Part shown: in pieces, positions 1 to 64,000 of the stretch
Layout of the letters: the number at the start of each line of letters is the position of its first letter
Numbering within the stretch: the first letter of the stretch is position 1
DNA from: Solirubrobacterales bacterium
Lineage (GTDB): Bacteria; Actinomycetota; Thermoleophilia; Solirubrobacterales; 70-9
Direction of reading: 5' to 3'
Length of the DNA: 64,000 nt
Assembly: GCA_033856175.1 (NCBI GenBank)
Contig: JAWVFK010000018.1
Span: 3,104 to 67,103, forward strand
Notes under the pieces: generated by a model
The model's database searches: none
Told to the model about the DNA's origin: nothing
Seen by the model: only the letters and a program-made list of their open reading frames with translations
Translations under genes and position numbers: made by a program

Positions 1-495
1 GTGGCCAACGAGTTCGCCGCCTCGCAGCAGTACGTCGCGATCGCCGTCTACTACGACTCGGAGACGCTGCCCCAGCTGGCCGCCTTCTTCTACCGCCAGG
101 CCGTCGAGGAGCGAAACCACGCGATGATGATCGTCCAGTACCTGCTCGACTCCGACGCCTCGCCGCAGATCCCCGGCATCGAGGCGCCGAATACCGAGTT
201 CGAGGACACCGTCGCTCCGGTCCGCCTGGCCCTCGCCCAAGAGAAGAGGGTCAGCGAGCAGATCGGGCACCTCGCGTCGCTGGCGCGCGAGCGCGGCGAC
301 TACCAGGGCGAGCAGTTCATGCAGTGGTTCCTCAAGGAGCAGGTCGAGGAGGTGGCGACGATGAGCGACCTGCTCAAGGTCGTCGAGCGAGCCAGCGAGA
401 ACCCCCTGCTCGCCGAGGAGTACCTGGCCCGCGAGGGCATCGGCGCCGGGTCAGCCGACCCGACCGCGCCCGCCGCGGCCGGCGGCGCTCTCTAG
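1..495 (+). CDS. bfrB: ferritin (BfrB-type), N-terminus cut by window edge
   Basis: ORF track 1..495. NEFAASQQYVAIAVYYDSE..AVEERNHAMM..GEQFMQWFLKEQVEE is the ferritin four-helix ferroxidase pattern and parallels mycobacterial BfrB. About 15-20 usual N-terminal residues are missing, so the GTG at 1 is probably not the true start. Confidence 0.85.
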   Translation: MANEFAASQQYVAIAVYYDSETLPQLAAFFYRQAVEERNHAMMIVQYLLDSDASPQIPGIEAPNTEFEDTVAPVRLALAQEKRVSEQIGHLASLARERGDYQGEQFMQWFLKEQVEEVATMSDLLKVVERASENPLLAEEYLAREGIGAGSADPTAPAAAGGAL

Positions 496-588
496 TCCTA
501 GAAAAGCGCTTCCCGAGGCGCCGTTTCGGCAACCCTCCGTGGTCGGCCTCCAAGGGGAGTACCCTCACTCGTAACTACGAGAGGCCCA

Positions 589-942
589 ATCATTACCAAT
601 GCACAACCGATTGCCGACGCAAAGAGCTCCGAGCAGATAGCGGCAGGATTCAACTTCGTCGATGCCGCAGGTGCCGGATACAAGTTCGAGAAGGCCAGCA
701 ACGAACGTCTGAAGCAGCTGGCGGAGTACGCGTTCGAGGTCTACCAGGACGGGACCAACACGACGCACATCATCGAGCGGACCGCGAATGAGTTCCTCGG
801 CCTCGCGATCGCCGCGGGCAGAGAGCTGACCGGCCGGTCGCCGGCCGCCGATCTGACCATGGAAGAGATCAAGAGCTACGACGCGAAGATCTCGGCCTGG
901 CGGCTGCAGCTGCCAAAGGTCGCTCCCTCGAGCCTGGCCTAA
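589..942 (+). CDS. hypothetical protein; coding-like ORF without canonical start (possible ATC/ATT start)
   Basis: Frame 1 is open from 502 to TAA 940-942 with strong G/C third-position bias (..AQPIADAKSSEQIAAGFNFVDAAGAGYKFEKASNERLKQLAEYAFEVYQDGTNTTHIIERTANEFLG..). It is not in the ORF track because the first ATG/GTG/TTG in frame is at ~859. GAGAGG at 579-584 precedes ATC 589 and ATT 592. Confidence 0.4.
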   Translation: MITNAQPIADAKSSEQIAAGFNFVDAAGAGYKFEKASNERLKQLAEYAFEVYQDGTNTTHIIERTANEFLGLAIAAGRELTGRSPAADLTMEEIKSYDAKISAWRLQLPKVAPSSLA

Positions 943-970
943 CCGGCTGCCCCACGAGTCGCTTCGTTCG

Positions 971-997
971 CCTGCCCGCTCTCATCGAGCGGGCAGG
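971..997. terminator. GC-rich hairpin between convergent genes (putative bidirectional terminator)
   Basis: cctgcccgctc (971-981) / tcatc loop / gagcgggcagg (987-997): perfect 11-bp stem between the + ORF ending at 942 and the - Fic gene ending at 1028. Confidence 0.55.
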
Positions 998-1027
998 TGC
1001 CGATAGCGGCACCAGTGCCCAAACGAT

Positions 1028-2248
1028 TCAACCGCTCACAGCGTCCTCGAATTCGTTCAGCAGCCCGAAGAGCTCCTTCGCCTCCCAGCTGTCGCCCTTT
1101 CGCTTGTTGCGGTGCCGAGTCAAGATTTTCGCGTCCTCCAGACGGGCAAGCCCGCGCAGCGCAGCGACGTCTGACCTGCCGGTCAGCTCCTGGACGATCT
1201 TCGTCGTGATGAACGGAAACGACGGGAGGTTTTCGATCACCTTCAGGGCAACCGCGTCCCGGCGCGTGGGTCCAACGCGCTCGAGCCAATCGCTCTGTAG
1301 CGCCGCGATCCGATCGGAGAAGTTCTCCGCATTGGCGGCCGCCGCCTCGACCGCGCGCGCGAACTGCGCGACCCAGTCGTCAAGAAGATCGGCTCTGTAT
1401 CGCTCCAGGCCCGCGATATAGGCGTCCTTGTTTGCCCCAAGCACGAGGCTGACCGGCGGTACATACCTGGTGGCAATACCCCGGCGCCGGAACAGGACGT
1501 GGATCAAGCATCGGCCAACCCGGCCGTTGCCGTCCCCGAACGGATGAATCGTCTCGAATTGCGAGTGGGCGATCGCCGCCTGGACGACCGGCGGAATGTC
1601 GTCGCGGTTCGCGAACTCGCACAGGTCCTCCACCAGGGGTCGCACATGCTCGGGCGGAGCCGGCACGAACTCGGCTTGAGGCGGAGAGGGCCCGCCTATC
1701 CAGCCCTGCTCTTCGCGGAACTGACCGGCGATTCGGTCGAGCGGCGGCACGACCGCGAGCGCGGCGTGAATGTCCGCGATGTCCTGGGGCGTGATGCGCT
1801 TTGTCTCGGCGCCGATCCTCACCGCCTCTTCCATCGCGCGAGTGTTGGCGAGAACCTCCTGGGCCTTGTGGTCGCCCTGGTCGCCTTCGAGCGCAGCCTG
1901 AGCCAACTTGCGATGCGAGAGGTTCAAACCCTCGATCCGAGATGAGGCCAATGCCTCCGAGCGCAGCAGCTGCCGTGCCAGGCCCTCGAGCGGAACCAGC
2001 GCCGGCTCCCTTGAATTGAGCTCGCGGACTTGAGCCCCAGCCCGTTCTGCAAGGGCGAAGGTTGACGAGTTCAACGCCGGGTCGAGGTCGCCGATCGGGT
2101 CTGCGACGAAAGCTCGGTAACGACCGGCTGCGACCCTGCCACCGCGAGCGCGCTCGAAATCAGGCGCCCACGTACGTTCTTCGTAGTGCCCGCGCCTCTC
2201 GCGAGTCGTTGCGCCTTGATCGCCCGAAGGTTCGGGGAAAGTAGCCAT
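1028..2248 (-). CDS. Fic family protein (AMPylase-type, class II with internal inhibitory motif)
   Basis: Fic core HPFGDGNGRVGR (HxFx[D/E]GNGRxxR). Upstream SSRIEG fits the [S/T]xxxE[G/N] auto-inhibitory helix. The C-terminal part looks winged-helix-like. Confidence 0.85.
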   Translation of the reverse strand: MATFPEPSGDQGATTRERRGHYEERTWAPDFERARGGRVAAGRYRAFVADPIGDLDPALNSSTFALAERAGAQVRELNSREPALVPLEGLARQLLRSEALASSRIEGLNLSHRKLAQAALEGDQGDHKAQEVLANTRAMEEAVRIGAETKRITPQDIADIHAALAVVPPLDRIAGQFREEQGWIGGPSPPQAEFVPAPPEHVRPLVEDLCEFANRDDIPPVVQAAIAHSQFETIHPFGDGNGRVGRCLIHVLFRRRGIATRYVPPVSLVLGANKDAYIAGLERYRADLLDDWVAQFARAVEAAAANAENFSDRIAALQSDWLERVGPTRRDAVALKVIENLPSFPFITTKIVQELTGRSDVAALRGLARLEDAKILTRHRNKRKGDSWEAKELFGLLNEFEDAVSG

Positions 2249-2306
2249 TACCGAACTTTAGCGATGCAAGGTTCGGATGCTGCACATTTCCCGGCGCTTC
2301 GACTAG

Positions 2307-2380
<74 letters not shown>

Positions 2381-2429
2381 CGGCGACGGGCATTGCCCGC
2401 CGGTCAATTGTGGCAGGGTGCGCCGGCGA

Positions 2430-2639
2430 TCAGCCGGCGAGCTCTTGGACCTTGGTCGCGACCGGGCCCTTCGGGCCCTCGTCCGGCTCGAAGCTGACGC
2501 GGGCACCGTCGTTCAGGGAGCGATGCCCTTCGCCCTGGATCTCGGAGTAGTGGACGAAGAGGTCCTTGCCTCCGTCGTCGGGCGTGACGAAGCCATAGCC
2601 CTTCTCGTTGCTGAACCACTTGACAACACCTTCAGCCAT
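2430..2639 (-). CDS. cspA: cold-shock protein (CspA family)
   Basis: [34 protein letters not shown] carries the RNP1 (KGYGFV) and RNP2 (VFVHY-like) motifs; 69 aa. Confidence 0.95.
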
Positions 2640-2850
2640 CCGTCTTGCCTCCTCGGCCGGTGGGCGGCAGAGCCCCCACTAGTTCATTTCATGCGCCAGG
2701 AGGTGACGAGCACTGATCCCGCACACGCTTACTGAGCCGGAGAAGCTAGCGAAACCAGCCGAGCGACGGCCGGCCGCCGAGGGACGCCGCAGCACGCCCG
2801 TCGCAGGCCGCGGCGGCGCTGCAACGGCGCTCATCTAAGCTGCCCGCCGG

Positions 2851-3696
2851 ATGCGGCTGATCAGCTACAGAACGGGCTCCGGCGCGGCCGCCGGCATCCT
2901 GCGGGGCGACCGTGTCCTCGACGCCGGCGAGGCCCTCGGCCTGGACTCGACGATCGGCATGCGCCAGCTGCTCGCCGACGGCCGCCTCGCCGAGCTCGCG
3001 GGCGCCTCCGGCGATGGCAGGCCGCTCGCCGAGCTCGAGTTGCTGGCGCCGGTTCCCGACCCGGCGAAGATCGTCTGCATCGGCCTCAACTACCGCAGCC
3101 ACGCCGCCGAGGCCGGCATCGATCCGCCCGAGAGCCCGACCTTCTTCGCCAAGTTCGCCAACGCGCTCGCCGCCGACGGCGCCGAGGTGGCGCTGCCGGC
3201 GAAGAGCCAGAAGGTCGACTTCGAGGCCGAGCTCGCCTTCGTCGTCGGTCGCCGGGCGACCGCGGTCGACGAGACCGAGGCCCTCGATCACATCGCCGGC
3301 TACACGCTGCTCAACGACCTCGCGGCGCGCGACCTGCAGTTCGCGACGCCGCAGTGGATGCCCGGCAAGGTCTTCGACGGCTCGGCGCCCTGCGGGCCGG
3401 CGCTGGTCACCGCCGACGAGGCCGGGGCCCACGACGCGATCGAGATAGCGCTGACGCTCAACGGCGAGCAGATGCAGGCCGCGTCGAGCTCGGACCTGAT
3501 CTTCTCGCCGCCGGCGCTGCTGGCACGGCTCTCGGCGCTGATGACTCTCGAGCCCGGTGACATCGTCGCGACGGGGACGCCGGCCGGCGTCGGCGGCGCC
3601 CGCGAGCCGCGCGTCTGGCTAAAGCCGGGCGACGAGCTGGTCGTCTCCTCACCGACGCTCGGCGAGCTGCGCACCATCATCGGCCCGCGAGCGTAG
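2851..3696 (+). CDS. fumarylacetoacetate hydrolase (FAH) family protein
   Basis: 281 aa. The pattern KIVCIGLNYRSHAAE..FFAKF..DFEAELAFVVG..GYTLLNDLAARDLQ..PGDIVATGTPAGVG is typical of FAH / 2-keto-4-pentenoate hydratase-like enzymes. Confidence 0.85.
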   Translation: MRLISYRTGSGAAAGILRGDRVLDAGEALGLDSTIGMRQLLADGRLAELAGASGDGRPLAELELLAPVPDPAKIVCIGLNYRSHAAEAGIDPPESPTFFAKFANALAADGAEVALPAKSQKVDFEAELAFVVGRRATAVDETEALDHIAGYTLLNDLAARDLQFATPQWMPGKVFDGSAPCGPALVTADEAGAHDAIEIALTLNGEQMQAASSSDLIFSPPALLARLSALMTLEPGDIVATGTPAGVGGAREPRVWLKPGDELVVSSPTLGELRTIIGPRA

Positions 3697-3716
3697 GTCA
3701 ACCGAGCCCGAAAATG

Positions 3717-3742
3717 CTGACGGGCCCCGAAGGGCCCGTCAG
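3717..3742. terminator. hairpin between convergent genes (putative bidirectional terminator)
   Basis: ctgacgggcc (3717-3726) / ccgaag / ggcccgtcag (3733-3742): perfect 10-bp stem, preceded by aaaa on the + strand. It lies between the FAH stop (3696) and the - gene ending at 3837. Confidence 0.6.
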
Positions 3743-3836
3743 CGAGGGAGGAGAGGTTGCTACTTCTGCTCGCGAGGTATGTAAGGCGAGCAGATCTCTC
3801 CGAACCGGCCTCTCCGCCGGTCCGGGCTAAGCCCTT

Positions 3837-4244
3837 TTAGACCAGAGCCGAGAGGCGCTCCTTGGCGGTCGTCTGCACCCTGCGCAGCGTCCGCTCGGTG
3901 CGGGGACGGATGTCCCGGACCTCGGCCTCGACGCGCTCGCGCCGCTTGGTGAGCTCCTGCTCGACCCGCTGGCGCAGACCGGGCAGCTGGGCGACAGCGC
4001 TGCGACGCAGCTCGGCGCCGCGCACCTCCGCCTGCCTCAGCTCGGTCACGACCTGGGCGCGCAGCTTGCGCAGCTCGGGGTCGCGGGTCTGCGAATCGAC
4101 AAACGGCCGAACGCGCTCGGCGGCCCGGACAGCGACACCCACCGGGACGTCGACCGCCTGGATCGTGTCCGTGGTCTGGGTCGTCGCCGCGGTCGTCGCG
4201 GTCTTCCTCGTGCTGCCGTTCTTGCTTGCTTTCCTGATTGCCAT
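3837..4244 (-). CDS. hypothetical basic coiled-coil protein
   Basis: 135-aa ORF with a Thr-rich N-terminus and Arg/Glu-rich heptad-like segments (ELRKLRAQVVTELRQAEVRGAELRR). Coding-like codon bias. An AT-richer upstream region (4245-4378) is compatible with a promoter. Confidence 0.55.
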   Translation of the reverse strand: MAIRKASKNGSTRKTATTAATTQTTDTIQAVDVPVGVAVRAAERVRPFVDSQTRDPELRKLRAQVVTELRQAEVRGAELRRSAVAQLPGLRQRVEQELTKRRERVEAEVRDIRPRTERTLRRVQTTAKERLSALV

Positions 4245-4378
4245 TCTTTTCGAAGCCCCCTTGCTGGGTTCGTTTTACTCTACTTAACGGTAAGGATGTT
4301 CGGAGTGTAGCACCGAACACACGTTTGGTAACCCCTGCTCGCAGAGCGGTTACGTGCGCTTTGTCACCAGCGGCCGGC

Positions 4379-5032
4379 CTAGTACGGCGGCAGCTCGTCG
4401 TACCAGCTGCCGAGGGCCCGGAACGAGCGCCAGAACTCCTGCTTGGCGCCCTGCTCGTCGAGCGAGACGTCGATCTCGGGCACGAAGAGGGCGTCGACGG
4501 TCGGGGTAAGGCTCTGGATCTCACCGGGCCGGGCCTCGATCGGACGCGCCAGCGGCAGCGAGAGGGCGTTGAGGACGCTCAGAGCGGCCTCCCCCATAAC
4601 GACGACCATCCGCGGCGCGATCACGGCGATCTCCTCGACCAGGCGGGCAACGCACTCGGGCGCCGCCAGCGAGGGATCGGCGACCGGGCACTTGACGCAG
4701 AGCGTGCCGTAGACGGCGAGCGGGTCGATCCCGAGCCGCTTGAGGCTCTTCATCAGAGCGTTGCCGGAGCGCCCGTAGAAGGCGACGCCCTCCTCGATCT
4801 CGGCGGCGGTCGGCGAGTGCTTGAGCATCAGGATGTCGGCCTGGGGATGGCCCGATCCGAGCACCGGCATCAGCTTGCCGCGGGGGCAATGCGGGCAGGC
4901 CTGCAGCTCACGGGTGAGCTGGTTCAGCTCTCGAATTGCCCGCTCGAGGTACTTCTCCTGGATTTCGTCGTCGGTCGTCCGCACTGCCGGAATACCTCTT
5001 GGCGACGGCGCGGCGTCTCCCTGCCGGTGCAT
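4379..5032 (-). CDS. uracil-DNA glycosylase superfamily protein (family 4/5-like, divergent)
   Basis: GSGHPQADILMLKHSP..AFYGRSGNAL resembles UDG family-4 motif A (GxGxxxAxxMxxGExP) and the F-x-G-x-x-G motif. The start ATG shares one base with the TGA stop of the upstream gene (TGATG). Confidence 0.6.
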   Translation of the reverse strand: MHRQGDAAPSPRGIPAVRTTDDEIQEKYLERAIRELNQLTRELQACPHCPRGKLMPVLGSGHPQADILMLKHSPTAAEIEEGVAFYGRSGNALMKSLKRLGIDPLAVYGTLCVKCPVADPSLAAPECVARLVEEIAVIAPRMVVVMGEAALSVLNALSLPLARPIEARPGEIQSLTPTVDALFVPEIDVSLDEQGAKQEFWRSFRALGSWYDELPPY

Positions 5033-6993
5033 CAGCTCTTGCCGTCGCCGCGGCCCGGCGGTGCGGCGCCCCGGCGAGCCCGCCGCTGGCCGCCCCTGAC
5101 CGGTCGCGCGTTCGCGACCTTGCGCTTCGGCGCCTTCGGCCGCCCCGCCGTCTGCAGGAACTTCAGCGTCTGGACGTAGACGAGGTTCTTGTGCTTCTGG
5201 ACGATGTCGGCATCGCGCATCGCCTCGAGGAACTCCTCGGGGCCGTCGAAGTCCCGCACCCTGATGCGAACGCTGCCGAGCCCCTGGGCGACGTGGCTGT
5301 CCGAGCCGGCGCCGGCGACGATCCCGTACTTGGCGGCGAAGCGGACGGCCTCCTCGTTGAAGGCGGTGACCGCGATCCGCGGGTTGAAGACCTCGAGGAT
5401 GTCGATCTCCTCGACGACGTCCAGCAGATGCTCGTAGTCCGGCACCGAGTGGAAGCGGTCGAAGGGATGGGGCATGTAGACGAGCCCGCCCTGGGCGCGG
5501 ATCGCGGCGATCGTCTCGGCCATCGTCAGGCCGCGCTCGATCTTGCGCTCGAGAAAGAGGCCGATCACCTCACCCTGCTCGGCGGTCTTGATCTCCTCGG
5601 CGACGATCACCTCGATGCCGTCCATCCCGGCGGCGATCTCGCGCGCCTCGAGCGCGCCCGAGACCTCGTTGTGGTCGGTGATCGCGATCGCGCCGAGGCC
5701 ACGGTCGCGCGCCGTCTCCAGCAGGACCTCGACGGGCGTCGCGCAGTCGGGCGAGTGGTCGGTGTGCATGTGCAGGTCGACGTCGATGGTTGGCCGCGAG
5801 GCAAGCCGCCGGCGTATGGCGGCGCTGCCTTCGGAGACGTGGCGGCGGCCGACGACGCGGCCGTAGACGCCCTCGAGCTCGTCGGTGACGTCGGACCAGC
5901 TGCGTGAGGCGGCCCGCGAGCCGGCGTCGCGGAGCTCCCGGCGCAGCGCCGGGCTCTCGGCCAGCCGCACGAGCTGGCCGGCCAGCGTGTAGGGGTCGCC
6001 GGGAGGAAAGAGCAGCCCGCGCTCGCCTTCGCCCAGCAGCTCGGCATAGCGCTCGAGGTCGGATGCGACCGGCACGGCCCCGCCGGCCAGCGCTTTGCGG
6101 ATCAGCCCCGGCGCCGAGCGCGGACCGCCCGAGGCCGCGCAGAGGACATCGGCCGATGCGATGAGATGCTCGAGCGGGCCGGCCGCCGGGCCGACGAAGT
6201 CGATCCGCTCTCTGAGGGCGCGGGCGATCCGCGGCGGGGCGACCGCAGGATCGGGCAGCCAGACCGTCGCTCGCCATTCGAGCTCCAGCGGCAGCCGCCG
6301 CAACGCGCGCAGGAACAGTCGCAGCGCGCCGCGCTCCTCCTCGGCGGCGAAGAGGATCTCGAGGCGGCCGTCGTCGTTGCGACGCCGGGGCTCGCTATCG
6401 GCGCCGGGCGGCAGCAGCTCGTAGCCGCCGGGAAAGAAGCGCTCGAGCCGCTCTGCCGTGGTCTTCGAGCAGGCGGTGCGGGCATCGAGCCGGCCGAAGA
6501 AGATCTCGACCAACGGCCGCGCGACCTGGGTCGAGAGCACGCGCTCGGCAGGGTCGTGAAAGGTGCCGACGTTGAGCGAGTGCGAGTGGCGCAACGCAGC
6601 CGCCGAGGTGCTCGGCGCGAACGGCTCGTGGACGTGGACGACATCGATCGCCAGGCTGGCGAGCAGCGTCTCGAGGCTGCGGCCGACATCGATCGAGACC
6701 GAGGCGCCGCGCGAGCTCGAGCCGCTCGGCAGCGACAGCCCGGGGCCGACGCAGACCAGCTGCGGCTTGCCGTCCGCCGGCAGGATCGCGGCTGGGTCGG
6801 CGCCAGCGGCTCGAATCAGCCGGCGCCCTTCGCGGATCTCGGCGCGCGAGTCCGAGGGCGCGACGATGAGGACGCGGTGGCCGCGGGCGGCGAGCTCCGC
6901 CGAGGTGCGCTCGACGAACTCGTTGACCTCGTGCCGGTCCCCCCACTGCTGCGGGGTGACCTGCGCGATCGTCAGGCGGCCGTCGTCAGACAC
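5032..6993 (-). CDS. PimA-like GT4 glycosyltransferase fused to C-terminal PHP phosphoesterase domain
   Basis: The N-terminal ~400 aa parallels mycobacterial PimA (VHVHEPFAPSTS, GTFHDP, EERGALRLF, GGAVPVASDL). The C-terminal IDVDLHMHTDHSPDC..AITDHN..MPHPFD..GSDSH is PHP metal-binding histidine/aspartate signature. The ORF-track start (7758) would overlap ino1, so I take GTG 6993 (VSDDGRLTIAQVTP). Confidence 0.75.
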   Translation of the reverse strand: MSDDGRLTIAQVTPQQWGDRHEVNEFVERTSAELAARGHRVLIVAPSDSRAEIREGRRLIRAAGADPAAILPADGKPQLVCVGPGLSLPSGSSSRGASVSIDVGRSLETLLASLAIDVVHVHEPFAPSTSAAALRHSHSLNVGTFHDPAERVLSTQVARPLVEIFFGRLDARTACSKTTAERLERFFPGGYELLPPGADSEPRRRNDDGRLEILFAAEEERGALRLFLRALRRLPLELEWRATVWLPDPAVAPPRIARALRERIDFVGPAAGPLEHLIASADVLCAASGGPRSAPGLIRKALAGGAVPVASDLERYAELLGEGERGLLFPPGDPYTLAGQLVRLAESPALRRELRDAGSRAASRSWSDVTDELEGVYGRVVGRRHVSEGSAAIRRRLASRPTIDVDLHMHTDHSPDCATPVEVLLETARDRGLGAIAITDHNEVSGALEAREIAAGMDGIEVIVAEEIKTAEQGEVIGLFLERKIERGLTMAETIAAIRAQGGLVYMPHPFDRFHSVPDYEHLLDVVEEIDILEVFNPRIAVTAFNEEAVRFAAKYGIVAGAGSDSHVAQGLGSVRIRVRDFDGPEEFLEAMRDADIVQKHKNLVYVQTLKFLQTAGRPKAPKRKVANARPVRGGQRRARRGAAPPGRGDGKS

Positions 6994-7055
6994 TGGCCGA
7001 GAATAGAGAGGGGCGCGCGGAGGGCCGACCGCCGCGCCGCGCCGGGCTACCCGGG

Positions 7056-8231
7056 CTACTGCTCGGCGCTGACCGGCGTCTCGCTGGCGGCCGGCTGCTG
7101 GGGCGCCGTGCCGCGGGCGTTCTTGGCGATGAACTCCTCGGTGTCGTCGCGCGCCTGCGAGTCGGGCCGCTGGTTGTGCGGCGACTTCATCAGGTAGCTC
7201 GAGGGGCCGTCGAGCTGGCCGGCGACGCCGTTGTTGAGCGCCAGCTTGACGATCCGGACCGCGTCGATGACGATGCCGGCCGAGTTCGGCGAGTCCCAGA
7301 CCTCGAGCTTGAGCTCGAGGTTCAGCGGCACGTCGCCGAAGGCCCGGCCCTCGACGCGGATGTGGGCCCACTTGCGGTCGGTCAGCCACGGCACGTAGTC
7401 GGAGGGGCCGATGTAGACGTCGTCGGCCGGCAGCTCGTGGTCCATGATCGAGGTGACGGCGTTGGTCTTCGAGATCTTCTTCGACTCGAGCCGCTCGCGC
7501 TCGAGCATGTTGAAGAAGTCCATGTTGCCGCCGACGTTGAGCTGGCTGGTGCGCTCCATGCGCACGCCGCGGTCGGCGAACAGCCGCGCCAGCTGGCGAT
7601 GGACGATCGTCGCGCCGACCTGGGACTTGATGTCGTCGCCGATGATCGGCAGGCCGGCCTCGCGAAAGCGGTTGTCCCAGTAGTCCTCGCGGGCGATGAA
7701 GACGGGCAGGCAGTTGACGAAGCCGACACCGGCGGCGAGGGCCTGTTCGACGTACCACTTGGTCGCGTCCTCGGAGCCGACCGGCAGGTAGCAGACGAGG
7801 ACATCGGTCTTCGTCTCCTTGAGGATGCCGACGATGTCGGCGGTCTCGCCCGGCGCCTTGGTGATCTTCTGCTTGAGGTACTTGCCGAGGCCGTCGTGGG
7901 TCATGCCGCGCTCGACCCTGACGCCCAGCGACGGCACCTCGGAGAAGGTGATCGTGTTGTTCTGGCCGGAGAAGATCGCCTCGGAGAGGTCCTTGCCGAC
8001 CTTGTCGACGTCGATGTCGAAGGCCGCGGTGAACTCGATGTCGCGGACGTGGTAGCCACCGAGATCGACGTGCATGAGACCCGGGACCTGCTCGTTCGGG
8101 TCGGCGTCGCGGTAGTACTGGACGCCCTGCACGAAGGAGCTCGCACAGTTGCCGACGCCGACGATGGCGACGCGGACCTTGCCGTCGTCAGCGCGCATGC
8201 CGTTGCTTGATACGCCGTTTGTCTTGCTCAT
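7056..8231 (-). CDS. ino1: myo-inositol-1-phosphate synthase
   Basis: 391 aa. [22 protein letters not shown] (NAD fold), ..LPVGSE.. and [11 protein letters not shown].. are typical bacterial/archaeal Ino1. Confidence 0.9.
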
Positions 8232-8291
8232 GCGGAAACAGTTCCTCCTGGTTCAGTTCAGGTTCGTAAGCACACCCGCCCCCAAGCGGGG

Positions 8292-8948
8292 TTACACGGA
8301 GCGCTCCGCCTCGATCAGCTGGCCGCGGACGTGCCAGACGCGCTGGAACACGGTAACCGCTGTCAGAGCGGCCATCACGTAGATCGCCGGCGCAAGCAGC
8401 TCGAAGCTGCCGAGAGAGGCTCCGCGGGCGAAGACCAGGCCGATCGAGAGCACGACGACCCGGACCGGCCGCGTGGCGAGGCCGACCTTGCACTCGACGC
8501 CGAGCGCCTCGGCGCGGGCGCGGGTGTAGGAGACCATCAGCGAGCCGAGCGTCGCACCGACGCACATCGCCGCGGCGAACTCGTCGCCGCGGGCGGCGAA
8601 GTAGGCGGCAACCGCGGTGAGGACGATGCCCTCCTCGACGCGGTCGAGCGTCGAGTCGAGAAAGGCGCCGAAGAGCGAGCCCTTGCCCGACATCCGCGAG
8701 TAGCGGCCGTCGAGGGTGTCCATCACCGAGCCGACGATGAATGCCACCCCGGCGAGGAAGAACAGGCGCTCGACGACGAGGACGGCGGCGGCGGCGTTGA
8801 GGACGAAGCCGGTCAGCGAGATCGCGTTGGGGGTCAGTCGCGACTCGATCAGCCGCTCGCGGGCGAGCGAGCGCAGATCCTGGCCGTTGCGGCGCGGCCG
8901 CTCGGCGTCGCGACTGCGTGGAGCCTGTGAGGGAGCTGAGGTTGCCAT
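8292..8948 (-). CDS. pgsA: CDP-alcohol phosphatidyltransferase (phosphatidylinositol-phosphate synthase-like)
   Basis: DTLDGRYSRMSGKGSLFGAFLDSTLDRVEE matches D-x2-DG-x2-AR-x8-G-x3-D-x3-D. Multiple TM helices. Directly upstream of ino1 in the same orientation. Confidence 0.8.
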   Translation of the reverse strand: MATSAPSQAPRSRDAERPRRNGQDLRSLARERLIESRLTPNAISLTGFVLNAAAAVLVVERLFFLAGVAFIVGSVMDTLDGRYSRMSGKGSLFGAFLDSTLDRVEEGIVLTAVAAYFAARGDEFAAAMCVGATLGSLMVSYTRARAEALGVECKVGLATRPVRVVVLSIGLVFARGASLGSFELLAPAIYVMAALTAVTVFQRVWHVRGQLIEAERSV

Positions 8949-8963
8949 CGGCGGGGGCCAGCC

Positions 8964-9743
8964 TCAGGCGGCGCTGGCGCGGACCTCGGGCTGCCGCCAA
9001 GCCCACGCCGCCGGCCTTACCCGGGCGAGCAGTCGATGGGCGGCGAGGGCTGCCACGACGGCGACGACGGCGCCGGCGGCGGCGTCGAACCAGAAGTGGT
9101 TTGCCGTGCCGACGATGACGAGGAATACGAGGGCCGGATACAGGGCCCAGAAGGCCTTGCTGAGGCGATGGCGTGAGATCCGGAAGCCGGGGACGCCGAT
9201 CATCAGCGAGAAGGCGATGTGCATGCTGGGCACGGCGGCATAGGGATTGACGAGTACCTTGAGCAGGTCGGAGTCCTGGTTGACGTTGGAGATGTCGTGG
9301 ATCGTGTCGACGAAGCCGAAGCCGGTCGTCATCCGCGGCGGGGCGACGGGGAAGAGCGTGTAGCCGACGAGGGCCAGGCCCATCGCCACCATGAACATGT
9401 TGCGGACGAAGTAGAAGGCGTCGTTGCGGAAGAGATAGAGCCAGAGCAGGAACGAGGTCGTGACGACGAAGTGCGTGTTCAGGTACATCCAGTTGAGCGT
9501 GCTGACGAGCCAGTGCTCGGGCAGCAGCAGCTTCTGCAGGCCGGGCTCGAAGAAGGTCCCCGTCGCCCGCTCGAGGTCGATGACCTTGGCGGTGTTGGCG
9601 AAGGCGGCCGAGGCCTTGCCCTCGGTGATCCCGCGCACGAACTCGTAGCCGAGGTCGGCCATCACGAACAGGCTCAGCTGACGGGCGGCGTCGCCCCATC
9701 CCTTGGGCAGACGCGCGCCGATTCTCGAGACTAGACGCCGCAC
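8964..9743 (-). CDS. PAP2 superfamily membrane protein, sphingomyelin/IPC-synthase-like
   Basis: Polytopic membrane protein with AAVPSMHIAFS (S-x-H) and GTANHFWFDAAAG (H-x3-D), the C3/C4 motifs of phospho-headgroup transferases of the PAP2_C type. First gene of the inositol-lipid operon. Confidence 0.6.
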   Translation of the reverse strand: MRRLVSRIGARLPKGWGDAARQLSLFVMADLGYEFVRGITEGKASAAFANTAKVIDLERATGTFFEPGLQKLLLPEHWLVSTLNWMYLNTHFVVTTSFLLWLYLFRNDAFYFVRNMFMVAMGLALVGYTLFPVAPPRMTTGFGFVDTIHDISNVNQDSDLLKVLVNPYAAVPSMHIAFSLMIGVPGFRISRHRLSKAFWALYPALVFLVIVGTANHFWFDAAAGAVVAVVAALAAHRLLARVRPAAWAWRQPEVRASAA

Positions 9744-9765
9744 GACCCCTGATTGTATTCGGCTT

Positions 9766-10476
9766 GTGAACTCCTGGCGAAGGCCACCACGACGGCGGGT
9801 CCGCGCGATCAGGGACCGCCTGCGCGAACTCTACGGACGCCCGCCCCAGAACATCCACGGCGACCCGATCCACGAGCTCGTGCTGACGGTGCTCTCGCAG
9901 AACACCAGCGACCGCAATCGCGACGTCGCCTATGCGCGCCTGCGCGAGAGGTTCCCCGGCGGCCAGAGCCCGGTATCCGGGGTCGACTGGGAGGCGGTTC
10001 GCGACGCGCCCTTGCGCGAGGTCGCCGACGCCATCCGCCCCGGCGGGCTCGCCGACACCAAGGCGCCGCGGATCCAGCAGATCCTGCGAACGCTGAGCGC
10101 CGCCGAGCCCGGGCTCAACCTCGACTGGCTGCGGCGGGCGCCTCGCGAGACGGCGATCGAGTATCTCGTCTCGCTGCCGGGGGTCGGCCGCAAGACCGCC
10201 GCCTGCGTGCTGCTCTTCGCCTTCGGCCGGCCCGAGGTGCCGGTCGACGTCCACGTCCAGAGGGTCGGCGGCCGTCTTGGGCTGCTGCCAGCGGGCGGCG
10301 CACTCGACGCCGCCCACGACGAGATCCTCGCGATCGTCGATCCCGAAGATGCCTACGAGCTGCACATGAACCTGATCCGCCATGGCCGCGAGATCTGCCG
10401 GCCGCGGCCGCGCTGCGAGCTCTGCGGCCTGCGGCGAATGTGCCCGTACTGGCGAGAGCTCAGGGCGAAGAACTAG
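9766..10476 (+). CDS. nth: endonuclease III-like HhH-GPD base-excision glycosylase
   Basis: HELVLTVLSQNTSD, HhH LPGVGRKTAACVLLFAFG, VDVHVQRV, and C-terminal Cys cluster CRPRPRCELCGLRRMC. The ORF-track start 9703 would overlap the divergent gene's 5' end by 41 nt, so the in-frame GTG 9766 is preferred. The start is uncertain. Confidence 0.8.
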   Translation: MNSWRRPPRRRVRAIRDRLRELYGRPPQNIHGDPIHELVLTVLSQNTSDRNRDVAYARLRERFPGGQSPVSGVDWEAVRDAPLREVADAIRPGGLADTKAPRIQQILRTLSAAEPGLNLDWLRRAPRETAIEYLVSLPGVGRKTAACVLLFAFGRPEVPVDVHVQRVGGRLGLLPAGGALDAAHDEILAIVDPEDAYELHMNLIRHGREICRPRPRCELCGLRRMCPYWRELRAKN

Positions 10477-10489
10477 TATCTCGGCGTTC

Positions 10490-10861
10490 GTGAGCCGGCG
10501 CGCCTTCTTCACCTTCACAGCCTTCGCGGCGGTCTTCGCCGTCCTGATCCCCGTCCTGCTGATCGCTGGCAAGGGCGGCGAGCCCGGCTCGCCGGAGAAC
10601 GTCGCCGCCAAGTACAAGCGCGGCCAGCAGCTCTTTGCCGACAACTGCGGCAGCTGCCACACGCTCGGGGCGGCGGGTGCCGACGGCGTCGTCGGGCCGA
10701 ACCTCGATCGCCTTCTCGGCACCGGCACCCCGCAGGGCAATGCGCAGCGGGTGATCAATGCCGTCACGCAGGGAATCAACGGCCGCATGCCCAAGGGCAT
10801 CCTCGAAGGCAACGACGTAAAGCTCGTCGCTGATTTCGTTGGCCACTATGCGGGTAAGTAG
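10490..10861 (+). CDS. membrane-anchored class I c-type cytochrome
   Basis: N-terminal TM helix, heme motif CGSCH and distal Met (GRMPKG). Start set to the in-frame GTG 10490 just after the nth stop, because ORF-track start 10382 lies inside nth. Confidence 0.8.
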   Translation: MSRRAFFTFTAFAAVFAVLIPVLLIAGKGGEPGSPENVAAKYKRGQQLFADNCGSCHTLGAAGADGVVGPNLDRLLGTGTPQGNAQRVINAVTQGINGRMPKGILEGNDVKLVADFVGHYAGK

Positions 10862-10998
10862 CTCCGAGCGGAGAGTACGACCGCGACGCCTCGCCGGCCA
10901 TTGCTGGGCGAGTTCAATCGCCTCCTGATCGCCTTCGGCGCGCCACAGCCGTCCTGAAGCTGGTCCGATTTTCGCGCCTGACCAGGCACGAAAGCCGC

Positions 10999-11051
10999 TT
11001 GGAAAGTGGCGATAACCCTGCTAAGTTGGGACTTAGATTTTTTGAGTCCCA
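10999..11051 (+). promoter_or_regulatory. candidate dnaK promoter with overlapping inverted repeats (HspR/HAIR-like operator)
   Basis: TTGGAA (10999-11004), 17-nt spacer, TAAGTT (11022-11027). CTAAGT-tggg-ACTTAG palindrome (11021-11036) and TGGGACT..AGTCCCA (11027-11033 / 11045-11051). TTGAGT half-site at 11042-11047. GGAGGA RBS ~6 nt before the dnaK ATG. Confidence 0.4.
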
Positions 11052-11069
11052 GATAAACGGAGGAAAGCA

Positions 11070-12962
<1,893 letters not shown>

Positions 12963-12981
12963 GCGGCGCGGGAGATCGACG

Positions 12982-13605
12982 ATGAGCACTAGACGGCGGG
13001 CGGGCGAGCCCGAAAGCCGGCCGGGTCCTGCGGGCTCGGCGGACGGACGGTCGCAGCAGCCGCTGACCGAGGAAGAGCCGCCGGCTGCCGCCGAGCTCGA
13101 CAGCGAGCGCGTCGAAAGCGACCTCGACGCGCTGCTGGCCGAGGCGCGCCGCGAGCGCGACGAGTATCTCGAGCTGGCCCAGCGCGCCAAGGCGGACTTC
13201 GAGAACTACCGCCGCCGCGCCGCCGCCGAGGCCGCCGAGGCCGGACGACGCTCGGTCGCCGGGCTGGCCGCCGAGCTGGTGCCGGCGCTCGACAACCTCG
13301 AGCGGGCGCTGCGGGCTGCGGGGGTCGAGCCGGACGCCGCCGACCAGCCGGCCGAGGGCGCCGATGTCGACGCGTTGCTGCGCGGCGTCCTGCTGACCTA
13401 TCGCGAGATGCGCTCGATCCTCGAGCGCGCCGGCGTCGAGTCCTACGACCCGGCCGGAGAGCGATTCGACCCGACCTGGCACGAGGCGCTGCAGACGCGC
13501 AGCGCCGAGGGCGTCGAGCCCGGGCAGGTCGTCGAGGTCCTCGAGCGCGGCTACCGACTCGACGACCGCGTCGTTCGCCCGGCGCGGGTGGTCGTCAGCG
13601 CCTAG
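12982..13605 (+). CDS. grpE: nucleotide exchange factor GrpE
   Basis: Position after dna[13 protein letters not shown] and the C-terminal beta domain ([14 protein letters not shown]) are typical GrpE. Confidence 0.93.
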
Positions 13606-13615
13606 GAGACCCCAG

Positions 13616-14725
13616 ATGGCACGTGACTTCTACGAAGTGCTCGGCGTCTCGCGCAAGGCGAGCGACGAAGAGCTGAAGAAGGCGCACCGCAAGCTGGCGC
13701 GCCAGCACCACCCCGACCGCAACCCCGACGACCCCAAGGCCGAGGACCGCTTCAAGGAGGTCCAGGAGGCCTACGACACCCTCTCCGACCCGGAGAAGCG
13801 GCGCCAGTACGACGCCGGTGGCATGTTCGGCGGCTTTGGCGGCGGCGGCCGTGGCGCTCCCGGCGGTCCGGCCGGCGGCTTCACCAGCGACCTCGGCGAC
13901 ATCTTCTCGTCGATCTTCGGCCGTGGCGGCGGTGGCCGGCCCCAGAGCGCGGCGGGGATGCCGGGCCGCGACCTCGAGACCGAGGTTCCCCTCTCCTTCA
14001 AGCAGGCGATGGAGGGAACGCAGATGACGATCTCGGTGCCGAAGTCGGACACCTGCTCGACCTGCCACGGCTCCGGGGCGGCGCCCGGGACGCAGCCGAA
14101 GATCTGCCCCCGCTGCGGCGGCCGCGGCGTCGAGGGCGAGAGCCAGGGGCTGTTCTCGATCAGCCATCCCTGCTCGCAGTGCAACGGCCAGGGAACGATC
14201 ATTGAGAGCCCCTGCCCGACCTGCGGCGGCAACGGCGTCGTTGCGACCACCAAGCGCTACAAGGTCAACATCCCCGCCGGCGTCCACGACGGCTCGCGAA
14301 TCAGGCTGGCGGGCAAGGGCGAGGCGGGAATGCGCGGCGGGCCGCCGGGCGACCTCTACGTGACGACGCGGGTCGCCCCCTCACCGGTCTTCCAGCAGCG
14401 GCCCGACGGCAACCTCGAGGTCAAGCTGCCGATCACGGTGGCGGAGGCGATCAGGGGGGCGACGGTCGAGGTGCCAACTCTCAACGGCGCCAAGCGGATC
14501 CGCGTGCCCCCGGGGACCCAGCACGGCACCGTCCAGCGGCTGCGCGGCGAAGGCCCGCCGCGACCGGGCGGCAACGGCCGCGGCGACATCCACTACCGGC
14601 TCGAGGTCGAGATTCCCCGCAGCCTCGACCGCGAGCAGAAGAAGGCCGTCGAGCAGCTCGCCGAGACGCTCAACGGCTACAACCCGCGCGAGCAGCTGCT
14701 GCGCGCGGCGCAGGGGGACTCGTGA
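13616..14725 (+). CDS. dnaJ: co-chaperone DnaJ
   Basis: J-domain with HPD (QHHPDRNP), G/F region, and four CxxCxGxG zinc-finger repeats ([32 protein letters not shown]). Confidence 0.97.
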
Positions 14726-15237
14726 GCTCGGGGTCCGATAGCTCCGGGCCTGGCCGCCGCCGCGCCGCGGAGGAGTCCCAGATCGCCGCCGGCCGCGGCG
14801 TCTTCATGATCTCGATCGCCGCCGAGCTCGCCGGGATGCACCCGCAGACGCTGCGGATGTACGAGGCCCGCGGCCTGATCAGGCCACAGCGCTCGCCGAA
14901 GCAGACGCGCCTCTACTCCCAGCGCGACGTCGAGATGCTGCGGCGGATCCAGCAGATGACGAGCGAGGAGGGCCTCAACCTCGCCGGCGTCGAGCTGGTG
15001 CTCGAGATGGAGCGCAAGGTCGAGCAGATGCGCGCCGAGATCGGCCGGATGCGGCAGCGGGCCGAGCAGATGGAGCGCGAGATGGCGGCGGAGATGGAAC
15101 GGATGCGGCGCTCGCTGCGGACCGAGATCGTTCCCTACGGGGCCTATGAGCCCGATCAGCTGATTCCGGGTAGCTCCAAGAGATCCAAGCAGCGGGTGCA
15201 GATCCCCGTCGACCGACCACGGCGCAAGCGCGCCTAG
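14722..15237 (+). CDS. hspR: MerR-family heat-shock repressor HspR
   Basis: MerR HTH ([44 protein letters not shown]) directly after dnaJ. The GTG start overlaps the dnaJ TGA (GTGA). Confidence 0.88.
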
Positions 15238-15248
15238 CGAGGAGAGAG

Positions 15249-17855
<2,607 letters not shown>

Positions 17856-17867
17856 AACCTCAGACGA

Positions 17868-18914
17868 CTAGGGATAGCTATTGCAGTGGGTGTTGGGGTC
17901 GTTGCAGTTGATGCCCGGGCTGGGCGTAGTGGGGTCGCCGCCGCAGCCCGCGGCGCAGCCTTCATCAGGCGGAGGACAGCCGCTGTAGCCGCAGGGGTCC
18001 GTGTAGGTGTGCGTTGGCGGCGTGTAGTGCGGGGCGTAGTACTGAGGCGTCGTCTGGGTGTACGTCGGGGGCGAAGCTGACTTCGCCAGCGGGGCGTATT
18101 TACGATCGAACTCCGTCATCGGCGGCTGCGGGTAGAAGACGTAGCAAGTCGAGTAGGAGTTCTTCTTGTAGACGACCGTCGTCGGCGGCGGCGTCAGGTA
18201 CTTGCCGCTGGTCGGGTCGACGCCGTAGTTCTCGTCGTAGGGGTCATACGGTCGCCACTTGCAGGGCGGCGGCGGCGTGTAGTTGGGCGGGCAGTTGTGG
18301 CAGGTGGCCTTCTTGTAGAAGACGGGCTCGGTCAGGGGATTGCCGCAGCGACAGCGGACGACCGGCTTGCCGTACTTGTCGACGAGCACCGCCGTGCCGG
18401 CTTCGAGGATCGACTGGAAGCTGACGATCTGGCCGTTGCGGTAGGCGTGGTTGGTGACCTGTGTGTCACGGGTCAGGGTCACCGGGCGCAGACTGCGGAT
18501 GTAGCGCTTGACCGCCTTGGGCGTCGGGTCCACTCCCAGGACGCCGGCCCAGGCCCGCATCCGGTCCGGGCGGGCCAGAAGCTCGCGGATCAGCTTCTCG
18601 CGGTCGCAGACCGTGTTCGAGCCCGAGCCGCCGAAGGTGCCGGCTCCCGAGGATGGCTCGGCCGAGGTTCCGCCGGCCGCGGGCGGCGCAGTCTTGACGC
18701 TGGTGTCGCCGGCGACGTCCGTCGCCGGGGTGAATGGGTTGGCGCCGGTCTCGTCGGCCTGCTGGAACTCGATCGTCTGGCCCGAGGCCTTGTCGCCGCC
18801 GAGCACCAGGACGCCGGCAACGGCGACGCCGCCGAGCAGCAGTAGCGCGAGCACGGCGATGACTCCCGTACGCCAGGGATTGCGCTCGCGCTGCGTTGAG
18901 ACGTTGTCTTCCAC
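17868..18914 (-). CDS. single-pass membrane protein with Cys- and Pro/Tyr-rich C-terminal region
   Basis: 348 aa with an N-terminal TM (GVIAVLALLLLGGVAVAGVLVL). The central region has paired Cys (VRCRCGNP, CHNCPP). The tail is rich in P/Y/T and Cys (YTPPPPCKW, TPQYYAPHYTPPTHTYTDPCGYSGCPPPDEGCAAGCGG..NCNDPNTHCNSYP). Confidence 0.6.
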   Translation of the reverse strand: MEDNVSTQRERNPWRTGVIAVLALLLLGGVAVAGVLVLGGDKASGQTIEFQQADETGANPFTPATDVAGDTSVKTAPPAAGGTSAEPSSGAGTFGGSGSNTVCDREKLIRELLARPDRMRAWAGVLGVDPTPKAVKRYIRSLRPVTLTRDTQVTNHAYRNGQIVSFQSILEAGTAVLVDKYGKPVVRCRCGNPLTEPVFYKKATCHNCPPNYTPPPPCKWRPYDPYDENYGVDPTSGKYLTPPPTTVVYKKNSYSTCYVFYPQPPMTEFDRKYAPLAKSASPPTYTQTTPQYYAPHYTPPTHTYTDPCGYSGCPPPDEGCAAGCGGDPTTPSPGINCNDPNTHCNSYP

Positions 18915-19053
18915 TTCCCCGCGGCGATTAGATCACCACAGCGAGGGCTATGTCAAGGCGGCCGGCCGGATCAGCCGCGGCGGCAGCTACCCGAGCGGGC
19001 CCCGGGGATAGGATCGCGGCCCCGAGGCAAGAAAGCGAAAGAGGAGGAGAGAC

Positions 19054-19335
19054 ATGCCGACGTTCGTAATGCTCACGAACCTGACCGCCGACGGCGTCAG
19101 GACGCTGAAGAACAACCCCACCCGCGTCTCAGAGGTGAACCGCGAGGTCGAGCAGCTCGGCGCCAAGGTGCTGCAGCAGTGGGCGACGCTCGGTCAGTAC
19201 GACTTCATCAGCATCGTCGAGGCCCCCGATGATGCGACGATGGCCAAGGTGTCGGTCGAGCTCGCCTCGCGGGGCACGATGAGCAGCTGCACGCTGAGCG
19301 CGATCCCCGCCGAGGAGCTCGCCAGCGCGCTCTAG
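19054..19335 (+). CDS. GYD-domain protein
   Basis: 93 aa. [26 protein letters not shown] is the GYD family signature. Strong RBS (aggaggag) upstream. Confidence 0.8.
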
Positions 19336-19354
19336 CGCCGGGATCCGCACGGTC

Positions 19355-20626
<1,272 letters not shown>

Positions 20627-20646
20627 CCCCGAGGAAGGAGGAGCGA

Positions 20647-21144
20647 GTGGACAGAGAGACGAGCACCGGGACAGCCGCGAGCACGCCGGCGACCACGCCG
20701 GCGACGATGCCGGAGGTGGAGAAGGCCTTCGAGGAGATCGAGGTCGACGCGCCGCTGGTCGGGATCATCATGGGCTCCAAGAACGACAAGCCGAAGCTGC
20801 AGCCGGCGGGGCAGGCGCTCCAGGACTGCGGCATTCGCTACGAGGTGCGGGTGATGAGCGCCCACCGCGACCCCGAGCTCGTCCGCGAGTACTGCCACGC
20901 GGCGCGAATGCGGGGCCTGAGGGTTTTGATCGCCGGCGCCGGGATGTCGGCGGCACTGCCCGGTGTCGCCGCAGCGCACACCGATCTGCCGGTGATCGGC
21001 GTGCCCGTCTCCGGCAAGAACCTCGGCGGCCTCGACGCGCTGCTGTCGGCCGTGCAGATGCCACCCGGCGTCCCCGTCGCCTGCGTCGCGATCGACGGCG
21101 CCAAGAACGCCGGCCTGCTGGCCGCCCGGATCATCAACGCCTGA
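20647..21144 (+). CDS. purE: N5-carboxyaminoimidazole ribonucleotide mutase
   Basis: PLVGIIMGSKNDKP..SAHRDP..GAGMSAALPGVAAAHT are PurE signatures. The ~37-aa Thr/Pro-rich N-terminal extension makes the exact start uncertain. Confidence 0.9.
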   Translation: MDRETSTGTAASTPATTPATMPEVEKAFEEIEVDAPLVGIIMGSKNDKPKLQPAGQALQDCGIRYEVRVMSAHRDPELVREYCHAARMRGLRVLIAGAGMSAALPGVAAAHTDLPVIGVPVSGKNLGGLDALLSAVQMPPGVPVACVAIDGAKNAGLLAARIINA

Positions 21145-21145
21145 C

Positions 21146-22429
21146 GTGATCGCCCGCTACAGCCGCGAGCAGATCGCCGGCGTCTGGACCGACCAGGCGC
21201 GGATGGAGTCGTGGCTCGAGGTCGAGCTGGCGGCGACCGACGCCCTTGCGGCCGAAGGGATCGTCCCCGCCGAGGCCGCCGCCGCCTGCCGCGAGCGGGC
21301 CAGCTTCAGCGTCGAGGCTGTCCAGGAGCGCGAGCGCACGACGGGCCACGATGTCGCCGCCTTCGTCGACGTCACCGCCGCCTCGGTCGGCGAGCACGGT
21401 CGCTGGCTGCACTACGGGCTGACCTCGTCGGACGTCCTCGACACGGCGCTGGCGCTGCAGCTGCGTCGCGCCGGCGAGATCCTCGTCGAGGGAGCCAGGG
21501 CCTACCGCGACGCCCTCGTCGCCAAGGCGCTCGAGCACCGCGAGACGCTCTGCGTCGGCCGCACCCACGGCATCCACGCCGAGCCAACGAGCTTCGGGCT
21601 GAAGCTCGCCAGCCTGGCCTTCGAGGCCGATCGCAACGTCGGCCGCCTCGCCAACGCCTTCGAGCAGCTCGCCGTCGGCAAGCTCTCGGGCGCCGTCGGC
21701 AGCTACGCCTCGTTGCCGCCCGCGGTCGAGCGGCGGGTGATGGAGGCGCTCGGGTTGAGCGCCGAGGATGCCTCGACCCAGGTGATCCCGCGCGATCGCC
21801 ACGCGGTCCTCGTCGCCCGCCTGGCGATCGCCGGCGGCGGCCTCGAGCGCTTCGCGACCGAGATCCGCAACCTGCAGCGGACCGAGGTCCGCGAGGTCGA
21901 GGAGCCCTTCGGCGCCGGCCAGAAGGGGTCCTCGGCGATGCCGCACAAGCGCAACCCGATCCTCAGCGAGCGGATCTGCGGTCAGGCGCGGCTACTGCGC
22001 GGCTACTCGCAGGCGGCGCTCGAGAACATCGCCCTCTGGCACGAGCGCGACATCTCCCACTCCGGCGCCGAGCGCGTGCTGCTGCCGGACTCGACGATCC
22101 TCTTCGACTACATGCAGCACATCGCGGTCCGGGTCGCCGAGGGGATGACCGTCCACCCCGAGCGGATGAAGGCGAACCTCGAGCTGACCCATGGCGCCCT
22201 CTTCAGCCAGCGGGCGCTGACGGCGCTCGTCGAGTCGGGGCTGACGCGCGACGACGCCTACCGCGTCGTCCAGGAGAGCGCCCAGCGCGCCTGGGACAGC
22301 GGCACGAGCTTTCGCGAGCTGATCGCCGAGAAGGCGACCGACCTCGACCTCGATGCGATCTTCGACTACGGCGCCTACCTCGCCAACGCCGGCGAGGTCT
22401 TTGAGCGGCTCGAGGCGCTCGGCAGCTAG
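21146..22429 (+). CDS. purB: adenylosuccinate lyase
   Basis: 427 aa with the fumarate-lyase signature GSSAMPHKRNP and the typical MIARYSR..W N-terminus. Confidence 0.95.
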   Translation: MIARYSREQIAGVWTDQARMESWLEVELAATDALAAEGIVPAEAAAACRERASFSVEAVQERERTTGHDVAAFVDVTAASVGEHGRWLHYGLTSSDVLDTALALQLRRAGEILVEGARAYRDALVAKALEHRETLCVGRTHGIHAEPTSFGLKLASLAFEADRNVGRLANAFEQLAVGKLSGAVGSYASLPPAVERRVMEALGLSAEDASTQVIPRDRHAVLVARLAIAGGGLERFATEIRNLQRTEVREVEEPFGAGQKGSSAMPHKRNPILSERICGQARLLRGYSQAALENIALWHERDISHSGAERVLLPDSTILFDYMQHIAVRVAEGMTVHPERMKANLELTHGALFSQRALTALVESGLTRDDAYRVVQESAQRAWDSGTSFRELIAEKATDLDLDAIFDYGAYLANAGEVFERLEALGS

Positions 22430-23773
22430 CTAACCGCCGAGCCGGCGCTCGACCAGCGCCGGCGTGCGGTGCTTGGGCGAGAAGGTGATGTTGCGGCGAA
22501 CGACGGGCTCGGGCTCCGAGCGGGTGCCCCGCAGGGCGACGGTGGTCAGGATCGTCCGCAGCACGACCTGCATCTCCATCAGCGCGAAGGCGGCGCCGAG
22601 GCAGCGGCGCATGCCGCCGCCGAAGGGGATCCAGGAGTAGGTCTCGACATTGCCGTCGAGGAAGCGCTCGGGGCGGAACTCGTGCGGCTCGTGGTAGACG
22701 TCGCCGCGAGTGTGGGCCAGATAGATGGAGGCCATGACGACGGTGCCCTGCTCGAGCGCGAGGCCGTCGAGTGTCGCCGGGGCCGCCAGCTCGCGGCCGG
22801 TGAAGGGGACGACGGGGCGCAGGCGCAGCGACTCCTCGATCACCGCGTCGAGGTACTCGGCGCCGTTGGTGGCGAGCTCGCCGGTCAGCCTCTCCATGAC
22901 CGGCGGATGGCGGAAGAGCAGGTCGAAGGTCCAGGCGAGCGCGGTCGCCGTCGTCTCGTGACCGGCGACCAGCAGCGTCATCAGCTGGTCGCGGAGCTCG
23001 TCGTCGCCCATTCCCTCGCCATCCTCGTCGCGGGCCGCGACCAGCAGCGAGAGGATGTCCTCGCGCTCGCCGAGGTCGGGGTCGCTGCGGCGGGCGGCGA
23101 CCTCGGCGGCGATCAGGGCGTCGATCCGGTCGACGACGCGCTGGAAGACGCGCCACGGACCGAGCTTGCCGAGGCGGCGCGTGGTCAGGCCGATCACCTG
23201 CGAGCGGCCCGACTCGACCATCGTCAGCAGCTGCGGCAGCAGCTGGCGCAGCTCGGCGAGGCGCTGCTGGTCGGTGACGCCGAAGACCGCGCGCATGATC
23301 ACCTCGAGCGTGATCGCCTGCATCCGCGGATGGAGCTCGAGCTGCTCGCCCTCGGACCAGCCGGCGACCTCGGCCGCGGCGATCTCGGCGATCAACCCCT
23401 CGTAGGCCTTCATCCGCTCACCGTGGAACGGCGGCAGCATCAGGCGGCGGCGGCGCAGGTGCTCCTCGCCCTCCTGGAGCAGGATCGACCGCGGCCCCAT
23501 CACCGGCTCCAGCAGGACGGTGCGTCCCTTTGGCATCCGGTTGGTCCGATCCTGGCCGAAGAGCTGCTTGAGCGCGTCGGGATCCGAGATCACCACCATC
23601 TTGCCGGCGGCGAGGAAGTGGACGCGAAAGGCCTCGCCGTAGCGCTCGCGGCAGCGCTCGAGGAACTCGATCGGGCCGGCGAGCCACTGCGCCGTCTGGA
23701 CGACGGCCGGAGCGGAGGGGCCGGGAATCGGTGCGCGGACCGGGATCGGCCCGGTTGCGGTCGCGGTCTCCAT
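22430..23773 (-). CDS. cytochrome P450
   Basis: I-helix AGHETT, ExxR (ESLRLRP), and heme-thiolate loop FGGGMRRCLGAAFA; 447 aa. Confidence 0.92.
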   Translation of the reverse strand: METATATGPIPVRAPIPGPSAPAVVQTAQWLAGPIEFLERCRERYGEAFRVHFLAAGKMVVISDPDALKQLFGQDRTNRMPKGRTVLLEPVMGPRSILLQEGEEHLRRRRLMLPPFHGERMKAYEGLIAEIAAAEVAGWSEGEQLELHPRMQAITLEVIMRAVFGVTDQQRLAELRQLLPQLLTMVESGRSQVIGLTTRRLGKLGPWRVFQRVVDRIDALIAAEVAARRSDPDLGEREDILSLLVAARDEDGEGMGDDELRDQLMTLLVAGHETTATALAWTFDLLFRHPPVMERLTGELATNGAEYLDAVIEESLRLRPVVPFTGRELAAPATLDGLALEQGTVVMASIYLAHTRGDVYHEPHEFRPERFLDGNVETYSWIPFGGGMRRCLGAAFALMEMQVVLRTILTTVALRGTRSEPEPVVRRNITFSPKHRTPALVERRLGG

Positions 23774-23827
23774 TTGCCGACTCTAGCCCTCCGCCGGCCG
23801 CGCCGCGCGCGTTGTTAGCATCGGCCC

Positions 23828-24688
23828 GTGGCCGCCACCCTCGCAGAGCTGGAGCTAGTCGCCTCGGGCAAGGTGCGCGAGATGTACGAGGCCGGCGACG
23901 AGCTGGTGATGGTCGCCTCCGATCGGATCTCGGCCTACGACGTCGTCATGCCCAACCCGATCCCCGACAAGGGGCGGGTGCTGACCCAGATGTCGATCTT
24001 CTGGTTCGAGACGACCGGCGAGATCGTGCCCAACCACTTCCTCGACGAGGACGTGCCGGCCGAGGCCGCCGGGCGTGGCCTCCGCGTGCGCAAGCTCGAG
24101 ATGCATCCGGTGGAGTGCGTCGTCCGCGGCTATCTGTCGGGCTCGGGCTGGAAGGAGTACCGCCAGTCGGGCTCGGTCTGCGGCATCGCCCTGCCCGAGG
24201 GCCTGCGTGAGTCGGACAGGCTGCCGGAGCCGATCTTCACGCCGGCGACCAAGGCCGAGGTCGGCGAGCACGACGAAAACATCGACTTCGACCGCGCCGC
24301 CGAGATCGTCGGTGACCGCGGCCTAATGGAGGAGCTGCGACGGGTCTCGGTCGCCCTCTATTCGCACGCCGCCGAGCACGCGGCCGAGCGCGGCATCATC
24401 CTGGCCGACACGAAGTTCGAGTTCGGCCGCGACGGTGAGCAGGCGATCGTCCTCGGCGACGAGGTCCTGACCCCAGACTCCTCGCGCTTCTGGCCCGCCG
24501 ACGACTACGAGCCGGGGCGCTCGCAGCAGAGCTTCGACAAGCAGTACGTCCGCGACTGGCTCGACGAGACCGGCTGGGACCACAGCCCGCCGGCCCCCGA
24601 GCTTCCCGCCGACGTCGTCGCCAATACGCGCGCCAAGTACGTCGAGGCATACGAGCGGATCACGGGGCGGAAGCTGCCCGCTTCGTGA
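23828..24688 (+). CDS. purC: SAICAR synthase
   Basis: GKVREMYE..SDRISAYD..LADTKFEFG are typical PurC motifs; 286 aa. Confidence 0.95.
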   Translation: MAATLAELELVASGKVREMYEAGDELVMVASDRISAYDVVMPNPIPDKGRVLTQMSIFWFETTGEIVPNHFLDEDVPAEAAGRGLRVRKLEMHPVECVVRGYLSGSGWKEYRQSGSVCGIALPEGLRESDRLPEPIFTPATKAEVGEHDENIDFDRAAEIVGDRGLMEELRRVSVALYSHAAEHAAERGIILADTKFEFGRDGEQAIVLGDEVLTPDSSRFWPADDYEPGRSQQSFDKQYVRDWLDETGWDHSPPAPELPADVVANTRAKYVEAYERITGRKLPAS

Positions 24689-24927
24689 AGGCTCGCGTGC
24701 TGATTCGCCCCAAGGAGGGGATCCTCGACCCCCAGGGCAAGGCGGTCGAGCGGGCGCTGCCGGCGCTGGGCTTCGACGACGTCTCATCGGTGCGGATCGG
24801 CCGCCTGGTCGAGCTCGAGGCCGACAGCCTCGAGCGGCTGCCCGAGCTCTGCGAGAAGCTGCTCGCCAACCCGCTGATCGAGGACTTCGAGATCCAGCCG
24901 GTGCAAGCGCCGTCGCCGGACGCGTAG
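24685..24927 (+). CDS. purS: FGAM synthase subunit PurS
   Basis: 80 aa. VLIRPKEGILDPQGKAVERAL; GTGA overlap with the purC stop. Confidence 0.9.
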   Translation: MKARVLIRPKEGILDPQGKAVERALPALGFDDVSSVRIGRLVELEADSLERLPELCEKLLANPLIEDFEIQPVQAPSPDA

Positions 24928-24943
24928 CGGAGGACGCGGTGCA

Positions 24944-25612
24944 TTGACGACGTGGGGAGTGATCCAATTCCCGGGGAGCTGCGACGAGCGCGACGCCGTG
25001 CTCGCCTGCTCGCGCGCCGGTGAGGCACGGCTGCTCTGGCACGCTGAGCGCGACCTCGCCGGCGTCGACGCGATCGTCGTCCCCGGCGGCTTCTCCTACG
25101 GCGACTACCTGCGCGCCGGCGCGATCGCCCGCTTCTCCGAGGTCATGGAGGCCGTCGCCGAGTTCGCCGCCGCCGGCGGGCCGGTGCTAGGGATCTGCAA
25201 CGGCTTCCAGGTCCTCTGCGAGGCGGGGCTGCTGCCGGGGGCGCTGCTGACCAACGAGCGGCTGCGCTTCGTCTGCCGCCAGGTCGAGGTCGAGGTCGTC
25301 AACGCCGAGACCCCGTTCACGCGGGAATGCGAGCCCGGCGAGCGGCTCTCGATCCCGGTCAAGCACCAGGTCGGCCGCTACTTCGCGCCGCCCGAGGAGT
25401 TGGAGCGGCTCGAGCGCGAGGGCCGCGTCGTCTTTCGCTACGCACCGGGGCAGAACCCGAACGGCAGCCTCGGCGACATCGCCGGCGTGGCCAACGACGC
25501 CGGCAACGTCGTCGGCCTGATGCCCCACCCCGAGCACGCGGTCGATCCGCTGACCGGCTCCGCCGACGGGCTCAAGCTCTTCGCCTCGGCGGCGAAGCTG
25601 GCCGTGGCATGA
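24944..25612 (+). CDS. purQ: FGAM synthase glutaminase subunit PurQ
   Basis: VIQFPGS..D, GGFSYGDYLR, catalytic GICNGFQ, and MPHPE; 222 aa. Confidence 0.95.
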   Translation: MTTWGVIQFPGSCDERDAVLACSRAGEARLLWHAERDLAGVDAIVVPGGFSYGDYLRAGAIARFSEVMEAVAEFAAAGGPVLGICNGFQVLCEAGLLPGALLTNERLRFVCRQVEVEVVNAETPFTRECEPGERLSIPVKHQVGRYFAPPEELERLEREGRVVFRYAPGQNPNGSLGDIAGVANDAGNVVGLMPHPEHAVDPLTGSADGLKLFASAAKLAVA

Positions 25613-27798
25613 GCGTGGCCGAGGCGCCGCATCGCGCGCTTGGCCTGACCGACCCCGAGTACGACTGGATCTGCGAGCTGCTCGATCGCGAGCCCAACGG
25701 CGTCGAGCTGGCGATGTTCTCGCTGATGTGGTCCGAGCACTGCGCCTACAAGCACTCGCGCAAGCTGCTGCGGCTGCTGCCGACCGAGGGCCCGCGGGTC
25801 GTCCTCGGCCCCGGAGAGAACGCCGGCGCCGTCTCCGTCGGCGAGGACCACGTCGTCGCCTTCAAGGTCGAGTCGCACAACCACCCGAGCGCGGTCGAGC
25901 CCTTCCAGGGCGCGGCGACCGGGGTCGGCGGCATCCTCCGCGACGTCTTCGCCCTCGGCGCCCGGCCGATCGCGATCCTCGACTCGCTGCGCTTCGGCGA
26001 ACTCGACACGGGGCGCTCGCGCTATCTCTTCGAGGGCGTCGTCGCCGGCGTCGGCCATTACGGCAACTCGATCGGCGTGCCGACGGTCGGCGGCGAGGTC
26101 TACTTCGAGGGCCCCTACGAGCACAACTGCCTCGTCAACGCGATGTGCGTCGGGCTCGCCCGCCGCGACCGGATCATCCGCTCGGCGGCGAGCGGAGTCG
26201 GCAACGCGCTGGTCTTGATGGGAGCGTCGACCGGGCGCGACGGCATCGGCGGCGCCTCGGTGCTGGCCTCAGCCGAGCTCGAGGCGGGCGAGACTGAGAA
26301 GCGGCCGACGGTTCAGATCGGCGACCCGTTCGAGGAGGAGAAGCTGATGGAGTGCTGCCTCGAGCTGCTCGACCGCGAGCTGCTGGTGGCGCTCCAGGAC
26401 CTCGGCGCCGCCGGGCTGACGTCGTCGGCCGCGGAGATGGCCTCGAAGGGCGGCGTCGGACTCGACATCGACGTCGGGCTGGTGCCGCTGCGCGAGGCCG
26501 ACATGGAGCCGTTCGAGGTGATGGTCTCGGAGTCCCAGGAGCGGATGCTGGCCGTCGTCGACCCCGCCAGGGTCGACGAGGTACTCGCGGTCTGCGCCCG
26601 CTGGCAGACCGGTGCGGCGGTGATCGGCGAGGTCACCGAGGGCGGCTCGCTGCGCGTGCTCGCCGGCGGCGAGGAGGTCGGCGACCTCCCGATTGCCGCG
26701 CTGGTCGACGACTGCCCGCTCTATGACCTCCAGCCGGCCGAGCCCGAGGGCTGGATCTACGGCAACAGGCGCACGCTCGACGACGGGTCGCCCGAGCAGA
26801 CGCTGCTGGCGCTGCTCGCCTCGCCGACGATCGCCTCCAAGCGCTGGGCCTTAGAGCAATACGACTCGATCGTCGGCTCGCGGACCGTCGACCGGGGGGA
26901 GTCGGCGGACGCCGCCGTGCTGATGCTGCCGGAGGCCGATTCGTCGATCGCCGTGGCGATCGACGGCAACGGCCGCCGCGTCGCCTGCGACCCCTATGTC
27001 GGGGCGGTCGAAGCAGTCCTCGAATGCGCCGCCAACCTCGCCTGCGCCGGCGCCGAGCCGCTGGGGCTGACCAACTGCCTCAACTTCGGCAATCCGGAGA
27101 AGCCGCATGTCGCCTGGCAGCTGCAGCGCTCGGTCGAGGGGCTCGCCGCCGCCTGCGAGGCGCTGTCGATCCCGGTGGTCGGTGGCAACGTCTCGCTCTA
27201 CAACGAGACGCCGGCCGGCCCGATCTATCCGACGCCCGTCATCGGCATGGTCGGGGAGCTGGCCGATCCGGCGGCGGTGGCGGGCATTTGCCTGCGCGAC
27301 GGCGACGCGATCGCCGTCCTCGGCCCCTTCTCGCCCTCGCTGGCGGGCTCCGAGCTGGCGAAGCAGCGTGGTGAGCTGGGACCTGGTCTGGCCGCGGTCG
27401 ACATCGCCGCCGCAGAGGCGGCGATCGCCACGGTGCGCCGGCTCGTCCGCGACGGCGCCGTCGGCGCGGCACACGACATCAGCGACGGCGGCCTCGCCTG
27501 CGCGCTCGCCGAGATGGCGATCGCCGGCGGCGTCGGCGCTCGCGTGGACCTGGCGGCGCTGGTTGCCCGGGCACAGGACGCCGAGGCAGCCCTGTTCGGC
27601 GAGGGGGTCGCCGGCTTCGTCGTCACCGGCAATCGGCAGATGCTCGAAGGCATCGCCGGCACCGACCTGGTCATCGTCGGCGAGGCCGGCGGCGGCACGC
27701 TCGAGCTATCCGCCGGCGATCTCTCGCTCAGCATCCCGCTCGCCGAGGTCGAAGACGCCTGGCGCTCGCTGGCCGAGCGGGTCGACTCGGCCAGCTAG
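25609..27798 (+). CDS. purL: FGAM synthase subunit PurL
   Basis: Start at ATG 25609 (MSVAEAPHRALGLTDPEYDWI..) overlapping the purQ TGA (ATGA). ESHNHPS and GGILRDV motifs. The ORF-track extension to 25327 lies inside purQ. Confidence 0.95.
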   Translation: MSVAEAPHRALGLTDPEYDWICELLDREPNGVELAMFSLMWSEHCAYKHSRKLLRLLPTEGPRVVLGPGENAGAVSVGEDHVVAFKVESHNHPSAVEPFQGAATGVGGILRDVFALGARPIAILDSLRFGELDTGRSRYLFEGVVAGVGHYGNSIGVPTVGGEVYFEGPYEHNCLVNAMCVGLARRDRIIRSAASGVGNALVLMGASTGRDGIGGASVLASAELEAGETEKRPTVQIGDPFEEEKLMECCLELLDRELLVALQDLGAAGLTSSAAEMASKGGVGLDIDVGLVPLREADMEPFEVMVSESQERMLAVVDPARVDEVLAVCARWQTGAAVIGEVTEGGSLRVLAGGEEVGDLPIAALVDDCPLYDLQPAEPEGWIYGNRRTLDDGSPEQTLLALLASPTIASKRWALEQYDSIVGSRTVDRGESADAAVLMLPEADSSIAVAIDGNGRRVACDPYVGAVEAVLECAANLACAGAEPLGLTNCLNFGNPEKPHVAWQLQRSVEGLAAACEALSIPVVGGNVSLYNETPAGPIYPTPVIGMVGELADPAAVAGICLRDGDAIAVLGPFSPSLAGSELAKQRGELGPGLAAVDIAAAEAAIATVRRLVRDGAVGAAHDISDGGLACALAEMAIAGGVGARVDLAALVARAQDAEAALFGEGVAGFVVTGNRQMLEGIAGTDLVIVGEAGGGTLELSAGDLSLSIPLAEVEDAWRSLAERVDSAS

Positions 27799-29147
27799 CG
27801 GCGTTCGAAGGCGCCGATGTCGGGATCGGCGTCGCGCATGACGCCACGCTGGTCGCGCTTCTCCGACGTCGCCTTGCCGGCGTGGCCGATCGCCGGGCTG
27901 TGGCGGAGCAGGGCGACCGTCTTCGTGGCGCCGCCGTTGCTCTTGAGGCCGCCAAGCCGCGGATTGGCGCGAACGAGGTCCGTCGCTGCCGCGAACCCGG
28001 AGCAGCCGGGGTCGCTGGTGCTGCGCAGGTTGTGACCGCCGGAGTCGAAGCTGCCGTTGCAATTCGGATCGGCGCCGCCGGCACCGACGGTGTTGAGCGC
28101 GATCAGCGAGTTCTCGACCTGAGTGGCGCTGGGGACAGGTGGCCCGAACGGTGGGATCCTCGTCATTCCCCCGCCGACGCCGCCGCCGATCCCGTCTGCA
28201 TTGGCCTGATTGCGGACGATGGTCACATCGTTGAGCTTCGTGAAGTTGCCGCCGAAGGCGCTCTCGTCATTGACGATGCCGCCGCCGCTGCCGTTGGCGC
28301 GGTTGCCGCTGAGCGTGCTGTTGCGGACCGTCAGCTGGCCGACGTCGTTGTAGAAGGCACCGCCGCTGCCAGCGGCGGTGTTGCCGTTGACGGTCGAGCG
28401 AGTCACGAGCAGCGAGGACCCGGCCCCGCCGATGAGCGCCGCGCCGCCGCCGAAGGGCCCGGCAGTGCTGTGGTTGCCCTTGACCGTCGAACGGTCGACC
28501 TTCATCGGCGCGTTGGTCCAGAGCCCGCCACCGTCGGAGCCACTCGTGTTGTGCTCGACCCGACTGGAGACGATCGTGACCTGGCTGCCGTTGGCGAGCA
28601 CTCCGCCGCCACCGGCGACGGCCTGGTTGTGGGCGAGGATGCAATCGCGAATGTCGACTCCGGCGCCGCCGCCATCGGTCTCGACCCCGCCGCCGCCGAA
28701 GCCACCGCCGACGTTGCCGCCGCGGATGACAAGCCCGTTGAGGCTGAGCTTGCCGGCAAAGAACTGGGCGTGGAAGACGCGATCGAGTCCGTTCGCGTCG
28801 ATGACGGGGCGGTGCGCTCCCGTGTGGACGATCTTCAGCGCACCCGTCGTGTCGAGGTCGCCGGTCATCGCGGCGTCCTCGCCAGCCCCGGCCTGGGCGA
28901 ATTTGTAGACCCTGCCGCCCTCGAGGACGATCTTGTCGCCGCCGGAATGCGCGTTGGCCGCCCGGACGGCTTCTCGCAAGGTGCAGTCGTGGCGCTGGCT
29001 GCAGCTCGCCGGGACGTGGTCGCTGCGGCTGTTGACGACGTAGGTCTTGGCGGTTGCCGGAGCCGCGAAGGCAAGGCAGAGGGCCACCCCGGCCGACGCT
29101 GCGGCGATCCTGCGTCCGAGCTCGATCGCATCTCCCATGGCACCCAT
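27795..29147 (-). CDS. secreted right-handed beta-helix repeat protein with N-terminal CSLREA-like motif
   Basis: Signal peptide (RRIAAASAGVALCLAFAAPATA|K), CTLREAVRAAN motif, then many Gly/Asn-rich repeats (GGG..V.N / S.V.GN.A..GGG). Start taken at ATG 29147 (or 29138). The ORF-track start 29300 would overlap purF. Confidence 0.7.
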   Translation of the reverse strand: MGAMGDAIELGRRIAAASAGVALCLAFAAPATAKTYVVNSRSDHVPASCSQRHDCTLREAVRAANAHSGGDKIVLEGGRVYKFAQAGAGEDAAMTGDLDTTGALKIVHTGAHRPVIDANGLDRVFHAQFFAGKLSLNGLVIRGGNVGGGFGGGGVETDGGGAGVDIRDCILAHNQAVAGGGGVLANGSQVTIVSSRVEHNTSGSDGGGLWTNAPMKVDRSTVKGNHSTAGPFGGGAALIGGAGSSLLVTRSTVNGNTAAGSGGAFYNDVGQLTVRNSTLSGNRANGSGGGIVNDESAFGGNFTKLNDVTIVRNQANADGIGGGVGGGMTRIPPFGPPVPSATQVENSLIALNTVGAGGADPNCNGSFDSGGHNLRSTSDPGCSGFAAATDLVRANPRLGGLKSNGGATKTVALLRHSPAIGHAGKATSEKRDQRGVMRDADPDIGAFERR

Positions 29148-29280
29148 GACCCTACAGTCGCCGGCCGGAGCGGTCAACGACGGCCAACGGGTTGCCGCGG
29201 CCGTCGCCGTTGCTACCCTGCCTTTGCAGGTGGTCCCGCCTGCACACCTCCACTCCGAAGGCACCAGGGCCTGAGAAGAC

Positions 29281-30738
29281 TTGAGCGAGCGGCTCACCAC
29301 CAGTGGTCATCTCGATGACCTCCGTGAAGGCCCGCGCGATGAGTGCGGGGTCTTTGGCATATACGCACCCGGGCACGAGGTTTCCAAGCTCGCCTTCTTC
29401 GCCCTCTACGCGCTTCAGCACCGCGGCCAGGAGTCGGCGGGCATCGCCAGCTGCGAGGGCGGTCACATCACGACGCTGCGCGAGTCCGGCCTCGTCTCGC
29501 AGGTCTTCGACGAGGAGAAGCTGCAGGCGCTCGAGGGCGACATGGCGATCGGCCACGTCCGCTACTCGACGACCGGCGGCGGCTCCTGGGAGAACGCGCA
29601 GCCGGTCTGGCGCGACGACGGCCGCGAGCTGGCGCTCGCCCACAACGGCAACCTGACCAACGCCGTCGAGCTCTACGCCGAGCTGCAGGCCAACGGCATC
29701 CAGTTCCGCGGCACCTCGGACTCGGAGATCATGGCGGCGCTGCTGTCCTCCAACGGCGGCGGCTTCATCGAGGACGCCGTCGCCGACGTGATGCCGCGGC
29801 TCCAGGGCGCCTACTCGACGGTCGTGATGACCAAGCACGCGATCGTCGCCTTCCGCGATCCAAACGGGGTGCGGCCGCTATCGCTCGGCCAGCTCGACGA
29901 TCGCTATGTCGTCGCCTCGGAGAGCTGCGCCTTCGACATCATCGGCGCCAAGCTGCTGCGCGAGGTCCAACCGGGCGAGATGGTCTCGCTGACCGAGAAG
30001 GGGCTCGAGGTTCGTCAGGTCGTCGAGTCCGGGCGGCCGGCGATCTGCGTCTTCGAGCACATCTACTTCTCGCGCCCCGACAGCCGGCTGGAGGGCAAGG
30101 TGCTGCAGCAGGTCCGCGGCAAGATGGGCGAGATCCTCTGGCGCGAGTCGCCGGTCGAGGCCGACCTCGTGATTTCCGTGCCCGACTCGGGCAACCCGGC
30201 CGCCAACGGCTTCGCCCGCGCCTCGGGGATCGAGAAGGACGATGGGCTGATCAAGAACCGCTACGTCGCCCGCACCTTCATCCAGCCGGGGCAGGAGCTG
30301 CGCAAGCACGGGCTGCGGATGAAGTTCAACCCGCTACCGGAGATCATCGCCGGCAAGCGCGTCGTCGTCGTCGACGACTCGATCGTCCGCGGCAACACCA
30401 CCCGCCAGATCGTCGGCATGCTTCGCGACGCCGGCGCCGCCGAGGTCCATCTGCGGATCTCGGCGCCGCCGATCCGCCACCCATGCCACTACGGAATCGA
30501 CATGTCGACGAGCGAGGAGATGATCGCCCACGAGCGCACGCCGGCCGAGGTCGCGACGGTGCTCGGCGCCGACTCGCTGGCCTATCTCTCGCTGGAGGGG
30601 GTCTACGAGGCCGTCGGCGGCTCGAGCGAGAACCACTGCGACGCCTGCTTCACGGGGCGCTACCCGCTTGGCGACCCCGCGTCGGCGAACGGCAAGTTCG
30701 CCCTCGAGACCGCGCAGACGCTGCCGGTCGCGCGTTAG
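29281..30738 (+). CDS. purF: amidophosphoribosyltransferase
   Basis: Propeptide then CGVFGIY (N-terminal nucleophile Cys), PRTase motif VVVVDDSIVRGNT. TTG start as in the ORF track; exact start uncertain. Confidence 0.93.
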   Translation: MSERLTTSGHLDDLREGPRDECGVFGIYAPGHEVSKLAFFALYALQHRGQESAGIASCEGGHITTLRESGLVSQVFDEEKLQALEGDMAIGHVRYSTTGGGSWENAQPVWRDDGRELALAHNGNLTNAVELYAELQANGIQFRGTSDSEIMAALLSSNGGGFIEDAVADVMPRLQGAYSTVVMTKHAIVAFRDPNGVRPLSLGQLDDRYVVASESCAFDIIGAKLLREVQPGEMVSLTEKGLEVRQVVESGRPAICVFEHIYFSRPDSRLEGKVLQQVRGKMGEILWRESPVEADLVISVPDSGNPAANGFARASGIEKDDGLIKNRYVARTFIQPGQELRKHGLRMKFNPLPEIIAGKRVVVVDDSIVRGNTTRQIVGMLRDAGAAEVHLRISAPPIRHPCHYGIDMSTSEEMIAHERTPAEVATVLGADSLAYLSLEGVYEAVGGSSENHCDACFTGRYPLGDPASANGKFALETAQTLPVAR

Positions 30739-30750
30739 AGCGCCGGGTCG

Positions 30751-31360
30751 ATGAGCGAGTTCCGCCTTGCCGTTCTCGCTTCCGGGACCGGCAGCAACCT
30801 GCAGGCGATCCTCGACCGGCTCCACGGCCGCGACGGCATCGAGGTCGTCGCCGTCGCCTCGAACCGGCCCGACGCCACCGCCCTCGAGCGGGCGCAGACC
30901 GCCGGCGTCGAGACGGCGGTGTTCGAGCGCAGCGAGTTCGCCGACCGCAGCGCCCGCGACATCGCAATCGCCGACTGGCTCGAGCAGCGCTCGGTCGACC
31001 TCGTCGTGCTCGCCGGCTACATGGAGCTGCTCTCAGCAGAGTTCGTGGCCCGCTTCCGCGGCCGCATCGTCAACGTCCATCCGGCGCTGCTGCCGGCCTT
31101 CCCCGGCATCGACGCGATCGAGCAGGCGCTGGCCCACGGCGCCAGGATGATCGGCGTCACCGTCCACTTCGTCGACGAGGGCGTCGACTCGGGGCCGATC
31201 ATCCTGCAGCGCGCGATTGACGTCCCATACACTCGCGACGTGGAGGAGGTCGAGCAGCTGATTCACCCGATCGAGCACGAGCTGCTGCCTCGGGCGATCC
31301 GGCTGATAGCCGCCGGAGCGGTGCGAATCGACGACGAGAACCCGCGGCTGGTGAGGATCG

Positions 31361-31380
<20 letters not shown>
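30751..31380 (+). CDS. purN: phosphoribosylglycinamide formyltransferase
   Basis: LAVLASGTGSNLQAI, NVHPALLPAF, and VHFVDEGVDSGPII; 209 aa. Confidence 0.93.
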
Positions 31381-32983
<1,603 letters not shown>

Positions 32984-32989
32984 TTCGGA

Positions 32990-33008
32990 CTAACCCACTC
33001 GGGGTTAG
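32990..33008. terminator. short hairpin between convergent purH and 33022..33756
   Basis: ctaaccc (32990-32996) / actcg / gggttag (33002-33008). A second stem, ttagga..tcctaa (33005-33025), overlaps it. Locally AT-richer. Confidence 0.4.
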
Positions 33009-33021
33009 GACGCACTGATTC

Positions 33022-33756
33022 CTAACGCTGAGGCTGAGGCGGCGTCTGGTCTGTGCTGGGCGGGTCGGTGTTGGGGAAGCGGACGTTGTACTGACGGCGG
33101 ATCAGGTTGCAGATCGCGCGATGGCGGACCTCGTCGGGCGCGTAGCGGTGGCCGTAGACGCCGACGACGCGGGCGGGGTTGCGGGCGCAGGCGCGATAGG
33201 CCTCGGCGAACTCTTCGCGGATCGGGTCGCGGCCGCTCGCCCAGGGGCCGTGGCGGTCGACGTAGCGGCTGAAGAGCCGCCGGGGCTCGGTCATCTGGCC
33301 GATCGTCTCGGGGTTCTCGATGTTGTTGCCCTCGACCTGGCCGGCTCCCATGACGACGAAGTCGAAGATGTGGCCGAGCTCGTGCCAGAGCGTGTTGCGG
33401 TTGCGACCGCGGCGGGCGAGGACGACGCTGAGCGGATCCCAGAGCGCGCAGCCGTTGATCTTGCCGAAGCGCTCCGGCATGCAGAGGTGGGGGCTGAAGG
33501 AGAGGCGCACCTCGAAAGGCACGGTCGGGACGTTGGCGGAGTCGGCCCACTGCTGGTAGGGCCCGGGCCTGGCGGCGCCGCGGTAGGTCATCGTCACCGC
33601 GCCGGCGTTGGGGGCGACGGCAAGGCCGAGGAGGATCGCCGCCAGCAGGCAGAGCGGCCAGCGGCGAGCGCCGCGGCCAACGGGCTGAGCCTCGCCCGGC
33701 AGCGACCGGGCTCGTCGATAGAGCGTTCTCGGAACCAAACCTCGCCTCTCCTCCAC
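33022..33756 (-). CDS. putative secreted HExxH zinc metallopeptidase-like protein
   Basis: Signal-like segment RWPLCLLAAILLGLAVAPNAGA and a single HELGH motif (TLWHELGHIFDF). No other family assignment possible by eye. Confidence 0.5.
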   Translation of the reverse strand: MEERRGLVPRTLYRRARSLPGEAQPVGRGARRWPLCLLAAILLGLAVAPNAGAVTMTYRGAARPGPYQQWADSANVPTVPFEVRLSFSPHLCMPERFGKINGCALWDPLSVVLARRGRNRNTLWHELGHIFDFVVMGAGQVEGNNIENPETIGQMTEPRRLFSRYVDRHGPWASGRDPIREEFAEAYRACARNPARVVGVYGHRYAPDEVRHRAICNLIRRQYNVRFPNTDPPSTDQTPPQPQR

Positions 33757-33892
33757 GGCCCCAGTGCCGTGATCTCTCGCGCGTCAGCGTCCTCCCCACA
33801 ACCTGCGGACGCCCTGCGACCGGCGCAGCAAATCACAGCCGCGAGGGTGTTTCAAGCGACAACCGGCGGGGGTCCGGCGGTGTGCCGGCGGC

Positions 33893-34675
33893 TCAGCGCT
33901 CGCCGACGAGCAGCGACTGCGTCGCCCGGCCGAGCGATCCCTGCTCGTCGTGGAGGACGGTGTCGGCGACGCCGATGCCGCTGGCCTCGGGAATCGTCAG
34001 CGCGTCGAGGCAGACCCACTCGCCGAGGGGAAGACGGTGGAGGTGGACGGTCAGATCGACGTTGATGAAGAGGTAGCGGCGGAAGTCGAGCGTGACGCTT
34101 ACCCCGTTGCCGGAGTCGGCGGCGACCAGCACCCGCGTCAGCGGCGACGGCTCCTCGCCGGCGATCAGCGGCTGTCGCATCCGCATCCAGACGGTCGCCG
34201 GACCGGCTTCGAGGAAGCTGCCCTCGACGAACCGGTACTCCATCGCCGTGTGGTAGCCGACCGACTCGCCGGTCGGAAAGAAGTCCTTGGCCTCGCTCTC
34301 ACCGGGCGGCGGCGGAGCCGGCGGGCGCTGAAGGCCGGCCGGGATCTCGACCTCGGTCGTCCGCAGCCGCCAGAAGGAGGCGCGCACCAGCTCTTCGCCG
34401 CTCTCGTCGAGCAGACGGGCGCCGAGCAGCTCGACGCTGCGCCCAGGCCGGATCGTCTCGACCTCGACCCTCAGCGGCGCAATCGGCACCGGCCGCAGGA
34501 TCTCGAACGAGGCACGAGCAACCTGGCCGGCCTCGATGCCGGGATGGCGCTCGACCTCGCGGCCGATGAGGGCTGCCGGGGGGCCGGCGTGTTGGGAGTT
34601 TGGGTCCCAGGGGCCTCGGGTTAGCTCGGTGGCGAGGAAGCGGTCGCCGCCGGGGATGTAGAAGGCGTCGGGCAT
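33893..34675 (-). CDS. thioesterase-superfamily (TesB-like double hot-dog) protein
   Basis: MPDAFYIPGGDRFLATELTRGPWDPNSQHAGPPAAL is the typical N-terminus of actinobacterial acyl-CoA thioesterase-like proteins. Start set at ATG 34675, since ORF-track 34738 adds 21 unlikely residues running up against the tRNA. Confidence 0.7.
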   Translation of the reverse strand: MPDAFYIPGGDRFLATELTRGPWDPNSQHAGPPAALIGREVERHPGIEAGQVARASFEILRPVPIAPLRVEVETIRPGRSVELLGARLLDESGEELVRASFWRLRTTEVEIPAGLQRPPAPPPPGESEAKDFFPTGESVGYHTAMEYRFVEGSFLEAGPATVWMRMRQPLIAGEEPSPLTRVLVAADSGNGVSVTLDFRRYLFINVDLTVHLHRLPLGEWVCLDALTIPEASGIGVADTVLHDEQGSLGRATQSLLVGER

Positions 34676-34751
34676 GGGCGCGGATCGTAAGTGCCGGGTC
34701 GCGTTCGAGCGTGGCGACTTACCGCCCACCGGAGGCAACTAAGCTGAGATC

Positions 34752-34824
34752 GCCCCCGTAGCTCAGTTGGTAGAGCAGCGCCCTTTTAAGGCGAAGCGCG
34801 CCGGTTCGAGCCCGGCCGGGGGCA
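34752..34824 (+). tRNA. tRNA-Lys (TTT)
   Basis: gcccccgTAGCTCAGTTGGTAGAGCa..CTTTTAA anticodon loop (TTT)..gccggTTCGAGCccggc cgggggc a; hand-folded cloverleaf, 73 nt, no encoded CCA. Confidence 0.85.
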
Positions 34825-35048
34825 CTTGCAGCCGGGGCGGATTCGGACCACGACCTTGGGATCGTGAACTGTCCAGACCATGGCAGTCTCAGTTCGCTCA
34901 AGCGCCACCAATACTTGTCTGCGTGGCCTCGTGCGAGGCTTTTGCTTGGCGAGATCTCCGACATGGGGTCACGCAGAAGGGGAGGAACTGCAGATCTAGG
35001 CGCATCCGGGACCACCGGCACAGGCGCAGCTGGCTGTCGACCCAGCCG

Positions 35049-36401
35049 CTACCAGTAGATAGCGACGATCTCCGAGTCGATCAGGTGCTCCTCTCCCTCG
35101 TCGCCTCCTTCGCTGGCGGTGGCAAACAAACCGTCCTGGGAGGCGCTGGCCCTATAGCCGTGCTCGGACATCAGGCTGTCGCGCAGGTCTGAAAGGCGAG
35201 CTCGATCGAGCTGCCGCCCGGTCCGGTCCTGGACACGCTTGGTGATCGAGGCGAGGGTTTTTCGCTGCTGCTCGACGGATGAAAAATCAGGTTCAAGGGC
35301 GTCCAGTCCCACCGCCTCTGTGTCTTCCTCGGACCACTCCGTCTCCGCCTCGGCGGCGACGGCTTCGGCGTACTCGGCGATGAGCGCGCGCCCCTCCCCC
35401 GCCTGCGGGGATTCGGAGCCGGCTGCTCCCCTGGCTACGCCGGCGAGGAACTCCGGTCCCACGTCATTGATTGCGGCGGCGACGCTCGGGACGAATCGCT
35501 GGAGCAGGTCCACGACCTTCACGGGGTGCCAGCTATCCCTAAGTCCGTCCGTATTGAGGCGGAACATCACGAAAAATCTCGAGTCCGAGAAGAGGACGCG
35601 GCGCAGGTCACGCCAGAACAGCTCCGCTTCCGCGACCGCGACGACGTGCAAGGGCTCGCGATCAACATCCACGCCGTCATCGAGCTTGTCGAGGAGCTCC
35701 TTCGAGGCGAGGAACTCCCGGGCGTCGATCACGATTCGCTCGTATCGCGCGGACTCACCCCGTATCGGGACCAGGCCTGAAAGGAGCTCGTCGAAGACCC
35801 TGTTGACACCCCGGGCCTGAGCCACGTCCCGCGGGTCCATGGTGAAGAACTCCGGCGCCTCCTCGAAGAAACCGAGCATCGTGGCGATCATCAGGCTCGC
35901 CTGAAAGATCGACTCGGCGTCGAGGGTCACCTCGAGCTCGAGGAGTTCGCCACGAGCGAGTTTGGCGGCGTCGACCAGATGGGCCGTCTTGTCGTCATCG
36001 CGAATCTTTCTCAGATCGTCGAGCGACGCGGCTGCGGGGACGTCCCCCGCCCCGACGCTGTCGTGAATCCGCATCTTTCCGGTCTCATACTCGACGAGGT
36101 CCTTGAACGACGCTTGGACATTCGCTTTGCGGACTACCTGAGTGCCGCGCGTCCGCGAGCCCTCGAGCTGGGAGCGCAGGCCAGCGCCGCCGAGGTGCGT
36201 GTTCACGCCGACGGAGGCTCCAACCGAGCTGCGGGTGGTCTCTGAATCCGTGTCGATCAGCTCGGTTGGGATCGCTCCCTTGCGGGAGGCCAGCAGGCTA
36301 TAGACGCTTACCTCATCGAGATAGACGAACTCACGTCTGTCGCCTTTGGGCTGCTCCTGGCCCCGCACCTTCGCCATCATCCTTTTGATCCACTTGATCA
36401 C
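35049..36401 (-). CDS. hypothetical 450-aa protein, translationally coupled partner of the AAA+ ATPase
   Basis: GTG 36401 overlaps the AAA+ stop (GTGA) and has GGAGGA 6 nt upstream; ATG 36380 is an alternative. The ORF-track start 36572 lies inside the AAA+ gene. No catalytic motif recognised. N-terminal REFVYLDEVSVYSLLASRKG, a Gly/Ser-rich stretch, and an acidic C-terminus ending IVAIYW. Confidence 0.7.
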   Translation of the reverse strand: MIKWIKRMMAKVRGQEQPKGDRREFVYLDEVSVYSLLASRKGAIPTELIDTDSETTRSSVGASVGVNTHLGGAGLRSQLEGSRTRGTQVVRKANVQASFKDLVEYETGKMRIHDSVGAGDVPAAASLDDLRKIRDDDKTAHLVDAAKLARGELLELEVTLDAESIFQASLMIATMLGFFEEAPEFFTMDPRDVAQARGVNRVFDELLSGLVPIRGESARYERIVIDAREFLASKELLDKLDDGVDVDREPLHVVAVAEAELFWRDLRRVLFSDSRFFVMFRLNTDGLRDSWHPVKVVDLLQRFVPSVAAAINDVGPEFLAGVARGAAGSESPQAGEGRALIAEYAEAVAAEAETEWSEEDTEAVGLDALEPDFSSVEQQRKTLASITKRVQDRTGRQLDRARLSDLRDSLMSEHGYRASASQDGLFATASEGGDEGEEHLIDSEIVAIYW

Positions 36402-37633
36402 TGTTGGTCCTCCGTGCTTCGGCGGGGCGCCTGTTCCAGCTGGCGTGCGCGGCTGTCTCGAACCCGTTCGTAGCCACCCCAGCAATCCTCTGTCTTCAGC
36501 TGCCCCCGGCCATCCGCGACCGCGAGCAGCGCCGCCTCGTTCCAGATCGCCGCGAGCTGAGCCGAGGTCCACCCTGCCGTCAGCCTCCCCAGCTCGTCCA
36601 ACGGCGGGCTATCAGCGACGTTGAGGCGCCTAGACGCCGCCGCGAGGATATTCTCGCGGTCCTCGTCCATCGGGTAGGGGAACCGAATCTCCCAGTCGAA
36701 GCGCCCAGGCCGCCGCAACGCCTTGTCGATGTCGTCGACCCGGTTGGTCGCCGCTACGACGATGACCTTGTCATCGCGCGTGAAGCCATCCATCAGCCCG
36801 AGCAGCTGGGCGACGACGCGGCGCGAGCCCTCGTAGGACTCTTCTCGTCGGCCGGCGACGCTATCGATCTCGTCGAAGAAGATGATCGAGCGGTCCTGCA
36901 TTGCGGCGTCCTCGAAGACGCGCCGGAGAATCGCCTCGCTGTCTCCCTGCCATTTGCTGAAGATCTGCGGCCCGTTGATCACATAGAAGGCGGCCCCCGA
37001 CTCCTTGGCGATGATCCGGGCGAGCATAGTCTTCCCGGTACCCGGGGGCCCCGTCATTAGCACCCCCCTTACCGGACGGGCTCCCGTCTGCTTGAGGAGT
37101 GCCTTCTTTCCCGGAGAAAGCTCGATCAGCTCCTTGGCTCGGTCGACGACGCTCTCCATCCCGCCGTAGTCATCGAACGTCTCGGTCAGCTCGCTGGGAT
37201 CGACCTTCAGATGCTCGATCGACACACCATCGTCGTCCCTGAATAGCGAGATTGACTCGCGCGTTAGAACGGCGACGACCTCGCCGTCCTTTAGCTCGAC
37301 CGTGTTTCCGACCTCATAGTCGGTGTCATTGGTCGGGGTGAGCACGAGGCTCCCGTTCACCGAGACGATGGTTTTCTCGTCGCCTTTGGTGCGAATGACC
37401 CCAACGTCCGGCGTGTCGGGCCAGAGCCGATCGGGCGCAGGAACGGCTATGGACTCGTCGGGATCAACTAATAGGAGGTCGCCGACCTCGAACTCAAACG
37501 GTGTCGCAGACGCCTCGAGGGATGCCACCTTGCCTGAGCGAAATTCGACGAAGAGCTCGTAGCCAGCGGCTTCGACCGCCCGAACCCTCGCCAGCGCTCC
37601 CTCTGCAGTCCGTGTCGCGCGCACCGCCTCCAT
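36398..37633 (-). CDS. classical-clade AAA+ ATPase (Cdc48/FtsH-like single AAA module) with unassigned ~190-aa N-domain
   Basis: Walker A GPPGTGKT, Walker B IIFFDEID, second region of homology ATNRVDDIDKALRRPGRFD; 411 aa. Confidence 0.85.
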   Translation of the reverse strand: MEAVRATRTAEGALARVRAVEAAGYELFVEFRSGKVASLEASATPFEFEVGDLLLVDPDESIAVPAPDRLWPDTPDVGVIRTKGDEKTIVSVNGSLVLTPTNDTDYEVGNTVELKDGEVVAVLTRESISLFRDDDGVSIEHLKVDPSELTETFDDYGGMESVVDRAKELIELSPGKKALLKQTGARPVRGVLMTGPPGTGKTMLARIIAKESGAAFYVINGPQIFSKWQGDSEAILRRVFEDAAMQDRSIIFFDEIDSVAGRREESYEGSRRVVAQLLGLMDGFTRDDKVIVVAATNRVDDIDKALRRPGRFDWEIRFPYPMDEDRENILAAASRRLNVADSPPLDELGRLTAGWTSAQLAAIWNEAALLAVADGRGQLKTEDCWGGYERVRDSRARQLEQAPRRSTEDQQ

Positions 37634-37721
37634 CAGAGCGCTGGCCCCAGACTAGACCGTCGACCCGCCATAGTCGCAGCATCGATCCCATGGTCGGGCA
37701 CAGATCGGAGGACGGCGGTCA

Positions 37722-38000
37722 CTAAATGTGGGCGTTGAGCCACTGCCATTGTTGCTCGGTAAGCCACCCCTGGTACGGCCGGGTGACCTTGCAGATAAAG
37801 AGCTTGTCATTGGCATCGATCAGGCTATTGCTGCGCAAGGCATCGACCCACTGCTGCGGAGCGGACGAAGTCTCCACGAACCACTGCGAGTAAAGCGGCC
37901 GGATGAAGGCCGATGCATGCTTCTCGATGTAGTTCTTGACCTTCGTGTAGCTAGACGGCCGCTCGAGGCCGCTCAGGTCGTAGGAGATGAGTAGGACCAT
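37722..38000 (-). CDS. hypothetical 92-aa protein, possible Cas2/VapD-like ferredoxin fold
   Basis: MVLLISYDLSG..KVKNYIEKHA..SQWFVETS..DKLFICKV mimics the Cas2 beta1(YD[IVL])-alpha-beta-beta pattern. Perfect AGGAGG 5 nt upstream of the ATG. Fold assignment is by eye only. Confidence 0.55.
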   Translation of the reverse strand: MVLLISYDLSGLERPSSYTKVKNYIEKHASAFIRPLYSQWFVETSSAPQQWVDALRSNSLIDANDKLFICKVTRPYQGWLTEQQWQWLNAHI

Positions 38001-38009
38001 GACCTCCTG

Positions 38010-38216
38010 CTACTTGTGACGGCGGTTGTATGGCGAGCGGTTGGGGGGCTTCAGCGAGATCTTCTTCTCGGAGGCCTTGGCCTGGACGGCCGGCTTGGTG
38101 CGGCCGAGCTTGAGGCCGATCACGCCGGTCGGAGTGTTCCCCTTCGCCAGCTTGCGGAGCTGGCGGACCTGGGCAGGGGTCCAGAGCTTGCCGGTGTTGC
38201 GGGTGGATTTGGGCAT
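38010..38216 (-). CDS. small basic Myb/SANT-like HTH protein (68 aa)
   Basis: KLWTPAQVRQLRKLAKGNTPTGVIGLKLGRTKPAVQAKA looks like a W-x2-x-E/Q..L..G..IA..LGRT Myb-like repeat, with a basic tail. Its stop is 9 nt before the next gene. Confidence 0.55.
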   Translation of the reverse strand: MPKSTRNTGKLWTPAQVRQLRKLAKGNTPTGVIGLKLGRTKPAVQAKASEKKISLKPPNRSPYNRRHK

Positions 38217-38255
38217 TGACTTTCGCGCCTTTCTCGCCTGACAGCTGGCGAATTC

Positions 38256-38331
38256 GAGTTCGTTATGACGAATCGTAGCAGGTTTTTCGATGTATGCAAG
38301 AATGGCGAAGAGGAGTTCGTGATGACGAATC
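38256..38331. promoter_or_regulatory. duplicated operator-like element in divergent promoter region
   Basis: gagttcgtTatgacgaatc (38256-38274) and gagttcgtGatgacgaatc (38313-38331): a 19-nt direct repeat with one mismatch. Each copy contains the inverted repeat TTCGT-N4-ACGAA. The copies are 57 bp apart. Confidence 0.55.
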
Positions 38332-39176
38332 AGGTCAACGAGCGGCAGTTATCTGTCTTCGAGCAGCTTCGTGACTCGGAGCCGAGCCTGGCCGACACCG
38401 AAATCGTGCGCAGGCTCTGCGAGCAGCTTCTGGATGAGGCCGACGTGCGGCCGCCGGTCCCGGTCGAGATGCTTGCCTCGCTGCGCGGGATCGCCAAGGT
38501 GCAGTCGGACGATCAGCCCTACGCGGGAATGTTGAGTCCTGAGGACGGGCGACTGGTGGTTACGGTCAGGCGAGGAGACGGGCACCGGCGCCGGCGTTTC
38601 ACCGTCTGCCATGAGGCGGCGCACACGCTCTTTCCGGGCTTCAGCGAGCGCCGCCAGTACCGCTGCAACGGCGAACGGACGTGGACCGAGAAGATGTGTG
38701 ACCTAGCGGCCGCAGAGCTGTTGCTCCCGAGGCGCTTCTTTGAGGCCGACTTGAGGCAGGCGGGCTTCGGGCTTGAGGCCGTAGAGGAGCTCGCCCGCGA
38801 CTACCAGGCGAGCATCGAAGCGACGGCGCGGCGAAGCGTCGCGCTCTGGAGCGCGCAGGAGGCGATGCTGATCGTGCTGCGCGCCCGTCACAAGCCGTCG
38901 GAGGCCGGACGCGAGGACGAGCTGCCGCCGAAGCTCAGGGTCGAGTATTCGTTCGGGCGCGGAGATTGGCCCTTCGTACTGCGCCACAAGTCCGCGAGCG
39001 CGAGCGGGCTCGGACGCGCGCTTGAGGGGGAGATCCTGGACGAGATCAGCGAGATCGACGAGCTCTGCGTCGGTTCGGCCGGCCGGGTGCGGGTCCAGGC
39101 ACGGCGCTACGGCGCCGATGGACGTGTGATCGCCTTGATCAACAAGACCACCGACAACGCAGGAGGTGAAGGTTGA
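38322..39176 (+). CDS. ImmA/IrrE-family zinc metallopeptidase (DUF955-like) with C-terminal extension
   Basis: HEAAH (HExxH) in RFTVCHEAAHTLFPG followed by AAELLLPRRFF, typical of ImmA/IrrE. ATG 38322 has GAGGAG 6 nt upstream. The ORF-track ATG 38265 is in frame and cannot be excluded. Confidence 0.8.
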   Translation: MTNQVNERQLSVFEQLRDSEPSLADTEIVRRLCEQLLDEADVRPPVPVEMLASLRGIAKVQSDDQPYAGMLSPEDGRLVVTVRRGDGHRRRRFTVCHEAAHTLFPGFSERRQYRCNGERTWTEKMCDLAAAELLLPRRFFEADLRQAGFGLEAVEELARDYQASIEATARRSVALWSAQEAMLIVLRARHKPSEAGREDELPPKLRVEYSFGRGDWPFVLRHKSASASGLGRALEGEILDEISEIDELCVGSAGRVRVQARRYGADGRVIALINKTTDNAGGEG

Positions 39177-39580
39177 CCACGAAGGAGAGCGTGGGGAGCC
39201 GGATTAAGAAACGTCGCGAAGAGAAGGGGATGAGCGCAACGAAGCTAGCTGAGAGGGCCGGCATCTCGAAGAGCTATCTATCGGAGCTCGAAGGCGCGAA
39301 CGGCGGGGCAAAGAAGCCATCGGCTGAGCTCCTGTATGAGATCGCCAGCGCGCTCGGCGTGGCGATGTCCGACCTACTGGGAAGGCCGATCATCAACAAT
39401 GGGGCCAGCAATAAAACGCGGCCGCCGTCGCTGATCAAGTTCGGGAAGAAGATGGGACTTCCCGAAGCGGACCTGCAGATGCTCGAGCAGATCCAGTTCC
39501 GCGGCGAGCCGCCCCAGACGCCGGAACGCTGGAGCTTTATCTACCAGGCGATCAAGGGCAGCGCCTCGATGGACGCGTAA
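39173..39580 (+). CDS. XRE-family HTH transcriptional regulator
   Basis: IKKRREEKGMSATKLAERAGISKSYLSELE is the Cro/C1-type HTH. TTG start overlapping the ImmA stop (TTGA); 135 aa. Confidence 0.85.
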   Translation: MTTKESVGSRIKKRREEKGMSATKLAERAGISKSYLSELEGANGGAKKPSAELLYEIASALGVAMSDLLGRPIINNGASNKTRPPSLIKFGKKMGLPEADLQMLEQIQFRGEPPQTPERWSFIYQAIKGSASMDA

Positions 39581-39851
39581 TCATCTAAGGGTGAGGAACC
39601 GCGCCGAATGTGCGAAGGCTCCTGGTTTCCGGGCCTTTGCGAGTAAGCCATGCTCAGACCTGACCGAGCGGGTCTTGCGGTGCCGCACCGCCGGCTAGGG
39701 GATCCGCAGGCGCCATCCAGGGACGTCGACGACCTTGTGAGCACCCCGCTTCCGGGGCCGCTTAAGTGGCGGGGACCCGCTACGTGTCTCGGGGCGACGG
39801 ACGGCTAGTCGATGGAGTGCGTCTACTCGCGCGTAAGCCTTGTTGACGCGC

Positions 39852-40685
39852 TCACGCCAGATTCAGAGCGGCTTTCAAACCGCTCACCACTCGGTACATG
39901 TGCTGGCCAACATTCTTTCGCAGCCGAGCCTCGGCGGCAGGCGTTCGCTTCTGGTGCGCCGCGCCAATACGATCCTTGTTAATTCGGCTTAGCACCTGCG
40001 CGAGCACGGTATCCGGGTGATTCGGCGTCTGGATGTTTGAAAACGCAATGGCCAGCCGACCTAATGACATCCTGTCGATCGTCTGATTAGTCAGAGCCCG
40101 ACGCCGGCCCGCCTTATTCAGGACCGTAATCCTGCCATCCGCAATCCCTTTCCGCAAGTACTTTGCACTCTCGATCTGCAGAACCTGACAGGCATCCTCG
40201 AACCCTTCGCGCCATTGTGATCGGTCGAATTGTTCATAGACCGGGCCAAGGAGCCGTTTGAGTTTCTTCGGGAGAGAGCCACGCACGGGAAGCTCAACGT
40301 TTACCGCAAGATCGCGTGCCACCAGCGCTTCCCGAACACCGTGCTTATCCGAGACACACACTCCTACGCCCATCTTCTGGAGACGGGCGTCATCCTCATT
40401 GCTGCGGAGAACGGAATCTGGCATTGCGAGCACGATTCGTGTGTCAGTCGTGCATGACCGACCGAAGCGAGACCATTCCTCAGCTCGCTCCAGCGATAGC
40501 TTGCCAGTCACTTCGACAAACACGCGGGTCGGCGGCCTGCGACATCGTAGAGTCGGGGTGTACGGGTATGCCGGATCGGCCGGTTCAGCTTTAACCGAAT
40601 ACCCATTGTCCGCATACCACGATGCCACGGCCTCGGCATGCTCCAATAGCTCTTCCGGAACCGTCAGAAAGCCGTGTCCGGCCAT
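39852..40685 (-). CDS. hypothetical 277-aa protein; N-terminal alpha/beta domain plus C-terminal helical domain with HEPN-like Rx4H
   Basis: The ORF starts 4 nt after the ParB-like gene's stop. R239-IGAA-H244 (NKDRIGAAHQKR; nt 39954-39971) fits the HEPN Rx4-6H motif near the end of an all-helical region. The N-terminal strands (TLRCRR, RVFVEVTGK, RIVLAMPD, VGVCVSD) suggest a nuclease-like alpha/beta fold (weak). Confidence 0.55.
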   Translation of the reverse strand: MAGHGFLTVPEELLEHAEAVASWYADNGYSVKAEPADPAYPYTPTLRCRRPPTRVFVEVTGKLSLERAEEWSRFGRSCTTDTRIVLAMPDSVLRSNEDDARLQKMGVGVCVSDKHGVREALVARDLAVNVELPVRGSLPKKLKRLLGPVYEQFDRSQWREGFEDACQVLQIESAKYLRKGIADGRITVLNKAGRRRALTNQTIDRMSLGRLAIAFSNIQTPNHPDTVLAQVLSRINKDRIGAAHQKRTPAAEARLRKNVGQHMYRVVSGLKAALNLA

Positions 40686-40689
40686 CGGA

Positions 40690-41631
40690 TTACCGCTTCA
40701 GAACTTTAGCGATCACGTGTTGCAGCTCTTCCAACATGTTGCGAAACTCATCATCCACTTCGAACGACCGCTCCAGTTGCGCGTGGAGGCGGGTCAACAG
40801 TCTCGAGACAAGCTGCTGCGACCCGTGCTGATAGTCGATCCCTTCGACAGTGGACTCGAAGGCGCGTTTGATCGTGAAGCGCGGTTCCGTGATCAACCGT
40901 CGCGTAACTTTGCGTGCTGTGGCGGCCGAGACCTGCTCACGATCAACGGCACGACCAATTCGCATGAGCTGGCGGGGCTCCACCGTGTTGGTCTCGGTCC
41001 GATCCTTGAACTTATCCACTAGCGCCCTGCGAAGCTGCTCTTCTTCATCGCGGTTAATGATCTCCCGGCTACGAAGTGCAGCTGCTCCCTTACTCGCCTC
41101 CAACACATGATCAACAGTGAGGCTCTGCTGTGAGCGTGGCAGCTCCAGCTGGGCCATCAGTTCGTTGTGGTACTCGTCAGGCAGGGCCAGAAGCTGTCGG
41201 AGGCGACGTACCTCGCCCCGTGAGATCGAAGCGATCTGGGCCAATTCCTTCTCGCTCGGCTTGCGGCCCTGCCGCTGAGCGTATTCGTGCTCAAGCTCCT
41301 GCAACTTGTAGGCGGTCGGCAGAGGGTCCCAATCCTTGCGAGCGTTGTGGATCGCGAACATCATCATGATGTTCTGGAGCCGATCGGGCTCGGCTTGGAC
41401 GACGACCGGGATGCGGGGCAGTCCGAGCTTCAAGGCACATCGCCAGCGACGCTCTCCGTCGAGTAGGACATGTCTCCTGCCCTTCTCGAAGACACTGAGA
41501 GGCACGAGGACTCCCTGCAGCTTGATGCTGTCCTCAAGCGCTTGAAGCTCAGCCTCATGAAAGATGAGCCGAGGGTTATCCGGGTTCGGATCGATGTCCC
41601 TCGGGGCAAGAAGAGTCTGCGAGCTAGCCAT
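40690..41631 (-). CDS. ParB/Sulfiredoxin-like N-terminal-domain protein with helical C-terminal extension
   Basis: IDPNPDNPRL..LEDSIKLQGVLVPLSV..LLDGERRWRCA carries the ParB-box GxRR motif; 313 aa. No partition partner (parA) is nearby. Confidence 0.8.
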   Translation of the reverse strand: MASSQTLLAPRDIDPNPDNPRLIFHEAELQALEDSIKLQGVLVPLSVFEKGRRHVLLDGERRWRCALKLGLPRIPVVVQAEPDRLQNIMMMFAIHNARKDWDPLPTAYKLQELEHEYAQRQGRKPSEKELAQIASISRGEVRRLRQLLALPDEYHNELMAQLELPRSQQSLTVDHVLEASKGAAALRSREIINRDEEEQLRRALVDKFKDRTETNTVEPRQLMRIGRAVDREQVSAATARKVTRRLITEPRFTIKRAFESTVEGIDYQHGSQQLVSRLLTRLHAQLERSFEVDDEFRNMLEELQHVIAKVLKR

Positions 41632-41718
41632 ATCGCGACCCGCTCAATGCCTCCGCGCAGGCCGATAATCGAGCGCCCTCCATCCAGCCAGAGAGGCCAG
41701 AAGTCCTTTGCAGGGACC

Positions 41719-41731
41719 TCAAATGATTTGA
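41719..41731. promoter_or_regulatory. perfect AT-rich palindrome upstream of dam-like gene
   Basis: TCAAAT-g-ATTTGA at 41719-41731, 14 nt before ATG 41745. It overlaps tgataaat (an extended -10-like element) at 41729-41736. Confidence 0.35.
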
Positions 41732-41744
41732 TAAATGCAGCACC

Positions 41745-42626
41745 ATGTCGATTTCCTTGCCCTCAGCCGACGCCGACCAGCGTCACGATATCCGGAAGCC
41801 ACCTGCTTATCAGATACTCAAGTGGATCGGCAACAAGCAGCGCTTTGCGGCACTCATCGCAAGGAACCTGCCCGCCGAGTACGGCCGCTATATCGAGCCG
41901 TTTGTGGGGACGGGGGCCGTGCTTGCAGCGATGCAACCGGAGAAGGCGGTCGCCGGGGATACGCTCAAACCGCTGATCGATCTTTGGAAACTGGTGCAAA
42001 ATGACCCTGACGAGCTAGCCGCCCACTACAAGATCTGCTGGGAGGCCCTGCTGTCGCATGGCAAAGCAGCATTCGCCGAGATCCTAAGCCGCTACAACGC
42101 GGAACCAAACCCAGGGGATTTGCTGGCTCTCAGCCGGTCTTGTTATGGCGGGGTCGTGCGGTTCACGAAGAACGGGACAATGAGCACGCCGATGGGACCG
42201 CACCGCCCAATCGACCAGATGCGGCTTAGGGAGCATCTCTATGCGTGGCAGGAGCGCGTGTCCGAAACTAAGTTCAGATGCCAGGACTACTCGGTGAGCC
42301 TGGCAGATGCCGCGGCAGGCGATGTCGTCTATTGCGATCCTCCATACGCCTATAGCCAGGCAATCTTGTACGGGGCGCATTCGTTCGACCTCGATGCACT
42401 CTGGGCGAGCATCCAGACCACCGTTGATCGTGGCGCATTGGTGGCCGTATCGATCAATGGCCACCGTAGAAATGGAAAGCTCAAGCTATCTACCCCAATC
42501 CCCGACGGGATCTTTCAGCGGGAGATGCTTATCGAGCGAGGGGGTTGCATGCTCCGGCGCTTCCAGCTAGCGGGCAAGACAGTCGCAGGTGAGCACGTAA
42601 CGGATCGTCTGCTCTTTAGCTGGTAG
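41745..42626 (+). CDS. Dam-type (D12 class) N6-adenine DNA methyltransferase
   Basis: ILKWIGNKQ (K-W-x-G-x-K), motif I EPFVGTGAV, motif IV DPPY (VYCDPPYAY); 293 aa. Confidence 0.88.
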   Translation: MSISLPSADADQRHDIRKPPAYQILKWIGNKQRFAALIARNLPAEYGRYIEPFVGTGAVLAAMQPEKAVAGDTLKPLIDLWKLVQNDPDELAAHYKICWEALLSHGKAAFAEILSRYNAEPNPGDLLALSRSCYGGVVRFTKNGTMSTPMGPHRPIDQMRLREHLYAWQERVSETKFRCQDYSVSLADAAAGDVVYCDPPYAYSQAILYGAHSFDLDALWASIQTTVDRGALVAVSINGHRRNGKLKLSTPIPDGIFQREMLIERGGCMLRRFQLAGKTVAGEHVTDRLLFSW

Positions 42627-42816
42627 CCACCGCGACGCCCGGGCGCTTTTGGAGGGCGACCGGGGCTCTGTACAGGTCTTGCGGCGATCATCGAGTACAC
42701 CCTCGGCCCCGCGTTGCGTGAGGCTGAAGACTTATGCCCGTACCGGGCCGTCGCGGCCTTTGCCGGGGTTACAGCTTGCAAGGTGAGTACGGCGGCTGAG
42801 CCGGTCGGTCTCGTAC

Positions 42817-43983
42817 CTACCGATTGCCCTTGGCGCGGTTGTGTGTCACGCACAGCATCTCGCAGTTGGCGAGATCCGTGTCTCCGCCCTTCGACCAGGC
42901 CGTCACGTGGTCGGCGTCCATCTCGTCCTGCTTGTAGATACGCGTCTTGTTGGCGCTGTCACTGATGGCGCATAGCGGGCAGTTCGACCCGCCGTCGACC
43001 GTCGCCTTCTGAGTCTGCTGCTCGTAGGCAGCCCGCTTCGTGTTGTCGTCGAACAGCCGGACCGCCAGCAGCTGCTTGTCCTTCTTGCCGCCGAGCAGGT
43101 ACTCGTAGATCCCCTTGATGCTGATCACCGCCGGGTCAGCACGAAGCGTATCGACGTCGGCGTCGATCGCCGCCGCGTTGTACGAGGTCGAGTGGTACGT
43201 CTCGTACAGCCGTCCCCACTCCAGCCCCCGCATCTCTCTGTCGGGTGGGCGCGTGAAGACACTGCCGATCCAGTCGATGACTGAGGTGAAGTACGTCTTC
43301 AGGCCGGCGATGTCGCCATCCTGGCGGTGCTGCGCGAGGTAGGCGTCGACGCTCGCCCCCTGGGAGGCCGAGGCCCAATTCAGCGCAACCTCCAAGACCT
43401 CCTGCCGTTTGGGGTCGCCCTTGATGTAGGAGGACCACTTCTGCATGTTTGCGTTCTGCGAATTGCTGAATTCGGCCTTTGCCTTCGTGATGAACGGCCC
43501 GGAGTAGATCGCGTTGAGCACTTCCTGACGGTTCAACGGAATCCCCGCGATGTTAATCGTCTGGAACCAGTCCTTGATCTCTTTCTCGTCGCCCCGGCAG
43601 TGCCATACGAGCAACTTGCTTTCCATGAGCTTCTGCTGCACCTCTCTCGGTAGTGACGAGAACGTTTGCTCCTTGCCATCGACGCGGATCGCAAACTTGC
43701 CGGTGACAAACCGCCCGATGCTCGTGATTCTTTGCTGACCGTCAAGGACCTCCAGACGGTCGCCGACGACGTTGAAGTAGATCAGGCCGATCGGGTAGCC
43801 TTTGAGCAGCGACTCGATTACGGAGACATCCCTCCTTCCGTCGTTGTAAATGTAATTGCGCTGGTACTCGGGCTGGATCACGAGCTTGCCGGCCAGACCG
43901 AATAGCCCCTTGCCCTCGAGCTCGTTGTAAACGAACCCCTCGACAATCTTCTCGACCGTGTAGGGGTGGAGGTCCGTCTTCAC
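42817..43983 (-). CDS. DUF262 (GmrSD N-domain/ParB-like NTPase) - HNH endonuclease fusion
   Basis: [11 protein letters not shown] and DGQQR are DUF262 signatures. The C-terminal [28 protein letters not shown] is an HNH with a Cys pair. The GTG start overlaps the upstream MTase stop (GTGA). Confidence 0.82.
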
Positions 43984-45281
43984 GAAGCGCCCCTCCGACG
44001 GATGAACAGCCGCTGGTAAGCAGATTGGATCACGTGGCCTTTATCGTTGATGAAGTAGTTCTTCTTACCGTCATTCATGGCAAGGTTCGCGTTCTCGTTG
44101 GTCTTGCTCCCCGACGAACCAGTTGGCGTGCCGTCCTGGCGCATTTCCCGGTAGTCATCGTACTTTTTGAAATCCGGAACTTCATCGTGACATCCGCGCT
44201 GGGTCGCTCCGAGGATCTCGAACTGGTCGGGATCATGCTTATTTAGGAAGGTAATCGGCACGCCAATGATCCCGTCGTAGTCGCTGGGAATCGCGTCGCT
44301 GAACGGAACTTCTATGGCGTCATAGTTGTCATACGCCCTGTACCCGATACCCCGAACCTCCTTGTGCTTGGAGAATTTCTTGTTGTCGGCCATCGACATG
44401 AGCTGGAGCGGTTCGTGTCGACGGCCGTGGTCAATGTTGGTAAACCACTGGACGCCGGAAACCCGAATCATGCCCTCGCGCCGGTCGGTTGCGGCCGCCG
44501 TGTCCTCATAGGGACTCCCAAAATGGGTCGCATTTCCTGGGAACCCCTTGCCAAGCCACATCCGGCTCTGCTGGATGAGGGGGAAGATGTCTGAATACGT
44601 GATTGCGTTCTGATGGCCAATAATTGCGAACTTTGCACCGCCCTGAATGATCCACTCGACGAAGTGCCGGAAGAGGCTGAACGGAGGGTTGGTGGTGACG
44701 ATATCGGCCTCGTCCCGCAGTGCTGTCACTTCCTCGCTACGAAAGTCGCCGTCACCTTCGAGGTAGTCCCACCGGAGGTCGTCGATGTTGATGACCTCGT
44801 CGTCATTCATGTCCTTCCTCTCCAAGACGAACTTCTTGCCGTTAGTCCGTGTCTTGGTGGCGTCGAACTTTGCGTCCTCTGTCTCAAACAGCGTTGGCGC
44901 GTAAAACTCCCCAGCCGGGTGGCTGTCGGGCGCATATGACGTCGAGATCAGTTTCTTGAGCCCGAAGTTTGTGAAGTGGAGCGCGAAGAACTTGGTGAAG
45001 TTGCTCCACTCCGGATCGTCGCACGGCAGCAGGATCACCTTGTCACGAAAAACAGCCGGGTCGTATTCAATGTAGGCGTTCATCTCGCGCTCGACGTCAG
45101 CCCACTGGGTGTAGAACTCGTCCTTCCTGGCAGCCTTCGCCGCGTTTAAGCGGCGCCCCTTACCCTCGCTTGCTGTCGTGGAATGCACGCGCCCGACGAT
45201 AGTGGAACGGGGGGACGTGATCGGCAGGTTCTGCAGGGAGCATTGCTGCACGCTCTTATGGCCGAGCGTGCACGCACTCAC
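43980..45281 (-). CDS. N6-adenine DNA methyltransferase, EcoRI-methylase-like
   Basis: KDEFYTQ near the N-terminus and catalytic TNPPF ([11 protein letters not shown]). Lowest GC of the window. The true start may be downstream of ATG 45281 (for example the in-frame GTG near 45187). Confidence 0.75.
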
Positions 45282-45483
45282 TGCTCGAAGCTGCGTCTGA
45301 TCAGCGGTCAGAAGTCGACGTCGCCGGCCGAACCGAGTGGACGGCCGAAGTCGGACCGCCCCTCCAGCAAGCCGATTTCCTCAACCTCAGCGAGGCGTCG
45401 CCGGTTGGTCACGCCCTCTGCCGACTCTCGTCAGGCGGCTCCGCCGAAATCGGAGACCTCGCGTTGAGTTCGTTGCTCGCCTC

Positions 45484-47600
<2,117 letters not shown>

Positions 47601-47633
47601 GAACTCCTCCGCGGGGGTCGTTCGCGCCGGCAT

Positions 47634-47720
47634 CCCTGCGCCGGCATTACCCGGATCAGGTTCAGACGGTCGGCGGCGACCCAGCCGCCCTCTCAGCCCG
47701 TCGCTCGGGCTCCCGTTTAC
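47634..47720 (-). promoter_or_regulatory. TPP (THI-box) riboswitch upstream of thiO-thiSG
   Basis: Minus-strand read: cgggagcccgagcgacgggCUGAGAgggcggcugggucgccgccgACCGUCUGAACCUGAUCCGGGUAAUGCCGGCGCAGGGA. It matches the conserved CUGAGA and ACCUGAUCnGGnUAAUnCCnGCG..GGGA cores. Confidence 0.85.
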
Positions 47721-47729
47721 TGTTAGGCC

Positions 47730-48425
47730 ATGGTAGCCGCAGCTCGACCACGGCGAGACATGTCGCGCTCGAGTGGGGCCGGCGGCCGCCGCCGCGAGCT
47801 GCTCGCCCAAGCCCACCTCTACTTCGTCTGCGAGGCGCTGCCGGGCGGCGAGGACCCCGAGCCGCTGCTGCGGGCGACGCTCGGCGCCGGCGCACAGATC
47901 GTCCAGCTGCGCGACAAGGCGGCCGGCGAGGAGCTCCTCGAGCGCTCGGGCGCTACGTTCGCGCGCCTGGCCGCCGAGCACGACGCGCTCTTCATCGTCA
48001 ACGACAGCCCCGCCCTGGCTCGCGCGCTCGGCGCCGACGGCGTCCACCTCGGCCAGGACGATGGCGAGCTCGCCGCGGCCCGCGAGCTGCTCGGGCCCGA
48101 GGCGATCATCGGCGTGTCCACTCACTCCCCCGCCCAGCTTGCCGAGGCCGCGAGGACTGGCGTCGCCGACTACGCCAGCATCGGCCCGGTCTGGGAGACG
48201 CCGACGAAGGCCGGCAGGCCCGCTGTTGGACTCGACCTCGTTCGCCACGCGGCGGCGACCGCCGACCTGCCCTTCTTCGCGATCGGCGGCATCGACACGG
48301 GCAACGTCGGCGACGTGCTCGATGCCGGTGCGACTCGGATCGCCGTCGTCCGCGCCGTCCGCGACGCCACCGATCCGGCGGCCGTGGCGCGCGAGCTGCG
48401 CCAAGCTCTCAGCGTGCGCGGCTGA
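47730..48425 (+). CDS. thiE: thiamine-phosphate synthase
   Basis: HLYFVCE.., QLRDK, FIVND, GVHLGQDD, IGVSTH, GPVWETPTK, FAIGGI. ATG 47760 is an alternative start. Confidence 0.9.
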   Translation: MVAAARPRRDMSRSSGAGGRRRELLAQAHLYFVCEALPGGEDPEPLLRATLGAGAQIVQLRDKAAGEELLERSGATFARLAAEHDALFIVNDSPALARALGADGVHLGQDDGELAAARELLGPEAIIGVSTHSPAQLAEAARTGVADYASIGPVWETPTKAGRPAVGLDLVRHAAATADLPFFAIGGIDTGNVGDVLDAGATRIAVVRAVRDATDPAAVARELRQALSVRG

Positions 48426-48988
48426 TGGGCAGTCGCGAGCGCAAGCGCGCCGAGCGGCACAAGCGCAAGACGCGCCGCGATCCGGACGCGCCGGCCGCAC
48501 CCGGCGGCGACAACGGCGACGAGGAGGCGGCCGCAGCCGGTCCTCCGCAGCCTCCCAGCCGCTCCGAGCTCAAGAACGAGGCGGCGCGCGAAGCGCTCGT
48601 TCCCCTCGCCCAAGGGGAGCGGCCGCGGGTGGTGACGATCGGCGCCGTGCTCTCAGCGTGCATCGCGGTCTCGGTCGTCGGCGCCTACGCCTTCGGGCTG
48701 ACCGTCGACGGCAAGCACCCGCCCGTCGTCCAGATCCTCGTCCCCACCCTGCTGATGGGAATGATGGCCTACGGGATGTGGCGGGCGCGCTACTGGGCCG
48801 TCCTCGGCTTCCAGGTCCTGCTCGTCTTCCTGATCCTCAGCGCAGCGCTCGGCCTGACCCGGGCCACGAGCACCACCCAGGCCGCGGCCACCGGCCTGTT
48901 GCTGCTGGGCGCCGGGGCGCTCTTCTACTTCATGGTCAGGGCGATGGCGCGGATCCAGATGCCCGAGCGCTTGCCGCGCGATCGATGA
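48425..48988 (+). CDS. hypothetical membrane protein with basic N-terminus
   Basis: ATG 48425 shares a base with the thiE TGA. MGSRERKRAERHKRKTRRD.., then three or four TM helices (VVTIGAVLSACIAVSVVGAYAF, ILVPTLLMGMMAYGMW, VLGFQVLLVFLILSAAL, LLLLGAGALFYFMV). It is embedded in the longer artefactual ORF 47150..48988. Confidence 0.65.
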   Translation: MGSRERKRAERHKRKTRRDPDAPAAPGGDNGDEEAAAAGPPQPPSRSELKNEAAREALVPLAQGERPRVVTIGAVLSACIAVSVVGAYAFGLTVDGKHPPVVQILVPTLLMGMMAYGMWRARYWAVLGFQVLLVFLILSAALGLTRATSTTQAAATGLLLLGAGALFYFMVRAMARIQMPERLPRDR

Positions 48989-49030
48989 GCGCCGAGCGGC
49001 CAGACCTTTCTGGATAGGCTTGCTCGACCG

Positions 49031-50398
49031 ATGGCTTCCTTCGACGTGATCGTGATCGGCGGCGGCCCTGGCGGCTACGTTGCGGCGATCAGGGCGGCCC
49101 AGCTCGGCCAGAAGACCGCCGTCATCGAGCGTGACGTGCCGGGCGGCCGCTGCCTCAACTACGCCTGCATCCCGGCGAAGACGGTCCTCCACACCGCCGA
49201 GGTCTACGCCCAGGCGGTCAATGACGCTGCCGGGCTCGGCGTCAAGATCGAGGGCGTCAGCATCGACTGGCCGGCGGTGCAGAAGCGCCGTGAGACGGTG
49301 CGCAAGTCGCTTACCGGCGGCGTCAAGCTGCTCTGGGACAAGAACAAGGTCGAGATGATCGCCGGCGAGGCCTCGCTCACCGCCGACGGCAAGGTCAAGG
49401 TCGGCGGCGACAGCCACGAGGCCAAGGCGATCGTGCTGGCCACCGGCTCGGTGGCGCTGCCGATCCCCGGCGTCGAGTTCGGCGGCCGCGTCCTCGACAC
49501 CTGGGGAGCCTGGTCGCTGAAGGAGATGCCCTCGTCGCTCGCCGTCGTCGGCGCCGGCGCCTCGGGCGCCGAGATCGCCTCCGCCTACGGCCGCTTCGGC
49601 GTCGACGTGACGCTGATCGAGATGCTCGACCAGCTGCTGCCGGCCGAGGACAAGGACTGCGCCCGGGTGGTCGAGCGGGCCTTCAAGAAGCAAAACATCG
49701 AGCTCAAGCTCGGCACCAAGGTCGAGGAGGTCAGCGCCGGCAAGTCCTCTGTCAAGTTCAAGGCGGGCGGCGAGGAGCTCGAGGTCGATCACCTCGTCAT
49801 CGCCGGCGGCCGCGCCCCCGACACCGCGGCGCTCAACCTCGAGGAGGCCGGGATCGCCACCGAGGACGGCGGCCGGATCAAGGTCGACGACTACCAGCGG
49901 ACCTCGAAGGAGGGCATCTTCGCGATCGGCGACCTCGTCCGCGGCCCGGCGCTCGCCCACAAGGCCTCCGAGGAGGGCGTTGTCGCCGTCGAGACCGCGG
50001 CCGGCGCCGAGACCCACCCGATCGACGTCGCCGGCATTCCCGGGGCGACCTTCTGCCATCCCCAGGTCGCCAGCGTCGGCCTGACTGAGGCCCAGGCGAA
50101 GGAGACCGGCCGCGAGATCAAGGTCGGCAAGTTCAAGATCGGCGGCGTCGGCGCGGCGACCGTCTACGACGACCGCGACGGCCTCGTCAAGATCGTCGCC
50201 GACGCCGAGTACGGCGAGATCCTCGGCGCCCACATCGTCGGCAACCGCGCCTGCGACATGATCGCCGAGCTGGTCGATACCCGCGCCCTCGAAGGCGGCT
50301 ACCAGGAGCTGGCACGAATCGTCCACCCCCACCCGACGATCTCCGAAGCGATCCTCGACGCCGCCCGCGCCGTCGACGGCTGGGCGACTCACGCCTGA
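49031..50398 (+). CDS. lpd: dihydrolipoyl dehydrogenase (E3)
   Basis: DVIVIGGGPGGY, redox-active CLNYAC, and C-terminal HPHPTISE; 455 aa. Confidence 0.95.
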   Translation: MASFDVIVIGGGPGGYVAAIRAAQLGQKTAVIERDVPGGRCLNYACIPAKTVLHTAEVYAQAVNDAAGLGVKIEGVSIDWPAVQKRRETVRKSLTGGVKLLWDKNKVEMIAGEASLTADGKVKVGGDSHEAKAIVLATGSVALPIPGVEFGGRVLDTWGAWSLKEMPSSLAVVGAGASGAEIASAYGRFGVDVTLIEMLDQLLPAEDKDCARVVERAFKKQNIELKLGTKVEEVSAGKSSVKFKAGGEELEVDHLVIAGGRAPDTAALNLEEAGIATEDGGRIKVDDYQRTSKEGIFAIGDLVRGPALAHKASEEGVVAVETAAGAETHPIDVAGIPGATFCHPQVASVGLTEAQAKETGREIKVGKFKIGGVGAATVYDDRDGLVKIVADAEYGEILGAHIVGNRACDMIAELVDTRALEGGYQELARIVHPHPTISEAILDAARAVDGWATHA

Positions 50399-50401
50399 CC
50401 G

Positions 50402-51019
50402 TTGCAGCCAGTCTTCTACTACGACCTCAGCTCTCCCTACTCGTACCTGGCCGCCGAGCGCATCAACTCGCTCTTCGACGAGCCGCCGCGCTGGCAGCCG
50501 ATCTCCTTCGGCTTCCTGCTGAGGGCGACGGCCAAGGTCCCCTGGTCGCTGCGCCCAGGTCACGAGGCCGACATGCGCGAGATCGAGCGCCGCGCCGCCG
50601 AGCGCGGCATGCAGCCGCTGCGCTGGCCCGAGTTCTGGCTTCGCGACCCCGGCGATAACCCCGCCGAGGCGCCGGTCGCCACCTCCTACAGCCTCGCGGC
50701 GGCCAGGGCCGCGATCTTCGCCCAGCAGTCGGGCCGCGTCGTCGCCTTCTCGCTCGCCGCCTTTCGCCAGGCCTTCGCCGCCGGCCGCGACCTCAGCGAC
50801 CTCGACAACGTCATCCTCGCCGCCGCCGCCTGCGAGCTGCACCCGAAGGCGGTGCTGAAGGGGATCGAGACCCGCGCCGTCAAAGACCGGCTGCGCGAGG
50901 CGACCGAGGAGGCGATCGACCGCGGCGTCACCGGCATCCCCACCATCGCCGTCGGCGAACGGCTCTTCTGGGGCGACGACCGGCTCGAGGAAGCGGCACA
51001 GGCGGCGGCCGCAAACTAG
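50402..51019 (+). CDS. DsbA-fold 2-hydroxychromene-2-carboxylate isomerase family protein
   Basis: FYYDLSSPYSYLA N-terminus (Ser in place of CxxC) and C-terminal GVTGIPTIAVGERLFWGDDRL are typical of the HCCA isomerase/DsbA-like family. TTG start. Confidence 0.75.
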   Translation: MQPVFYYDLSSPYSYLAAERINSLFDEPPRWQPISFGFLLRATAKVPWSLRPGHEADMREIERRAAERGMQPLRWPEFWLRDPGDNPAEAPVATSYSLAAARAAIFAQQSGRVVAFSLAAFRQAFAAGRDLSDLDNVILAAAACELHPKAVLKGIETRAVKDRLREATEEAIDRGVTGIPTIAVGERLFWGDDRLEEAAQAAAAN

Positions 51020-51054
51020 TCTGAACAGATCGACGAGCGCGAGGCCCTCTGAAC

Positions 51055-52278
51055 ATGGCAGCCACCTCCAGAGCCAGGACTAAGTCCAAGCCGAAGGCCT
51101 CGACCGGCGGCGGCTCCGGGGGCAAGGGCGGCGGCCTGCCGGATGCCAAGACCTCACGCGAGCTGCTGGCGACGATGGCGCTGATCCGGCGCTTCGAGGA
51201 AGAGGCCGGGCGCCAGTACCAGAAGGCCAAGGCCGGCGGCTTCCTTCACCTCGCGATCGGTGAGGAGGCGACGATCGTCGGCACGACCTCGGTGATGCGC
51301 GAGGACGACTACCTGATCGGCACCTACCGCACCCACGGCCACGCGATAGCCCGCGGAACCGACCCCAAGAACGTGATGGCGGAGCTGTTCGGCCGCGTCG
51401 ACGGCACCTCGCGCGGCCGCGGCGGCTCGATGCACATCTTCGATGCCAAGCGGCGCTTCATGGGCGGCTACGGAATCGTCGGTGGCAACCTGCCGCTGGC
51501 GGCGGGCTTCGGCCTCGCCTCCGACTACCTCGGCGAGGACGCCGTCACGGTCTGCATGTTCGGCGATGGCGCCTCCAACACGGGCAACTTCGGCGAGACG
51601 ATGAACCTGGCGGCGCTGTGGAAGCTGCCGGTGGTCTTCGTCGTCGAGAACAACCTCTACGGGATGGGCACCTCGATCGAGCGCCACTCCGCCGTTACCG
51701 ACCTCTCGCGCAAGGCCGAGGGCCACGGCATCCCCGGCGAGCGGGCCGACGGCATGGACGTGATCGCCGTCCGCGACGCGGTCACCGACCACATCCGCCA
51801 GGCGCGGGAGGACCGCCGGCCGACGCTGCTGGAAGTCGTCACCTACCGCTTCCGCGGCCACTCCGCCGCCGACCCCGAGGTCTATCGCGAGAAGAAGGAG
51901 GTCGAGGAGTGGCGCAAGAAGGACCCGATCGAGGCCTTCGCCCAGCGGCTGATCGAGGCCGGAGCGATCGAGGAATCTGACCTCGAGGCGATCCGCGAGG
52001 AGGCCGAAAAGACGGTGCTGGCGGCGGTCGAGTTCGCCGACGCCTCGCCCGAGCCGCCGCTGGAGACCCTCTACGAGAACCTCTACGTGCTCGACGACAC
52101 GGCGGCGTGGTACGCGGTCGACGAGCGCAGCCCCGAGCCCCATCCCGGGGAGCGCGAGCACGAGGCCGGCGCCGAGGCGCAGAAGCTCGCCGAGGCCGGC
52201 GCCGCCTACGCCGGCCAAACCCCGGCGCCGAAGCGTTCCGCCGAAGAGCAGGCCTCCGCGCCCGAGCAGGCGGGCTAG
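51055..52278 (+). CDS. pdhA: 2-oxoacid dehydrogenase E1 alpha subunit (PDH/BCKDH type, TPP-binding)
   Basis: LIRRFEE..GFLHLAIGEEA..YRTHGH..GDGASNTGNF..ENNLYGMGT (TPP motif GDG-x-N). Substrate specificity cannot be told from the sequence. Confidence 0.88.
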   Translation: MAATSRARTKSKPKASTGGGSGGKGGGLPDAKTSRELLATMALIRRFEEEAGRQYQKAKAGGFLHLAIGEEATIVGTTSVMREDDYLIGTYRTHGHAIARGTDPKNVMAELFGRVDGTSRGRGGSMHIFDAKRRFMGGYGIVGGNLPLAAGFGLASDYLGEDAVTVCMFGDGASNTGNFGETMNLAALWKLPVVFVVENNLYGMGTSIERHSAVTDLSRKAEGHGIPGERADGMDVIAVRDAVTDHIRQAREDRRPTLLEVVTYRFRGHSAADPEVYREKKEVEEWRKKDPIEAFAQRLIEAGAIEESDLEAIREEAEKTVLAAVEFADASPEPPLETLYENLYVLDDTAAWYAVDERSPEPHPGEREHEAGAEAQKLAEAGAAYAGQTPAPKRSAEEQASAPEQAG

Positions 52279-52291
52279 GCGAGGTGGCGCG

Positions 52292-53281
52292 ATGGCTGTG
52301 ATGCGGATGCGCGAGGCCCTGCGGGACGCGATGGCCGAGGAGATGGAGCGCGACGAGACCGTCTACGTGATGGGCGAGGACGTCGGCGTCTTCCAGGGGG
52401 CCTTCAAGGTGACCGAGGGCCTGATGGACCGCTTCGGCGAGAAGCGCGTGCGCGACACGCCGATCTCCGAGAACACGATCGTCGGCGTCGGCGTCGGCTC
52501 GGCGATGACCGGGCTGCGGCCGATCGTCGAGATCATGACCGTCAACTTCTCGCTGCTGGCGCTGGACCAGATCGTCAACCACGCCGCGGCGATCCCCTAC
52601 ATGTTCAACGGCCAGGTGCGGGTGCCGCTGGTCATCCGGATGCCGGGCGGTGGCGGCCACCAGCTCGGCCCCACCCACTCGCACAGCTTCGAGGCGCTTT
52701 TCCTGCAGGTGCCGGGGCTGCTGGTCGCCTGTCCCTCGACCCCCGCCGACGGCAAGGGGCTGTTGAAGACGGCGATTCGCAACGACAACCCGGTGATCTT
52801 CCTCGAGCACGAGTCGCTCTACGGCGCTCGCGGCGAGGTGCCCGACGACGACGATCACACCGTGCCGTTCGGCCGGGCGGCGATCCGTCGCGAGGGAACC
52901 GACCTCACCGTGATCGCGGTCCTGCGGATGGCGCAGATCGCCGAACAGGCGGCGAAGACGCTCGCCAACGAGCACGGCGTCGAGGCGGAGGTCATCGACC
53001 CGCGGACGCTGCGGCCGCTGGACCTCGAGACGATCCTCGAATCGGTCCGCAAGACGAACCGCGTCGTTGTCGTCGAGGAGGGCTGGCCTCACGGCGGCGT
53101 CGGGGCAAACCTCGCCGCGCTGATCCAGGAGCAGGCCTTCGACTATCTCGACGCGCCGATCCAGCGGGTCACCGGCGCCGACGTCCCGATGCCCTACTCG
53201 AAGCGGATGGAGCAGGCGGCGATCCCCCACCAGGAGCACGTCGTCAGCGCCGCGCTGGCGACCCTGGAGGGCTCGCTATGA
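52292..53281 (+). CDS. pdhB: 2-oxoacid dehydrogenase E1 beta subunit
   Basis: MREALRDAMAEEM..GEDVG..GAFKVT..RVRDTPISE; 329 aa. Confidence 0.9.
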   Translation: MAVMRMREALRDAMAEEMERDETVYVMGEDVGVFQGAFKVTEGLMDRFGEKRVRDTPISENTIVGVGVGSAMTGLRPIVEIMTVNFSLLALDQIVNHAAAIPYMFNGQVRVPLVIRMPGGGGHQLGPTHSHSFEALFLQVPGLLVACPSTPADGKGLLKTAIRNDNPVIFLEHESLYGARGEVPDDDDHTVPFGRAAIRREGTDLTVIAVLRMAQIAEQAAKTLANEHGVEAEVIDPRTLRPLDLETILESVRKTNRVVVVEEGWPHGGVGANLAALIQEQAFDYLDAPIQRVTGADVPMPYSKRMEQAAIPHQEHVVSAALATLEGSL

Positions 53282-53311
53282 GACCGGCCGCCAGCGGCAG
53301 CGAGGTCGTCG

Positions 53312-54640
53312 ATGGCTGACGTCGTCATGCCGCGGCTCTCCGACTCGATGGAGGAGGGAACGATCCTGCGCTGGCTCAAGCAGGCGGGCGACCAGCTCGC
53401 CGTCGGCGACGAGCTCGTCGAGATCGAGACCGACAAGGCCAACATGGTCTACGAGGCCGACACGGCGGGGACGCTGACCGAGATCCTCGCCCAGGAGGGA
53501 GAGACGCTGCCGATCGGCGAGCCGATCGCCCGGATCGGGGATGGGGATGGCGGCGGGGACGATGGCGGCGGTTCCAATGGCGCCGCTGCCAAAGCGGCGC
53601 CGACGAAGGAAGCGAAGGAGGAGCCCCCCGCCGCCGAGCCGGCCGAGCCCGAGCCCGCCGCCGAGCCGGCTTCCCGCCCCGCTGAGCCTTCGAGCGCGCC
53701 GACGGCGACTGCAGCCGCCCCCGCGCGGCCCGAGTCGCCGAGCGACGGCGACGGCCGCGTCAAGGCATCTCCGATCGCCCGCCGGATAGCTCGCGACCAA
53801 GGCGTCGATCTCGGCTCGCTCCACGGCTCGGGCCCGGGCGGGCGGATCGTCAAGGCCGACGTCGAGGCGGCTCAGGGCTCCGCCCAGCCCCAGGCGCCTG
53901 CGAGCGCCGCGTCGGCCCCGGCAGGCACACCCGACCTGGCAACGGCGAAGGGCTCGGTCACCGTCCAGGAGCTGACGAAGCTGCAGCAGACCGTCGCCCG
54001 GCGAATGGCGGAGTCGAAGGCGACGGCGCCGCACTTCTACCTCAGCGCCGACATCGACATGACCCGAGCGGTCGAAGCGCGGTCGCGGATCAAGGCGGCG
54101 GCGGCCGAGGACGAGGTCGTCCCCTCCTTCAACGACATGGTCGTCAAGGCCTGCGCGATCGCTCTGCGTGAGCACCCGCGCGCCAACGGCGCCTATCGCG
54201 ACGGCCGGCTCGAGCTCTACTCACGCATCAACGTCGGCGTGGCGGTCGCCGCGCAGGACGCGCTCGTCGTGCCGACGGTCTTCGACGCCGACCTCAAGGG
54301 CCTGCGACAGATCGCCGGCGAGGTCCGCGCCGTCGCCGGCAGGGTGCGCGAGGGAACGGTGACGCCGCCCGAGCTCTCGGGCGGGACGTTCACGGTCTCC
54401 AACCTCGGCATGTACGGGATCGACAGCTTCTCCGCCGTCATCAACCCGCCCCAGGCGGCGATCCTCGCCGTCGGCGCGATCGTCGAGCGGCCCGTCGTCC
54501 GCGACGGCGAGATCGCGACCGCCCAGCTGATGTCGGTGACGCTGGCCTGCGATCACCGCATCCTCTACGGCGCCGACGGCGCCGAGTTCCTGGCACGGAT
54601 CCGGCATCTGCTCGAAGAGCCGCTGGCGTTGGCGCTATGA
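53312..54640 (+). CDS. pdhC: dihydrolipoamide acyltransferase E2
   Basis: Lipoyl domain (VEIETDKANM), Ala/Pro linker, E3-binding domain (ASPIARRIARDQGVDL), and catalytic DHRILYG. Confidence 0.92.
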   Translation: MADVVMPRLSDSMEEGTILRWLKQAGDQLAVGDELVEIETDKANMVYEADTAGTLTEILAQEGETLPIGEPIARIGDGDGGGDDGGGSNGAAAKAAPTKEAKEEPPAAEPAEPEPAAEPASRPAEPSSAPTATAAAPARPESPSDGDGRVKASPIARRIARDQGVDLGSLHGSGPGGRIVKADVEAAQGSAQPQAPASAASAPAGTPDLATAKGSVTVQELTKLQQTVARRMAESKATAPHFYLSADIDMTRAVEARSRIKAAAAEDEVVPSFNDMVVKACAIALREHPRANGAYRDGRLELYSRINVGVAVAAQDALVVPTVFDADLKGLRQIAGEVRAVAGRVREGTVTPPELSGGTFTVSNLGMYGIDSFSAVINPPQAAILAVGAIVERPVVRDGEIATAQLMSVTLACDHRILYGADGAEFLARIRHLLEEPLALAL

Positions 54641-55107
54641 CGGCAGCGGCGTCCAATCCCAGCGTGGCCGAGTCGCTGCCCCACGTCGACGAGCACTCGA
54701 TCGAGGTCGAGGCTGCGCCCGACGTGGTCTGGCCGGCGATGCTCAGCGTCGCCGGCGGCGCCTTCCGCGGCCGCGGCAAGGGCCTGTTCGCAGCCGCCGT
54801 CGGCGCGTCGGAGCGTGCGGCCAGCGGCACCGTCGGCGAGGTCGGCTCGACGATCGTCGGCTTCCGCGTCGCTCGCTCCGAGCCGCCGTCGCTGCTCTCG
54901 CTCGAGGGCAGCCACCGCTTCTCCCGCTACGCGCTGATCTTCCGCGTCGACGACCTCGGCCAGGGCCGCTCACGCCTACGCGCCGAGACCCGCGCCGTCT
55001 TCCCCGGGCCGCACGGCAAGGTCTACCGCGGGCTGGTCATCGGCAGCCGCATCCACGTCTTGGTGACGCGGCGGATGCTGGCTGCGATCAAGCAGCGCGC
55101 AGGCTAA
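54637..55107 (+). CDS. SRPBCC-superfamily (polyketide cyclase/START-like) protein
   Basis: 156 aa. The EHSIEVEAAPDVVWPAM pattern is typical of the SRPBCC N-terminal strand-helix. Overlaps the E2 stop by 4 nt. Confidence 0.55.
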   Translation: MTAAASNPSVAESLPHVDEHSIEVEAAPDVVWPAMLSVAGGAFRGRGKGLFAAAVGASERAASGTVGEVGSTIVGFRVARSEPPSLLSLEGSHRFSRYALIFRVDDLGQGRSRLRAETRAVFPGPHGKVYRGLVIGSRIHVLVTRRMLAAIKQRAG

Positions 55108-55145
55108 GCGCCGCTGCTCTCACCACTGCCTGCCAGACTGAATGC

Positions 55146-55919
55146 ATGAGCAGCGAGCTCCTCGTCGCACGCTACGGCGTCGTTCCTTACGGCGAAGCGC
55201 GCGAGCTTCAGCTGCGCGTCGCGCAGGCGCGGCAGGCCGAGCAGATCGCCGACGTCCTCCTTCTCCTCCAGCACCCACCCACCTACACGCGCGGCCGTCG
55301 CTCGACCGCCGCGGAGCTGCCGATGGGCGAGGACTGGTACCGAATGCAGGGGATCGAGGTCACCGAGACCGATCGCGGCGGGCGGGTGACCTACCACGGC
55401 CCCGGCCAGCTGGTGGGCTATCCGATCGTCAGCCTGCGCCCCTACGGCGACGATGTCCACGACTACGTGCGACGAATGGAGAGGGTGGCGATCGAGTCGC
55501 TCGCCGTCCATGGCGTCGAAGCGAGAACCATCGAGGGCCTGACCGGCGTCTGGACCGCGGGCGAGCGGCCCGGTGCCGGCGGCGCGCCCGGCGAGGCGCG
55601 CAAGATCGGCTCGATCGGCGTCCACGTCAGCCGCGGCGTCACGACCCACGGCTTCGCGATCAACGTCAACAACGACCTGCAGCCCTTCGAATGGATCGTC
55701 CCCTGCGGGATCGAGGGCTGCCGGGTGACCTCGCTCTCGCGCGAGCTCGGCGCCGAGCAGGATCTCGACGGCTTCGCGACGACGGTTCGCGACCGGTTTG
55801 CGGCGATCTACGAGCGCAGCGCCGTCGAGATCGAAGTCGCCGGGCTCGAGGATCGACTGGCAGCTGCCGAGCTGACGACGACCGCCGCCGAGGCCGCCCC
55901 GGTAGGTTCAGCCCAGTGA
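55146..55919 (+). CDS. lipB: octanoyltransferase
   Basis: HPPTYTRG, RGGRVTYHGPGQLV, KIGSIGVHV (catalytic Lys), and VPCGI (catalytic Cys). Confidence 0.93.
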   Translation: MSSELLVARYGVVPYGEARELQLRVAQARQAEQIADVLLLLQHPPTYTRGRRSTAAELPMGEDWYRMQGIEVTETDRGGRVTYHGPGQLVGYPIVSLRPYGDDVHDYVRRMERVAIESLAVHGVEARTIEGLTGVWTAGERPGAGGAPGEARKIGSIGVHVSRGVTTHGFAINVNNDLQPFEWIVPCGIEGCRVTSLSRELGAEQDLDGFATTVRDRFAAIYERSAVEIEVAGLEDRLAAAELTTTAAEAAPVGSAQ

Positions 55920-56878
55920 CCGAAACCGAGCGCCTCCACGTCACCCGCTCGCGGGCGCGCCCCGGCGGCCGCAGCGGCGCCGCATCCGCCGAGGTCCGCC
56001 CCTTCCGCGAGCGCAAGCCGCCGTGGCTGAAGGTGCCCGCCCCCGGCGGACCGGTCTACCGCGAGATCAAGGAGCTGATGCGCGAGGCGAATCTGCACAC
56101 GGTCTGCGAGGAGGCCAACTGTCCCAACGTCGGCGAGTGCTGGGAGCGCGGCACGGCGACCTTCATGATCCTCGGCGACGTCTGCACCCGCCGCTGCGGC
56201 TTCTGCAACGTCAAGACGGGCGTGCCGAGCTGGAGCGACCCCCTGGAGCCGCTGCGCGTCGCCAACTCGGTCAAGCGCATGGGCCTCCGCCACGCGGTCA
56301 TCACCTCGGTCGACCGCGACGACCTGCCCGACTACGGCGCCGGGGCCTTCGTCGGCGTGATCCGCTCGATCCGCCGCCTGGCGCCCGAGTGCAGGGTCGA
56401 GGTGCTGACCCCGGACTTTCGCGGCCAGGAGATGCCGCTGGCCAAGGTGATCGCCGAGCGGCCCGACGTCTTCAACCACAACGTCGAGACGGTGCCGCGG
56501 CTGTACTCGCTCGCCCGCCGCGGATCGCGCTTCGAGCGCTCCTGCCGCGTTCTCTCGACGGCGAAGCAGATGGGCGGTGACGACGTACTGACGAAGTCCG
56601 GGCTGATGGTTGGCCTCGGCGAGGAGTTCGACGAGATGGTCGAGGCCTTCGGCCTGCTGCGCGAACACGACGTTCAGATCCTCACCGTCGGCCAGTACCT
56701 GCGGCCGACCGAGAACCACCTGCCGGTCGTTCGCTACTGGCACCCGGATGAGTTCGCGGCGCTCGAGCAGGCCGCCTATGAGCTTGGCTTCGAGTCTGTC
56801 GCCGCGGGGCCCCTCGTTCGCAGCTCCTACCACGCCGACGAGCAGCTGCCCGACCGCCGCGCCACCGCAGCGATCTAG
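55916..56878 (+). CDS. lipA: lipoyl synthase
   Basis: GTG 55916 overlaps the lipB TGA (GTGA). CEEANCPNVGEC auxiliary cluster and radical-SAM CTRRCGFC. The ORF-track start 55142 runs through lipB. Confidence 0.93.
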   Translation: MTETERLHVTRSRARPGGRSGAASAEVRPFRERKPPWLKVPAPGGPVYREIKELMREANLHTVCEEANCPNVGECWERGTATFMILGDVCTRRCGFCNVKTGVPSWSDPLEPLRVANSVKRMGLRHAVITSVDRDDLPDYGAGAFVGVIRSIRRLAPECRVEVLTPDFRGQEMPLAKVIAERPDVFNHNVETVPRLYSLARRGSRFERSCRVLSTAKQMGGDDVLTKSGLMVGLGEEFDEMVEAFGLLREHDVQILTVGQYLRPTENHLPVVRYWHPDEFAALEQAAYELGFESVAAGPLVRSSYHADEQLPDRRATAAI

Positions 56879-56944
56879 CCTGCGCCGCTGCTCTGCGGCG
56901 CGAGCGGTGAATGGCGCCAGCGCCGGGGTAGGGTTTGCGCGCCC

Positions 56945-57790
56945 GTGATTCCGCTGAGGGACAACATCCGCACCACGCGCTTCCCGGTCGTGACGGTGCT
57001 GCTGATCCTCGCCAACATCATCGTCTTCGGCTGGCAGCTCGGTCACCCGGGGGACAAGGCGTCGAATGCACAGCTCGAGCGGCTCGGCGTCTCGCAGAGC
57101 GACGAGAACGCCCTCGACTACGGCGCGATCCCCTATCGCCTGACCCACCCCGGCAAGGAGTGCTCGGTCGGCACACCCTCTGCCGATGCCGGGCCCTCGA
57201 CGTCCGAGGTCGTCTGTCAGGGCAGCGACAAGGAGAGCGAGGCGAGGCAGCGCGGCGAGCTGGTGCCGATCCACCAGGCGCCCTGGTGGGTCACCGTGTT
57301 CAGCTCGATGTTCATGCACGGCGGACTGCTGCACATCGGCTTCAACATGCTCTTCCTCTGGATCTTCGGCAACAACGTCGAGGACGCGATGGGCCGGCTC
57401 AAGTTCCTGGTCTTCTATCTGCTCGCCGGGATCGCGGCGCTCTACGCGCAGGCGGCGATCGACCCGAGCGCGACGACACCCACGATCGGCGCCAGCGGTG
57501 CGATCGCGGGAGTTCTGGGCGGCTACGCGATGCTCTATCCGAAAGCGCGCGTCCTCACCCTCGTGTTCATCATCTTCTTCATCACGCTGATCGAGATCCC
57601 GGCACTGGTGATGCTCGGCATCTGGTTCGTCCTCCAGTTCCTGCCGGCGATCGGCCAGCTGGCGACGCCAGAGATAGGCAGCCAGGGCGGAGTCGCCTAC
57701 TTCGCCCATGTCGGCGGCTTCGTCTTCGGCCTCGCACTGGTCAAGCTGTTCGCCTCGCGCCACCGGCAGACGCCGTATCAGGTCGCCTAG
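56945..57790 (+). CDS. rhomboid-family intramembrane serine protease
   Basis: HIGFNMLFLW (HxxxN), GASGAIAGVLG (GxSG), and FAHVGGFVFG (catalytic His), with 6-7 TM helices. Confidence 0.88.
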   Translation: MIPLRDNIRTTRFPVVTVLLILANIIVFGWQLGHPGDKASNAQLERLGVSQSDENALDYGAIPYRLTHPGKECSVGTPSADAGPSTSEVVCQGSDKESEARQRGELVPIHQAPWWVTVFSSMFMHGGLLHIGFNMLFLWIFGNNVEDAMGRLKFLVFYLLAGIAALYAQAAIDPSATTPTIGASGAIAGVLGGYAMLYPKARVLTLVFIIFFITLIEIPALVMLGIWFVLQFLPAIGQLATPEIGSQGGVAYFAHVGGFVFGLALVKLFASRHRQTPYQVA

Positions 57791-57802
57791 TGGGGGCCAC
57801 TG

Positions 57803-58000
57803 GTGAGTGACCCCGGGGGCCCGGGGGTGCGCCGCGCGGCGCTGATCGCGGGACTCGTCTTCTGCATCGTCTTCGGGCTGATGACGCTGACGGTGATGGC
57901 CAGCTCGGGCGTCGACGTGCTGACGGTCGCCTCGCTGGTCATCGTGGCGATGATCGGCGCCGGGCTCTACGGCGCCGCCCAGGCCCCGCCAGAGGAGTGA
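57803..58000 (+). CDS. small two-TM membrane protein
   Basis: 65-aa ORF with two hydrophobic helices. 4-nt overlap with the downstream gene. Confidence 0.45.
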   Translation: MSDPGGPGVRRAALIAGLVFCIVFGLMTLTVMASSGVDVLTVASLVIVAMIGAGLYGAAQAPPEE

Positions 58001-58989
58001 GGCGCGCTGCGGTCAGGGCCGCGCTCGCCGCGCTTGCCATGGCGCTGGTGGCGCTGGGGATCAGCGCGCTCGCCGGCGCCGGCGGCGGCGACACGGAGAA
58101 AGCGAGCGCACCGCGCCTCACAGGGGCCGGCGCGACGCCGATGCAGATTGCCAACGGGCCGCTGCCGGCCCAGAGCCCCAACCGCGTGGCGATCCACTTC
58201 CACCGCCCGCCTCGAGCCGGCCTGCTCTTCGACCTGCGGACCGGACAGCCGCTCTGGCAGCACGACGCCGGCCGCCGGCTGCCGATCGCGAGCCTGACGA
58301 AGATGAGGACCGGGCTGATCGTCACCAAGCGGCATCGCCCGGGCGAGCGCGTTCGCATCACCAGGGCGGCACTCGCCTATCAGGGCTCCGGAATCGGGCT
58401 GTTGCCGAGAGGCAGGAAGGTGACTGTGGGCGCTCTTCTCGACGGGCTGATGCTCGTCTCCGGCAACGACGCCGCGATCGCGCTCGCCCAGCACGACGCC
58501 GGCTCCGTGCCGGCCTTCATCCGGCGGATGAACCAGTGGGCCCGTTCGATGGGACTTGGCTGCACCCACTTCTCGACCCCGAACGGCTTCCTTGATGCCG
58601 GCAACCATTCCTGCGCGACGGACCTCGCCAGCCTGGCGCGAGCCGACCTCGCCAACCCGACGCTGCGGCGGCTGGCGCGGACGCGCCACGTCCGGGTGCG
58701 CTTCCCGATCGCCGGTGGCCACCTCGAGCTCAACAACAACAACCCGCTGCTCGGGGAGCCGGGGGTCACCGGCCTGAAGACCGGGCTCACCGACCGCGCC
58801 GGGCGCTGCTACGTGATCACCGCCGAGCGCGGGCGCCGCGGCCTCGGCGTCGTCCTTCTCAACTCGACCAACCCGATCGCCCAGATCCACCGTCTGCTGC
58901 GCGCCGGCTGGCGTGCGCGCGCCCAGTCAGCTGCCGCTCTGCCCGCCGCCGATCGCCGCGCTGGAGCCCGCTCCCGGCCTTCCGGCTAG
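57997..58989 (+). CDS. D-alanyl-D-alanine carboxypeptidase (PBP5/6-type serine peptidase)
   Basis: SxxK (ASLTKM), SxN (SGND) and KTG (LKTGLT), with an N-terminal signal/anchor. Confidence 0.88.
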   Translation: MRRAAVRAALAALAMALVALGISALAGAGGGDTEKASAPRLTGAGATPMQIANGPLPAQSPNRVAIHFHRPPRAGLLFDLRTGQPLWQHDAGRRLPIASLTKMRTGLIVTKRHRPGERVRITRAALAYQGSGIGLLPRGRKVTVGALLDGLMLVSGNDAAIALAQHDAGSVPAFIRRMNQWARSMGLGCTHFSTPNGFLDAGNHSCATDLASLARADLANPTLRRLARTRHVRVRFPIAGGHLELNNNNPLLGEPGVTGLKTGLTDRAGRCYVITAERGRRGLGVVLLNSTNPIAQIHRLLRAGWRARAQSAAALPAADRRAGARSRPSG

Positions 58990-59471
58990 GGGTTGATCGG
59001 TCCCGGCGGTTCGCCGAAGGTCTGCCGCGACGCATTGGCCCACCCGCAGATGATGTGGTCCGTGCCGCCGGGCGGGAAGACCTTCTCGGTGTGGGTGCGG
59101 GCGAAGTAGCGCTCGCCGTCGGCATCGTGGCGGACGCGCCAGTTGCCGTGGATGTCGGTTCGGGTCCTGGCGACGATCGTCTTCGCGTGTGTCTCGCGGT
59201 CGACCATCACCAGCTCCACCGCCCGGTGCTGCTCGCAGAGCTGGCGCGGCGACCGGACGAAGCCGTAGAAGCCGTATTCGGCGGGAGGCTGCTGCGCGGC
59301 GTCGGCGTCGATGTAGTGGTCGATGACCAGGGTCGAGGGGTAATGGGCATCGTTCTTGTGCGGCTTGGCCGCCGCCATCGCCGTGGCAAGCGCGACCGCC
59401 GCGACGAGCGCTGCGCCGATACCCAGACCGCGTGAAGCTCGTGAGCTCATATGGCTGACACCTTTCGGCAA
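58986..59471 (-). CDS. hypothetical secreted protein
   Basis: 161-aa ORF with signal-like SRGLGIGAALVAAVALATAMAAA; no motif recognised. Its stop overlaps the convergent carboxypeptidase stop (CTAG). Confidence 0.5.
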   Translation of the reverse strand: MPKGVSHMSSRASRGLGIGAALVAAVALATAMAAAKPHKNDAHYPSTLVIDHYIDADAAQQPPAEYGFYGFVRSPRQLCEQHRAVELVMVDRETHAKTIVARTRTDIHGNWRVRHDADGERYFARTHTEKVFPPGGTDHIICGWANASRQTFGEPPGPINP

Positions 59472-59508
59472 TCGTCGGGGCGATCCTGCGTGCGGTCGCC
59501 AACTCTAA

Positions 59509-59581
59509 TGGAGCCAGCCGGGCTCGAACCGGCGACCTCCGCCTTGCAAAGGCGGCGCTCTTCCAGCTGAGCTATGGCCCC
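59509..59581 (-). tRNA. tRNA-Ala (TGC)
   Basis: Reverse complement ggggccaTAGCTCAGCTGGAAGAGC..ccgccTTTGCAAggcgg..GGTTCGAGCCC..tggctcc a. G3:U70 alanine identity pair present. 73 nt. Confidence 0.88.
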
Positions 59582-59662
59582 GTTGGGCTCATTCTATTGC
59601 GAGCCCGCCGACGGCCCCACCCTGTGTGAGAGACTGCGAGCTGACCACTGGAGGGCACGAGG

Positions 59663-61030
59663 ATGGGACCGGAAACCGAAGCACCCGAGCAGTCGGTCGG
59701 CGAGCTCGACGGCGCCGATCACTCGCCGCAGGCGGTGCAGGACGCGAAGGAGGCCGCTGAGGGCTCCGGCCAGCCCAAGCCGGGGCAGCGTGCCGAGATG
59801 TCGAACCTCGACATCGTCCGCCACTACTTCGACATCGCCGTCGAGCGGCTGGGCCTGCCCGACGACCTGCGGACGGTCTTCTGGACCCCCTACCGCGAGG
59901 TCACCGTCCAGATCCCGGTCAAGCTCAGCGACGGCAAGGTCCACGTCTTCTCCGGCTACCGGATCCAGCACAACGGCGCCCGCGGCCCGTACAAGGGCGG
60001 CATCCGCTTCCACCCCGAGGTCGACATCGACGAGGTCCGCGCTCTCGCCTCGCTGATGACCTGGAAGACGGCTATCGCCGGCGTGCCCTTCGGCGGCGCC
60101 AAGGGCGGCGTCAACTGCCCGGCGACCGAGCTCAGCCTCGACGAGCTGCAGAAGATCTCGCGCTCCTTCATGAGCAAGATCGAGAAGGTCCTCGGCCCGA
60201 CCCGCGACATCCCGGCGCCGGACGTCAACACCAACGCCCAGACGATGGCCTGGATGATGGACGAGTACGGCAAGCTGCACGGCCACACGCCGGCGATCTG
60301 CACCGGCAAGCCGATCGAGCTCGAAGGATCGCTCGGCCGCGAGGCGGCGACCGGCCGCGGCTGCGTCTACATGTTTCGCGAGGCCGCGCCGCAGCTCGGC
60401 ATCACTCCCGCCGACACCACGTTCGTCGTCCAGGGCTACGGCAACGTCGGCTCCTGGGCGGCGCGGATCATGCAGCAGCTCGGCTGTCGCATGATCGGCG
60501 TCTCCGATGCCAACGGCGCCGTCCGCTCGGACGCCGGCATCGACGCCGACAAGCTCGAGGAGTTCATCAAGCAGGGCGGCAAGCTGACCGAGTTCGAGAG
60601 CGTCGAGGAGATCGACCCCGACGACCTGCTGGCGATCGAGTGCGACGTCTTCATCCCGGCGGCGCTCGGCGGCATGATCCACGAGGGCAACGCCGACCGG
60701 ATGCGCTGCCGCGTCATCGTCGAGGGCGCCAACAGCCCGACGACACCCGCGGCCGACGAGATCCTCGAGGGCAAGGGCGTCTACATCATTCCCGACGTCA
60801 TGGCCAACGCCGGCGGCGTCGTCGGCTCCTACTTCGAGTGGGTCCAGAACCTCCAGCACTTCCGCTGGGAGGAGCGCGACTACAACGACAAGCTCGGCAA
60901 CACGATGCGCCGGGCCTACCGCGAGGTCTCGGGCCGCGCCAAGGAGGAGAAGCTCTCGCTCCGTCACGCCGCCTACCTCGTCGGCATCGAGCGCGTCGTC
61001 GAGGCAGCGCGCATCCGCGGCTACATCTAA
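59663..61030 (+). CDS. gdhA: NAD(P)-glutamate dehydrogenase
   Basis: GGIRFHP, catalytic-Lys region PFGGAKGGV, dinucleotide fold VQGYGNVG. In-frame ATG 59798 (MSNLDIVRHYF) is an alternative start. Confidence 0.92.
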   Translation: MGPETEAPEQSVGELDGADHSPQAVQDAKEAAEGSGQPKPGQRAEMSNLDIVRHYFDIAVERLGLPDDLRTVFWTPYREVTVQIPVKLSDGKVHVFSGYRIQHNGARGPYKGGIRFHPEVDIDEVRALASLMTWKTAIAGVPFGGAKGGVNCPATELSLDELQKISRSFMSKIEKVLGPTRDIPAPDVNTNAQTMAWMMDEYGKLHGHTPAICTGKPIELEGSLGREAATGRGCVYMFREAAPQLGITPADTTFVVQGYGNVGSWAARIMQQLGCRMIGVSDANGAVRSDAGIDADKLEEFIKQGGKLTEFESVEEIDPDDLLAIECDVFIPAALGGMIHEGNADRMRCRVIVEGANSPTTPAADEILEGKGVYIIPDVMANAGGVVGSYFEWVQNLQHFRWEERDYNDKLGNTMRRAYREVSGRAKEEKLSLRHAAYLVGIERVVEAARIRGYI

Positions 61031-61045
61031 GCCGCGGAGGTCCCG

Positions 61046-62128
61046 CTAGTCGTCGAAGTCGAAGTCCTTCGGCGGTCGCTGCTCGAACCAGAGGTCCTCG
61101 TTCTCGGGCGTCTCCTGGAGGAACTCGGGCGTCTCCTCGAGAACGTCGCCATCGACGTCGTAGAGAACGGCCTCCTGCTCGCCTGACTCGCCCTGCTGCG
61201 GCTCGGCGGGACCGCCGAACGGCGGCGCGGCCTCATCTGGCATCGGCGGCGGTGGCTGGAGCTCGTCGTCGAGCTGCGACTCCTCCAGCGCGGGCTCCTC
61301 CAGCGCCGGCTCGGACTCGTCGAGCGGTGGCAGCTCGCCCTCGTCGCCGGCCTCCGCCTCAGCCGTCTCTTCATAAGTCGCCTCCTGCGGCGCATCCTCG
61401 CTGTCGGATGGCTGCGGGCCGGGCTCGGCGTCCTGCTGCTCGTCGCCGAGGTCGACCTCGAGCTCGTCGGCGAGCTCGGCGCCGTCGTCGAAGTCGTAGA
61501 AGTCGGCGAGCGGGCTCTCACCCTCGGTGATCACCGAAAGCGACTCGCCGATTCGATCGGGGGCGTCCGGAAGAACCTGGGTCGCCTGGTCCTGCTCGTC
61601 GTCGACGGGCTCGACGCCGGGGTCGGCGGGCGGCTCCATCCCCGCCTGGGGGCGCTCCTCTGTGCCGGGGGGCGGCGGCGTCGGCGGTTCCGGCGGCTCG
61701 TAGTCGTCGAGCTTGCCGGCGGCGCTGGGAGCGGTGGACTCGAAGACCGGCGGCGTCTCGGCCGACTCTTGCTCGGCTGATCCTTGCTCCGCTGACTCTT
61801 GCTCGGCTGATTCCGGCTCGGCCGGCTCGTCGAGATCGGGAAGGGCGTGCTCCTGGGTCTCGCCCAGGGCGGGCGCGGGCGCGGCAACGCCCGGCAGCGC
61901 CTCGGCTGAGGCCTCGAGGCTCCCCGGAGCGTCGGAGCCGGTCGCGGCGTCCTCGCTCGCGGTCGCCTCGGCTGGCTCCTCCGGGGCGGCAGCGGGCATC
62001 TCGCCGGCTCTCAACGGCGAGCCGAACGCCTCGTTTTCGAGGTTTCTTACCTCCACCTCTCGGGCGCCGTGCTTGCGTTTGAGCTCGAGATGCTCGCGAA
62101 TGGCCTCGTCGAGAATGCCCATGGTCAA
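61046..62128 (-). CDS. highly acidic low-complexity protein with conserved-looking N- and C-termini
   Basis: 360 aa. The N-terminus MTMGILDEAIREHLELKRKHGA and C-terminus EDLWFEQRPPKDFDFDD flank a Glu/Asp/Pro/Ala-rich region that includes ESAEQ repeats. Confidence 0.6.
   Translation of the reverse strand: MTMGILDEAIREHLELKRKHGAREVEVRNLENEAFGSPLRAGEMPAAAPEEPAEATASEDAATGSDAPGSLEASAEALPGVAAPAPALGETQEHALPDLDEPAEPESAEQESAEQGSAEQESAETPPVFESTAPSAAGKLDDYEPPEPPTPPPPGTEERPQAGMEPPADPGVEPVDDEQDQATQVLPDAPDRIGESLSVITEGESPLADFYDFDDGAELADELEVDLGDEQQDAEPGPQPSDSEDAPQEATYEETAEAEAGDEGELPPLDESEPALEEPALEESQLDDELQPPPPMPDEAAPPFGGPAEPQQGESGEQEAVLYDVDGDVLEETPEFLQETPENEDLWFEQRPPKDFDFDD
61757..61816 (-). repeat. four tandem 15-nt repeats (ESAEQ pentapeptide) inside the acidic protein gene
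   Basis: Plus-strand units: ctcggccgactcttg / ctcggctgatccttg / ctccgctgactcttg / ctcggctgattccgg. A degenerate fifth unit follows. Confidence 0.8.
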
Positions 62129-62279
62129 TCCGATAAAGGGTAAGCAGTCAGGCGCCGCGGTATGCGTCGCACGAGGTCCTATCTTCGCCGCTCGCGCCGC
62201 TGTCCCTACGTCCGCGGCGGGTCGCGGGGCGAACTCTTGCGGCGCTCACCGAGTGCTCAACCCCTGTGCTCTCGCCGGC

Positions 62280-63614
62280 CTAGGCCGCACTGCGGGTCTG
62301 GTTCTTGCCCGAGCGCTTGGCCTCGTAGAGCGCCTTGTCGGCGTCGGCGATCAGCCTGGTCACGTCGGCCGCTGTCTCAGGGGTGCCGGCGACGCCGATG
62401 CTGGCCCTGACGTTGACGACACCGTGGTCGCCGGGGAGCGTGATCGGGGTGCGCTCGAGCCTCATGCGCACGCGCTCGGCCAGCTCCACGGCGCCCTCGA
62501 TCGTCGTCTCCGGCAACACGATCGCGAACTCCTCGCCGCCGTAGCGCGACGGCTCGTCGATCTCGCGCGACTCGCTGCGCAGCATCTCGGCCACCTCCCT
62601 GAGCACCTGGTCGCCCTGGAGATGGCCGTAGGTGTCGTTGACGTCCTTGAAGTCGTCGATGTCGGCCATGACCAGCGAGAGCGGACGATCGAAGCGGCGT
62701 GCGCGCTCGACCTCCTTGGCGATCAGCTCGCGGAAGCGACGCTGGTTCGAGAGCCCCGTGAGCTCGTCGGTGAGCGCCTCCTGCTCGACGACGCCGTGCA
62801 GCTGCTGGAGGTCGCGCAGCAGCGGCAGGATCAGCATCAGCGCCAGCAGGAAGAAGGCGACGAGGACGGCGGCGAGCAGCGGCTGGCTCGATATCAGCCC
62901 GCCGGTGCTGATCGGCTCGAACAGCGTCAACCGCTGGGATGGAGTCAGCGTCACGGTGCGAGCGCGCTGCTCACCCTGAGGTAGATCGACGGTGCTCGAA
63001 GATGACGCGCCCTCGCCGCCGACGTCCGGCGGCGCCTCCTGCGCTGCGGCCGTCGCCGCAAGGCGAGTGGAGCCGCTGCTGAGCATCGCCGCCGCCCCGG
63101 TGAGCCTTCGCACCTCGTTGAGGAACATCGTCGCATCGGTGGCGGAAACGGTCAGCGAGCCAAGGGAAGAGGTCGCGTCTTGCAGCGTCAAGATCGCCGG
63201 GGCCACGAACACCCCGTTTTCAAAAGAGACCTCCGCCGAGCCTCCGGAGAACGTGAGCCTCAGCTCCTTGAGCCCACGCGCGGTGGCGATCCGATCGACC
63301 TGCGCCTTCACCTCGGCCGCTCGGCCGCCGCGCAGTGCGGCGGTCAGGCGGCGGTCGCGGGCGATCGCCTCGGCCTCGAGCCGATTGGCCGCCTGCTTGT
63401 CGCGATAGATGACGAGGGCGGTGCGCAGATCGCCGGCAAGGCGCGCGTCGGCCTTGCCCGTTCGCGACTCTCCCGAGAGCTGGATGACGAGGATCGTCAC
63501 GGCGGCCATCGGCACGATCACGATCAACGTGAAGAAAAGGGACAGCCGGCTGCGATAGCTCACGTGCGGAGAGCGTATCCTTGACCCAGGGCGGCGGCCG
63601 ATATGTCGCCGCAA
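62280..63614 (-). CDS. membrane-anchored diguanylate cyclase (GGDEF)
   Basis: Two TM segments flank a ~220-aa periplasmic-like sensor region. The C-terminal GGDEF domain has DELTGLSNQRRF, DIDDFKDVNDTYGH and the active site GGEEF. Confidence 0.9.
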   Translation of the reverse strand: MRRHIGRRPGSRIRSPHVSYRSRLSLFFTLIVIVPMAAVTILVIQLSGESRTGKADARLAGDLRTALVIYRDKQAANRLEAEAIARDRRLTAALRGGRAAEVKAQVDRIATARGLKELRLTFSGGSAEVSFENGVFVAPAILTLQDATSSLGSLTVSATDATMFLNEVRRLTGAAAMLSSGSTRLAATAAAQEAPPDVGGEGASSSSTVDLPQGEQRARTVTLTPSQRLTLFEPISTGGLISSQPLLAAVLVAFFLLALMLILPLLRDLQQLHGVVEQEALTDELTGLSNQRRFRELIAKEVERARRFDRPLSLVMADIDDFKDVNDTYGHLQGDQVLREVAEMLRSESREIDEPSRYGGEEFAIVLPETTIEGAVELAERVRMRLERTPITLPGDHGVVNVRASIGVAGTPETAADVTRLIADADKALYEAKRSGKNQTRSAA

Positions 63615-63626
63615 GATGCAAAGTTC

Positions 63627-63699
<73 letters not shown>

Positions 63700-63717
63700 T
63701 TGATTGGCCGAGCAGCG

Positions 63718-64000
63718 ATGATCTACCGCGGGCCGGAGGCGGACGTCGAGATTCCGGCCAGCGACGTCACCTCGTTCGTGCTCGAGCACGCCGCTGAGCG
63801 CGCTGACAAGGCGGCGCTCGTCGATGGGGCCTCGGGGCGGCAGCTGAGCTACGGCGAGCTCGTCGAGGCGATCCGCAGCCTTGCCGCGGGCCTCGCGGCA
63901 CGGGGCTTTGGGGACGGCGCCGTGCTCGGCGTCTTCATGCCGAACCTGCCCGAGTACGCGGTCGCCTTTCACGGCGCGGCGTCGGCCGGGGGCAAGTGCA
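63718..64000 (+). CDS. AMP-dependent synthetase/ligase (4-coumarate-CoA ligase-like), 3'-truncated by window edge
   Basis: ATG 63718 is open to the window end and is not in the ORF track. MIYRGPEADVEIP..DKAALVDGASGRQLSYGEL..GVFMPNLPEYAVAFHGA is the usual N-terminal region of adenylate-forming acyl-CoA ligases. The AMP-binding motif itself lies beyond the window. Confidence 0.6.
   Translation, partial: MIYRGPEADVEIPASDVTSFVLEHAAERADKAALVDGASGRQLSYGELVEAIRSLAAGLAARGFGDGAVLGVFMPNLPEYAVAFHGAASAGGKC

Follow-up and report, generated by a model that had tools for sequence, protein, structure and literature searches.

We identified, in a window of 64,000 nucleotides from a Solirubrobacterales bacterium, a soil actinobacterium of the class Thermoleophilia (the window being the whole stretch of DNA analysed), a gene whose product joins a degenerate GT4 domain, related to the mannosyltransferase PimA, to a PHP metallophosphoesterase domain, and we propose, with a probability of about one half, that this fusion is a peripheral-membrane phosphatidylinositol-phosphate (PIP) phosphatase. 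That the substrate is PIP, that the protein binds the membrane, and that the GT4 half serves in targeting are inferred. A wider version of the proposal, in which the PHP metallophosphatase would be the missing PIP phosphatase of the whole class, delivered by a dead PimA domain and accompanied by a UDG-fold protein repurposed away from glycosylase activity, is somewhat more tentative.

Bacterial phosphatidylinositol (PI) synthesis passes through PIP, and the inositol lipids of actinobacteria anchor PIM, LM, and LAM; to our knowledge, the phosphatase that completes the PI pathway has been proven in Bacteroides only, where it is of the PgpA type. In a July 2026 preprint, the PIP phosphatase of actinobacteria is still “as-yet unidentified” and “long-sought”, and only a candidate is offered, EphE (bioRxiv 10.64898/2026.07.15.738315), which bears out the statement of an earlier, sequence-only reading of this DNA that the enzyme is not firmly assigned in actinobacteria. 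In Conexibacter woesei, a cultured Solirubrobacterales species, the main polar lipid is PI, and Solirubrobacter produces both PI and PIM, so the step from PIP to PI must exist in this clade.

The fusion gene is part of a same-strand array in the order PAP2_3, PIP synthase (PIPS), ino1, GT4-PHP, and UDG-like gene, with the following features:

9752-9780, minus strand: sigma-70-like promoter match (TCGCCA-17-TACAAT), just upstream of the PAP2_3 start
8964-9743, minus strand: PAP2_3 membrane protein (AUR1/IPC-synthase-like PAP2), first gene of the array (Pfam PAP2_3, 140 bits)
8292-8948, minus strand: CDP-alcohol phosphatidyltransferase of the PIP or archaetidylinositol-phosphate synthase type (Pfam CDP-OH_P_transf)
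7056-8231, minus strand: ino1, myo-inositol-3-phosphate synthase (Pfam Inos-1-P_synth, 126 bits; TIGR03450, 555 bits)
6993-5032, minus strand: GT4-PHP fusion ORF (GTG start, 653 codons, TGA stop)
5824-6993, minus strand: GT4 (GT-B) domain, fusion residues 1-390 (Pfam GT4 families)
5194-5784, minus strand: PHP and PHP_C metal-dependent phosphoesterase domain, residues 404-600, proposed PIP phosphatase (Pfam PHP, PHP_C)
5146-5193, minus strand: conserved C-terminal helix, residues 601-616, KNLVYVQTLKFLQT (column entropy, predicted helix)
5035-5145, minus strand: polybasic disordered tail, residues 617-653 (composition, pLDDT)
4379-5032, minus strand: UDG-superfamily gene, family-4-like (Pfam UDG, 49 bits)

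Profile matches confirm this array as the sequence-only reading had listed it, and the Pfam domains together with the composition of the tail confirm that the 653-residue ORF joining GT4, PHP, and basic tail is real. The CDP-alcohol transferase matches the NCBIfam models NF040950 (archaetidylinositol-phosphate synthase, 132 bits) and NF045883 (PIPSynth, 124 bits), neither of which reaches its curated cut-off. The stop codon of the fusion does overlap by one base with the first ATG in the UDG-like ORF, as had been noticed before (position 5032, in CTGATG), and the long start of the UDG-like ORF is supported, since the UDG alignment begins at query residue 1 in seven of nine order-level loci. 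The promoter-like site agrees at 9 of 12 positions and is the sole match in the region (shuffled mean 0.2), which is weak evidence that the operon starts upstream of PAP2_3; terminator and promoter scans of the region gave nothing usable beyond this one site.

At least 528 GTDB species genomes encode the fusion, all of them titled Solirubrobacterales or Thermoleophilia; Mycobacterium and other classical actinomycetes lack the family. Full-length in-frame fusions are present in all 16 genomes sampled from the order; across the class, each sampled family has them, and only one sampled genome does not, so the gene is not a chance join of ORFs. The arrangement PIPS-ino1-fusion-UDG on one strand holds in 58 of the 58 order-level loci that had enough flank to be counted, with PAP2_3 upstream in 52 of them, and the PIPS-ino1-fusion linkage was found in every sampled family of the class. 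The linkage is thus general; a fusion restricted to this genome, by the terms of the sequence-only reading, would have weakened its argument. The UDG-like gene lies immediately 3′ of the fusion in all 58 order-level loci and in 18 of 21 class-level loci, and is kept even where its fusion partner is dead, deleted, or a stub.

The PHP half shows the Pfam domain, the distorted TIM-barrel fold, and the metal-ligand motifs of the PHP superfamily. Two Pfam matches exceed their cut-offs, PHP (PF02811; residues 406-484, 44.9 bits) and PHP_C (PF13263; residues 545-594, 43.8 bits), and the AF2 model of the domain has a PHP fold whose best PDB matches are 7rty, 2anu, and RNase AM (7ug9), with E-values from 3e-10 to 6e-9; this fold search returned generic PHP enzymes and no lipid phosphatase. 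H408, H410, D416, D440-H441, E466-E467, H509, H515, D565, and H567, called metal ligands by motif and not from a per-residue metal site in coordinates, are invariant in the fusions across the class, with the exception of the sister family f4. Where the PHP ligands survive, mean identity is 83% in the PHP part (87 of 197 columns invariant) and 60% in the GT4 part. Since the ligands are invariant outside f4 and the PHP domain is the best-conserved part of the protein, the conservation pattern points to retained catalysis. The helix that follows (residues 601-616) has the lowest column entropy in the protein (0.26 bits), with residues 604-615 predicted as helical at low confidence, and the last 37 residues contain 13 K/R and a single D/E; this tail has a pLDDT below 50, and among relatives its sequence varies while its basic character is kept. 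[quoted passage not shown] The full-length AF2 model of the fusion has a pTM of 0.64.

PimA is a GDP-mannose:phosphatidylinositol alpha-1,2-mannosyltransferase, and it is the best PDB match of the GT4 half by sequence (fusion residues 51-383 align with PimA 23-370) as well as by Foldseek (4n9w and 2gej, TM 0.71-0.73); the Pfam matches are Glyco_transf_4 at residues 25-200 (63.8 bits) and Glyco_trans_1_4 at residues 220-346. The GT-B/GT4 fold is therefore common to PimA of M. smegmatis (PDB 2GEJ/4N9W) and the N-terminal 390 residues of the fusion, and the fusion gene has a PIP synthase gene in its neighbourhood, as mycobacterial pimA has in the pgsA1 operon. The description of this half as collinear with PimA motifs is correct for its fold and for the alignment as a whole but fails at the donor-binding and catalytic positions: Gly16, Arg196, Lys202, Glu274, and Glu282, whose roles in GDP-mannose binding or catalysis are documented for PimA and its homologue ManT (PMC9883506), are replaced in the fusion (G16E, R196E, K202G, E274R, and E282K). 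Among 120 relatives, K202 has become G in 120 and G16 has become E in 116, and neither EX7E position, both of which vary freely, has a Glu in any of them; H118 and the HEPxAPS stretch are retained. In the tree, a single clan (99/96 support) unites the PimA orthologues, among them M. smegmatis PimA and a gene on contig C10 of the genome studied here, and excludes every fused GT4 domain. The C10 gene, which is fused to an LPG_synthase_TM domain, scores 200 bits against PDB 4n9w, and the fused domain 64 bits, so the latter is not the genome's best match either. Together, the tree, the residue comparison, and the presence of the C10 orthologue rule out the fused GT4 as the organism's own PimA.

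By sequence, then, the GT4 half is a PimA paralogue of a separate lineage, further set apart by its C-terminal PHP domain, and not PimA; judging from the lost residues, it is very unlikely to mannosylate anything in this organism, and is probably a pseudo-glycosyltransferase or a targeting module. The earlier assignment as a PimA-like mannosyltransferase is not supported. The accompanying Rosetta-stone argument, that the fusion physically couples dephosphorylation to the first mannosylation, does not apply here, because the GT4 half is degenerate and the true PimA is on C10; its validity may be limited to families f5 and f8, whose fused GT4 retains K202, E274, and E282 (lost in f1-f3).

In the mechanism that we propose, Ino1 would produce inositol-3-phosphate, the CDP-alcohol transferase would combine it with CDP-diacylglycerol to form PIP, and the PHP domain would strip the ring phosphate from PIP; the resulting PI would then be taken by the true PimA, encoded elsewhere in the genome. 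The GT4 half would have lost nucleotide-sugar binding and sugar transfer while keeping the GT-B scaffold, above all its acceptor-side N-half, and, together with the C-terminal helix and the polybasic tail, it may hold the phosphatase at the anionic cytoplasmic face of the membrane or present the inositol-lipid head group.

The characterised Bacteroides cluster combines MIPS, PIPS, a PgpA-type PIP phosphatase, and an AUR1-like PAP2, with an additional LPG-synthase-like member (Heaver et al., 2022; PMC9246714), whereas the array described here combines MIPS, PIPS, PHP, and an AUR1-like PAP2_3. By subtraction, the PHP domain would be the best candidate for the PIP phosphatase: the fusion fills the cluster slot of BT_1525, the PgpA-family PIP phosphatase of Bacteroides thetaiotaomicron (PMC9246714), and would carry out the same reaction from PIP to PI. 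The PgpA fold is unrelated to PHP, so the fusion is not a PgpA member and at most works alike. Searches with the PgpA model (PF04608) gave no match in the fusion, in this genome, or in 20 relatives, and the positive control worked. With linkage to PIPS and ino1 throughout the class and no PgpA-type enzyme found, the PHP domain makes a credible candidate for the phosphatase sought, as the sequence-only reading had suggested. EphE (Rv3670), the mycobacterial candidate, is predicted to form a complex with PimA (bioRxiv 10.64898/2026.07.15.738315); as in the fusion, a hydrolase has a PimA-type partner and has been put forward for the missing step, and both are candidates, but EphE is an alpha/beta hydrolase in a predicted non-covalent association, whereas the fusion is a covalently joined PHP protein. 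Literature searches turned up nothing relevant on this fusion, on a PHP-type PIP phosphatase, or on an archaetidylinositol-phosphate phosphatase.

Among characterised PHP proteins, those of the TrpH/YciV type (RNase AM, 7UG9/9ETK; Cv1693, 2YB1, a 3′,5′-bisphosphonucleotide phosphatase; BAD_1165, 3E0F; TM0559, 2ANU) share with the fusion the PHP fold, the PHP_C extension, and the HxH, DH, E, H, and DxH ligand motifs. The fusion differs from them in its GT-B partner, its polybasic tail, and its context of lipid synthesis rather than nucleotide metabolism, and the His that follows the Glu ligand seems to be replaced in its conserved GE(V/I)IGLFL motif. By analogy, PIP and the TrpH/YciV-type substrates each carry a ring phosphomonoester beside a second phosphate ester.

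Natural variants separate the two halves. The PHP domain is intact in the PIPS-ino1 operon of every sampled family except f4, whereas its N-terminal partner varies: one protein (P0153) has only the N-half of the GT4 domain before an intact PHP, and in another case (L173) a 160-residue stub without a GT Pfam match precedes an intact PHP, with the array still PAP2_3-PIPS-INO1-stubPHP-UDG. The PHP domain is thus the part retained in the operon slot in most lineages. In f4, the PHP domain lacks the HxH, DH, and DxH ligands, and in one genome of this family (L166) it is deleted; the UDG-like gene and the GT4-like part nevertheless stay with PIPS and, usually, with ino1. The dead or deleted PHP in a retained array implies that the fusion has some PHP-independent role, and that another enzyme must dephosphorylate PIP in f4.

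The search for stand-alone PHP genes beside pgsA or pimA in other Actinobacteria, which the sequence-only reading had put forward as a check, was negative: none was found in other actinobacterial classes, where close stand-alone homologues adjoin LCP, BacA, or purS-purQ genes and not PIPS, ino1, or pimA. PIPS-like genes occur in 34 of 36 genomes with a close stand-alone PHP, barely above the base rate of 72%, and the PIPS-like matches in this count may include PgsA paralogues. In f30 and f23, the stand-alone PHP gene comes right after an LCP gene; a CpsB/Wzb-type PHP tyrosine phosphatase, considered because of these neighbours, was rejected, with no CpsB-type Pfam match and no kinase context seen. 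The stand-alone homologues conserve the ligand motifs too (HxH, D/H, H, E, H, H, DxH), and they likewise finish in a basic, possibly amphipathic stretch.

It is rather unlikely, though it deserves weighing, that the PHP domain cleaves some other phosphoester (possibly soluble inositol-3-phosphate, a by-product such as pAp, CMP, or a CDP-alcohol, or a lipid-linked pyrophosphate) and that the PIP phosphatase of the clade is something else, possibly PAP2_3, an IMPase-family protein, or an EphE-like hydrolase. The nearest relatives in sequence and fold, of the TrpH/RNase AM/pAp-phosphatase type, act on nucleotides or RNA ends and not on lipids, and the BacA/UppP, LCP, or purS-purQ neighbours of the stand-alone homologues and the persistence of the f4 operon with a dead PHP point the same way. 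However, the fusion reaches only 37.4 bits against NF047791 (cut-off 375) and 37.3 bits against NF041577 (cut-off 400), matches that cover the first 70 residues only, so it does not belong to the RNase AM or pAp phosphatase families; an inositol-3-phosphate phosphatase co-transcribed with ino1 and PIPS would deplete the PIPS substrate; and intact PHP domains accompany PIPS and ino1 in every sampled family but one. As to other enzymes, the genome carries two IMPase-family genes, and PAP2_3, which belongs to a lipid-phosphatase superfamily and sits in the operon in most loci, is a rival candidate phosphatase or phosphoinositol transferase. Against its being the PIP phosphatase, the protein is of the AUR1/IPC-synthase type, with a weak match to the Bacteroides PI-dihydroceramide synthase model NF052609, and a rough topology places its PSMH and HFWFD motifs on the face opposite the K/R-rich loops, so that by the positive-inside rule they appear to face outward.

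Two further readings, both improbable, give the halves other roles. By analogy with the trehalose-6-phosphate, sucrose-phosphate, or mannosyl-3-phosphoglycerate synthase/phosphatase fusions, or with MshA followed by the MshA2 phosphatase, the GT4 half might use an unusual donor to glycosylate PIP, PI, or inositol-3-phosphate, after which the PHP half would dephosphorylate the product. The domain order, GT and then phosphatase, is that of the named fusions, ino1 lies directly upstream, donor residues persist in f5 and f8, and in the class-wide PimA search four f8 genomes have a single PimA-like match, which is an open frame as long as a fusion (634-670 residues). Such a bifunctional enzyme is nevertheless hard to reconcile with the loss of the pyrophosphate-, ribose-, and sugar-binding residues in the fusion and 120 relatives, the free variation at the EX7E positions, and the variants that lack the donor half entirely. 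The MshA/MshA2 form of it was rejected: the best MshC-model match has 278 bits (cut-off 485), so a mycothiol pathway is lacking; the GT4 part scores far lower against MshA-type structures than against PimA; and the donor site is lost. Alternatively, the fusion might act chiefly without catalysis, scaffolding or regulating an inositol-lipid synthesis complex that would comprise PIPS, the UDG-like protein, and perhaps PimA, with a secondary or regulatory role for its PHP chemistry. That neither the gene nor the UDG-like gene beside it is ever lost, even with a degenerate GT4 here and a degenerate PHP in f4, is consistent with this, as is the predicted complex of mycobacterial PimA with the scaffold Rv2609c and EphE (bioRxiv 10.64898/2026.07.15.738315); the strict invariance of the PHP metal ligands outside f4, in the best-conserved part of the protein, argues for a catalytic role instead.

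If the fusion is a PIP phosphatase, it would be a third non-homologous solution for the step from PIP to PI, beside the PgpA type of Bacteroides and the mycobacterial EphE candidate. The PHP superfamily would then include a phosphatase acting on lipid head groups, and the GT4 half would illustrate how a glycosyltransferase fold can be reused for substrate targeting. The fusion provides a defined, soluble, and easily expressed candidate for one large soil class, with ligand mutants as clear controls, and the natural series (GT active-like, dead, halved, or reduced to a stub; PHP dead or deleted) dissects its two halves. Since the family is absent from Mycobacterium and the classical actinomycetes, the medically relevant case is not directly solved, but the fusion could serve there as a complementation tool.

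The canonical motifs of family-4 UDGs are GE.PG (motif A) and HP. (motif B). In the UDG-like protein encoded next to the fusion, motif A reads LKHSP, and a P-x-I-D stretch near the C-terminus occupies what we take to be the place of motif B; its score against the family-4 model (UDG_fam4, TIGR00758) is 50 bits, below the cut-off of 125, which places it outside family 4.

The fusion of a GT4 glycosyltransferase to a PHP domain is encoded within five tightly packed genes, all on the minus strand, spanning 9743 to 4379 of the window (domain assignments by Pfam or NCBIfam):

8964-9743, minus strand: PAP2_3 membrane protein, first gene of the operon (Pfam, 140 bits)
minus strand: CDP-alcohol phosphatidyltransferase, the putative phosphatidylinositol phosphate (PIP) synthase, PIPS (Pfam/NCBIfam; top models archaetidylinositol-phosphate synthase and PIP synthase)
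minus strand: ino1, inositol-3-phosphate synthase (TIGR03450, 555 bits)
6993..5032, minus strand: GT4-PHP fusion, 653 aa (Pfam/NCBIfam)
4379-5032, minus strand: UDG-superfamily protein (Pfam/NCBIfam)

The GT4 N- and C-domains occupy residues 25-346 of the fusion, and the PHP domain with its PHP_C extension residues 406-594; a short helix (residues 604-615) precedes a tail of 37 residues, with 13 K/R against one D/E. Base 5032 is common to the stop codon of the fusion and the first ATG of the UDG-like gene. With this gene order and domain anatomy, the description in the sequence-only reading (the ORF, its domains, the basic tail and the gene array) is correct, according to Pfam, NCBIfam and the sequence itself. 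Divergent from the operon is an HhH-GPD (endonuclease III-like) base-excision gene (9703-10476, plus strand); its longest ORF runs about 40 nt into the PAP2_3 start, so that its true start is probably further downstream.

The fusion is a real feature, conserved across the whole class Thermoleophilia. More than 8000 relatives turned up in a word-index search; the best 120 of these are all full-length fusions (65-77% identity), those with a taxonomic name being Solirubrobacterales or Actinomycetota MAGs. Across 401 genomes sampled evenly from the phylum, each of the 16 from the window's order has a full-length, in-frame fusion, as does every sampled family of the rest of the class (f4-f8), where a single sampled genome lacks it; outside the class the same sample yielded no fusion, only separate GT4 and stand-alone PHP genes. 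Scanning species-representative genomes with a sequence pattern confirmed at least 528 fusion loci. The top 80 listed are titled Solirubrobacterales, Thermoleophilaceae, Solirubrobacteraceae, Paraconexibacteraceae or Thermoleophilia, apart from some with generic labels and two short contigs binned elsewhere. All 58 loci with enough flank carry PIPS, ino1, the fusion and the UDG-like gene on one strand, 52 of them with PAP2_3 upstream, and the other families of the class show the same gene order.

The sequence-only reading had taken the GT4 half for a PimA mannosyltransferase, which fails for this organism on three counts: the donor residues, an orthologue elsewhere in the genome, and the tree. 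Among the donor contacts of PimA are Gly16, Arg196 and Lys202 (GDP pyrophosphate), Glu282 (ribose) and Glu274 (mannose), and in the PimA homologue ManT alanine at the equivalents of Lys202, Glu274 or Glu282 abolishes or strongly reduces activity (PMC9883506). At PimA Gly16, Arg196, Lys202, Glu282 and Glu274 the window's fusion has E, E, G, K and R, respectively; a phmmer alignment agrees on all of these replacements except at R196, opposite which it places Ala. Among the 120 relatives, K202 is replaced by Gly in 120/120 and G16 by Glu in 116/120, and the two EX7E positions are freely variable, with Glu at neither. In a search of solved structures the fused GT4 scored 64 bits against M. smegmatis PimA, and a gene on another contig of the same genome, outside the window (C10, 16604-18916, minus strand), scored 200 bits over the full length against PDB 4n9w, with every donor residue intact. 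The C10 gene, which carries a C-terminal LPG_synthase_TM (flippase-like) domain and has a GT87 (PimE-like) gene 4 kb away, is likely the true PimA of this genome; an open frame like it, of about 770-870 aa, recurs in most of the order's other genomes. A maximum-likelihood tree unites all the PimA orthologues, M. smegmatis PimA and the C10 gene among them, in one clan (99/96 support) that contains none of the fused GT4 domains. Since a fold search with the AF2 model recovered a complete GT-B fold (best match PimA), and 48 columns are invariant (with a bias toward the acceptor-side N-half), the fused GT4 is under selection, though not for nucleotide-sugar use.

Across lineages, the GT side of the fusion decays stepwise. 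The fused GT4 of families f5 and f8 retains K202, E274 and E282 (and, in f5, R196), and in the families of the window's order (f1-f3) these donor residues are gone. One 455-aa protein (P0153, locus L172) has only the N-half of GT4 with a PHP domain at 54% identity, and another of 378 aa (P0209) has a 160-aa stub without a GT Pfam match, followed by an intact PHP; its gene (L173, 7001-8137; GCA_016462095.1, JAEMTW010000003.1) still lies within a PAP2_3-PIPS-ino1-PHP-UDG array. The reverse decay is seen in family f4 (L049-L051, L071), where the PHP half lacks the HxH, DH and DxH ligands, and in one complete genome (L166; G131:C1:2722001-2732000) the PHP half is deleted and PIPS-GT4-UDG remains. 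Because decay runs in opposite directions in different lineages, the functions of the GT4 and PHP halves are separable. In the lineages other than f4, the PHP domain, with intact ligands, stays in the PIPS-ino1 operon.

Among the 120 relatives the PHP part averages 83% identity (column entropy 0.37 bits), against 60% for the GT4 part. The motifs DLHMHTxxSxD, DHN, EE(I/V)K, GE(V/I)IGLFL, PHPFD, D..E..N and GSD(S/A)H are kept in all non-f4 fusions and also in the stand-alone homologues. The AF2 model of the domain (core pLDDT 80-97) matches the PHP structures PsfC, TM0559, RNase AM and Cv1693, with no lipid enzyme among its structure matches. Membership of the RNase AM or pAp phosphatase equivalogs was rejected, since the NCBIfam scores are one tenth of the cut-offs. 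In kind the enzyme is known, being a PHP phosphoesterase; its architecture is new, and so is the role proposed for it.

For that role we propose, with a probability of about 0.5, that the PHP domain converts PIP to phosphatidylinositol (PI), the GT4 remnant serving as a membrane-targeting or head-group-binding module. Ins-3-P and PIP would both be made by enzymes of the operon (ino1 and PIPS), leaving PIP dephosphorylation as the sole step to PI. Cultured Solirubrobacterales clearly make PI: it predominates among the polar lipids of Conexibacter woesei, and both PI and PIM occur in Solirubrobacter. The one proven bacterial PIP phosphatase, BT_1525 of the PgpA family, is encoded in a Bacteroides cluster whose other members are MIPS, PIPS and an enzyme of the AUR1-like PAP2 type (PMC9246714, where the standard was PI(3)P, which has the stereochemistry of bacterial PIP). 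The parts are the same here, except that PHP replaces PgpA; PgpA was not found in the window's genome or in 20 relatives, the control being positive. In mycobacteria the enzyme was called "as-yet unidentified" in July 2026, and the current candidate, EphE, is a predicted PimA binder (bioRxiv 10.64898/2026.07.15.738315); in parallel, the putative phosphatase here is covalently joined to a PimA-like domain. The preprint also describes an ephE deletion mutant of M. smegmatis (laboratory strain) that is viable. In addition, the helix, which is highly conserved, and the polybasic tail behind it would suit peripheral attachment to an anionic membrane. Operon content, PI in relatives, absence of PgpA, the EphE parallel and the basic tail together favor the PHP domain as PIP phosphatase, and the earlier suggestion of this activity stands as the best hypothesis.

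The PAP2_3 protein, which bears PSMH and HFWFD motifs, could instead be the PIP phosphatase, but it belongs to the AUR1/IPC-synthase type, 6 of the 58 loci lack its gene, and by a rough positive-inside analysis its motifs would face outward. (In genome G388, locus L170, a PAP2_3 gene lies immediately upstream of a PimA-like gene.) A two-step glycosyl-phosphoinositol synthase/phosphatase is possible in f5 and f8, which keep donor residues, but very unlikely for the window's protein. A role in mycothiol synthesis is excluded, because the genome has no MshC above cut-off. Two IMPase-family genes in the genome count as a weak point of assigning the PIP step to PHP. Moreover, since f4 keeps the gene with a dead PHP, the fusion gene has a PHP-independent role, and another enzyme can take over the PIP step.

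The stand-alone PHP homologues of other actinobacterial classes (36-44% identity, about 220-250 aa, with a basic C-terminal stretch) do not provide the linkage that the sequence-only reading proposed to look for elsewhere: none lies beside inositol-lipid genes, their neighbors being LCP (LCP-PHP in loci L062, L063 and L065), BacA/UppP (PHP-BacA in L053) or purS-purQ (purS-purQ-PHP in L056, L059 and L067). These neighbors are recurrent yet differ, and several are related to the cell envelope; in L061, PAP2_3 and LPG_synthase_TM genes are found 1.5 kb from the PHP gene. Co-occurrence of stand-alone PHP with PIPS-like genes is uninformative.

The UDG-like partner is probably no DNA glycosylase. 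Its protein scores 50 bits against a family-4 UDG cut-off of 125, and at motif A, GE.PG in family-4 UDGs, it reads LKHSP; a P-x-I-D near the C-terminus is at what we take to be the place of motif B, and some lineages (L049, L071, L173) have lost the cysteines that presumably serve as Fe-S ligands. The gene lies directly downstream of the fusion in 58/58 order-level and 18/21 class-level loci, and further loci retain it even where the PHP half is dead or deleted or GT4 is reduced to a stub.

Follow-up and report, generated by a model that had tools for sequence, protein, structure and literature searches.

A pair of overlapping genes on the minus strand of Solirubrobacterales DNA raises the question of whether it belongs to the defence system Dodola, is a divergent relative of it, or represents something new. 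The pair was studied within the window, the whole 64,000-nucleotide stretch analysed here. Dodola consists of DolA, a DUF6414 protein, and DolB, a ClpB-like ATPase; the Bacillus cereus FM1 system protects against phage SPP1 (Millman et al. 2022; bioRxiv 10.1101/2022.05.11.491447), and the validated DolA and DolB reference sequences used below come from the supplement of that paper. Our verdict is that the window pair is a distinct, widespread and so far unrecognised subtype of the Dodola class (AAA+ ATPase plus DUF6414).

A coupled two-gene module

The gene anatomy read in the initial annotation was recovered in full. The ATPase reading frame contains GPPGTGKT, IIFFDEID and ATNRVDDIDKALRRPGRFD; its partner contains REFVYLDEVSVYSLLASRKG, the Gly/Ser-rich stretch and the terminal IVAIYW. 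The overlap between them is also real: the TGA stop of the ATPase and the GTG start of the partner share the letters GTGA (36398-36401), and a GGAGGA (36408-36413) is separated from that GTG by a 6-nt spacer. The coordinates of all features are collected in Table 1.

Table 1. Features of the locus, numbered from the first nucleotide of the window
Feature	Position	Strand	Description	Basis
tRNA-Lys(UUU)	34752..34825	plus	edge of the lower-GC island holding the pair	ARAGORN
DUF6414 (DolA-family) protein, long form	36401..35049	minus	450 aa, GTG start	Pfam PF19952
Gly/Ser/Thr-rich segment of the DUF6414 protein	36138..36248	minus	residues about 52-88; pLDDT 28-35	
Translational-coupling junction	36398..36413	minus	GGAGGA, spacer and GTGA	read directly from the sequence
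AAA+ ATPase gene	37633..36398	minus	411 aa, ATG start	open reading frame and translation
AAA module and lid of the ATPase	36479..37075	minus	residues about 187-385	Pfam; alignment to VAT D1/D2
N-domain of the ATPase, two small OB-like beta-barrels (predicted)	37262..37597	minus	residues about 13-124	AlphaFold2 and Foldseek
CapP-like M78 peptidase	38265-39176	plus		Pfam Peptidase_M78; PADLOC capP 2.6e-26
CapH-like XRE repressor	39173-39580	plus		Pfam HTH_3; PADLOC capH 4.2e-16

The GTGA-type 4-nt overlap recurs in 53 of 79 related loci and is therefore not a chance trait of the window copy; the junction falls within -8 to +9 nt in 72 of the 79. As in Dodola, the two genes are adjacent and co-oriented as one unit, and an ATPase with its N-domain lies directly upstream on the same strand in all 80 related DUF6414 loci. 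The reverse look-up gave the same picture, with DUF6414 directly downstream of each of the three ATPase orthologues examined, and the distant plasmid copies, haloarchaeal ones included, are paired in the same order (4/4). The pair is a genuine, strictly co-occurring, translationally coupled module, as had been claimed. The suggestion that the unit is a four-gene operon did not survive: the upstream reading frames of 92 and 68 aa have no homologue in any of the 80 related loci. Because these two small genes are not conserved, the cassette is a two-gene module. No third conserved gene was found either, the commonest family occurring only 5 times among 146 immediate neighbours.

Related loci are present in Actinomycetota, Chloroflexota, Acidobacteriota and Proteobacteria, and plasmid searches uncovered more distant pairs on haloarchaeal plasmids. 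The spread is patchy: at least 154 of 185,579 species representatives (a lower bound), from at least four bacterial phyla, were matched.

The partner is a long DUF6414 protein

The partner had been described as an orphan. This is refuted by its full-length match to Pfam DUF6414 (PF19952: 4.1e-40, 138.7 bits with the cut-off at 25, residues 23-449, profile positions 2-283 of 283). As a control, the validated B. cereus DolA scored 78.2 bits against the same model (profile 2-282). Homologues of similar length (about 450 aa) number more than 367, and PF19952 is present in each. Among 1.84 billion representatives, 794 clusters at 50% identity were found for the DUF6414 partner, and the wider family comprises at least 516 such clusters with E<=1e-30.

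The structure model of the partner is moderate (mean pLDDT 65.9). Near the N-terminus lies the Gly/Ser/Thr-rich segment, whose beta-periodic hydrophobic moment exceeds that of more than 99% of column shuffles; the equivalent segment of canonical DolA has the same excess (>99% of shuffles). The most variable part of the family is the C-terminal helical and acidic region, about residues 300-435. Searches of PDB and BFVD found no relatives of the partner by fold or by sequence, and no recognisable catalytic or toxic domain was found in it.

The initial annotation held that strong full-length matches to the Dodola profiles would mark the pair as a known system. Both PADLOC models were negative, in that neither DolA (PDLC03837) nor DolB (PDLC03838) matched either window protein at E<=1, and Pfam DUF6414 was positive for the partner. 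The same PADLOC models detect the validated DolA (1.1e-76) and DolB (4.5e-124) readily. HMM cross-searches and jackhmmer between the two DUF6414 subfamilies found nothing. Comparison by hhalign gave a weak match (E 0.0023, probability 12%, 84 N-terminal columns), limited to the Gly/Ser/Thr-rich N-terminal region. It is on the shared Pfam model and this weak N-terminal match that the link to validated DolA is based.

The ATPases differ. The window ATPase has PF00004 as its best Pfam family (4e-42) and validated DolB has PF07724 (AAA_2; 7.8e-20), and hhalign aligns the two proteins from the P-loop to the SRH core only. Of the two alternatives of the initial annotation, a divergent Dodola relative or an undescribed system, the former holds, the DUF6414 partner being matched by PF19952 over its full length. 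The ATPase is no relative of DolB beyond the AAA+ core. Membership of the window ATPase in DolB was rejected, as it belongs to another clade, has another N-domain, is encoded in reversed order and lacks a DolB match.

It might still be argued that the pair is simply canonical Dodola and that the differences are ordinary sequence divergence, given that one component is of the same Pfam family and that both systems have the two-gene layout of an AAA+ ATPase and DUF6414 with overlapping genes. This is very improbable in view of the PADLOC results, the different best Pfam families of the ATPases and their core-only alignment. In addition, the gene order is ATPase then DUF6414 here but DUF6414 then ATPase in canonical Dodola, and the partner has 450 aa against 256 aa for DolA, making it about 190 residues longer. 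Nor does "Dodola" appear as an entry in the supplement files searched from a DefenseFinder survey of Actinobacteria.

The ATPase is of the classical clade

The ATPase consists of a predicted tandem-OB N-domain, a single AAA module of the classical clade and, last, a lid. Pfam places PF00004 at residues 191-320 (4.2e-42) and AAA_lid_3 (PF17862) at 345-383; the match to AAA_2 is weak (5e-4). In a PDB sequence search, residues 149-377 matched VAT/p97/Cdc48 domains at 1e-100 with an identity of about 50%, and the ATPase could be aligned to both VAT D1 and VAT D2. All elements of the classical clade are present: Walker A and B, pore loop 1, the second region of homology with arginine fingers, and the lid. 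The motifs read GPPGTGKT, IIFFDEID, SKWQG (the aromatic pore loop 1) and ATN...RRPGRFD. Across 31 orthologues the invariant residues are K201 of Walker A, D254/E255 of Walker B, K227-W228-x-G230 of the pore loop, D282-G283-F284, N297, R308 and R311. The motifs of an active threading AAA are all in place.

The initial annotation recognised nothing in the N-domain, a view overturned by the AlphaFold2 model of residues 1-180 (mean pLDDT 80.3), in which strands at 13-65 and 76-124 form a tandem beta-barrel (OB) of Mpa/ARC-like appearance. The best Foldseek matches in PDB are the tandem-OB domains of Mpa/ARC (7px9, 2wfw, 3fp9, 5kzf), with a probability of 1.00 and an E of 4e-4 but a TM of only 0.30-0.39. 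NCBIfam models pup_AAA and PAN align with the ATPase from residue 79-113 onward. All matches to the CDC48, PAN and FtsH families are far under the curated cut-offs (PAN 216 vs 500 bits), as is that to pup_AAA (122 vs 505 bits). The protein ends in ...RRSTEDQQ and lacks a C-terminal GQYL/HbYX tail; in the AlphaFold2 model there is no N-terminal coiled coil, only about 12 residues preceding the first barrel.

Genomic context

The GC content drops from 35 to 45 kb in the window, and the core genes ThiG and ThiO resume past this drop, at 45.5 kb. The lower-GC island that had been reported is thus real, although its numbers needed correction: the pair has 64.2% GC rather than 57%, and the rest of the window 70.3% rather than about 72%. 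The island as a whole (34.9-45.4 kb) has 61.4%; the lowest values (56-60%) are at 40-45 kb and the dip is shallower across the pair.

The window pair sits between restriction-modification genes and a neighbouring ImmA/XRE gene pair. The latter was correctly spotted in the initial annotation and matches the defence regulators CapP and CapH in PADLOC; its genes are divergent from the strand of the pair. Across related loci, HTH genes account for only 3 of the 146 flanking genes; the CapP/CapH-type switch is a possible local regulator, predicted from sequence matches, and not a conserved part of the module.

Neighbours vary between loci, with integrases, restriction genes and other defence genes being frequent. 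Those seen include mobile-element genes (integrases, resolvases, transposases), restriction-type genes (Mrr, ResIII, Type III REase), defence genes (AriA, PtuA/GajA, GajB, DrmA/D, BrxH, Old, HEPN-ApeA), a FokI-domain protein and PhdYeFM antitoxins. Copies are also found on plasmids and in an actinomycete ICE. The earlier claim of a variable or defence context is borne out by these surroundings, though some copies stand isolated amid housekeeping genes.

Such a context would also suit a non-immune accessory of mobile elements: an addiction or stabilisation module, a means of excluding competing elements, or a stress-response chaperone pair, travelling with plasmids, ICEs and islands. Copies on plasmids and the ICE beside resolvases, transposases and antitoxins fit this, and so does the fact that the pair is missing in 50,697 phage genomes and, according to a pattern scan, in IMG/VR. 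The window subtype is also without a known phenotype; in the searched literature there is no phage-defence experiment on it, only the distant Bacillus system having been tested. We nevertheless regard the accessory explanation as quite unlikely. One component has Pfam-level homology to a component of a system that protects against phage SPP1, bona fide defence genes are frequent as immediate neighbours, and the window pair itself lies between a CapP/CapH-type switch and restriction-modification genes. Defence and competition between elements are, moreover, not mutually exclusive.

Proposed mechanism

Literature and structure searches found no published mechanism or solved structure for Dodola. 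For the window pair we lean, by a small degree, towards a self-contained Dodola-class cassette in which a threading unfoldase remodels a DUF6414 client and effector, and DUF6414 stops the infection or the cell. The first gene would encode a ring-forming, substrate-threading unfoldase on the plan of the proteasomal ATPases, in which a single classical AAA ring carries a tandem-OB collar. The second, translationally coupled gene would supply the long DUF6414 protein, the two proteins most likely forming a complex. ATP-driven threading would remodel the DUF6414 protein, which may thereby be held inactive or activated. Upon attack by phage or foreign DNA, the DUF6414 protein would serve as effector and halt either the infection or the cell. 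In the tRNA-Lys-flanked island, the CapP/CapH-type damage-responsive switch may control expression of the cassette. We infer hexamer formation, complex formation, the role of DUF6414 as client and effector, and the anti-phage function. The effector role is a guess, because of the missing recognisable catalytic or toxic domain and structural analogue.

Two different threading AAA+ clades occur as partners of DUF6414: the classical one in the window type and the ClpB-like AAA_2 one in canonical Dodola. Both pairings are translationally coupled, in opposite gene orders. The constant element is DUF6414 plus a generic unfoldase, as would be expected of a client or effector more than of an adaptor tied to one clade.

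In the adaptor model, DUF6414 is no effector but recognises substrates: it binds a phage or plasmid protein and passes it to the unfoldase, and unfolding inactivates the target; defence would be direct and non-abortive, with a logic comparable to Pup-Mpa or ClpS-ClpA. The modelled ATPase architecture, an OB collar and an AAA ring, is that of adaptor-using unfoldases, and the variable C-terminal region of DUF6414 is what would be expected of a target-recognition surface; the failure to recognise a toxic domain also points this way. Adaptors usually dock on one specific N-domain. DUF6414, however, pairs with two unrelated ATPase types, with an N-domain reported as alpha/beta in the Streptococcus Dodola ATPase (PMC11514479) versus a predicted tandem OB here. 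With no protease partner encoded nearby, the target would have to be disabled by unfolding and nothing more, and translational coupling at a strict 1:1 ratio is usual for stoichiometric complexes rather than for catalytic adaptors. The adaptor model is therefore unlikely, and the client/effector cassette is preferred.

A bolder version of the cassette can be imagined, which we hold to be speculative and of low probability. DUF6414 proteins would be a new class of AAA+-gated effectors, whose conserved N-terminal strand and Gly/Ser/Thr-rich amphipathic beta-hairpin are pulled out or refolded by a threading ATPase, after which the protein oligomerises into a membrane pore or toxic filament. ClpB-like and Cdc48/Mpa-like unfoldases, two unrelated clades, would have been recruited independently for gating.

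Significance

DUF6414, the core family of Dodola, reaches far beyond the Firmicutes-type system, into Actinomycetota, Chloroflexota, Acidobacteriota, Proteobacteria and haloarchaea. In this wider family its partner is in every case a different, Cdc48/Mpa-like unfoldase, and the constant need is therefore a protein-threading motor of whatever clade, which narrows the mechanisms worth testing. Since PADLOC misses the subtype and the searched supplement files of the DefenseFinder survey have no Dodola entry, the defence repertoires of these phyla may be under-counted. The classical AAA partner is close to the well-studied VAT/p97 enzymes, and mutational and structural approaches are therefore readily available.

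Comparison with known systems

With its predicted tandem beta-barrel N-domain ahead of a single classical AAA module, the ATPase resembles Mpa, ARC and PAN, and like them it has a pore loop, an ISS motif (DGF) and arginine fingers. Unlike them, it has no N-terminal coiled coil for capturing Pup or a substrate and no C-terminal beta-grasp or GQYL/HbYX tail for 20S docking, its scores are far under the NCBIfam cut-offs, and its gene lies beside that of DUF6414 on mobile islands and not among proteasome genes. Membership in the proteasomal-ATPase family was rejected on the coiled coil, the tail motif and the family scores. The same comparison bears on whether the pair could have nothing to do with conflict and consist of an ARC/Mpa/Cpa-type ATPase for housekeeping proteostasis and its cofactor. 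The predicted architecture, the alignment of the PAN and pup_AAA models (though under their cut-offs) and the actinobacterial host are consistent with such a role. It is hardly credible for a protein with these scores and without coiled coil or tail, encoded by a pair that is patchy across phyla, is carried on plasmids, has variable flanks and a GC content below core, and in some copies is broken by a transposase or recombinase. Some lineages carrying the pair would not be expected to encode proteasomes.

Classical-type AAA proteins in two-component defence modules are also known from Ietas (IetA AAA ATPase and IetS protease) and from CBASS with TRIP13-HORMA. PADLOC IetA (1.6e-33) and TRIP13 (5.8e-13) match the window ATPase in the AAA core only. 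Ietas, which would call for an adjacent subtilisin-like IetS protease, was rejected, as the score with the NCBIfam IteA equivalog NF042959 is 93.6 bits (cut-off 510) and the island contains no protease gene. CBASS type III with TRIP13-HORMA was rejected as well, the match being limited to the AAA core and no HORMA or cyclase match being found among the neighbours.

CapH, an XRE repressor, and CapP, an M78 peptidase, switch on CBASS and other defence operons when DNA is damaged. The putative regulators of the window match both by PADLOC, and are divergently oriented, but here the peptidase gene comes first and the repressor gene second. Two unrelated small reading frames separate this switch from the pair, and the association is not conserved in other loci.

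With PARIS, in which the scaffold AriA sequesters the effector AriB, there is a functional analogy only: both are coupled pairs of an ATPase oligomer and an effector, putative roles in the case of the window proteins, and the window ATPase may likewise hold its effector and release it upon a sensed trigger. Sequence and fold kinship is lacking, AriA being an ABC/SMC-like ATPase and not a threading AAA ring.

Dodola remains the closest system. In both, one component is matched end to end by PF19952 and carries, in its N-terminal part, a (V/I)Y(F/L)DE strand motif ahead of the Gly/Ser/Thr-rich amphipathic segment; the other is an AAA+ ATPase that has one module and an aromatic pore loop; and the two overlapping, co-oriented genes occur in variable or defence contexts. 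The window ATPase, however, is of the classical clade (Cdc48/VAT-like, with a predicted tandem-OB N-domain), whereas DolB is ClpB-like (PF07724, HCLR clade). Two parts of the window DUF6414 protein set it apart from DolA, an N-terminal tail rich in Arg and Trp and an additional region of about 120 aa that is helical and acidic. The hosts also differ: canonical Dodola is found mainly in Firmicutes, and the subtype described here in the four bacterial phyla named above and in haloarchaea.

Conservation of the gene pair

The two ORFs reported in the initial annotation, their motifs, the GTGA overlap and the GGAGGA ahead of the partner gene were all found in the sequence. The ATPase translation contains GPPGTGKT, IIFFDEID and ATNRVDDIDKALRRPGRFD, and that of the partner contains REFVYLDEVSVYSLLASRKG, a Gly/Ser-rich stretch and a terminal IVAIYW. 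The 57% GC content initially given for the pair was too low: it was measured at 64.2%, with 61.4% for the lower-GC island that contains the pair (34.9 to 45.4 kb) and 70.3% for the remainder of the window. Scans for promoters and terminators across the high-GC sequence were uninformative.

Features of the window and of related loci
Feature	Sequence	Position	Strand	Remarks
tRNA-Lys(UUU)	window	34752-34825	+	abuts the pair; one edge of the island
DUF6414 partner ORF	window	36401..35049	-	GTG start, 450 aa, read from sequence
GTGA stop/start overlap	window	36398-36401	-	ATPase stop and partner start
GGAGGA	window	36408-36413	-	6 nt upstream of partner start
ATPase ORF	window	37633..36398	-	ATG start, 411 aa, read from sequence
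92-aa and 68-aa ORFs	window	37722-38216	-	between regulator pair and ATPase; AGGAGG precedes the second
29-nt direct repeat	window	38246-38274 and 38303-38331		86% identical, 57 nt apart
CapP-like M78 peptidase and CapH-like XRE repressor	window	38265-39580	+	PADLOC capP 2.6e-26, capH 4.2e-16
277-aa protein	window	39852-40685	-	no family match; 4 nt downstream of ParB_N gene
ParB_N-domain protein	window	40690-41631	-	313 aa; divergent from Dam-type methylase
Orphan D12/Dam-type methylase	window	41745-42626	+
EcoRI-type adenine methylase and GmrSD_N-HNH nuclease	window	42817-45281	-	4-nt overlap
Apparent ThiS-like N-terminal segment fused to ThiG	window	45484-46455	-	323 aa; first core gene past the island
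Insertion	related locus L018	about 4500-7270		encodes large serine recombinase
Insertion	related locus L025	about 5920-7366		encodes IS3-family transposase
Insertion	related locus L029	about 5970-7310		splits ATPase gene
Apparent actinomycete integrative conjugative element	L091 (Lentzea alba)	1-9638		contains the pair

Relatives turned up in at least 154 species when one genome was scanned per species, and 80 loci were retrieved. Each of the 80 DUF6414 loci has a co-oriented ATPase homologue, with the specific N-domain, immediately upstream. Of 79 junctions, 53 are 4-nt overlaps and 72 fall between -8 and +9 nt. In the reverse direction, DUF6414 was directly downstream of each of the three ATPase orthologues looked up, so the predicted co-occurrence of the two genes holds. 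Distant haloarchaeal, Corynebacterium and Tsukamurella plasmid copies also have a PF00004 ATPase followed by DUF6414. Coupling of the ATPase to DUF6414 is obligatory and of a kind that favours stoichiometry. A profile of the partner family recovered 794 clusters at 50% identity among 1.84 billion representatives (516 at E<=1e-30). Searches of 50,697 phage genomes found no copy, and a pattern scan of IMG/VR likewise found none.

The unit appears to be limited to these two genes. The initial annotation envisaged a four-gene operon. The 92-aa and 68-aa ORFs upstream have no homologue in any of the 80 related loci and no Pfam, PADLOC or NCBIfam match. No third conserved gene was found in the set of 146 immediate neighbours, where a single family is represented five times at most. 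The pair is almost certainly a two-gene module.

Genomic context

In the window the pair lies at one end of the island. No direct repeat links the tRNA-Lys end to the far end of the island, and no integrase gene was found within it. The ImmA/XRE switch noted initially beside the pair was recovered as an M78 peptidase and an XRE repressor with PADLOC capP and capH matches, transcribed divergently from the pair. CapP and CapH regulate CBASS and other defence operons in response to DNA damage, and the CapP/CapH-like switch may make expression of the pair damage-responsive here. The association is local, not general. The 29-nt direct repeat at this site overlaps two alternative peptidase start codons, and might act as an operator or else mark the true start.

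Further along the island, the EcoRI-type methylase (Pfam 1.2e-112) and the nuclease with GmrSD_N and HNH domains (8.1e-86 against a PADLOC Type II restriction enzyme model) look like a restriction-modification pair. The GC content of the island is lowest (58-59%) at 39852-42626, and the ParB_N gene and the 277-aa no-match gene there may form a further conflict module. From 45.5 kb the core thiamine genes take over again: an apparent ThiS-ThiG fusion is followed by a long ORF that, from translation only, seems to have a ThiO-like glycine oxidase part.

Across relatives the flanking genes vary between loci, and many belong to mobile elements or defence systems. By Pfam and PADLOC, the 146 immediate neighbours include integrases, resolvases and transposases; Mrr, ResIII and Type III restriction enzymes; and AriA, PtuA/GajA, GajB, DISARM DrmA/D, BrxH and Old. 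Individual look-ups added a FokI-domain protein, PhdYeFM antitoxins and HEPN-ApeA. The element that carries the Lentzea alba copy, reached through its ATPase orthologue, encodes an integrase, an HTH_17 excisionase, RepSA, FtsK/SpoIIIE and NUDIX proteins. Two other copies are isolated among housekeeping genes. Insertions of 1.3-2.8 kb interrupt the ATPase gene in 3 of the 80 loci, which suggests that mobile elements inactivate the cassette at times. The distribution is mobile, patchy and defence-adjacent, and a putative defence function of the pair is moderately probable.

The ATPase

Judged by its sequence, the ATPase is a classical-clade AAA protein. It matches PF00004 (4.2e-42) and AAA_lid_3, with AAA_2 reaching only 5e-4, and residues 149-377 are about 50% identical to the AAA domains of VAT, p97 and Cdc48 (PDB sequences, 1e-100). 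The NCBIfam models for CDC48, PAN, FtsH, pup_AAA and the anti-phage protein IteA align to it far under their curated cut-offs, and it therefore belongs to none of these families. In an alignment of 31 orthologues the Walker A K201, the Walker B D254/E255, the pore loop K227-W228-x-G230, the DGF inter-subunit motif, the sensor N297 and the arginines R308 and R311 are invariant. This would be the set needed by an active, substrate-threading ring.

The N-domain, in which nothing had been recognized initially, was modelled as two small beta-barrels (mean pLDDT 80.3). Foldseek ranks as its best PDB matches the tandem-OB domains of Mpa, the proteasomal ATPase of mycobacteria, and of Rhodococcus ARC, with a probability of 1.00 and an E-value of 4e-4 at a TM-score of only 0.30-0.39. 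There is no coiled coil ahead of the barrels, and the C-terminus has no HbYX/GQYL tail. The ATPase is threading-competent, with a putative OB-type entry collar.

The DUF6414 partner

The partner is not the orphan initially described: it has a match to Pfam DUF6414 (PF19952) across the whole model (4.1e-40, 138.7 bits). DolA of the Dodola system is assigned to this family. AlphaFold2 gave a model of the partner of moderate quality (mean pLDDT 65.9), with confidence in an alpha/beta core (residues 100-290) and in several helices towards the C-terminus, and poor definition over the first 90 residues. No usable fold match was found by Foldseek against PDB (best E 0.47) or BFVD (best E 0.13), weak OB/SSB-like matches being dismissed as noise, and no relative emerged when PDB sequences were searched with profiles of both DUF6414 subfamilies (this one and that of DolA).

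The invariant C-terminal I-Y-W formally resembles an HbYX proteasome-docking motif. This reading was rejected because the model makes the tail an integral beta-strand, because canonical DolA ends differently and because, to our knowledge, proteasomes are generally missing from several of the host phyla.

The Gly/Ser/Thr-rich segment has low model confidence and a beta-periodic amphipathicity above that of >99% of column shuffles, as does the equivalent segment of canonical DolA. This gives only a hint, one compatible with a refoldable hairpin serving as pore stem, filament interface or engagement loop.

Relation to Dodola and proposed mechanism

The pair was compared with the validated Bacillus cereus FM1 proteins DolA (256 aa) and DolB (362 aa), taken from the supplement of the discovery preprint.

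Canonical Dodola and the pair in the window
Property	Dodola (B. cereus FM1)	Window
PADLOC DolA model	1.1e-76	no match at E<=1
PADLOC DolB model	4.5e-124	no match at E<=1
Pfam DUF6414	78.2 bits, full length	138.7 bits, full length
Best ATPase Pfam family	AAA_2 7.8e-20 (PF00004 only 1.4e-9)	PF00004 4.2e-42 (AAA_2 only 5e-4)
Gene order	DUF6414 then ATPase, 4-nt overlap	ATPase then DUF6414, 4-nt overlap

The initial alternative of a divergent Dodola relative proved correct, the partner being a full-length member of PF19952. The Dodola HMMs recovered neither window protein, and since one defining component, the ClpB-like DolB, was sought and not found, the pair is not Dodola as currently modelled. 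By hhalign, the window DUF6414 family aligned to the single DolA at E 0.048 and to a 30-sequence DolA alignment at E 0.0023, over the N-terminal 84 columns only. Neither hmmsearch in both directions nor jackhmmer through haloarchaeal and Corynebacterium intermediates linked the subfamilies, so the connection between partner and DolA runs through the Pfam model, and the two subfamilies, both PF19952, lie far apart. The window family outscores DolA on Pfam and the PADLOC DolA HMM is blind to it; on these profile comparisons PF19952 takes in far more than what defence-finder tools call 'Dodola'.

With DolB, the ATPase family aligned by hhalign in the P-loop-to-SRH core alone. The Streptococcus Dodola ATPase is described with an alpha/beta N-domain, unlike the all-beta tandem OB modelled here (PMC11514479). 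The supplement files consulted from a DefenseFinder survey of Actinobacteria hold no 'Dodola' entry, and literature searches found no paper in which DUF6414 is paired with a classical AAA ATPase, nor any that gives a mechanism of Dodola.

The ATPase would form a hexamer and act on the DUF6414 protein. DUF6414 occurs with two unrelated clades of threading ATPases that differ in their N-domains, so the constant need seems to be generic unfolding or threading, and DUF6414 as a client or effector would fit this better than as an adaptor for one ATPase. The motor might engage the partner at its Arg/Trp-rich N-terminal tail or at its low-confidence Gly/Ser/Thr-rich segment, both candidate entry points. 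This client or effector mechanism is the leading proposal but, taken as a whole, less likely than not.

That the pair is a Dodola-class subtype is considerably better favoured and may be called likely. It would extend a mechanistically unsolved defence family to several phyla where the tested models miss the pair, and it offers a comparative clue to the mechanism of Dodola.

Follow-up and report, generated by a model that had tools for sequence, protein, structure and literature searches.

Three adjacent genes in the 64-kb stretch analysed here (the window) probably form a restriction-modification-like immunity module, which would combine a DNA methylase, a ParB-type NTP switch and an effector candidate, here called X, with a predicted restriction-endonuclease (REase) fold and a HEPN-like domain. 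This reading draws on sequence comparisons and structural models. The methylase–ParB–X module looks undescribed as a system; neither the X family nor this operon was found in the open-access literature and preprints that we searched. The components and their landmarks in the window are as follows:

39852-40685, minus strand: two-domain effector candidate X, 277 aa; ATG 4 nt past the stop of the ParB-like gene
39867-40268, minus strand: C-terminal four-helix HEPN-like domain of X, residues 140-273 (domain model pLDDT 96.8)
39954-39971, minus strand: R239-I-G-A-A-H244, candidate HEPN catalytic motif of X, end of helix 3 (113/113 homologues)
40164-40178, minus strand: helix-2 E170-x3-R174 position of the X family (Q170…A174 in the window protein)
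40323-40658, minus strand: N-terminal alpha/beta domain of X, residues 10-121 (PD-(D/E)xK, Hjc-like fold by Foldseek)
40690-41631, minus strand: ParB-like protein, 313 aa (ParB N-terminal NTP-binding domain, HTH and helical C-terminal region of ~110 aa)
41182-41259, minus strand: HTH of the ParB-like protein, residues ~125-150 (alignment to solved ParB chains and TIGR00180)
41377-41607, minus strand: ParB N-terminal (CTPase-fold) domain, residues 9-85 (Pfam ParB_N)
41440-41457, minus strand: invariant GERRWR box within the ParB N-terminal domain
41632-41744, no strand: divergent intergenic region, 113 bp, between the ParB-like and methylase genes; presumed promoter region
41745-42626, plus strand: D12/Dam-family N6-adenine DNA methyltransferase, 293 aa, divergent from the ParB-like gene; third component of the module
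42817-43983: GmrSD_N+HNH gene in the same island, 1.2 kb off

Linkage of the methylase, the ParB-like gene and X

The stop codon of the ParB-like gene (TAA) is followed on the minus strand by 4 nt and then by the ATG of the 277-aa ORF, a spacing confirmed by the ORF coordinates (40690-41631 and 39852-40685). The gene pair is conserved: among 23 intact loci, which span at least six bacterial phyla, the ParB-like gene lies directly upstream of X in all 23 (gaps of -1 to 21 nt), and look-ups anchored on ParB likewise found X every time. The initial annotation, however, had described a two-gene unit, and the unit has three genes instead: a D12/Dam-class methylase is adjacent in 22 out of 23 loci (19 upstream on the same strand, two divergent, including the window, and one convergent), and only in one locus (L002) does the pair stand without an adjacent methylase. 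The linked methylases belong to three lineages, each above the Pfam D12 cut-off, and the gene trees of ParB, X and the methylase are largely congruent, with one displacement. Conexibacter sp. DBS9H8 has the three genes as a collinear operon (CP097128, about 1,638,300-1,641,400). With the methylase so regularly linked and its phylogeny largely shared, the unit is better described as restriction-modification-like than as a bare sensor–RNase pair. At one locus (L016) we observed a second, tandem methylase–ParB module; the ORFs that follow it look Mrr-like by eye but have no Pfam match, and this second module does not enter the evidence given here.

The methylase of the window is assigned to Pfam MethyltransfD12 (3.4e-32), to NCBIfam TIGR00571 dam (136.5 bits, cut-off 114.85) and to PADLOC MTase_II (1.1e-49); its translation shows the FxGxG (EPFVGTG) and DPPY motifs. 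It is 53% identical to the methylase at L028, the locus with the closest ParB–X relatives.

Regulatory signals between the genes were also sought. The one sigma-70-like match on the minus strand (41751-41723) is no more than shuffled sequences yield, and promoter and terminator scans remain at chance level. No operator common to the window's intergenic region and 19 other loci was found: no 8-mer occurs in more than four of the 20 upstream regions.

The tight coupling of the ParB-like gene and X in all 23 loci could also be that of a toxin-antitoxin or addiction pair, with X as a HEPN RNase toxin, the ParB-like HTH protein as antitoxin and autoregulator, and the methylase as a separate passenger. 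HEPN toxins are common among toxin-antitoxin systems, an HTH is frequent in antitoxins, and the pair without a methylase at L002 fits as well. We consider this quite improbable, however: the methylase keeps its place in 22 of the 23 loci and largely shares the phylogeny of the pair, whichever way it is oriented; antitoxins do not typically have 313 aa and an entire ParB NTP-binding domain; and no shared upstream operator was found.

The ParB-like protein and its genomic setting

The 313-aa protein is, by its sequence matches, of the canonical ParB N-domain+HTH type. It matches Pfam ParB_N at residues 9-85 (E 9.6e-15) and NCBIfam TIGR00180 parB_part at residues 3-166 (2.9e-21; 76 bits, cut-off 58), and solved ParB/Spo0J/Noc chains match residues 11-161, covering both the N-domain and the HTH. 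GERR is invariant, and so is D58-G-E-R-R-W63 (17 ParB-like orthologues), so that the ParB N-domain with its DGERRWRCA box was correctly recognised in the initial annotation; the relation to DndB and DUF262 families suggested there gives way to the canonical CTPase+HTH type. The 'long helical tail' is right in part: its start is a ParB-type HTH DNA-binding domain, and a helical C-terminal region of ~110 aa follows. Canonical ParB proteins carry a Box III of the form ENxQR with a catalytic Glu (B. subtilis motif). The equivalent in this family, aligned by eye to that motif, is FAIH(N/H)xRxDW, with an invariant His95 at the canonical Glu position. In the HTH, G139-EVRRL is invariant in all orthologues, irrespective of the methylase lineage to which they are linked. 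Orthologues adjoining X genes share 54-61% identity in the loci compared, and metagenomic orthologues reach up to 83%. PADLOC-DB 2.0 gives partial matches only (E≥0.007), among them a weak match of MTase_II to the ParB N-domain. The NTP specificity of the ParB CTPase fold is not predictable from sequence (PMC12704722).

No partition context accompanies this protein, in agreement with the initial annotation: the deviant Walker-A motif of ParA, KGGxGK[ST], does not occur once in the six-frame translation of the 64-kb window, ParA-type Pfam families are missing from the neighbourhood of every locus surveyed, and the inverted repeats in 39500-42700 are short and imperfect, with no common repeat, palindrome or parS-like site found.

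The module of the window lies inside a 10.7-kb low-GC island after tRNA-Lys, among other defence-type genes: CapP/CapH-like regulators, an IetA-like AAA ATPase, and the GmrSD_N-HNH gene together with an EcoRI-like methylase. An att-type direct repeat flanking the island was not found. GATC sites are equally dense (9-10 per kb) inside the module, across the island and elsewhere in the window, and are thus uninformative on specificity. CapP/CapH (38265-39580) were considered as regulators of the ParB–X pair and rejected: they are convergent with X, divergent from the AAA/DUF6414 cluster, and missing at all other loci.

Elsewhere, too, the module is usually found in genomic islands, with neighbours such as Mrr, toxin-antitoxin genes, a STAND NTPase, an MmeI-type R-M gene, integrases and genes of conjugative elements. 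For example, two loci (L001 and L006) lie beside genes for a T4SS coupling protein, a relaxase, SSB and an integrase, and two others (L004 and L028) beside integrases. Such neighbours, and the canonical type of the ParB-like protein, raise the question of whether the genes serve an integrative or conjugative element, with ParB as a KorB-like or partition-type regulator, the methylase shielding element DNA from restriction by the recipient, and X as an accessory; orphan ParB-CTPase proteins are indeed frequent on mobile elements (PMC12704722). But the absence of ParA and of any conserved parS- or operator-like site speaks against it, as do the nuclease and RNase hallmarks of X. Moreover, no element genes occur in the 6-8 kb flanks at several loci (L030, L031 and the window), and neither X nor full-length ParB orthologues were found among 72,556 plasmid and 50,697 phage records (tblastn for X in the phage set). 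It is therefore unlikely that the module belongs to the housekeeping of such elements.

It is very improbable that the locus is the remnant of a phage ParB-terminase (ParB-Tls) packaging locus, whose Dam-type methylase would modify phage DNA at packaging: Dam-type methylases do adjoin ParB genes in phage ParB-Tls loci (PMC4738411), and the ParB-like protein has weak PHROG matches to ParB-like families, but terminase and structural genes are absent from every neighbourhood surveyed, X has neither a PHROG match nor a match in the phage records, and the best phage ParB matches share 31-37% identity across less than half of the 313-aa protein. The initial annotation had worried that a Dam-associated phage module might undo a defence role. 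The Dam-class association is real, and the phage part of this concern finds no counterpart in terminase genes or phage matches of X; the association itself, as far as sequence goes, argues for self/non-self marking and not against defence.

The two domains of X

X has no match above threshold in Pfam, NCBIfam, PHROGs, PADLOC (none at E≤0.1 in PADLOC-DB 2.0) or the PDB sequences, and with the searched literature equally silent, the earlier statement that no named system is recognisable holds. The family itself is sizeable: a word-indexed search gave 135 homologues, and a profile search gave 336 clusters (50% identity). Its architecture is uniform among the best 150 listed, apart from fragments and one 420-aa chimera. 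The AlphaFold model (pLDDT 94.7) has two domains. Conservation was assessed over 113 homologues, which have a mean column identity of 53% and 13 invariant columns. Neither domain has a match at E<1e-3 by fold or profile search. HipA_C matches 12 of the 113 homologues (best E 0.004) on the first HEPN helices and was taken as noise.

The N-terminal domain, guessed to be 'alpha/beta nuclease-like' in the initial annotation, is indeed modelled with an alpha-beta-beta-beta-alpha-beta core (H11-26, E30-33, E46-50, E53-59, H65-76 and E82-89), and Foldseek places it among PD-(D/E)xK folds: SPO1766 (3dnx) is matched with probability 1.0 and Hjc (2eo0/4tkd) with 0.99-1.0, along with the Bax1 nuclease, SfsA and AF1548, all at E values of about 0.01-0.1. 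Over Hjc, Bax1, SfsA and SPO1766 the probabilities are 0.98-1.0, with TM scores (target) of 0.4-0.5. A single member of the X family matches the Pfam AHJR-like REase at E 0.013. Going by the structural model, this domain is a Holliday-junction-resolvase-like restriction-endonuclease fold, with a putative nuclease function.

Its putative active site appears to depart from the canonical one. In Hjc, strand 2 begins with the catalytic D and strand 3 carries (D/E)xK. When positions are assigned by eye against this order, the acidic position of (D/E)xK is E58 (106 of 113 homologues), but conservation of the canonical D and K is lacking: T45 (102/113) stands in for the D, and residue 60, where the K would be, is variable. 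E34, R50, D81 and D125 are invariant in the N-terminal part of X, and these residues could build a non-canonical site.

The C-terminal domain is modelled as four helices (H140-154, H158-182, H223-244 and H249-273) with an insert (183-222) between the second and the third; helix order and insert agree, helix by helix, with the HEPN topology, in which Rx4-6H sits at the end of helix 3 or at the start of the H3-H4 loop (PMC3710099). The codons of R239-IGAA-H244 are exactly nt 39954-39971, and the motif closes helix H223-244 on its C-terminal side. The Rx4H by itself is not evidence, as one such motif is expected by chance in a protein of this composition (P=0.48, 20,000 shuffles); its weight comes from conservation. 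The earlier worry that the motif might be fortuitous is thus justified for the single sequence but not for the family: both R239 and H244 are present in all 113 homologues and make up two of only 13 invariant columns. Nearby positions are also conserved (N236 in 110, D238 in 102 and K246 in 100 of the 113). HEPN domains have a conserved acidic residue in helix 2, mostly within Ex3[KR]. In helix 158-182, an Ex3R is found in 95% of the family (E170 in 108/113, R174 in 105/113); Q170/A174 are confined to the window's subclade (four to five sequences, among them the window protein and its three closest relatives). Directly after the motif Arg, 56 of the 113 homologues have I and 52 have V, in place of the polar N/D/H that is typical of active HEPN domains (but not obligatory).

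Among the 50 best PDB fold matches of this domain, 22 are HEPN proteins, and these have the highest TM scores (0.45-0.57), though every E value is 1.3 or above. Sequence profiles add little: Pfam Hypoth_Ymh (PF09509) matches three out of 56 X C-domains at E 0.0095, below its cut-off, a profile search against PDB gave no match, hhalign of the C-domain profile against a single HepT-like sequence (from L031) gave a probability of 0.03, which says little with one sequence, and Foldseek against viral structures returned no informative match. The HEPN assignment, made initially from the Rx4H, is thus strengthened by the invariant pair, the helix-2 motif of most of the family, the insert and the best folds, while a significant profile match is missing. 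Taken together, model and conservation indicate that the domain is very probably HEPN, with a putative metal-independent RNase activity.

Proposed mechanism and relation to known systems

If the module is restriction-modification-like, the methylase would mark host DNA, while unmarked (foreign) DNA may be engaged by the ParB-like protein, a DNA-binding switch or clamp gated by NTP. This protein would form a complex with X, whose gene is tightly coupled to its own. X would be the effector, probably dimeric via its HEPN domain, and might cleave RNA by its invariant Rx4H site; its endonuclease-fold domain may cut DNA via a non-canonical site or serve as a DNA- or partner-binding module. Phage or plasmid DNA that enters the cell is predicted to be restricted or to provoke an abortive response. 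That HEPN domains occur in R-M contexts, in fusions or operons with REases, ParB and methylases, has been described as a theme (PMC3710099).

Several observations weaken this restriction-modification-like reading. The recognition segment of the ParB HTH is invariant across methylase lineages and no common DNA site was found; matches at E<1e-3 are missing for both X domains, and the canonical nuclease D and K are not conserved. Residue 240 of X is I or V, and the window protein has Q170/A174. In addition, L002 has no adjacent methylase, and neither X nor ParB has a convincing PADLOC 2.0 match.

More tentatively, and with less chance of being right, the ParB-type CTP/NTP switch might itself be an R-M-like self/non-self sensor, loading or clamping on DNA without the m6A of its linked Dam-family methylase and licensing RNA cleavage by X (abortive infection). 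X would then be a degenerate Holliday-junction-resolvase-like module joined to a HEPN RNase, with RNA cleavage instead of, or besides, DNA cutting.

Although no model of the X family exists in Pfam, NCBIfam, PHROG or PADLOC, the 336 clusters counted above extend over soil and sediment phyla. ParB-CTPase orphans lacking ParA are common and have largely obscure roles; the module supplies an obligate partner and a methylase context for one of them, so wider roles of ParB switches become directly testable. As the unit is compact and defined, its three genes can readily be cloned and tested. If sensing of methylation status leads to action of the HEPN RNase, R-M-type discrimination and abortive infection would be joined in one operon. 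Should the ParB-like protein be the sensor, the ParB clamp would have taken on a new task, and methylation-based discrimination would have gained a new output. If the module is an ordinary R-M variant, several hundred pairs of 'hypothetical protein / ParB partition protein', now mis-described as chromosome-partitioning, would receive a new annotation.

Like classical R-M systems with an NTPase subunit (Type III, and LlaJI/McrBC-like Type II/IV hybrids), the module links a methyltransferase with a nuclease fold and an NTP-binding, DNA-handling protein, and islands and mobile elements carry the linked genes as one inherited unit. Unlike in these systems, its NTPase is of the ParB type (CTPase-fold) and not a helicase or AAA+ GTPase, X has an additional HEPN domain but not the canonical PD-(D/E)xK residues, and the module has no recognisable target-recognition domain. 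GmrSD, BrxU and SspE (a DUF262 ParB/Srx-fold NTPase fused to an HNH or DUF1524 nuclease) similarly combine a nucleotide-binding module of the ParB/Srx superfamily with a nuclease. They are, however, single polypeptides of the DUF262 branch, modification-dependent or PT-sensing and without an HTH, whereas the ParB of the module is canonical (N-domain+HTH), encoded by a separate gene and paired with a protective methylase.

With canonical CTP-dependent clamps (ParB, Noc, KorB) the ParB-like protein shares Box I, the GERR box and the HTH, scores above the TIGR00180 cut-off and has ParB/Spo0J/Noc as its best PDB sequence matches. It differs from them in that no ParA or parS-like site was found with it, the Box III Glu gives way to an invariant His, no relatives of the last ~110 residues were identified, and a gene with nuclease and RNase folds always comes next. 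X resembles the HEPN RNases of R-M contexts (PrrC, RloC, Ymh/PF09509, DUF4145 and AHJR-REase-HEPN fusions; Anantharaman et al. 2013) in combining an Rx4H HEPN with an REase-fold domain next to a methylase, and weak sequence echoes of the Ymh and AHJR-like families are seen in X; but it lies below every family threshold, has a hydrophobic residue after the Arg and comes with an obligate ParB partner, a family and a pairing not found in the literature searched. Phage and plasmid ParB-methyltransferase fusions (B. cereus BCE_0392 type) also couple a ParB fold to an N6-adenine methylase, whereas the module keeps these as separate genes, its ParB has a long tail besides the HTH, and an effector-like gene is its obligatory third part.

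Conservation and inheritance of the methylase, ParB and X genes

Three genes of the window form the locus:
39852-40685, minus strand: X, a 277-aa protein
40690-41631, minus strand: ParB-like protein, 313 aa
41745-42626, plus strand: D12/Dam-family adenine methylase, divergent from the ParB gene

The initial annotation had proposed a two-gene defence pair of the ParB-like protein and X, and its coordinates, ORF lengths, 4-nt spacing, GERRWR box and R239-x4-H244 position are all correct. We read the neighbourhoods around X homologues, GTDB representatives and ParB orthologues, with annotation by HMMs derived from these loci; the census covers 23 distinct intact loci (the window counted) in Actinomycetota, Acidobacteriota, Methylomirabilota, Bacteroidota, Planctomycetota and Myxococcota. 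The pairing stands, as the ParB gene is immediately upstream of X in 23 out of 23 loci (gaps of -1 to 21 nt), but a third gene had been missed: 22 of the 23 loci have an adjacent adenine methylase of the D12 class (the exception is L002, a myxobacterial locus). Identity to the window proteins in the loci compared is 54-61% for ParB orthologues and 41-53% for X orthologues. In 19 loci the methylase gene lies upstream in the same orientation; in the window and L028 it is divergent, and L029 has it convergent. Three methylase lineages are found: the window type and a ~300-aa type share 28% identity, and a ~410-440-aa type is unalignable to both by BLAST, yet scores above the Pfam D12 cut-off. By neighbor-joining, the ParB, X and methylase trees agree for the most part, including a window/L028/L029 clade with differing methylase orientation (the window and L028 methylases are 53% identical), with one apparent displacement (L006). 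Given the constant pairing, the methylase adjacency and these trees, the unit of inheritance is methylase + ParB + X. Of the readings considered, a restriction-modification-like module for defence (or addiction) has the best support; a HEPN toxin with a ParB antitoxin and a hitch-hiking methylase is improbable.

Some loci deserve separate mention. At L030, a 289-aa D12 methylase ORF (5098-5967) lies upstream of ParB but is missed by the public gene call, which places a 68-aa gene on the other strand instead; methylase linkage would be under-counted if gene calls alone were used. An Actinomycetes MAG (L016, 5032-10820) carries a decayed copy, with ParB split in two and X intact. A second methylase of the long type (7181-8425) and a divergent ParB paralogue (8468-9418; ParB_N 4e-18, HTH_ParB 1e-4) come next in tandem; downstream, where X is expected, are ORFs with no Pfam match, which may represent an effector swap. 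A 296-aa Mrr_cat (Type IV restriction) gene is divergently upstream of the methylase in L003 (5047-5940), L008 (4587-5477) and L009 (2691-3581); it is 62% identical between loci, and these loci carry different methylase lineages.

Domains of the ParB partner and of X

The 313-aa protein, earlier described as having a ParB N-terminal domain, belongs to the ParB family by curated thresholds (Pfam ParB_N, 9.6e-15; TIGR00180, 76 bits versus a cut-off of 58), and its residues 11-161 (N-domain and HTH) align to solved ParB/Spo0J/Noc chains; a ParA-type Walker A is found nowhere in the window, in line with the lack of ParA noted earlier. Invariant in 17 orthologues are NPxNPRLIF, SIxxQGxLVPL, DGERRW and the HTH segment GEVRRL; the C-terminal ~110 helical residues are conserved, and a Box III variant, FAIH(N/H)xRxDW, is common to all, with an invariant His at what we take to be the canonical Glu position. 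Judging from these shared motifs the nucleotide-binding apparatus looks intact; NTP specificity and hydrolysis of such proteins are not predictable (PMC12704722).

A word-indexed search collected 135 X homologues and an exhaustive profile search 336 clusters at 50% identity, of which the best 150 are mostly ~270-280 aa long (the rest are shorter fragments and one 420-aa chimera). The metagenomic homologue P0201 (420 aa) has the N-terminal half of a D12 methylase of the short type linked directly to X without its first ~40 residues; its probable origin is a deletion or an assembly chimera in which the ParB gene was lost. No Pfam domain was found on any X homologue, and X has no match in NCBIfam, PHROGs, PADLOC or PDB sequences. 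A 113-member alignment (53% mean column identity) has just 13 invariant columns, including those of R239 and H244, around which N236, D238, K246, E252, R256 and G260 are near-invariant.

In the AlphaFold model built on this alignment (pLDDT 94.7, pTM 0.83), residues 10-121 form an alpha-beta-beta-beta-alpha-beta unit whose PDB neighbours by Foldseek are all PD-(D/E)xK proteins (SPO1766, Hjc resolvases, Bax1, SfsA and AF1548; probability 0.98-1.0 but E only 0.01-0.1), in keeping with the nuclease-like alpha/beta domain first suggested; one family member touches Pfam AHJR-like REase (E 0.013). Placed by eye on the Hjc motif order, the presumed canonical Asp position is Thr45 (102/113), the Glu position E58 (kept in 106/113) and the Lys position variable. 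These results thus back the fold, though not a canonical active site; the invariance of E34, R50, D81 and D125 points to a conserved role of some kind, be it a non-canonical site or binding.

The Rx4H motif had been taken as a sign of HEPN. By itself it means little, as it is present in 48% of shuffled versions of X, but its conservation and modelled helix position do argue for HEPN. Modelled separately (pLDDT 96.8), residues 140-273 have no significant PDB match (best E 1.3); HEPN proteins (HepT/MNT toxins, AF_0298, TT1696, SsR10, Csm6 and Csx1) are 22 of the top 50, with the highest TM scores (0.45-0.57, versus 0.15-0.45 for other helical bundles). In the published definition of the HEPN fold (PMC3710099), helix 3 ends with Rx4-6H, helix 2 has a conserved acid, often in Ex3[KR], and an insert separates helices 2 and 3; the layout of the model agrees with it exactly:
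140-154: helix 1
158-182: helix 2, carrying E170-x3-R174 (E 108/113, R 105/113)
183-222: insert
223-244: helix 3, ending in R239…H244
249-273: helix 4

Three X members give sub-threshold matches to Hypoth_Ymh, a HEPN family (the one examined covers helices 1-2). The residue following R239 is I/V, not polar, a departure from typical active HEPN. A second departure is that window X and its three nearest relatives have Q170/A174 (nt 40164-40178) where 95% of the family have E/R. Overall, this domain is very probably HEPN. The Q170/A174 group is the subclade whose methylase is not co-oriented, and its X could be an attenuated or rewired variant.

Genomic context

X and the ParB-like protein both have 100% identity matches on a 74-kb NCBI contig. 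The window (a Solirubrobacterales MAG, ~70% GC) contains a low-GC island with a DUF6414 gene, an IetA-like AAA+ ATPase, two small ORFs, CapP-like and CapH-like genes, ParB and X, the divergent Dam-family methylase, a GmrSD_N-HNH gene and an EcoRI-like methylase; the island has no integrase, and a search found no flanking direct repeat.
34752-34825: tRNA-Lys, directly after which the island starts
34752-45483: 10.7-kb island, 59-64% GC versus ~70%, between tRNA-Lys and thiS/thiG
within 35049-39580, minus strand: four-gene cluster divergent from CapP/CapH, its small members a 68-aa ORF and a 92-aa phrog_1090/Cas2-like ORF
up to 36572, minus strand: DUF6414 protein of this cluster (no PADLOC match)
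36398-37633, minus strand: IetA-like AAA+ ATPase of this cluster
38265-39176: CapP-like M78 peptidase (PADLOC capP 2.6e-26)
39173-39580: CapH-like HTH (PADLOC capH 4.2e-16)
42817-45281: GmrSD_N(DUF262)-HNH protein (PADLOC REase_II 8e-86) and EcoRI-like adenine methylase (Pfam 1.2e-112), overlapping by 4 nt
from 45484: thiS/thiG, before which the island stops

CapP/CapH and the four-gene cluster (35049-39580) look like a separate DNA-damage-regulated candidate defence system, and the GmrSD_N-HNH gene places a ParB/Srx-fold nuclease, as a methylase's restriction partner, next to the ParB module.

By tblastn, 50,697 phage and 72,556 plasmid records gave no match to X; for ParB they gave only partial ones (26-37%), to partition ParBs. 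All neighbourhoods read lack terminase, ParA and structural genes, which rules out the ParB-terminase methylase locus known from phages (PMC4738411) and speaks against the phage/plasmid partition or Dam-associated phage module that the initial annotation had named as one of its refuting cases. Across loci, the neighbours are of the sort usual in defence islands and mobile-element cargo: Mrr, ParE/Phd, VapB, HepT, a STAND NTPase, MmeI-type R-M, integrases and T4SS genes. A module for mobile-element regulation or establishment is unlikely.

Proposed function and relation to known systems

In the restriction-modification-like module, the methylase would mark self, the ParB-type NTP switch would handle DNA and partner X, and X would be the effector via its HEPN site, possibly also its endonuclease-fold domain; the domain identities (at the strengths given above), the obligate pairing, the linkage and co-phylogeny of the methylase and the genomic context are shown, and from them we infer a complex, the sensing of DNA that lacks methylation, an RNase or DNase activity, and immunity. 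The weakest link is the invariant HTH, which does not vary with methylase lineage, together with a search that found no DNA site shared among loci: either one motif is common to the methylases of all three lineages, or the HTH contacts DNA without sequence specificity or has a different target.

In PADLOC 2.0 and in the literature searched we found neither the X family nor the canonical-type ParB that is its obligate partner, nor the three-gene architecture, in agreement with the first impression that this is not a named system. The kind of system is known, since comparative genomics has already noted HEPN fusions with REase or ParB domains located within R-M loci (PMC3710099), as well as ParB-methylase fusions (PMC5512222).

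Follow-up and report, generated by a model that had tools for sequence, protein, structure and literature searches.

A DUF262-HNH nuclease gene overlapping an EcoRI-family methyltransferase gene in a Solirubrobacterales bacterium: a probable restriction-modification cassette of the BanLI kind

The locus, its two proteins and its island

The window analysed here, a 64,000-nucleotide stretch of contig JAWVFK010000018.1 from a Solirubrobacterales bacterium, carries on its minus strand a pair of overlapping genes: M, encoding an EcoRI-family N6-adenine DNA methyltransferase (43980..45281, an ORF of 433 aa), and R, encoding a 388-aa protein composed of a DUF262 domain, a helical middle and a zinc-ribbon HNH domain (42817..43983). 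The overlap reads GTGA (43980..43983), so that the TGA stop codon of M and the GTG start codon of R share four nucleotides, as a preliminary description of this DNA had reported, and the arrangement suggests that R is translationally coupled to M. The start of M is uncertain: in the 433-aa ORF, the Pfam match does not begin before residue 45. The true start is likely the GTG at codon 32 (window position 45188), giving a protein of 402 aa, a choice we prefer because it fits the homologues better. The GC content of M (57.1 %) and R (60.2 %) lies below that of the whole window (68.9 %); the lowest 200-bp segment falls to 52 %, and the bin from 44001 to 45000, at 0.556, is the minimum among all 1-kb bins. 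The preliminary description was thus right to place the lowest GC of the window at this pair, but its figure of 47 % gives way to an actual 57-60 %. A scan of the locus for sigma-70 promoters returned no match, a result that is uninformative because the host is a high-GC organism.

M belongs to its family by a match to Pfam EcoRI_methylase (PF13651, E 1.2e-112, profile positions 2-344 of 345) and by a full-length match to the PADLOC model MTase_II (PDLC03297, E 8.9e-79). The motifs KDEFYTQ and TNPPF, already pointed out in the preliminary description, are both present in M, and the DEFYT, CDDP and TNPPFS residues are invariant across 67 homologues; in the catalytic motif IV, NPPF (44679..44690, minus strand, aa 198-201 of the 433-aa ORF), residues N167, P168, P169 and F170 of M show no variation in alignment A3. 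The AF2 model of M has a pLDDT of 87.6 and a pTM of 0.85, the alignment used for its prediction leaving out plasmid and phage loci. A fold search with this model gave weak matches, M.BseCI among them at E 0.02, and a sequence search of M against solved structures gave none.

The N-terminal part of R matches GmrSD_N/DUF262 (PF03235, E 1.5e-19, aa 35-160, 43504..43881 on the minus strand), and its C-terminus matches HNH (PF01844, E 4.9e-7, aa 335-388, 42820..42981 on the minus strand), while the PADLOC model REase_II (PDLC03418, E 8.1e-86) covers residues 19-387 with profile positions 17-371 of 372; weaker PADLOC matches are to NsnA, PD-T4-2_A and HEC-05/06. The DUF262 domain holds the motifs QPEYQR and DGQQR (the latter at 43729-43743), and all of their residues (Q37, P38, E39, Y40, Q41 and R42; D81, G82, Q83, Q84 and R85) are invariant in 58 sequences. 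These invariant NTPase motifs suggest that R uses an NTP. Equally invariant in the HNH domain (alignment A1) are C335, C338, D358, H359, N373, C378, H381 and N382. Both features of R singled out in the preliminary description, a run of 13 residues and a C-terminal HNH pattern, lie in the protein, the latter as CPLC...DADH...NC..LC..HN. There is no Pfam match in R to DUF1524, the C-terminal nuclease of the EHxxP type; the PF01844 HNH stands in its place. The AF2 model of R (pLDDT 83.9) finds its closest folds in BrxU (7p9k, the top match, E 2.5e-3), the N-domains of ParB CTPases, SspE and the Gme HNH, and no further DNA-reading domain is recognisable in the model. By sequence, R recovers BrxU alone among solved structures, at E 0.24 over 29 residues. 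Judged by such searches, neither M nor R has a close relative among solved structures, and NCBIfam holds no family matching either protein.

The pair sits in a small lower-GC island adjoining tRNA-Lys, for which neither an att repeat nor an integrase was found. The module is absent from the 18 other genomes of the host's family, and this absence, together with its lower GC, marks it as foreign to the host and horizontally acquired; the pair adds a further acquired defence cassette to this genome. The second, Dam-type methyltransferase that the preliminary description saw in the same island is indeed there, at 41745-42626 on the plus strand (PF02086, and TIGR00571 above its cut-off). Across the 82 related loci, none of the other island genes, the Dam-type gene included, accompanies the pair, except for one IetA-like ATPase at a single locus (L054), and the Dam-type methyltransferase is an unrelated neighbour. 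Matches on plasmids of E. coli, Klebsiella and Salmonella, considered as evidence for compatibility with Dam, cover the DUF262 domain alone and are therefore unusable for that argument. Searches of the island ORFs with Pfam, PADLOC and NCBIfam found no sspABCD or dnd modification genes, the partners of phosphorothioate-coupled DUF262 nucleases.

Distribution of the pair and the variable cassettes of M

The R family is very large, with more than 8000 close homologues and, at E <= 1e-30, 399 clusters at 50 % identity. The family moves among phyla, plasmids and phages, and its members are routinely annotated as 'Type II'. In 79 of 82 related loci, M precedes R in the same orientation, a recurrence that shows the arrangement is not due to chance, and the premise of the preliminary description, that a methylase partner is not the norm for DUF262 nucleases, fails for this clade. 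The loci span Actinomycetota, Bacteroidota, Bacillota, Pseudomonadota, Chloroflexota, Patescibacteria, Planctomycetota and others, and the pair is also found on many small plasmids and in phages, including a Flavobacterium phage. Even distant homologues of R (35-38 % identity, on Aeromonas, Variovorax and Ligilactobacillus plasmids) have an EcoRI-family methyltransferase adjoining them. Among 71 related loci, 30 show the identical four-nucleotide overlap and 61 have an M/R junction between -23 and +20 nt; guest genes separate M and R in about seven loci, so that coupling is not obligatory. Wide gaps between M and R had suggested tandem M genes, a possibility rejected when ORF extraction returned a single M at each locus, with frameshifts, splits at simple sequence repeats (SSRs) or guest genes accounting for the gaps. 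All 82 loci have an intact R, even the five in which M is split; where a split M comes from a metagenome assembly, it may reflect an assembly error or a minority phase variant. The sole M-R fusion found (P0165, 688 aa) could be an indel artefact at the four-nucleotide overlap.

Conservation is distributed very differently along the two proteins. In M, two segments of the C-terminal half depart from the rest of the alignment: V1 (aa 241-280, 44442..44561, minus strand), where mean identity to the M of the window drops to 0.28-0.32 against 0.5-0.8 in the flanks and the AF2 model has low pLDDT, and V2 (aa 361-425, 44007..44201, minus strand), where it drops to 0.10-0.18 with 20-45 % gaps. Identities within V1 and V2 are bimodal, and 71 M/R pairs resolve into 16 V1 types and 29 V2 types in 55 combinations; the two cassettes are exchanged independently of each other. 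The V2 type of the window's M is shared, at 65-82 % identity, with loci of other phyla and with the Flavobacterium phage, where R is 61-64 % identical. R, by contrast, is conserved along its full length, with no variable and no gapped segment, and its identity rises from 0.68 to only 0.70 when pairs share a cassette. For example, consider the loci L021 and L022, whose R proteins are one residue apart and whose M cores are about 99 % identical, yet whose V1 and V2 are both replaced; their DNA is 92-100 % identical outside two patches of about 50 %. Likewise, L057 and L066 have R proteins that are 97 % identical and differ in both V1 and V2. The position of these cassettes in the C-terminal half of M and their shuffling make them putative target-recognition parts that would determine DNA specificity, although they might, instead, be protein surfaces that phage inhibitors keep under selection.

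The M genes of several relatives are also the site of long SSRs. The repeats (AG)15, (GA)12, (AC)11 and (AACGC)13 lie in or just before M, never in R, at the loci L014, L019, L034 and L055, and at L014 and L019 they are followed, in other frames, by alternative C-terminal cassettes. No SSRs were found in the M or R of the window.

BanLI, competing explanations and a proposed mechanism

The pair is a common mobile restriction-modification cassette that has already been catalogued, as the BanLI type. In BanLI of Bifidobacterium animalis subsp. lactis, an EcoRI-like M methylates one strand of its site, RTC(6mA)GG, and R is a protein of 43.5 kDa; methylation by M.BanLI gave a 1.8-fold gain in transformation, the efficiency of plating of P1vir was about 0.1, relief of restriction by passage through a BanLI host was not demonstrated, and the authors treated the system as Type II(S) (PMC3990576). 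In a sister strain, also of subsp. lactis, the gene for the RTCAGG type II REase of REBASE is annotated 'DUF262 domain-containing protein' (PMC13091528). The locus described here resembles BanLI in its EcoRI-like N6-adenine methyltransferase followed, in identical gene order, by an R of about 43.5 kDa annotated as DUF262, where R.BanLI is placed in the family by its size and its annotation in those two papers (PMC3990576, PMC13091528) and M.BanLI by its alignment with M.EcoRI. The Type II filing of BanLI likewise agrees with the MTase_II and REase_II matches of the window pair. The window pair differs from BanLI in its host, which is another, high-GC organism. The primers of the BanLI study fall beyond those coding ends that would be informative and do not bear on the homology of R.BanLI. 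The cassettes in the window's M probably differ from those of BanLI, and so its motif is probably not RTCAGG. Our literature searches for a DUF262-HNH protein combined with a methyltransferase returned only the two BanLI-related papers (PMC3990576, PMC13091528), in which the mechanism of the nuclease is not described; papers on DUF262 in H. pylori, a halovirus, a cyanophage, C. jejuni and Menshen concern other contexts. The novelty attributed to the pair in the preliminary description thus falls, since the architecture is essentially already in REBASE, from which the PADLOC models MTase_II and REase_II derive.

Overall, we believe the locus to be a methylation-protected restriction-modification module of the BanLI kind, with a probability of roughly 0.7. 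The preliminary description had offered a methylation-protected pair as one of its two readings, and that part now stands on firmer ground, through the PADLOC type II matches, conservation across phyla and BanLI; its qualifier 'classical' has become doubtful because R does not co-vary with the specificity cassettes of M. In a classical Type II system, R would be an endonuclease with a sequence specificity of its own, reading the motif that M reads and stopped by methylation there, and its DUF262 domain would serve only for DNA binding or dimerisation. REBASE and PADLOC file such pairs as Type II (PMC13091528), the M-to-R operon with its tight junction is like that of many Type II systems, and the authors of the BanLI study treated theirs as Type II(S) (PMC3990576). 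At the same time, such an R should diverge with the specificity of M, and we find no variable region in it, with R proteins one residue apart or 97 % identical beside different M cassettes, a comparison that assumes V1 and V2 set specificity. Switching of M by SSRs would also be suicidal beside an independent specific R, methylation confined to one strand of an asymmetric site, as in BanLI (PMC3990576), leaves one of the two daughter duplexes open to a classical enzyme, and the NTPase motifs of R are invariant. We therefore regard a classical Type II pair as unlikely.

Two further explanations seem to us considerably less probable still. R might be a Type IV nuclease, similar to GmrSD or BrxU and directed against foreign hypermodified DNA, with M having a separate role, such as setting epigenetic marks, anti-restriction or guarding against other systems. 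Its DUF262 N-domain with DGQQR and its His-Me C-terminus do resemble GmrSD, BrxU and SspE, and the weaker PADLOC matches (NsnA, PD-T4-2_A, HEC-05/06) point the same way. Such a role leaves unexplained, however, both the near-obligate linkage to one methyltransferase family across phyla and the diversified cassettes of M. Transformation became more efficient, not less, after methylation by M.BanLI (PMC3990576), the 388-aa R is much shorter than GmrSD-type proteins and has a PF01844 HNH, not DUF1524, and the PADLOC model that it matches over its full length is REase_II (E 8e-86) rather than any type IV model. Nothing in the analysis supports the preliminary description's other reading, in which the nuclease senses foreign modification. 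Marginally less probable again is a selfish addiction or mobility cassette in which the HNH nuclease would serve spread or post-segregational killing and M would act as the antidote, with little contribution to defence. The module of about 2.7 kb does have sharp borders against surroundings that are unrelated from locus to locus, is carried by many small plasmids and by phages, is sporadic among relatives, and restricts weakly in the case of BanLI (PMC3990576). Nonetheless, addiction is a known property of restriction-modification systems and so is compatible with that function, a diversifying and phase-variable M fits defence or epigenetic switching better, and split M genes beside an intact R argue against R as a constitutive toxin.

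Returning to the restriction-modification module, a mechanism can be outlined in which M marks the host DNA at a short motif set by V1 and V2. Like that of BanLI, this motif would probably be asymmetric, with methylation of a single strand. R, produced by coupling to M through the GTGA overlap, would combine a ParB/GmrS-like NTPase with a zinc-ribbon HNH and attack DNA that lacks the mark. It would most likely have no sequence specificity of its own and would be aimed or licensed by M at unmethylated sites, with the DUF262 domain acting as an NTP-operated switch or clamp, so that the system as a whole would follow the logic of Type III or Type IIG enzymes, its parts split over two chains. For this locus we infer methylation protection, dependence of R on M and NTP use by R, and these parts do not carry equal weight: to the proposition that M directs or licenses R we give somewhat less than an even chance. 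More tentative again is the generalisation that DUF262-HNH/EcoRI-methylase pairs form a distinct NTP-dependent class of restriction-modification systems, in which an R devoid of specificity is aimed or licensed in trans by a monomeric M. The target would be set solely by the two cassettes of M, which recombine and are phase-variable in some cases, so that Type III principles would be realised with unrelated components. Such a class would explain the one-strand methylation of BanLI, the near-identical R proteins with differing M cassettes and the confinement of repeats to M.

The family has practical relevance as a barrier to transformation, for example in Bifidobacterium. If M does give R its target, then the pairs would be compact systems of two proteins, reprogrammable in specificity by cassette swap, pipelines that type restriction-modification systems would be mislabelling them, and the ParB-like NTP switch would have a further use in immunity.

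Relation to known restriction systems

The organisation of the pair recalls that of the Type III systems EcoP15I and EcoP1I, in which a constant restriction subunit is combined with a methylase whose recognition region is swapped. The likeness extends to the methylation of one strand of an asymmetric site, as seen in BanLI, to a nuclease with an NTPase, and to phase-variable repeats in the methylase gene, as seen in relatives of the window pair. The components, however, are not the same: Mod is a beta-class methyltransferase whereas M belongs to the EcoRI family, Res combines an SF2 helicase with PD-(D/E)XK whereas R combines a ParB/GmrS-like domain with HNH, the gene products of the window are much smaller, and the dependence of R on M is, for the window pair, an inferred one. 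Neither M nor R matches a helicase or Type III model in Pfam or PADLOC.

In its domains, R is closest to GmrSD, BrxU and SspE, with which it shares an N-terminal DUF262 carrying QR and DGQQR and a C-terminal beta-beta-alpha-Me nuclease (PMC4619093, PMC8565348, PMC9646914), and SspE, in addition, cooperates with a self-modification module. At 388 aa, R is shorter than the solved chains of BrxU and SspE (about 560-770 aa); these enzymes end in DUF1524 where R has a canonical zinc-ribbon HNH (PF01844), and R is set apart by its near-obligate link to an m6A methyltransferase and by a target that is probably unmodified DNA. Finally, the Type IIG/IIL enzymes of the MmeI family use a single recognition module for methylation and cleavage, methylate one strand of an asymmetric site and change specificity through their target-recognition domain, in all of which they resemble the pair proposed here. 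They accomplish this, however, with one polypeptide, a PD-(D/E)XK nuclease and no NTPase, whereas the present pair divides the task between two proteins and places a ParB-like NTPase in R.

The gene pair and its island

Two genes on the minus strand close off an island of reduced GC (34826-45483, 61.4% GC) on its right-hand side. The upstream gene, M (43980-45281, a 433-aa ORF), encodes an EcoRI-family N6-adenine methyltransferase that matches Pfam EcoRI_methylase over nearly the full profile span (E 1.2e-112); translation of M probably begins at the codon-32 GTG (window position 45188, giving 402 aa), because both the Pfam match and the homologues reach only ~14-22 residues ahead of DEFYTQ. 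The downstream gene, R (42817-43983, 388 aa), encodes a GmrSD_N/DUF262 domain (aa 35-160, E 1.5e-19) and an HNH domain (aa 335-388, E 4.9e-7), and the sequence places R's GTG start and M's TGA stop in a GTGA overlap at 43980-43983 on the minus strand. The preliminary description of a methyltransferase coupled by GTGA to a DUF262-HNH nuclease is thus confirmed, with every motif it cited found in M and R, except for its GC figure: the pair is indeed the window minimum (M 57.1%, R 60.2%, window 68.9%), but the 47% given there was not reproduced, the lowest 200-bp window being 52% GC. No simple-sequence repeats or disruptions were found in the window's own M and R, and the locus is an ordinary and, to all appearance, intact member of a widespread, catalogued, mechanistically unstudied family.

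The AF2 model of R (pLDDT 83.9, pTM 0.49) has an N-domain of alpha/beta type, then a helical middle, and at the C-terminus a small beta-beta-alpha unit. Comparing this model with the PDB by Foldseek gave weak matches throughout and none at E <= 0.001; the best was BrxU (7p9k, E 2.5e-3), followed by CTP-binding ParB N-domains, SspE and the Gme HNH nickase, and no further known DNA-reading domain appeared. Invariant or nearly so in R are QPEYQR, DGQQR, four zinc cysteines, D358, H359, N373, H381 and N382. The M model (43983-45188, minus strand) is of high confidence (pLDDT 87.6, pTM 0.85) and has no close solved relative, its best PDB match being M.BseCI (E 0.02), and judging from this model the EcoRI-methylase family appears to be without a representative solved structure.

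The island lies between tRNA-Lys (34752-34825) and thiSG (45484-46455); an integrase and an att repeat were sought for it, and neither was found. At its tRNA-Lys end, a DUF6414 protein (507-aa ORF, E 6.5e-40) and an IetA-like AAA ATPase (PADLOC IetA, E 1.6e-33) are encoded on the minus strand (35049-37633), a possible variant defence pair beside which the IetS protease is absent; as listed the two ORFs overlap by ~175 nt, which makes a start further downstream probable for one of them. An IrrE/ImmA-like metallopeptidase gene (capP-like, PADLOC E 2.6e-26) and an XRE HTH regulator gene (capH-like, E 4.2e-16) follow on the plus strand (38265-39580) and share a 4-nt overlap. A direct repeat of 29 nt (copies at 38246-38274 and 38303-38331, plus strand) spans a pair of in-frame ATGACGAATC start regions and is perhaps an operator. 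Two minus-strand genes (39852-41631), one for an unknown protein of 277 aa and the other for a ParB_N protein (313 aa, Pfam), are divergent from a Dam-type methyltransferase gene (41745-42626, plus; PADLOC MTase_II PDLC03290, E 1.1e-49). These three may constitute a second modification or restriction module, and no nuclease domain was recognised among them (39852-42626). In a set of 82 related loci carrying an R homologue (80 genome loci and two further loci), the sole match to the other island genes beside M-R is one IetA-like ATPase, at L054. The island neighbours therefore do not travel with M-R, and the Dam-type enzyme is a neighbour outside the system.

A linked, mobile pair with exchangeable methyltransferase cassettes

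The M-R pair is horizontally acquired. Among 30 relatives compared, close R homologues are absent from all 18 other genomes of the family (one of these gave a weak hit to the DUF262 domain alone, E 8.4e-10, 32% identity), and one genome of the same order carries a close homologue at 72% identity. More than 8000 R homologues are present in a 90% clustered database. Of the best 120, the window's own protein aside, nearly all are 388 aa long, at 77-86% identity; searching all 1.84 billion representatives with HMMER gave 399 clusters at E <= 1e-30. On annotated plasmids of Actinomycetota, Lactobacillales, Moraxella, Aeromonas and Variovorax, a DUF262 protein adjoins an 'adenine-specific methyltransferase EcoRI family protein', and the two genes are likewise adjacent in Flavobacterium phage laban6-1.

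An EcoRI-family M lies upstream of R on the same strand at 79 of the 82 loci, the remaining three being contig-end cuts or an insertion. The distance from M stop to R start is -23 to +20 nt in 61/71 loci; 30 of the 71 have a distance of precisely -4. At L029, L038, L040/L044, L043 and L034, guest genes sit between M and R, encoding a 420-aa protein that by eye resembles an ATPase, a RhuM-like-looking protein and unknown proteins of 227-308 aa; members of the family can therefore do without translational coupling. One protein from the profile search (P0165, 688 aa) carries EcoRI_methylase, GmrSD_N and HNH in a single chain, with a second (P0269) a similar fragment; P0165 is possibly a natural M-R fusion, or may owe its length to a spurious indel where the two genes overlap by 4 nt.

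Alignment of 71 M/R pairs (70 loci and the window) shows R conserved throughout, with 20-residue-block identity to the window mostly 0.55-0.9, 0.41-0.44 in three blocks, and gaps almost nil. M consists of a conserved core and two variable cassettes, putative parts of the target-recognition domain: V1 (aa 241-280, identity to the window 0.28-0.32), which falls within the M model's sole internal low-confidence stretch, and V2 (aa 361-425, identity 0.10-0.18, gaps 20-45%). Their identities are bimodal, and each varies independently of the other and of R. L004, with the closest R (82%), has V1 in common with the window and not V2; L048, L063, L026, L036 and the Flavobacterium phage have the window's V2 at 65-82%, although their R proteins are just 61-64% identical to the window's. 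Clustering of the 71 pairs sorted V1 into 16 types and V2 into 29, in 55 combinations, and mean R identity rises only from 0.68 to 0.70 when a cassette is common.

The clearest comparison is between L021 and L022, from two Bacteroidales MAGs, where R differs by a single substitution (A273T), the M core is ~99% identical, and V1 and V2 are both replaced. In DNA, a ~2.7-kb module (L021:4476-7188, same coordinates in L022) is 92-100% identical outside two ~50% patches, at V1 (5469-5546) and V2 (5745-5987), and there is no relatedness in the flanks beyond it. This comparison shows cassettes exchanged inside a mobile module. L057 and L066 likewise have R 97% identical and both cassettes different.

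Long simple-sequence repeats are confined to M or lie just 5' of it, with none in R: (AG)15 (L014:5585-5614) and (GA)12 (L019:1044-1067) inside M, (AC)11 near the M 3' end in a Streptococcaceae MAG (L034:4283-4304), and the pentanucleotide (AACGC)13 just 5' of M in a Pasteurellaceae genome (L055:4766-4830). After the repeat in L014 and L019 come two alternative cassettes for the C-terminus, which differ in reading frame and are each led by a conserved GVPITFLDK..PDQFE; this looks like frameshift-driven switching of M cassette and specificity with the downstream R gene intact. R is intact at all 82 loci, including five with split M. M is frameshifted, with R intact, at L012 and at L016 and L018, two copies on one Acidimicrobiales chromosome that have their frameshift in common; this may be assembly error or a genuine M-off state.

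Interpretation and relation to known systems

In PADLOC's REBASE-derived models, M is MTase_II PDLC03297 (E 8.9e-79) and R is REase_II PDLC03418 (E 8.1e-86, full length). The closest known relative by architecture is BanLI of Bifidobacterium animalis subsp. lactis, in which an EcoRI-like M.BanLI yields RTC(6mA)GG on one strand only, beside a 43.5-kDa R; M.BanLI methylation raised transformation 1.8-fold, and with M plus R in E. coli the EOP on P1vir was ~0.1 (PMC3990576). A 2026 paper gives the REBASE Type II REase for RTCAGG as a gene annotated 'DUF262 domain-containing protein' (PMC13091528). The preliminary description held that a REBASE listing of this architecture would remove its novelty, and that listing essentially exists in these models and papers.

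Overall, we believe that the pair is a methylation-protected R-M module of the BanLI type (probability about 0.7), which was one part of the preliminary interpretation and is the part best supported. M would mark self DNA, and R, a ParB/GmrS-like NTPase fused to HNH and produced by translational coupling to M, would attack unmarked DNA. An ordinary Type II enzyme whose R has its own specificity is an unlikely alternative, since the constancy of R speaks against it. That R is a Type IV modification-dependent nuclease, the methylase being unrelated to it, is considerably less probable again, given the obligate M-R linkage, the diversification of M and the transformation result for BanLI (PMC3990576). 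To a mainly selfish addiction or mobility cassette, which is compatible with R-M function, we give scarcely less weight than to that; it too is improbable.

Within the BanLI-type module, R is unlikely to read the motif itself, because it is constant across the presumed recognition cassettes of M and hypermutable repeats occur only in M. These sequence patterns hint at an M-directed nuclease, a tentative reading that we hold at somewhat short of even odds. In the simplest mechanism, M bound at an unmethylated site would recruit or license R, following the logic of Type III or Type IIG systems, and the DUF262 domain would serve as NTP switch or clamp. Such a mechanism would also help to explain why BanLI methylates a single strand, which its authors ascribed to a lost second methylase (PMC3990576). 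On the L021/L022 evidence, the chance that R is blind to sequence and takes its aim from the methylase is perhaps about one in three, and this is a testable question for the whole family.

Among known systems, the window pair has every sequence-level feature tested of the BanLI/PADLOC Type II family, BanLI itself being compared by its published description. R is excluded from the GmrSD family, being without DUF1524, always linked to a methyltransferase and only 388 aa. By composition the pair is not Type III, having no helicase, PD-(D/E)XK nuclease or beta-class Mod; in pattern, however, the constant R and variable M of these DUF262-HNH/EcoRI-methylase pairs are alike to Type III, and the L055 and L034 repeats look like those known from phase-variable Type III mod genes.
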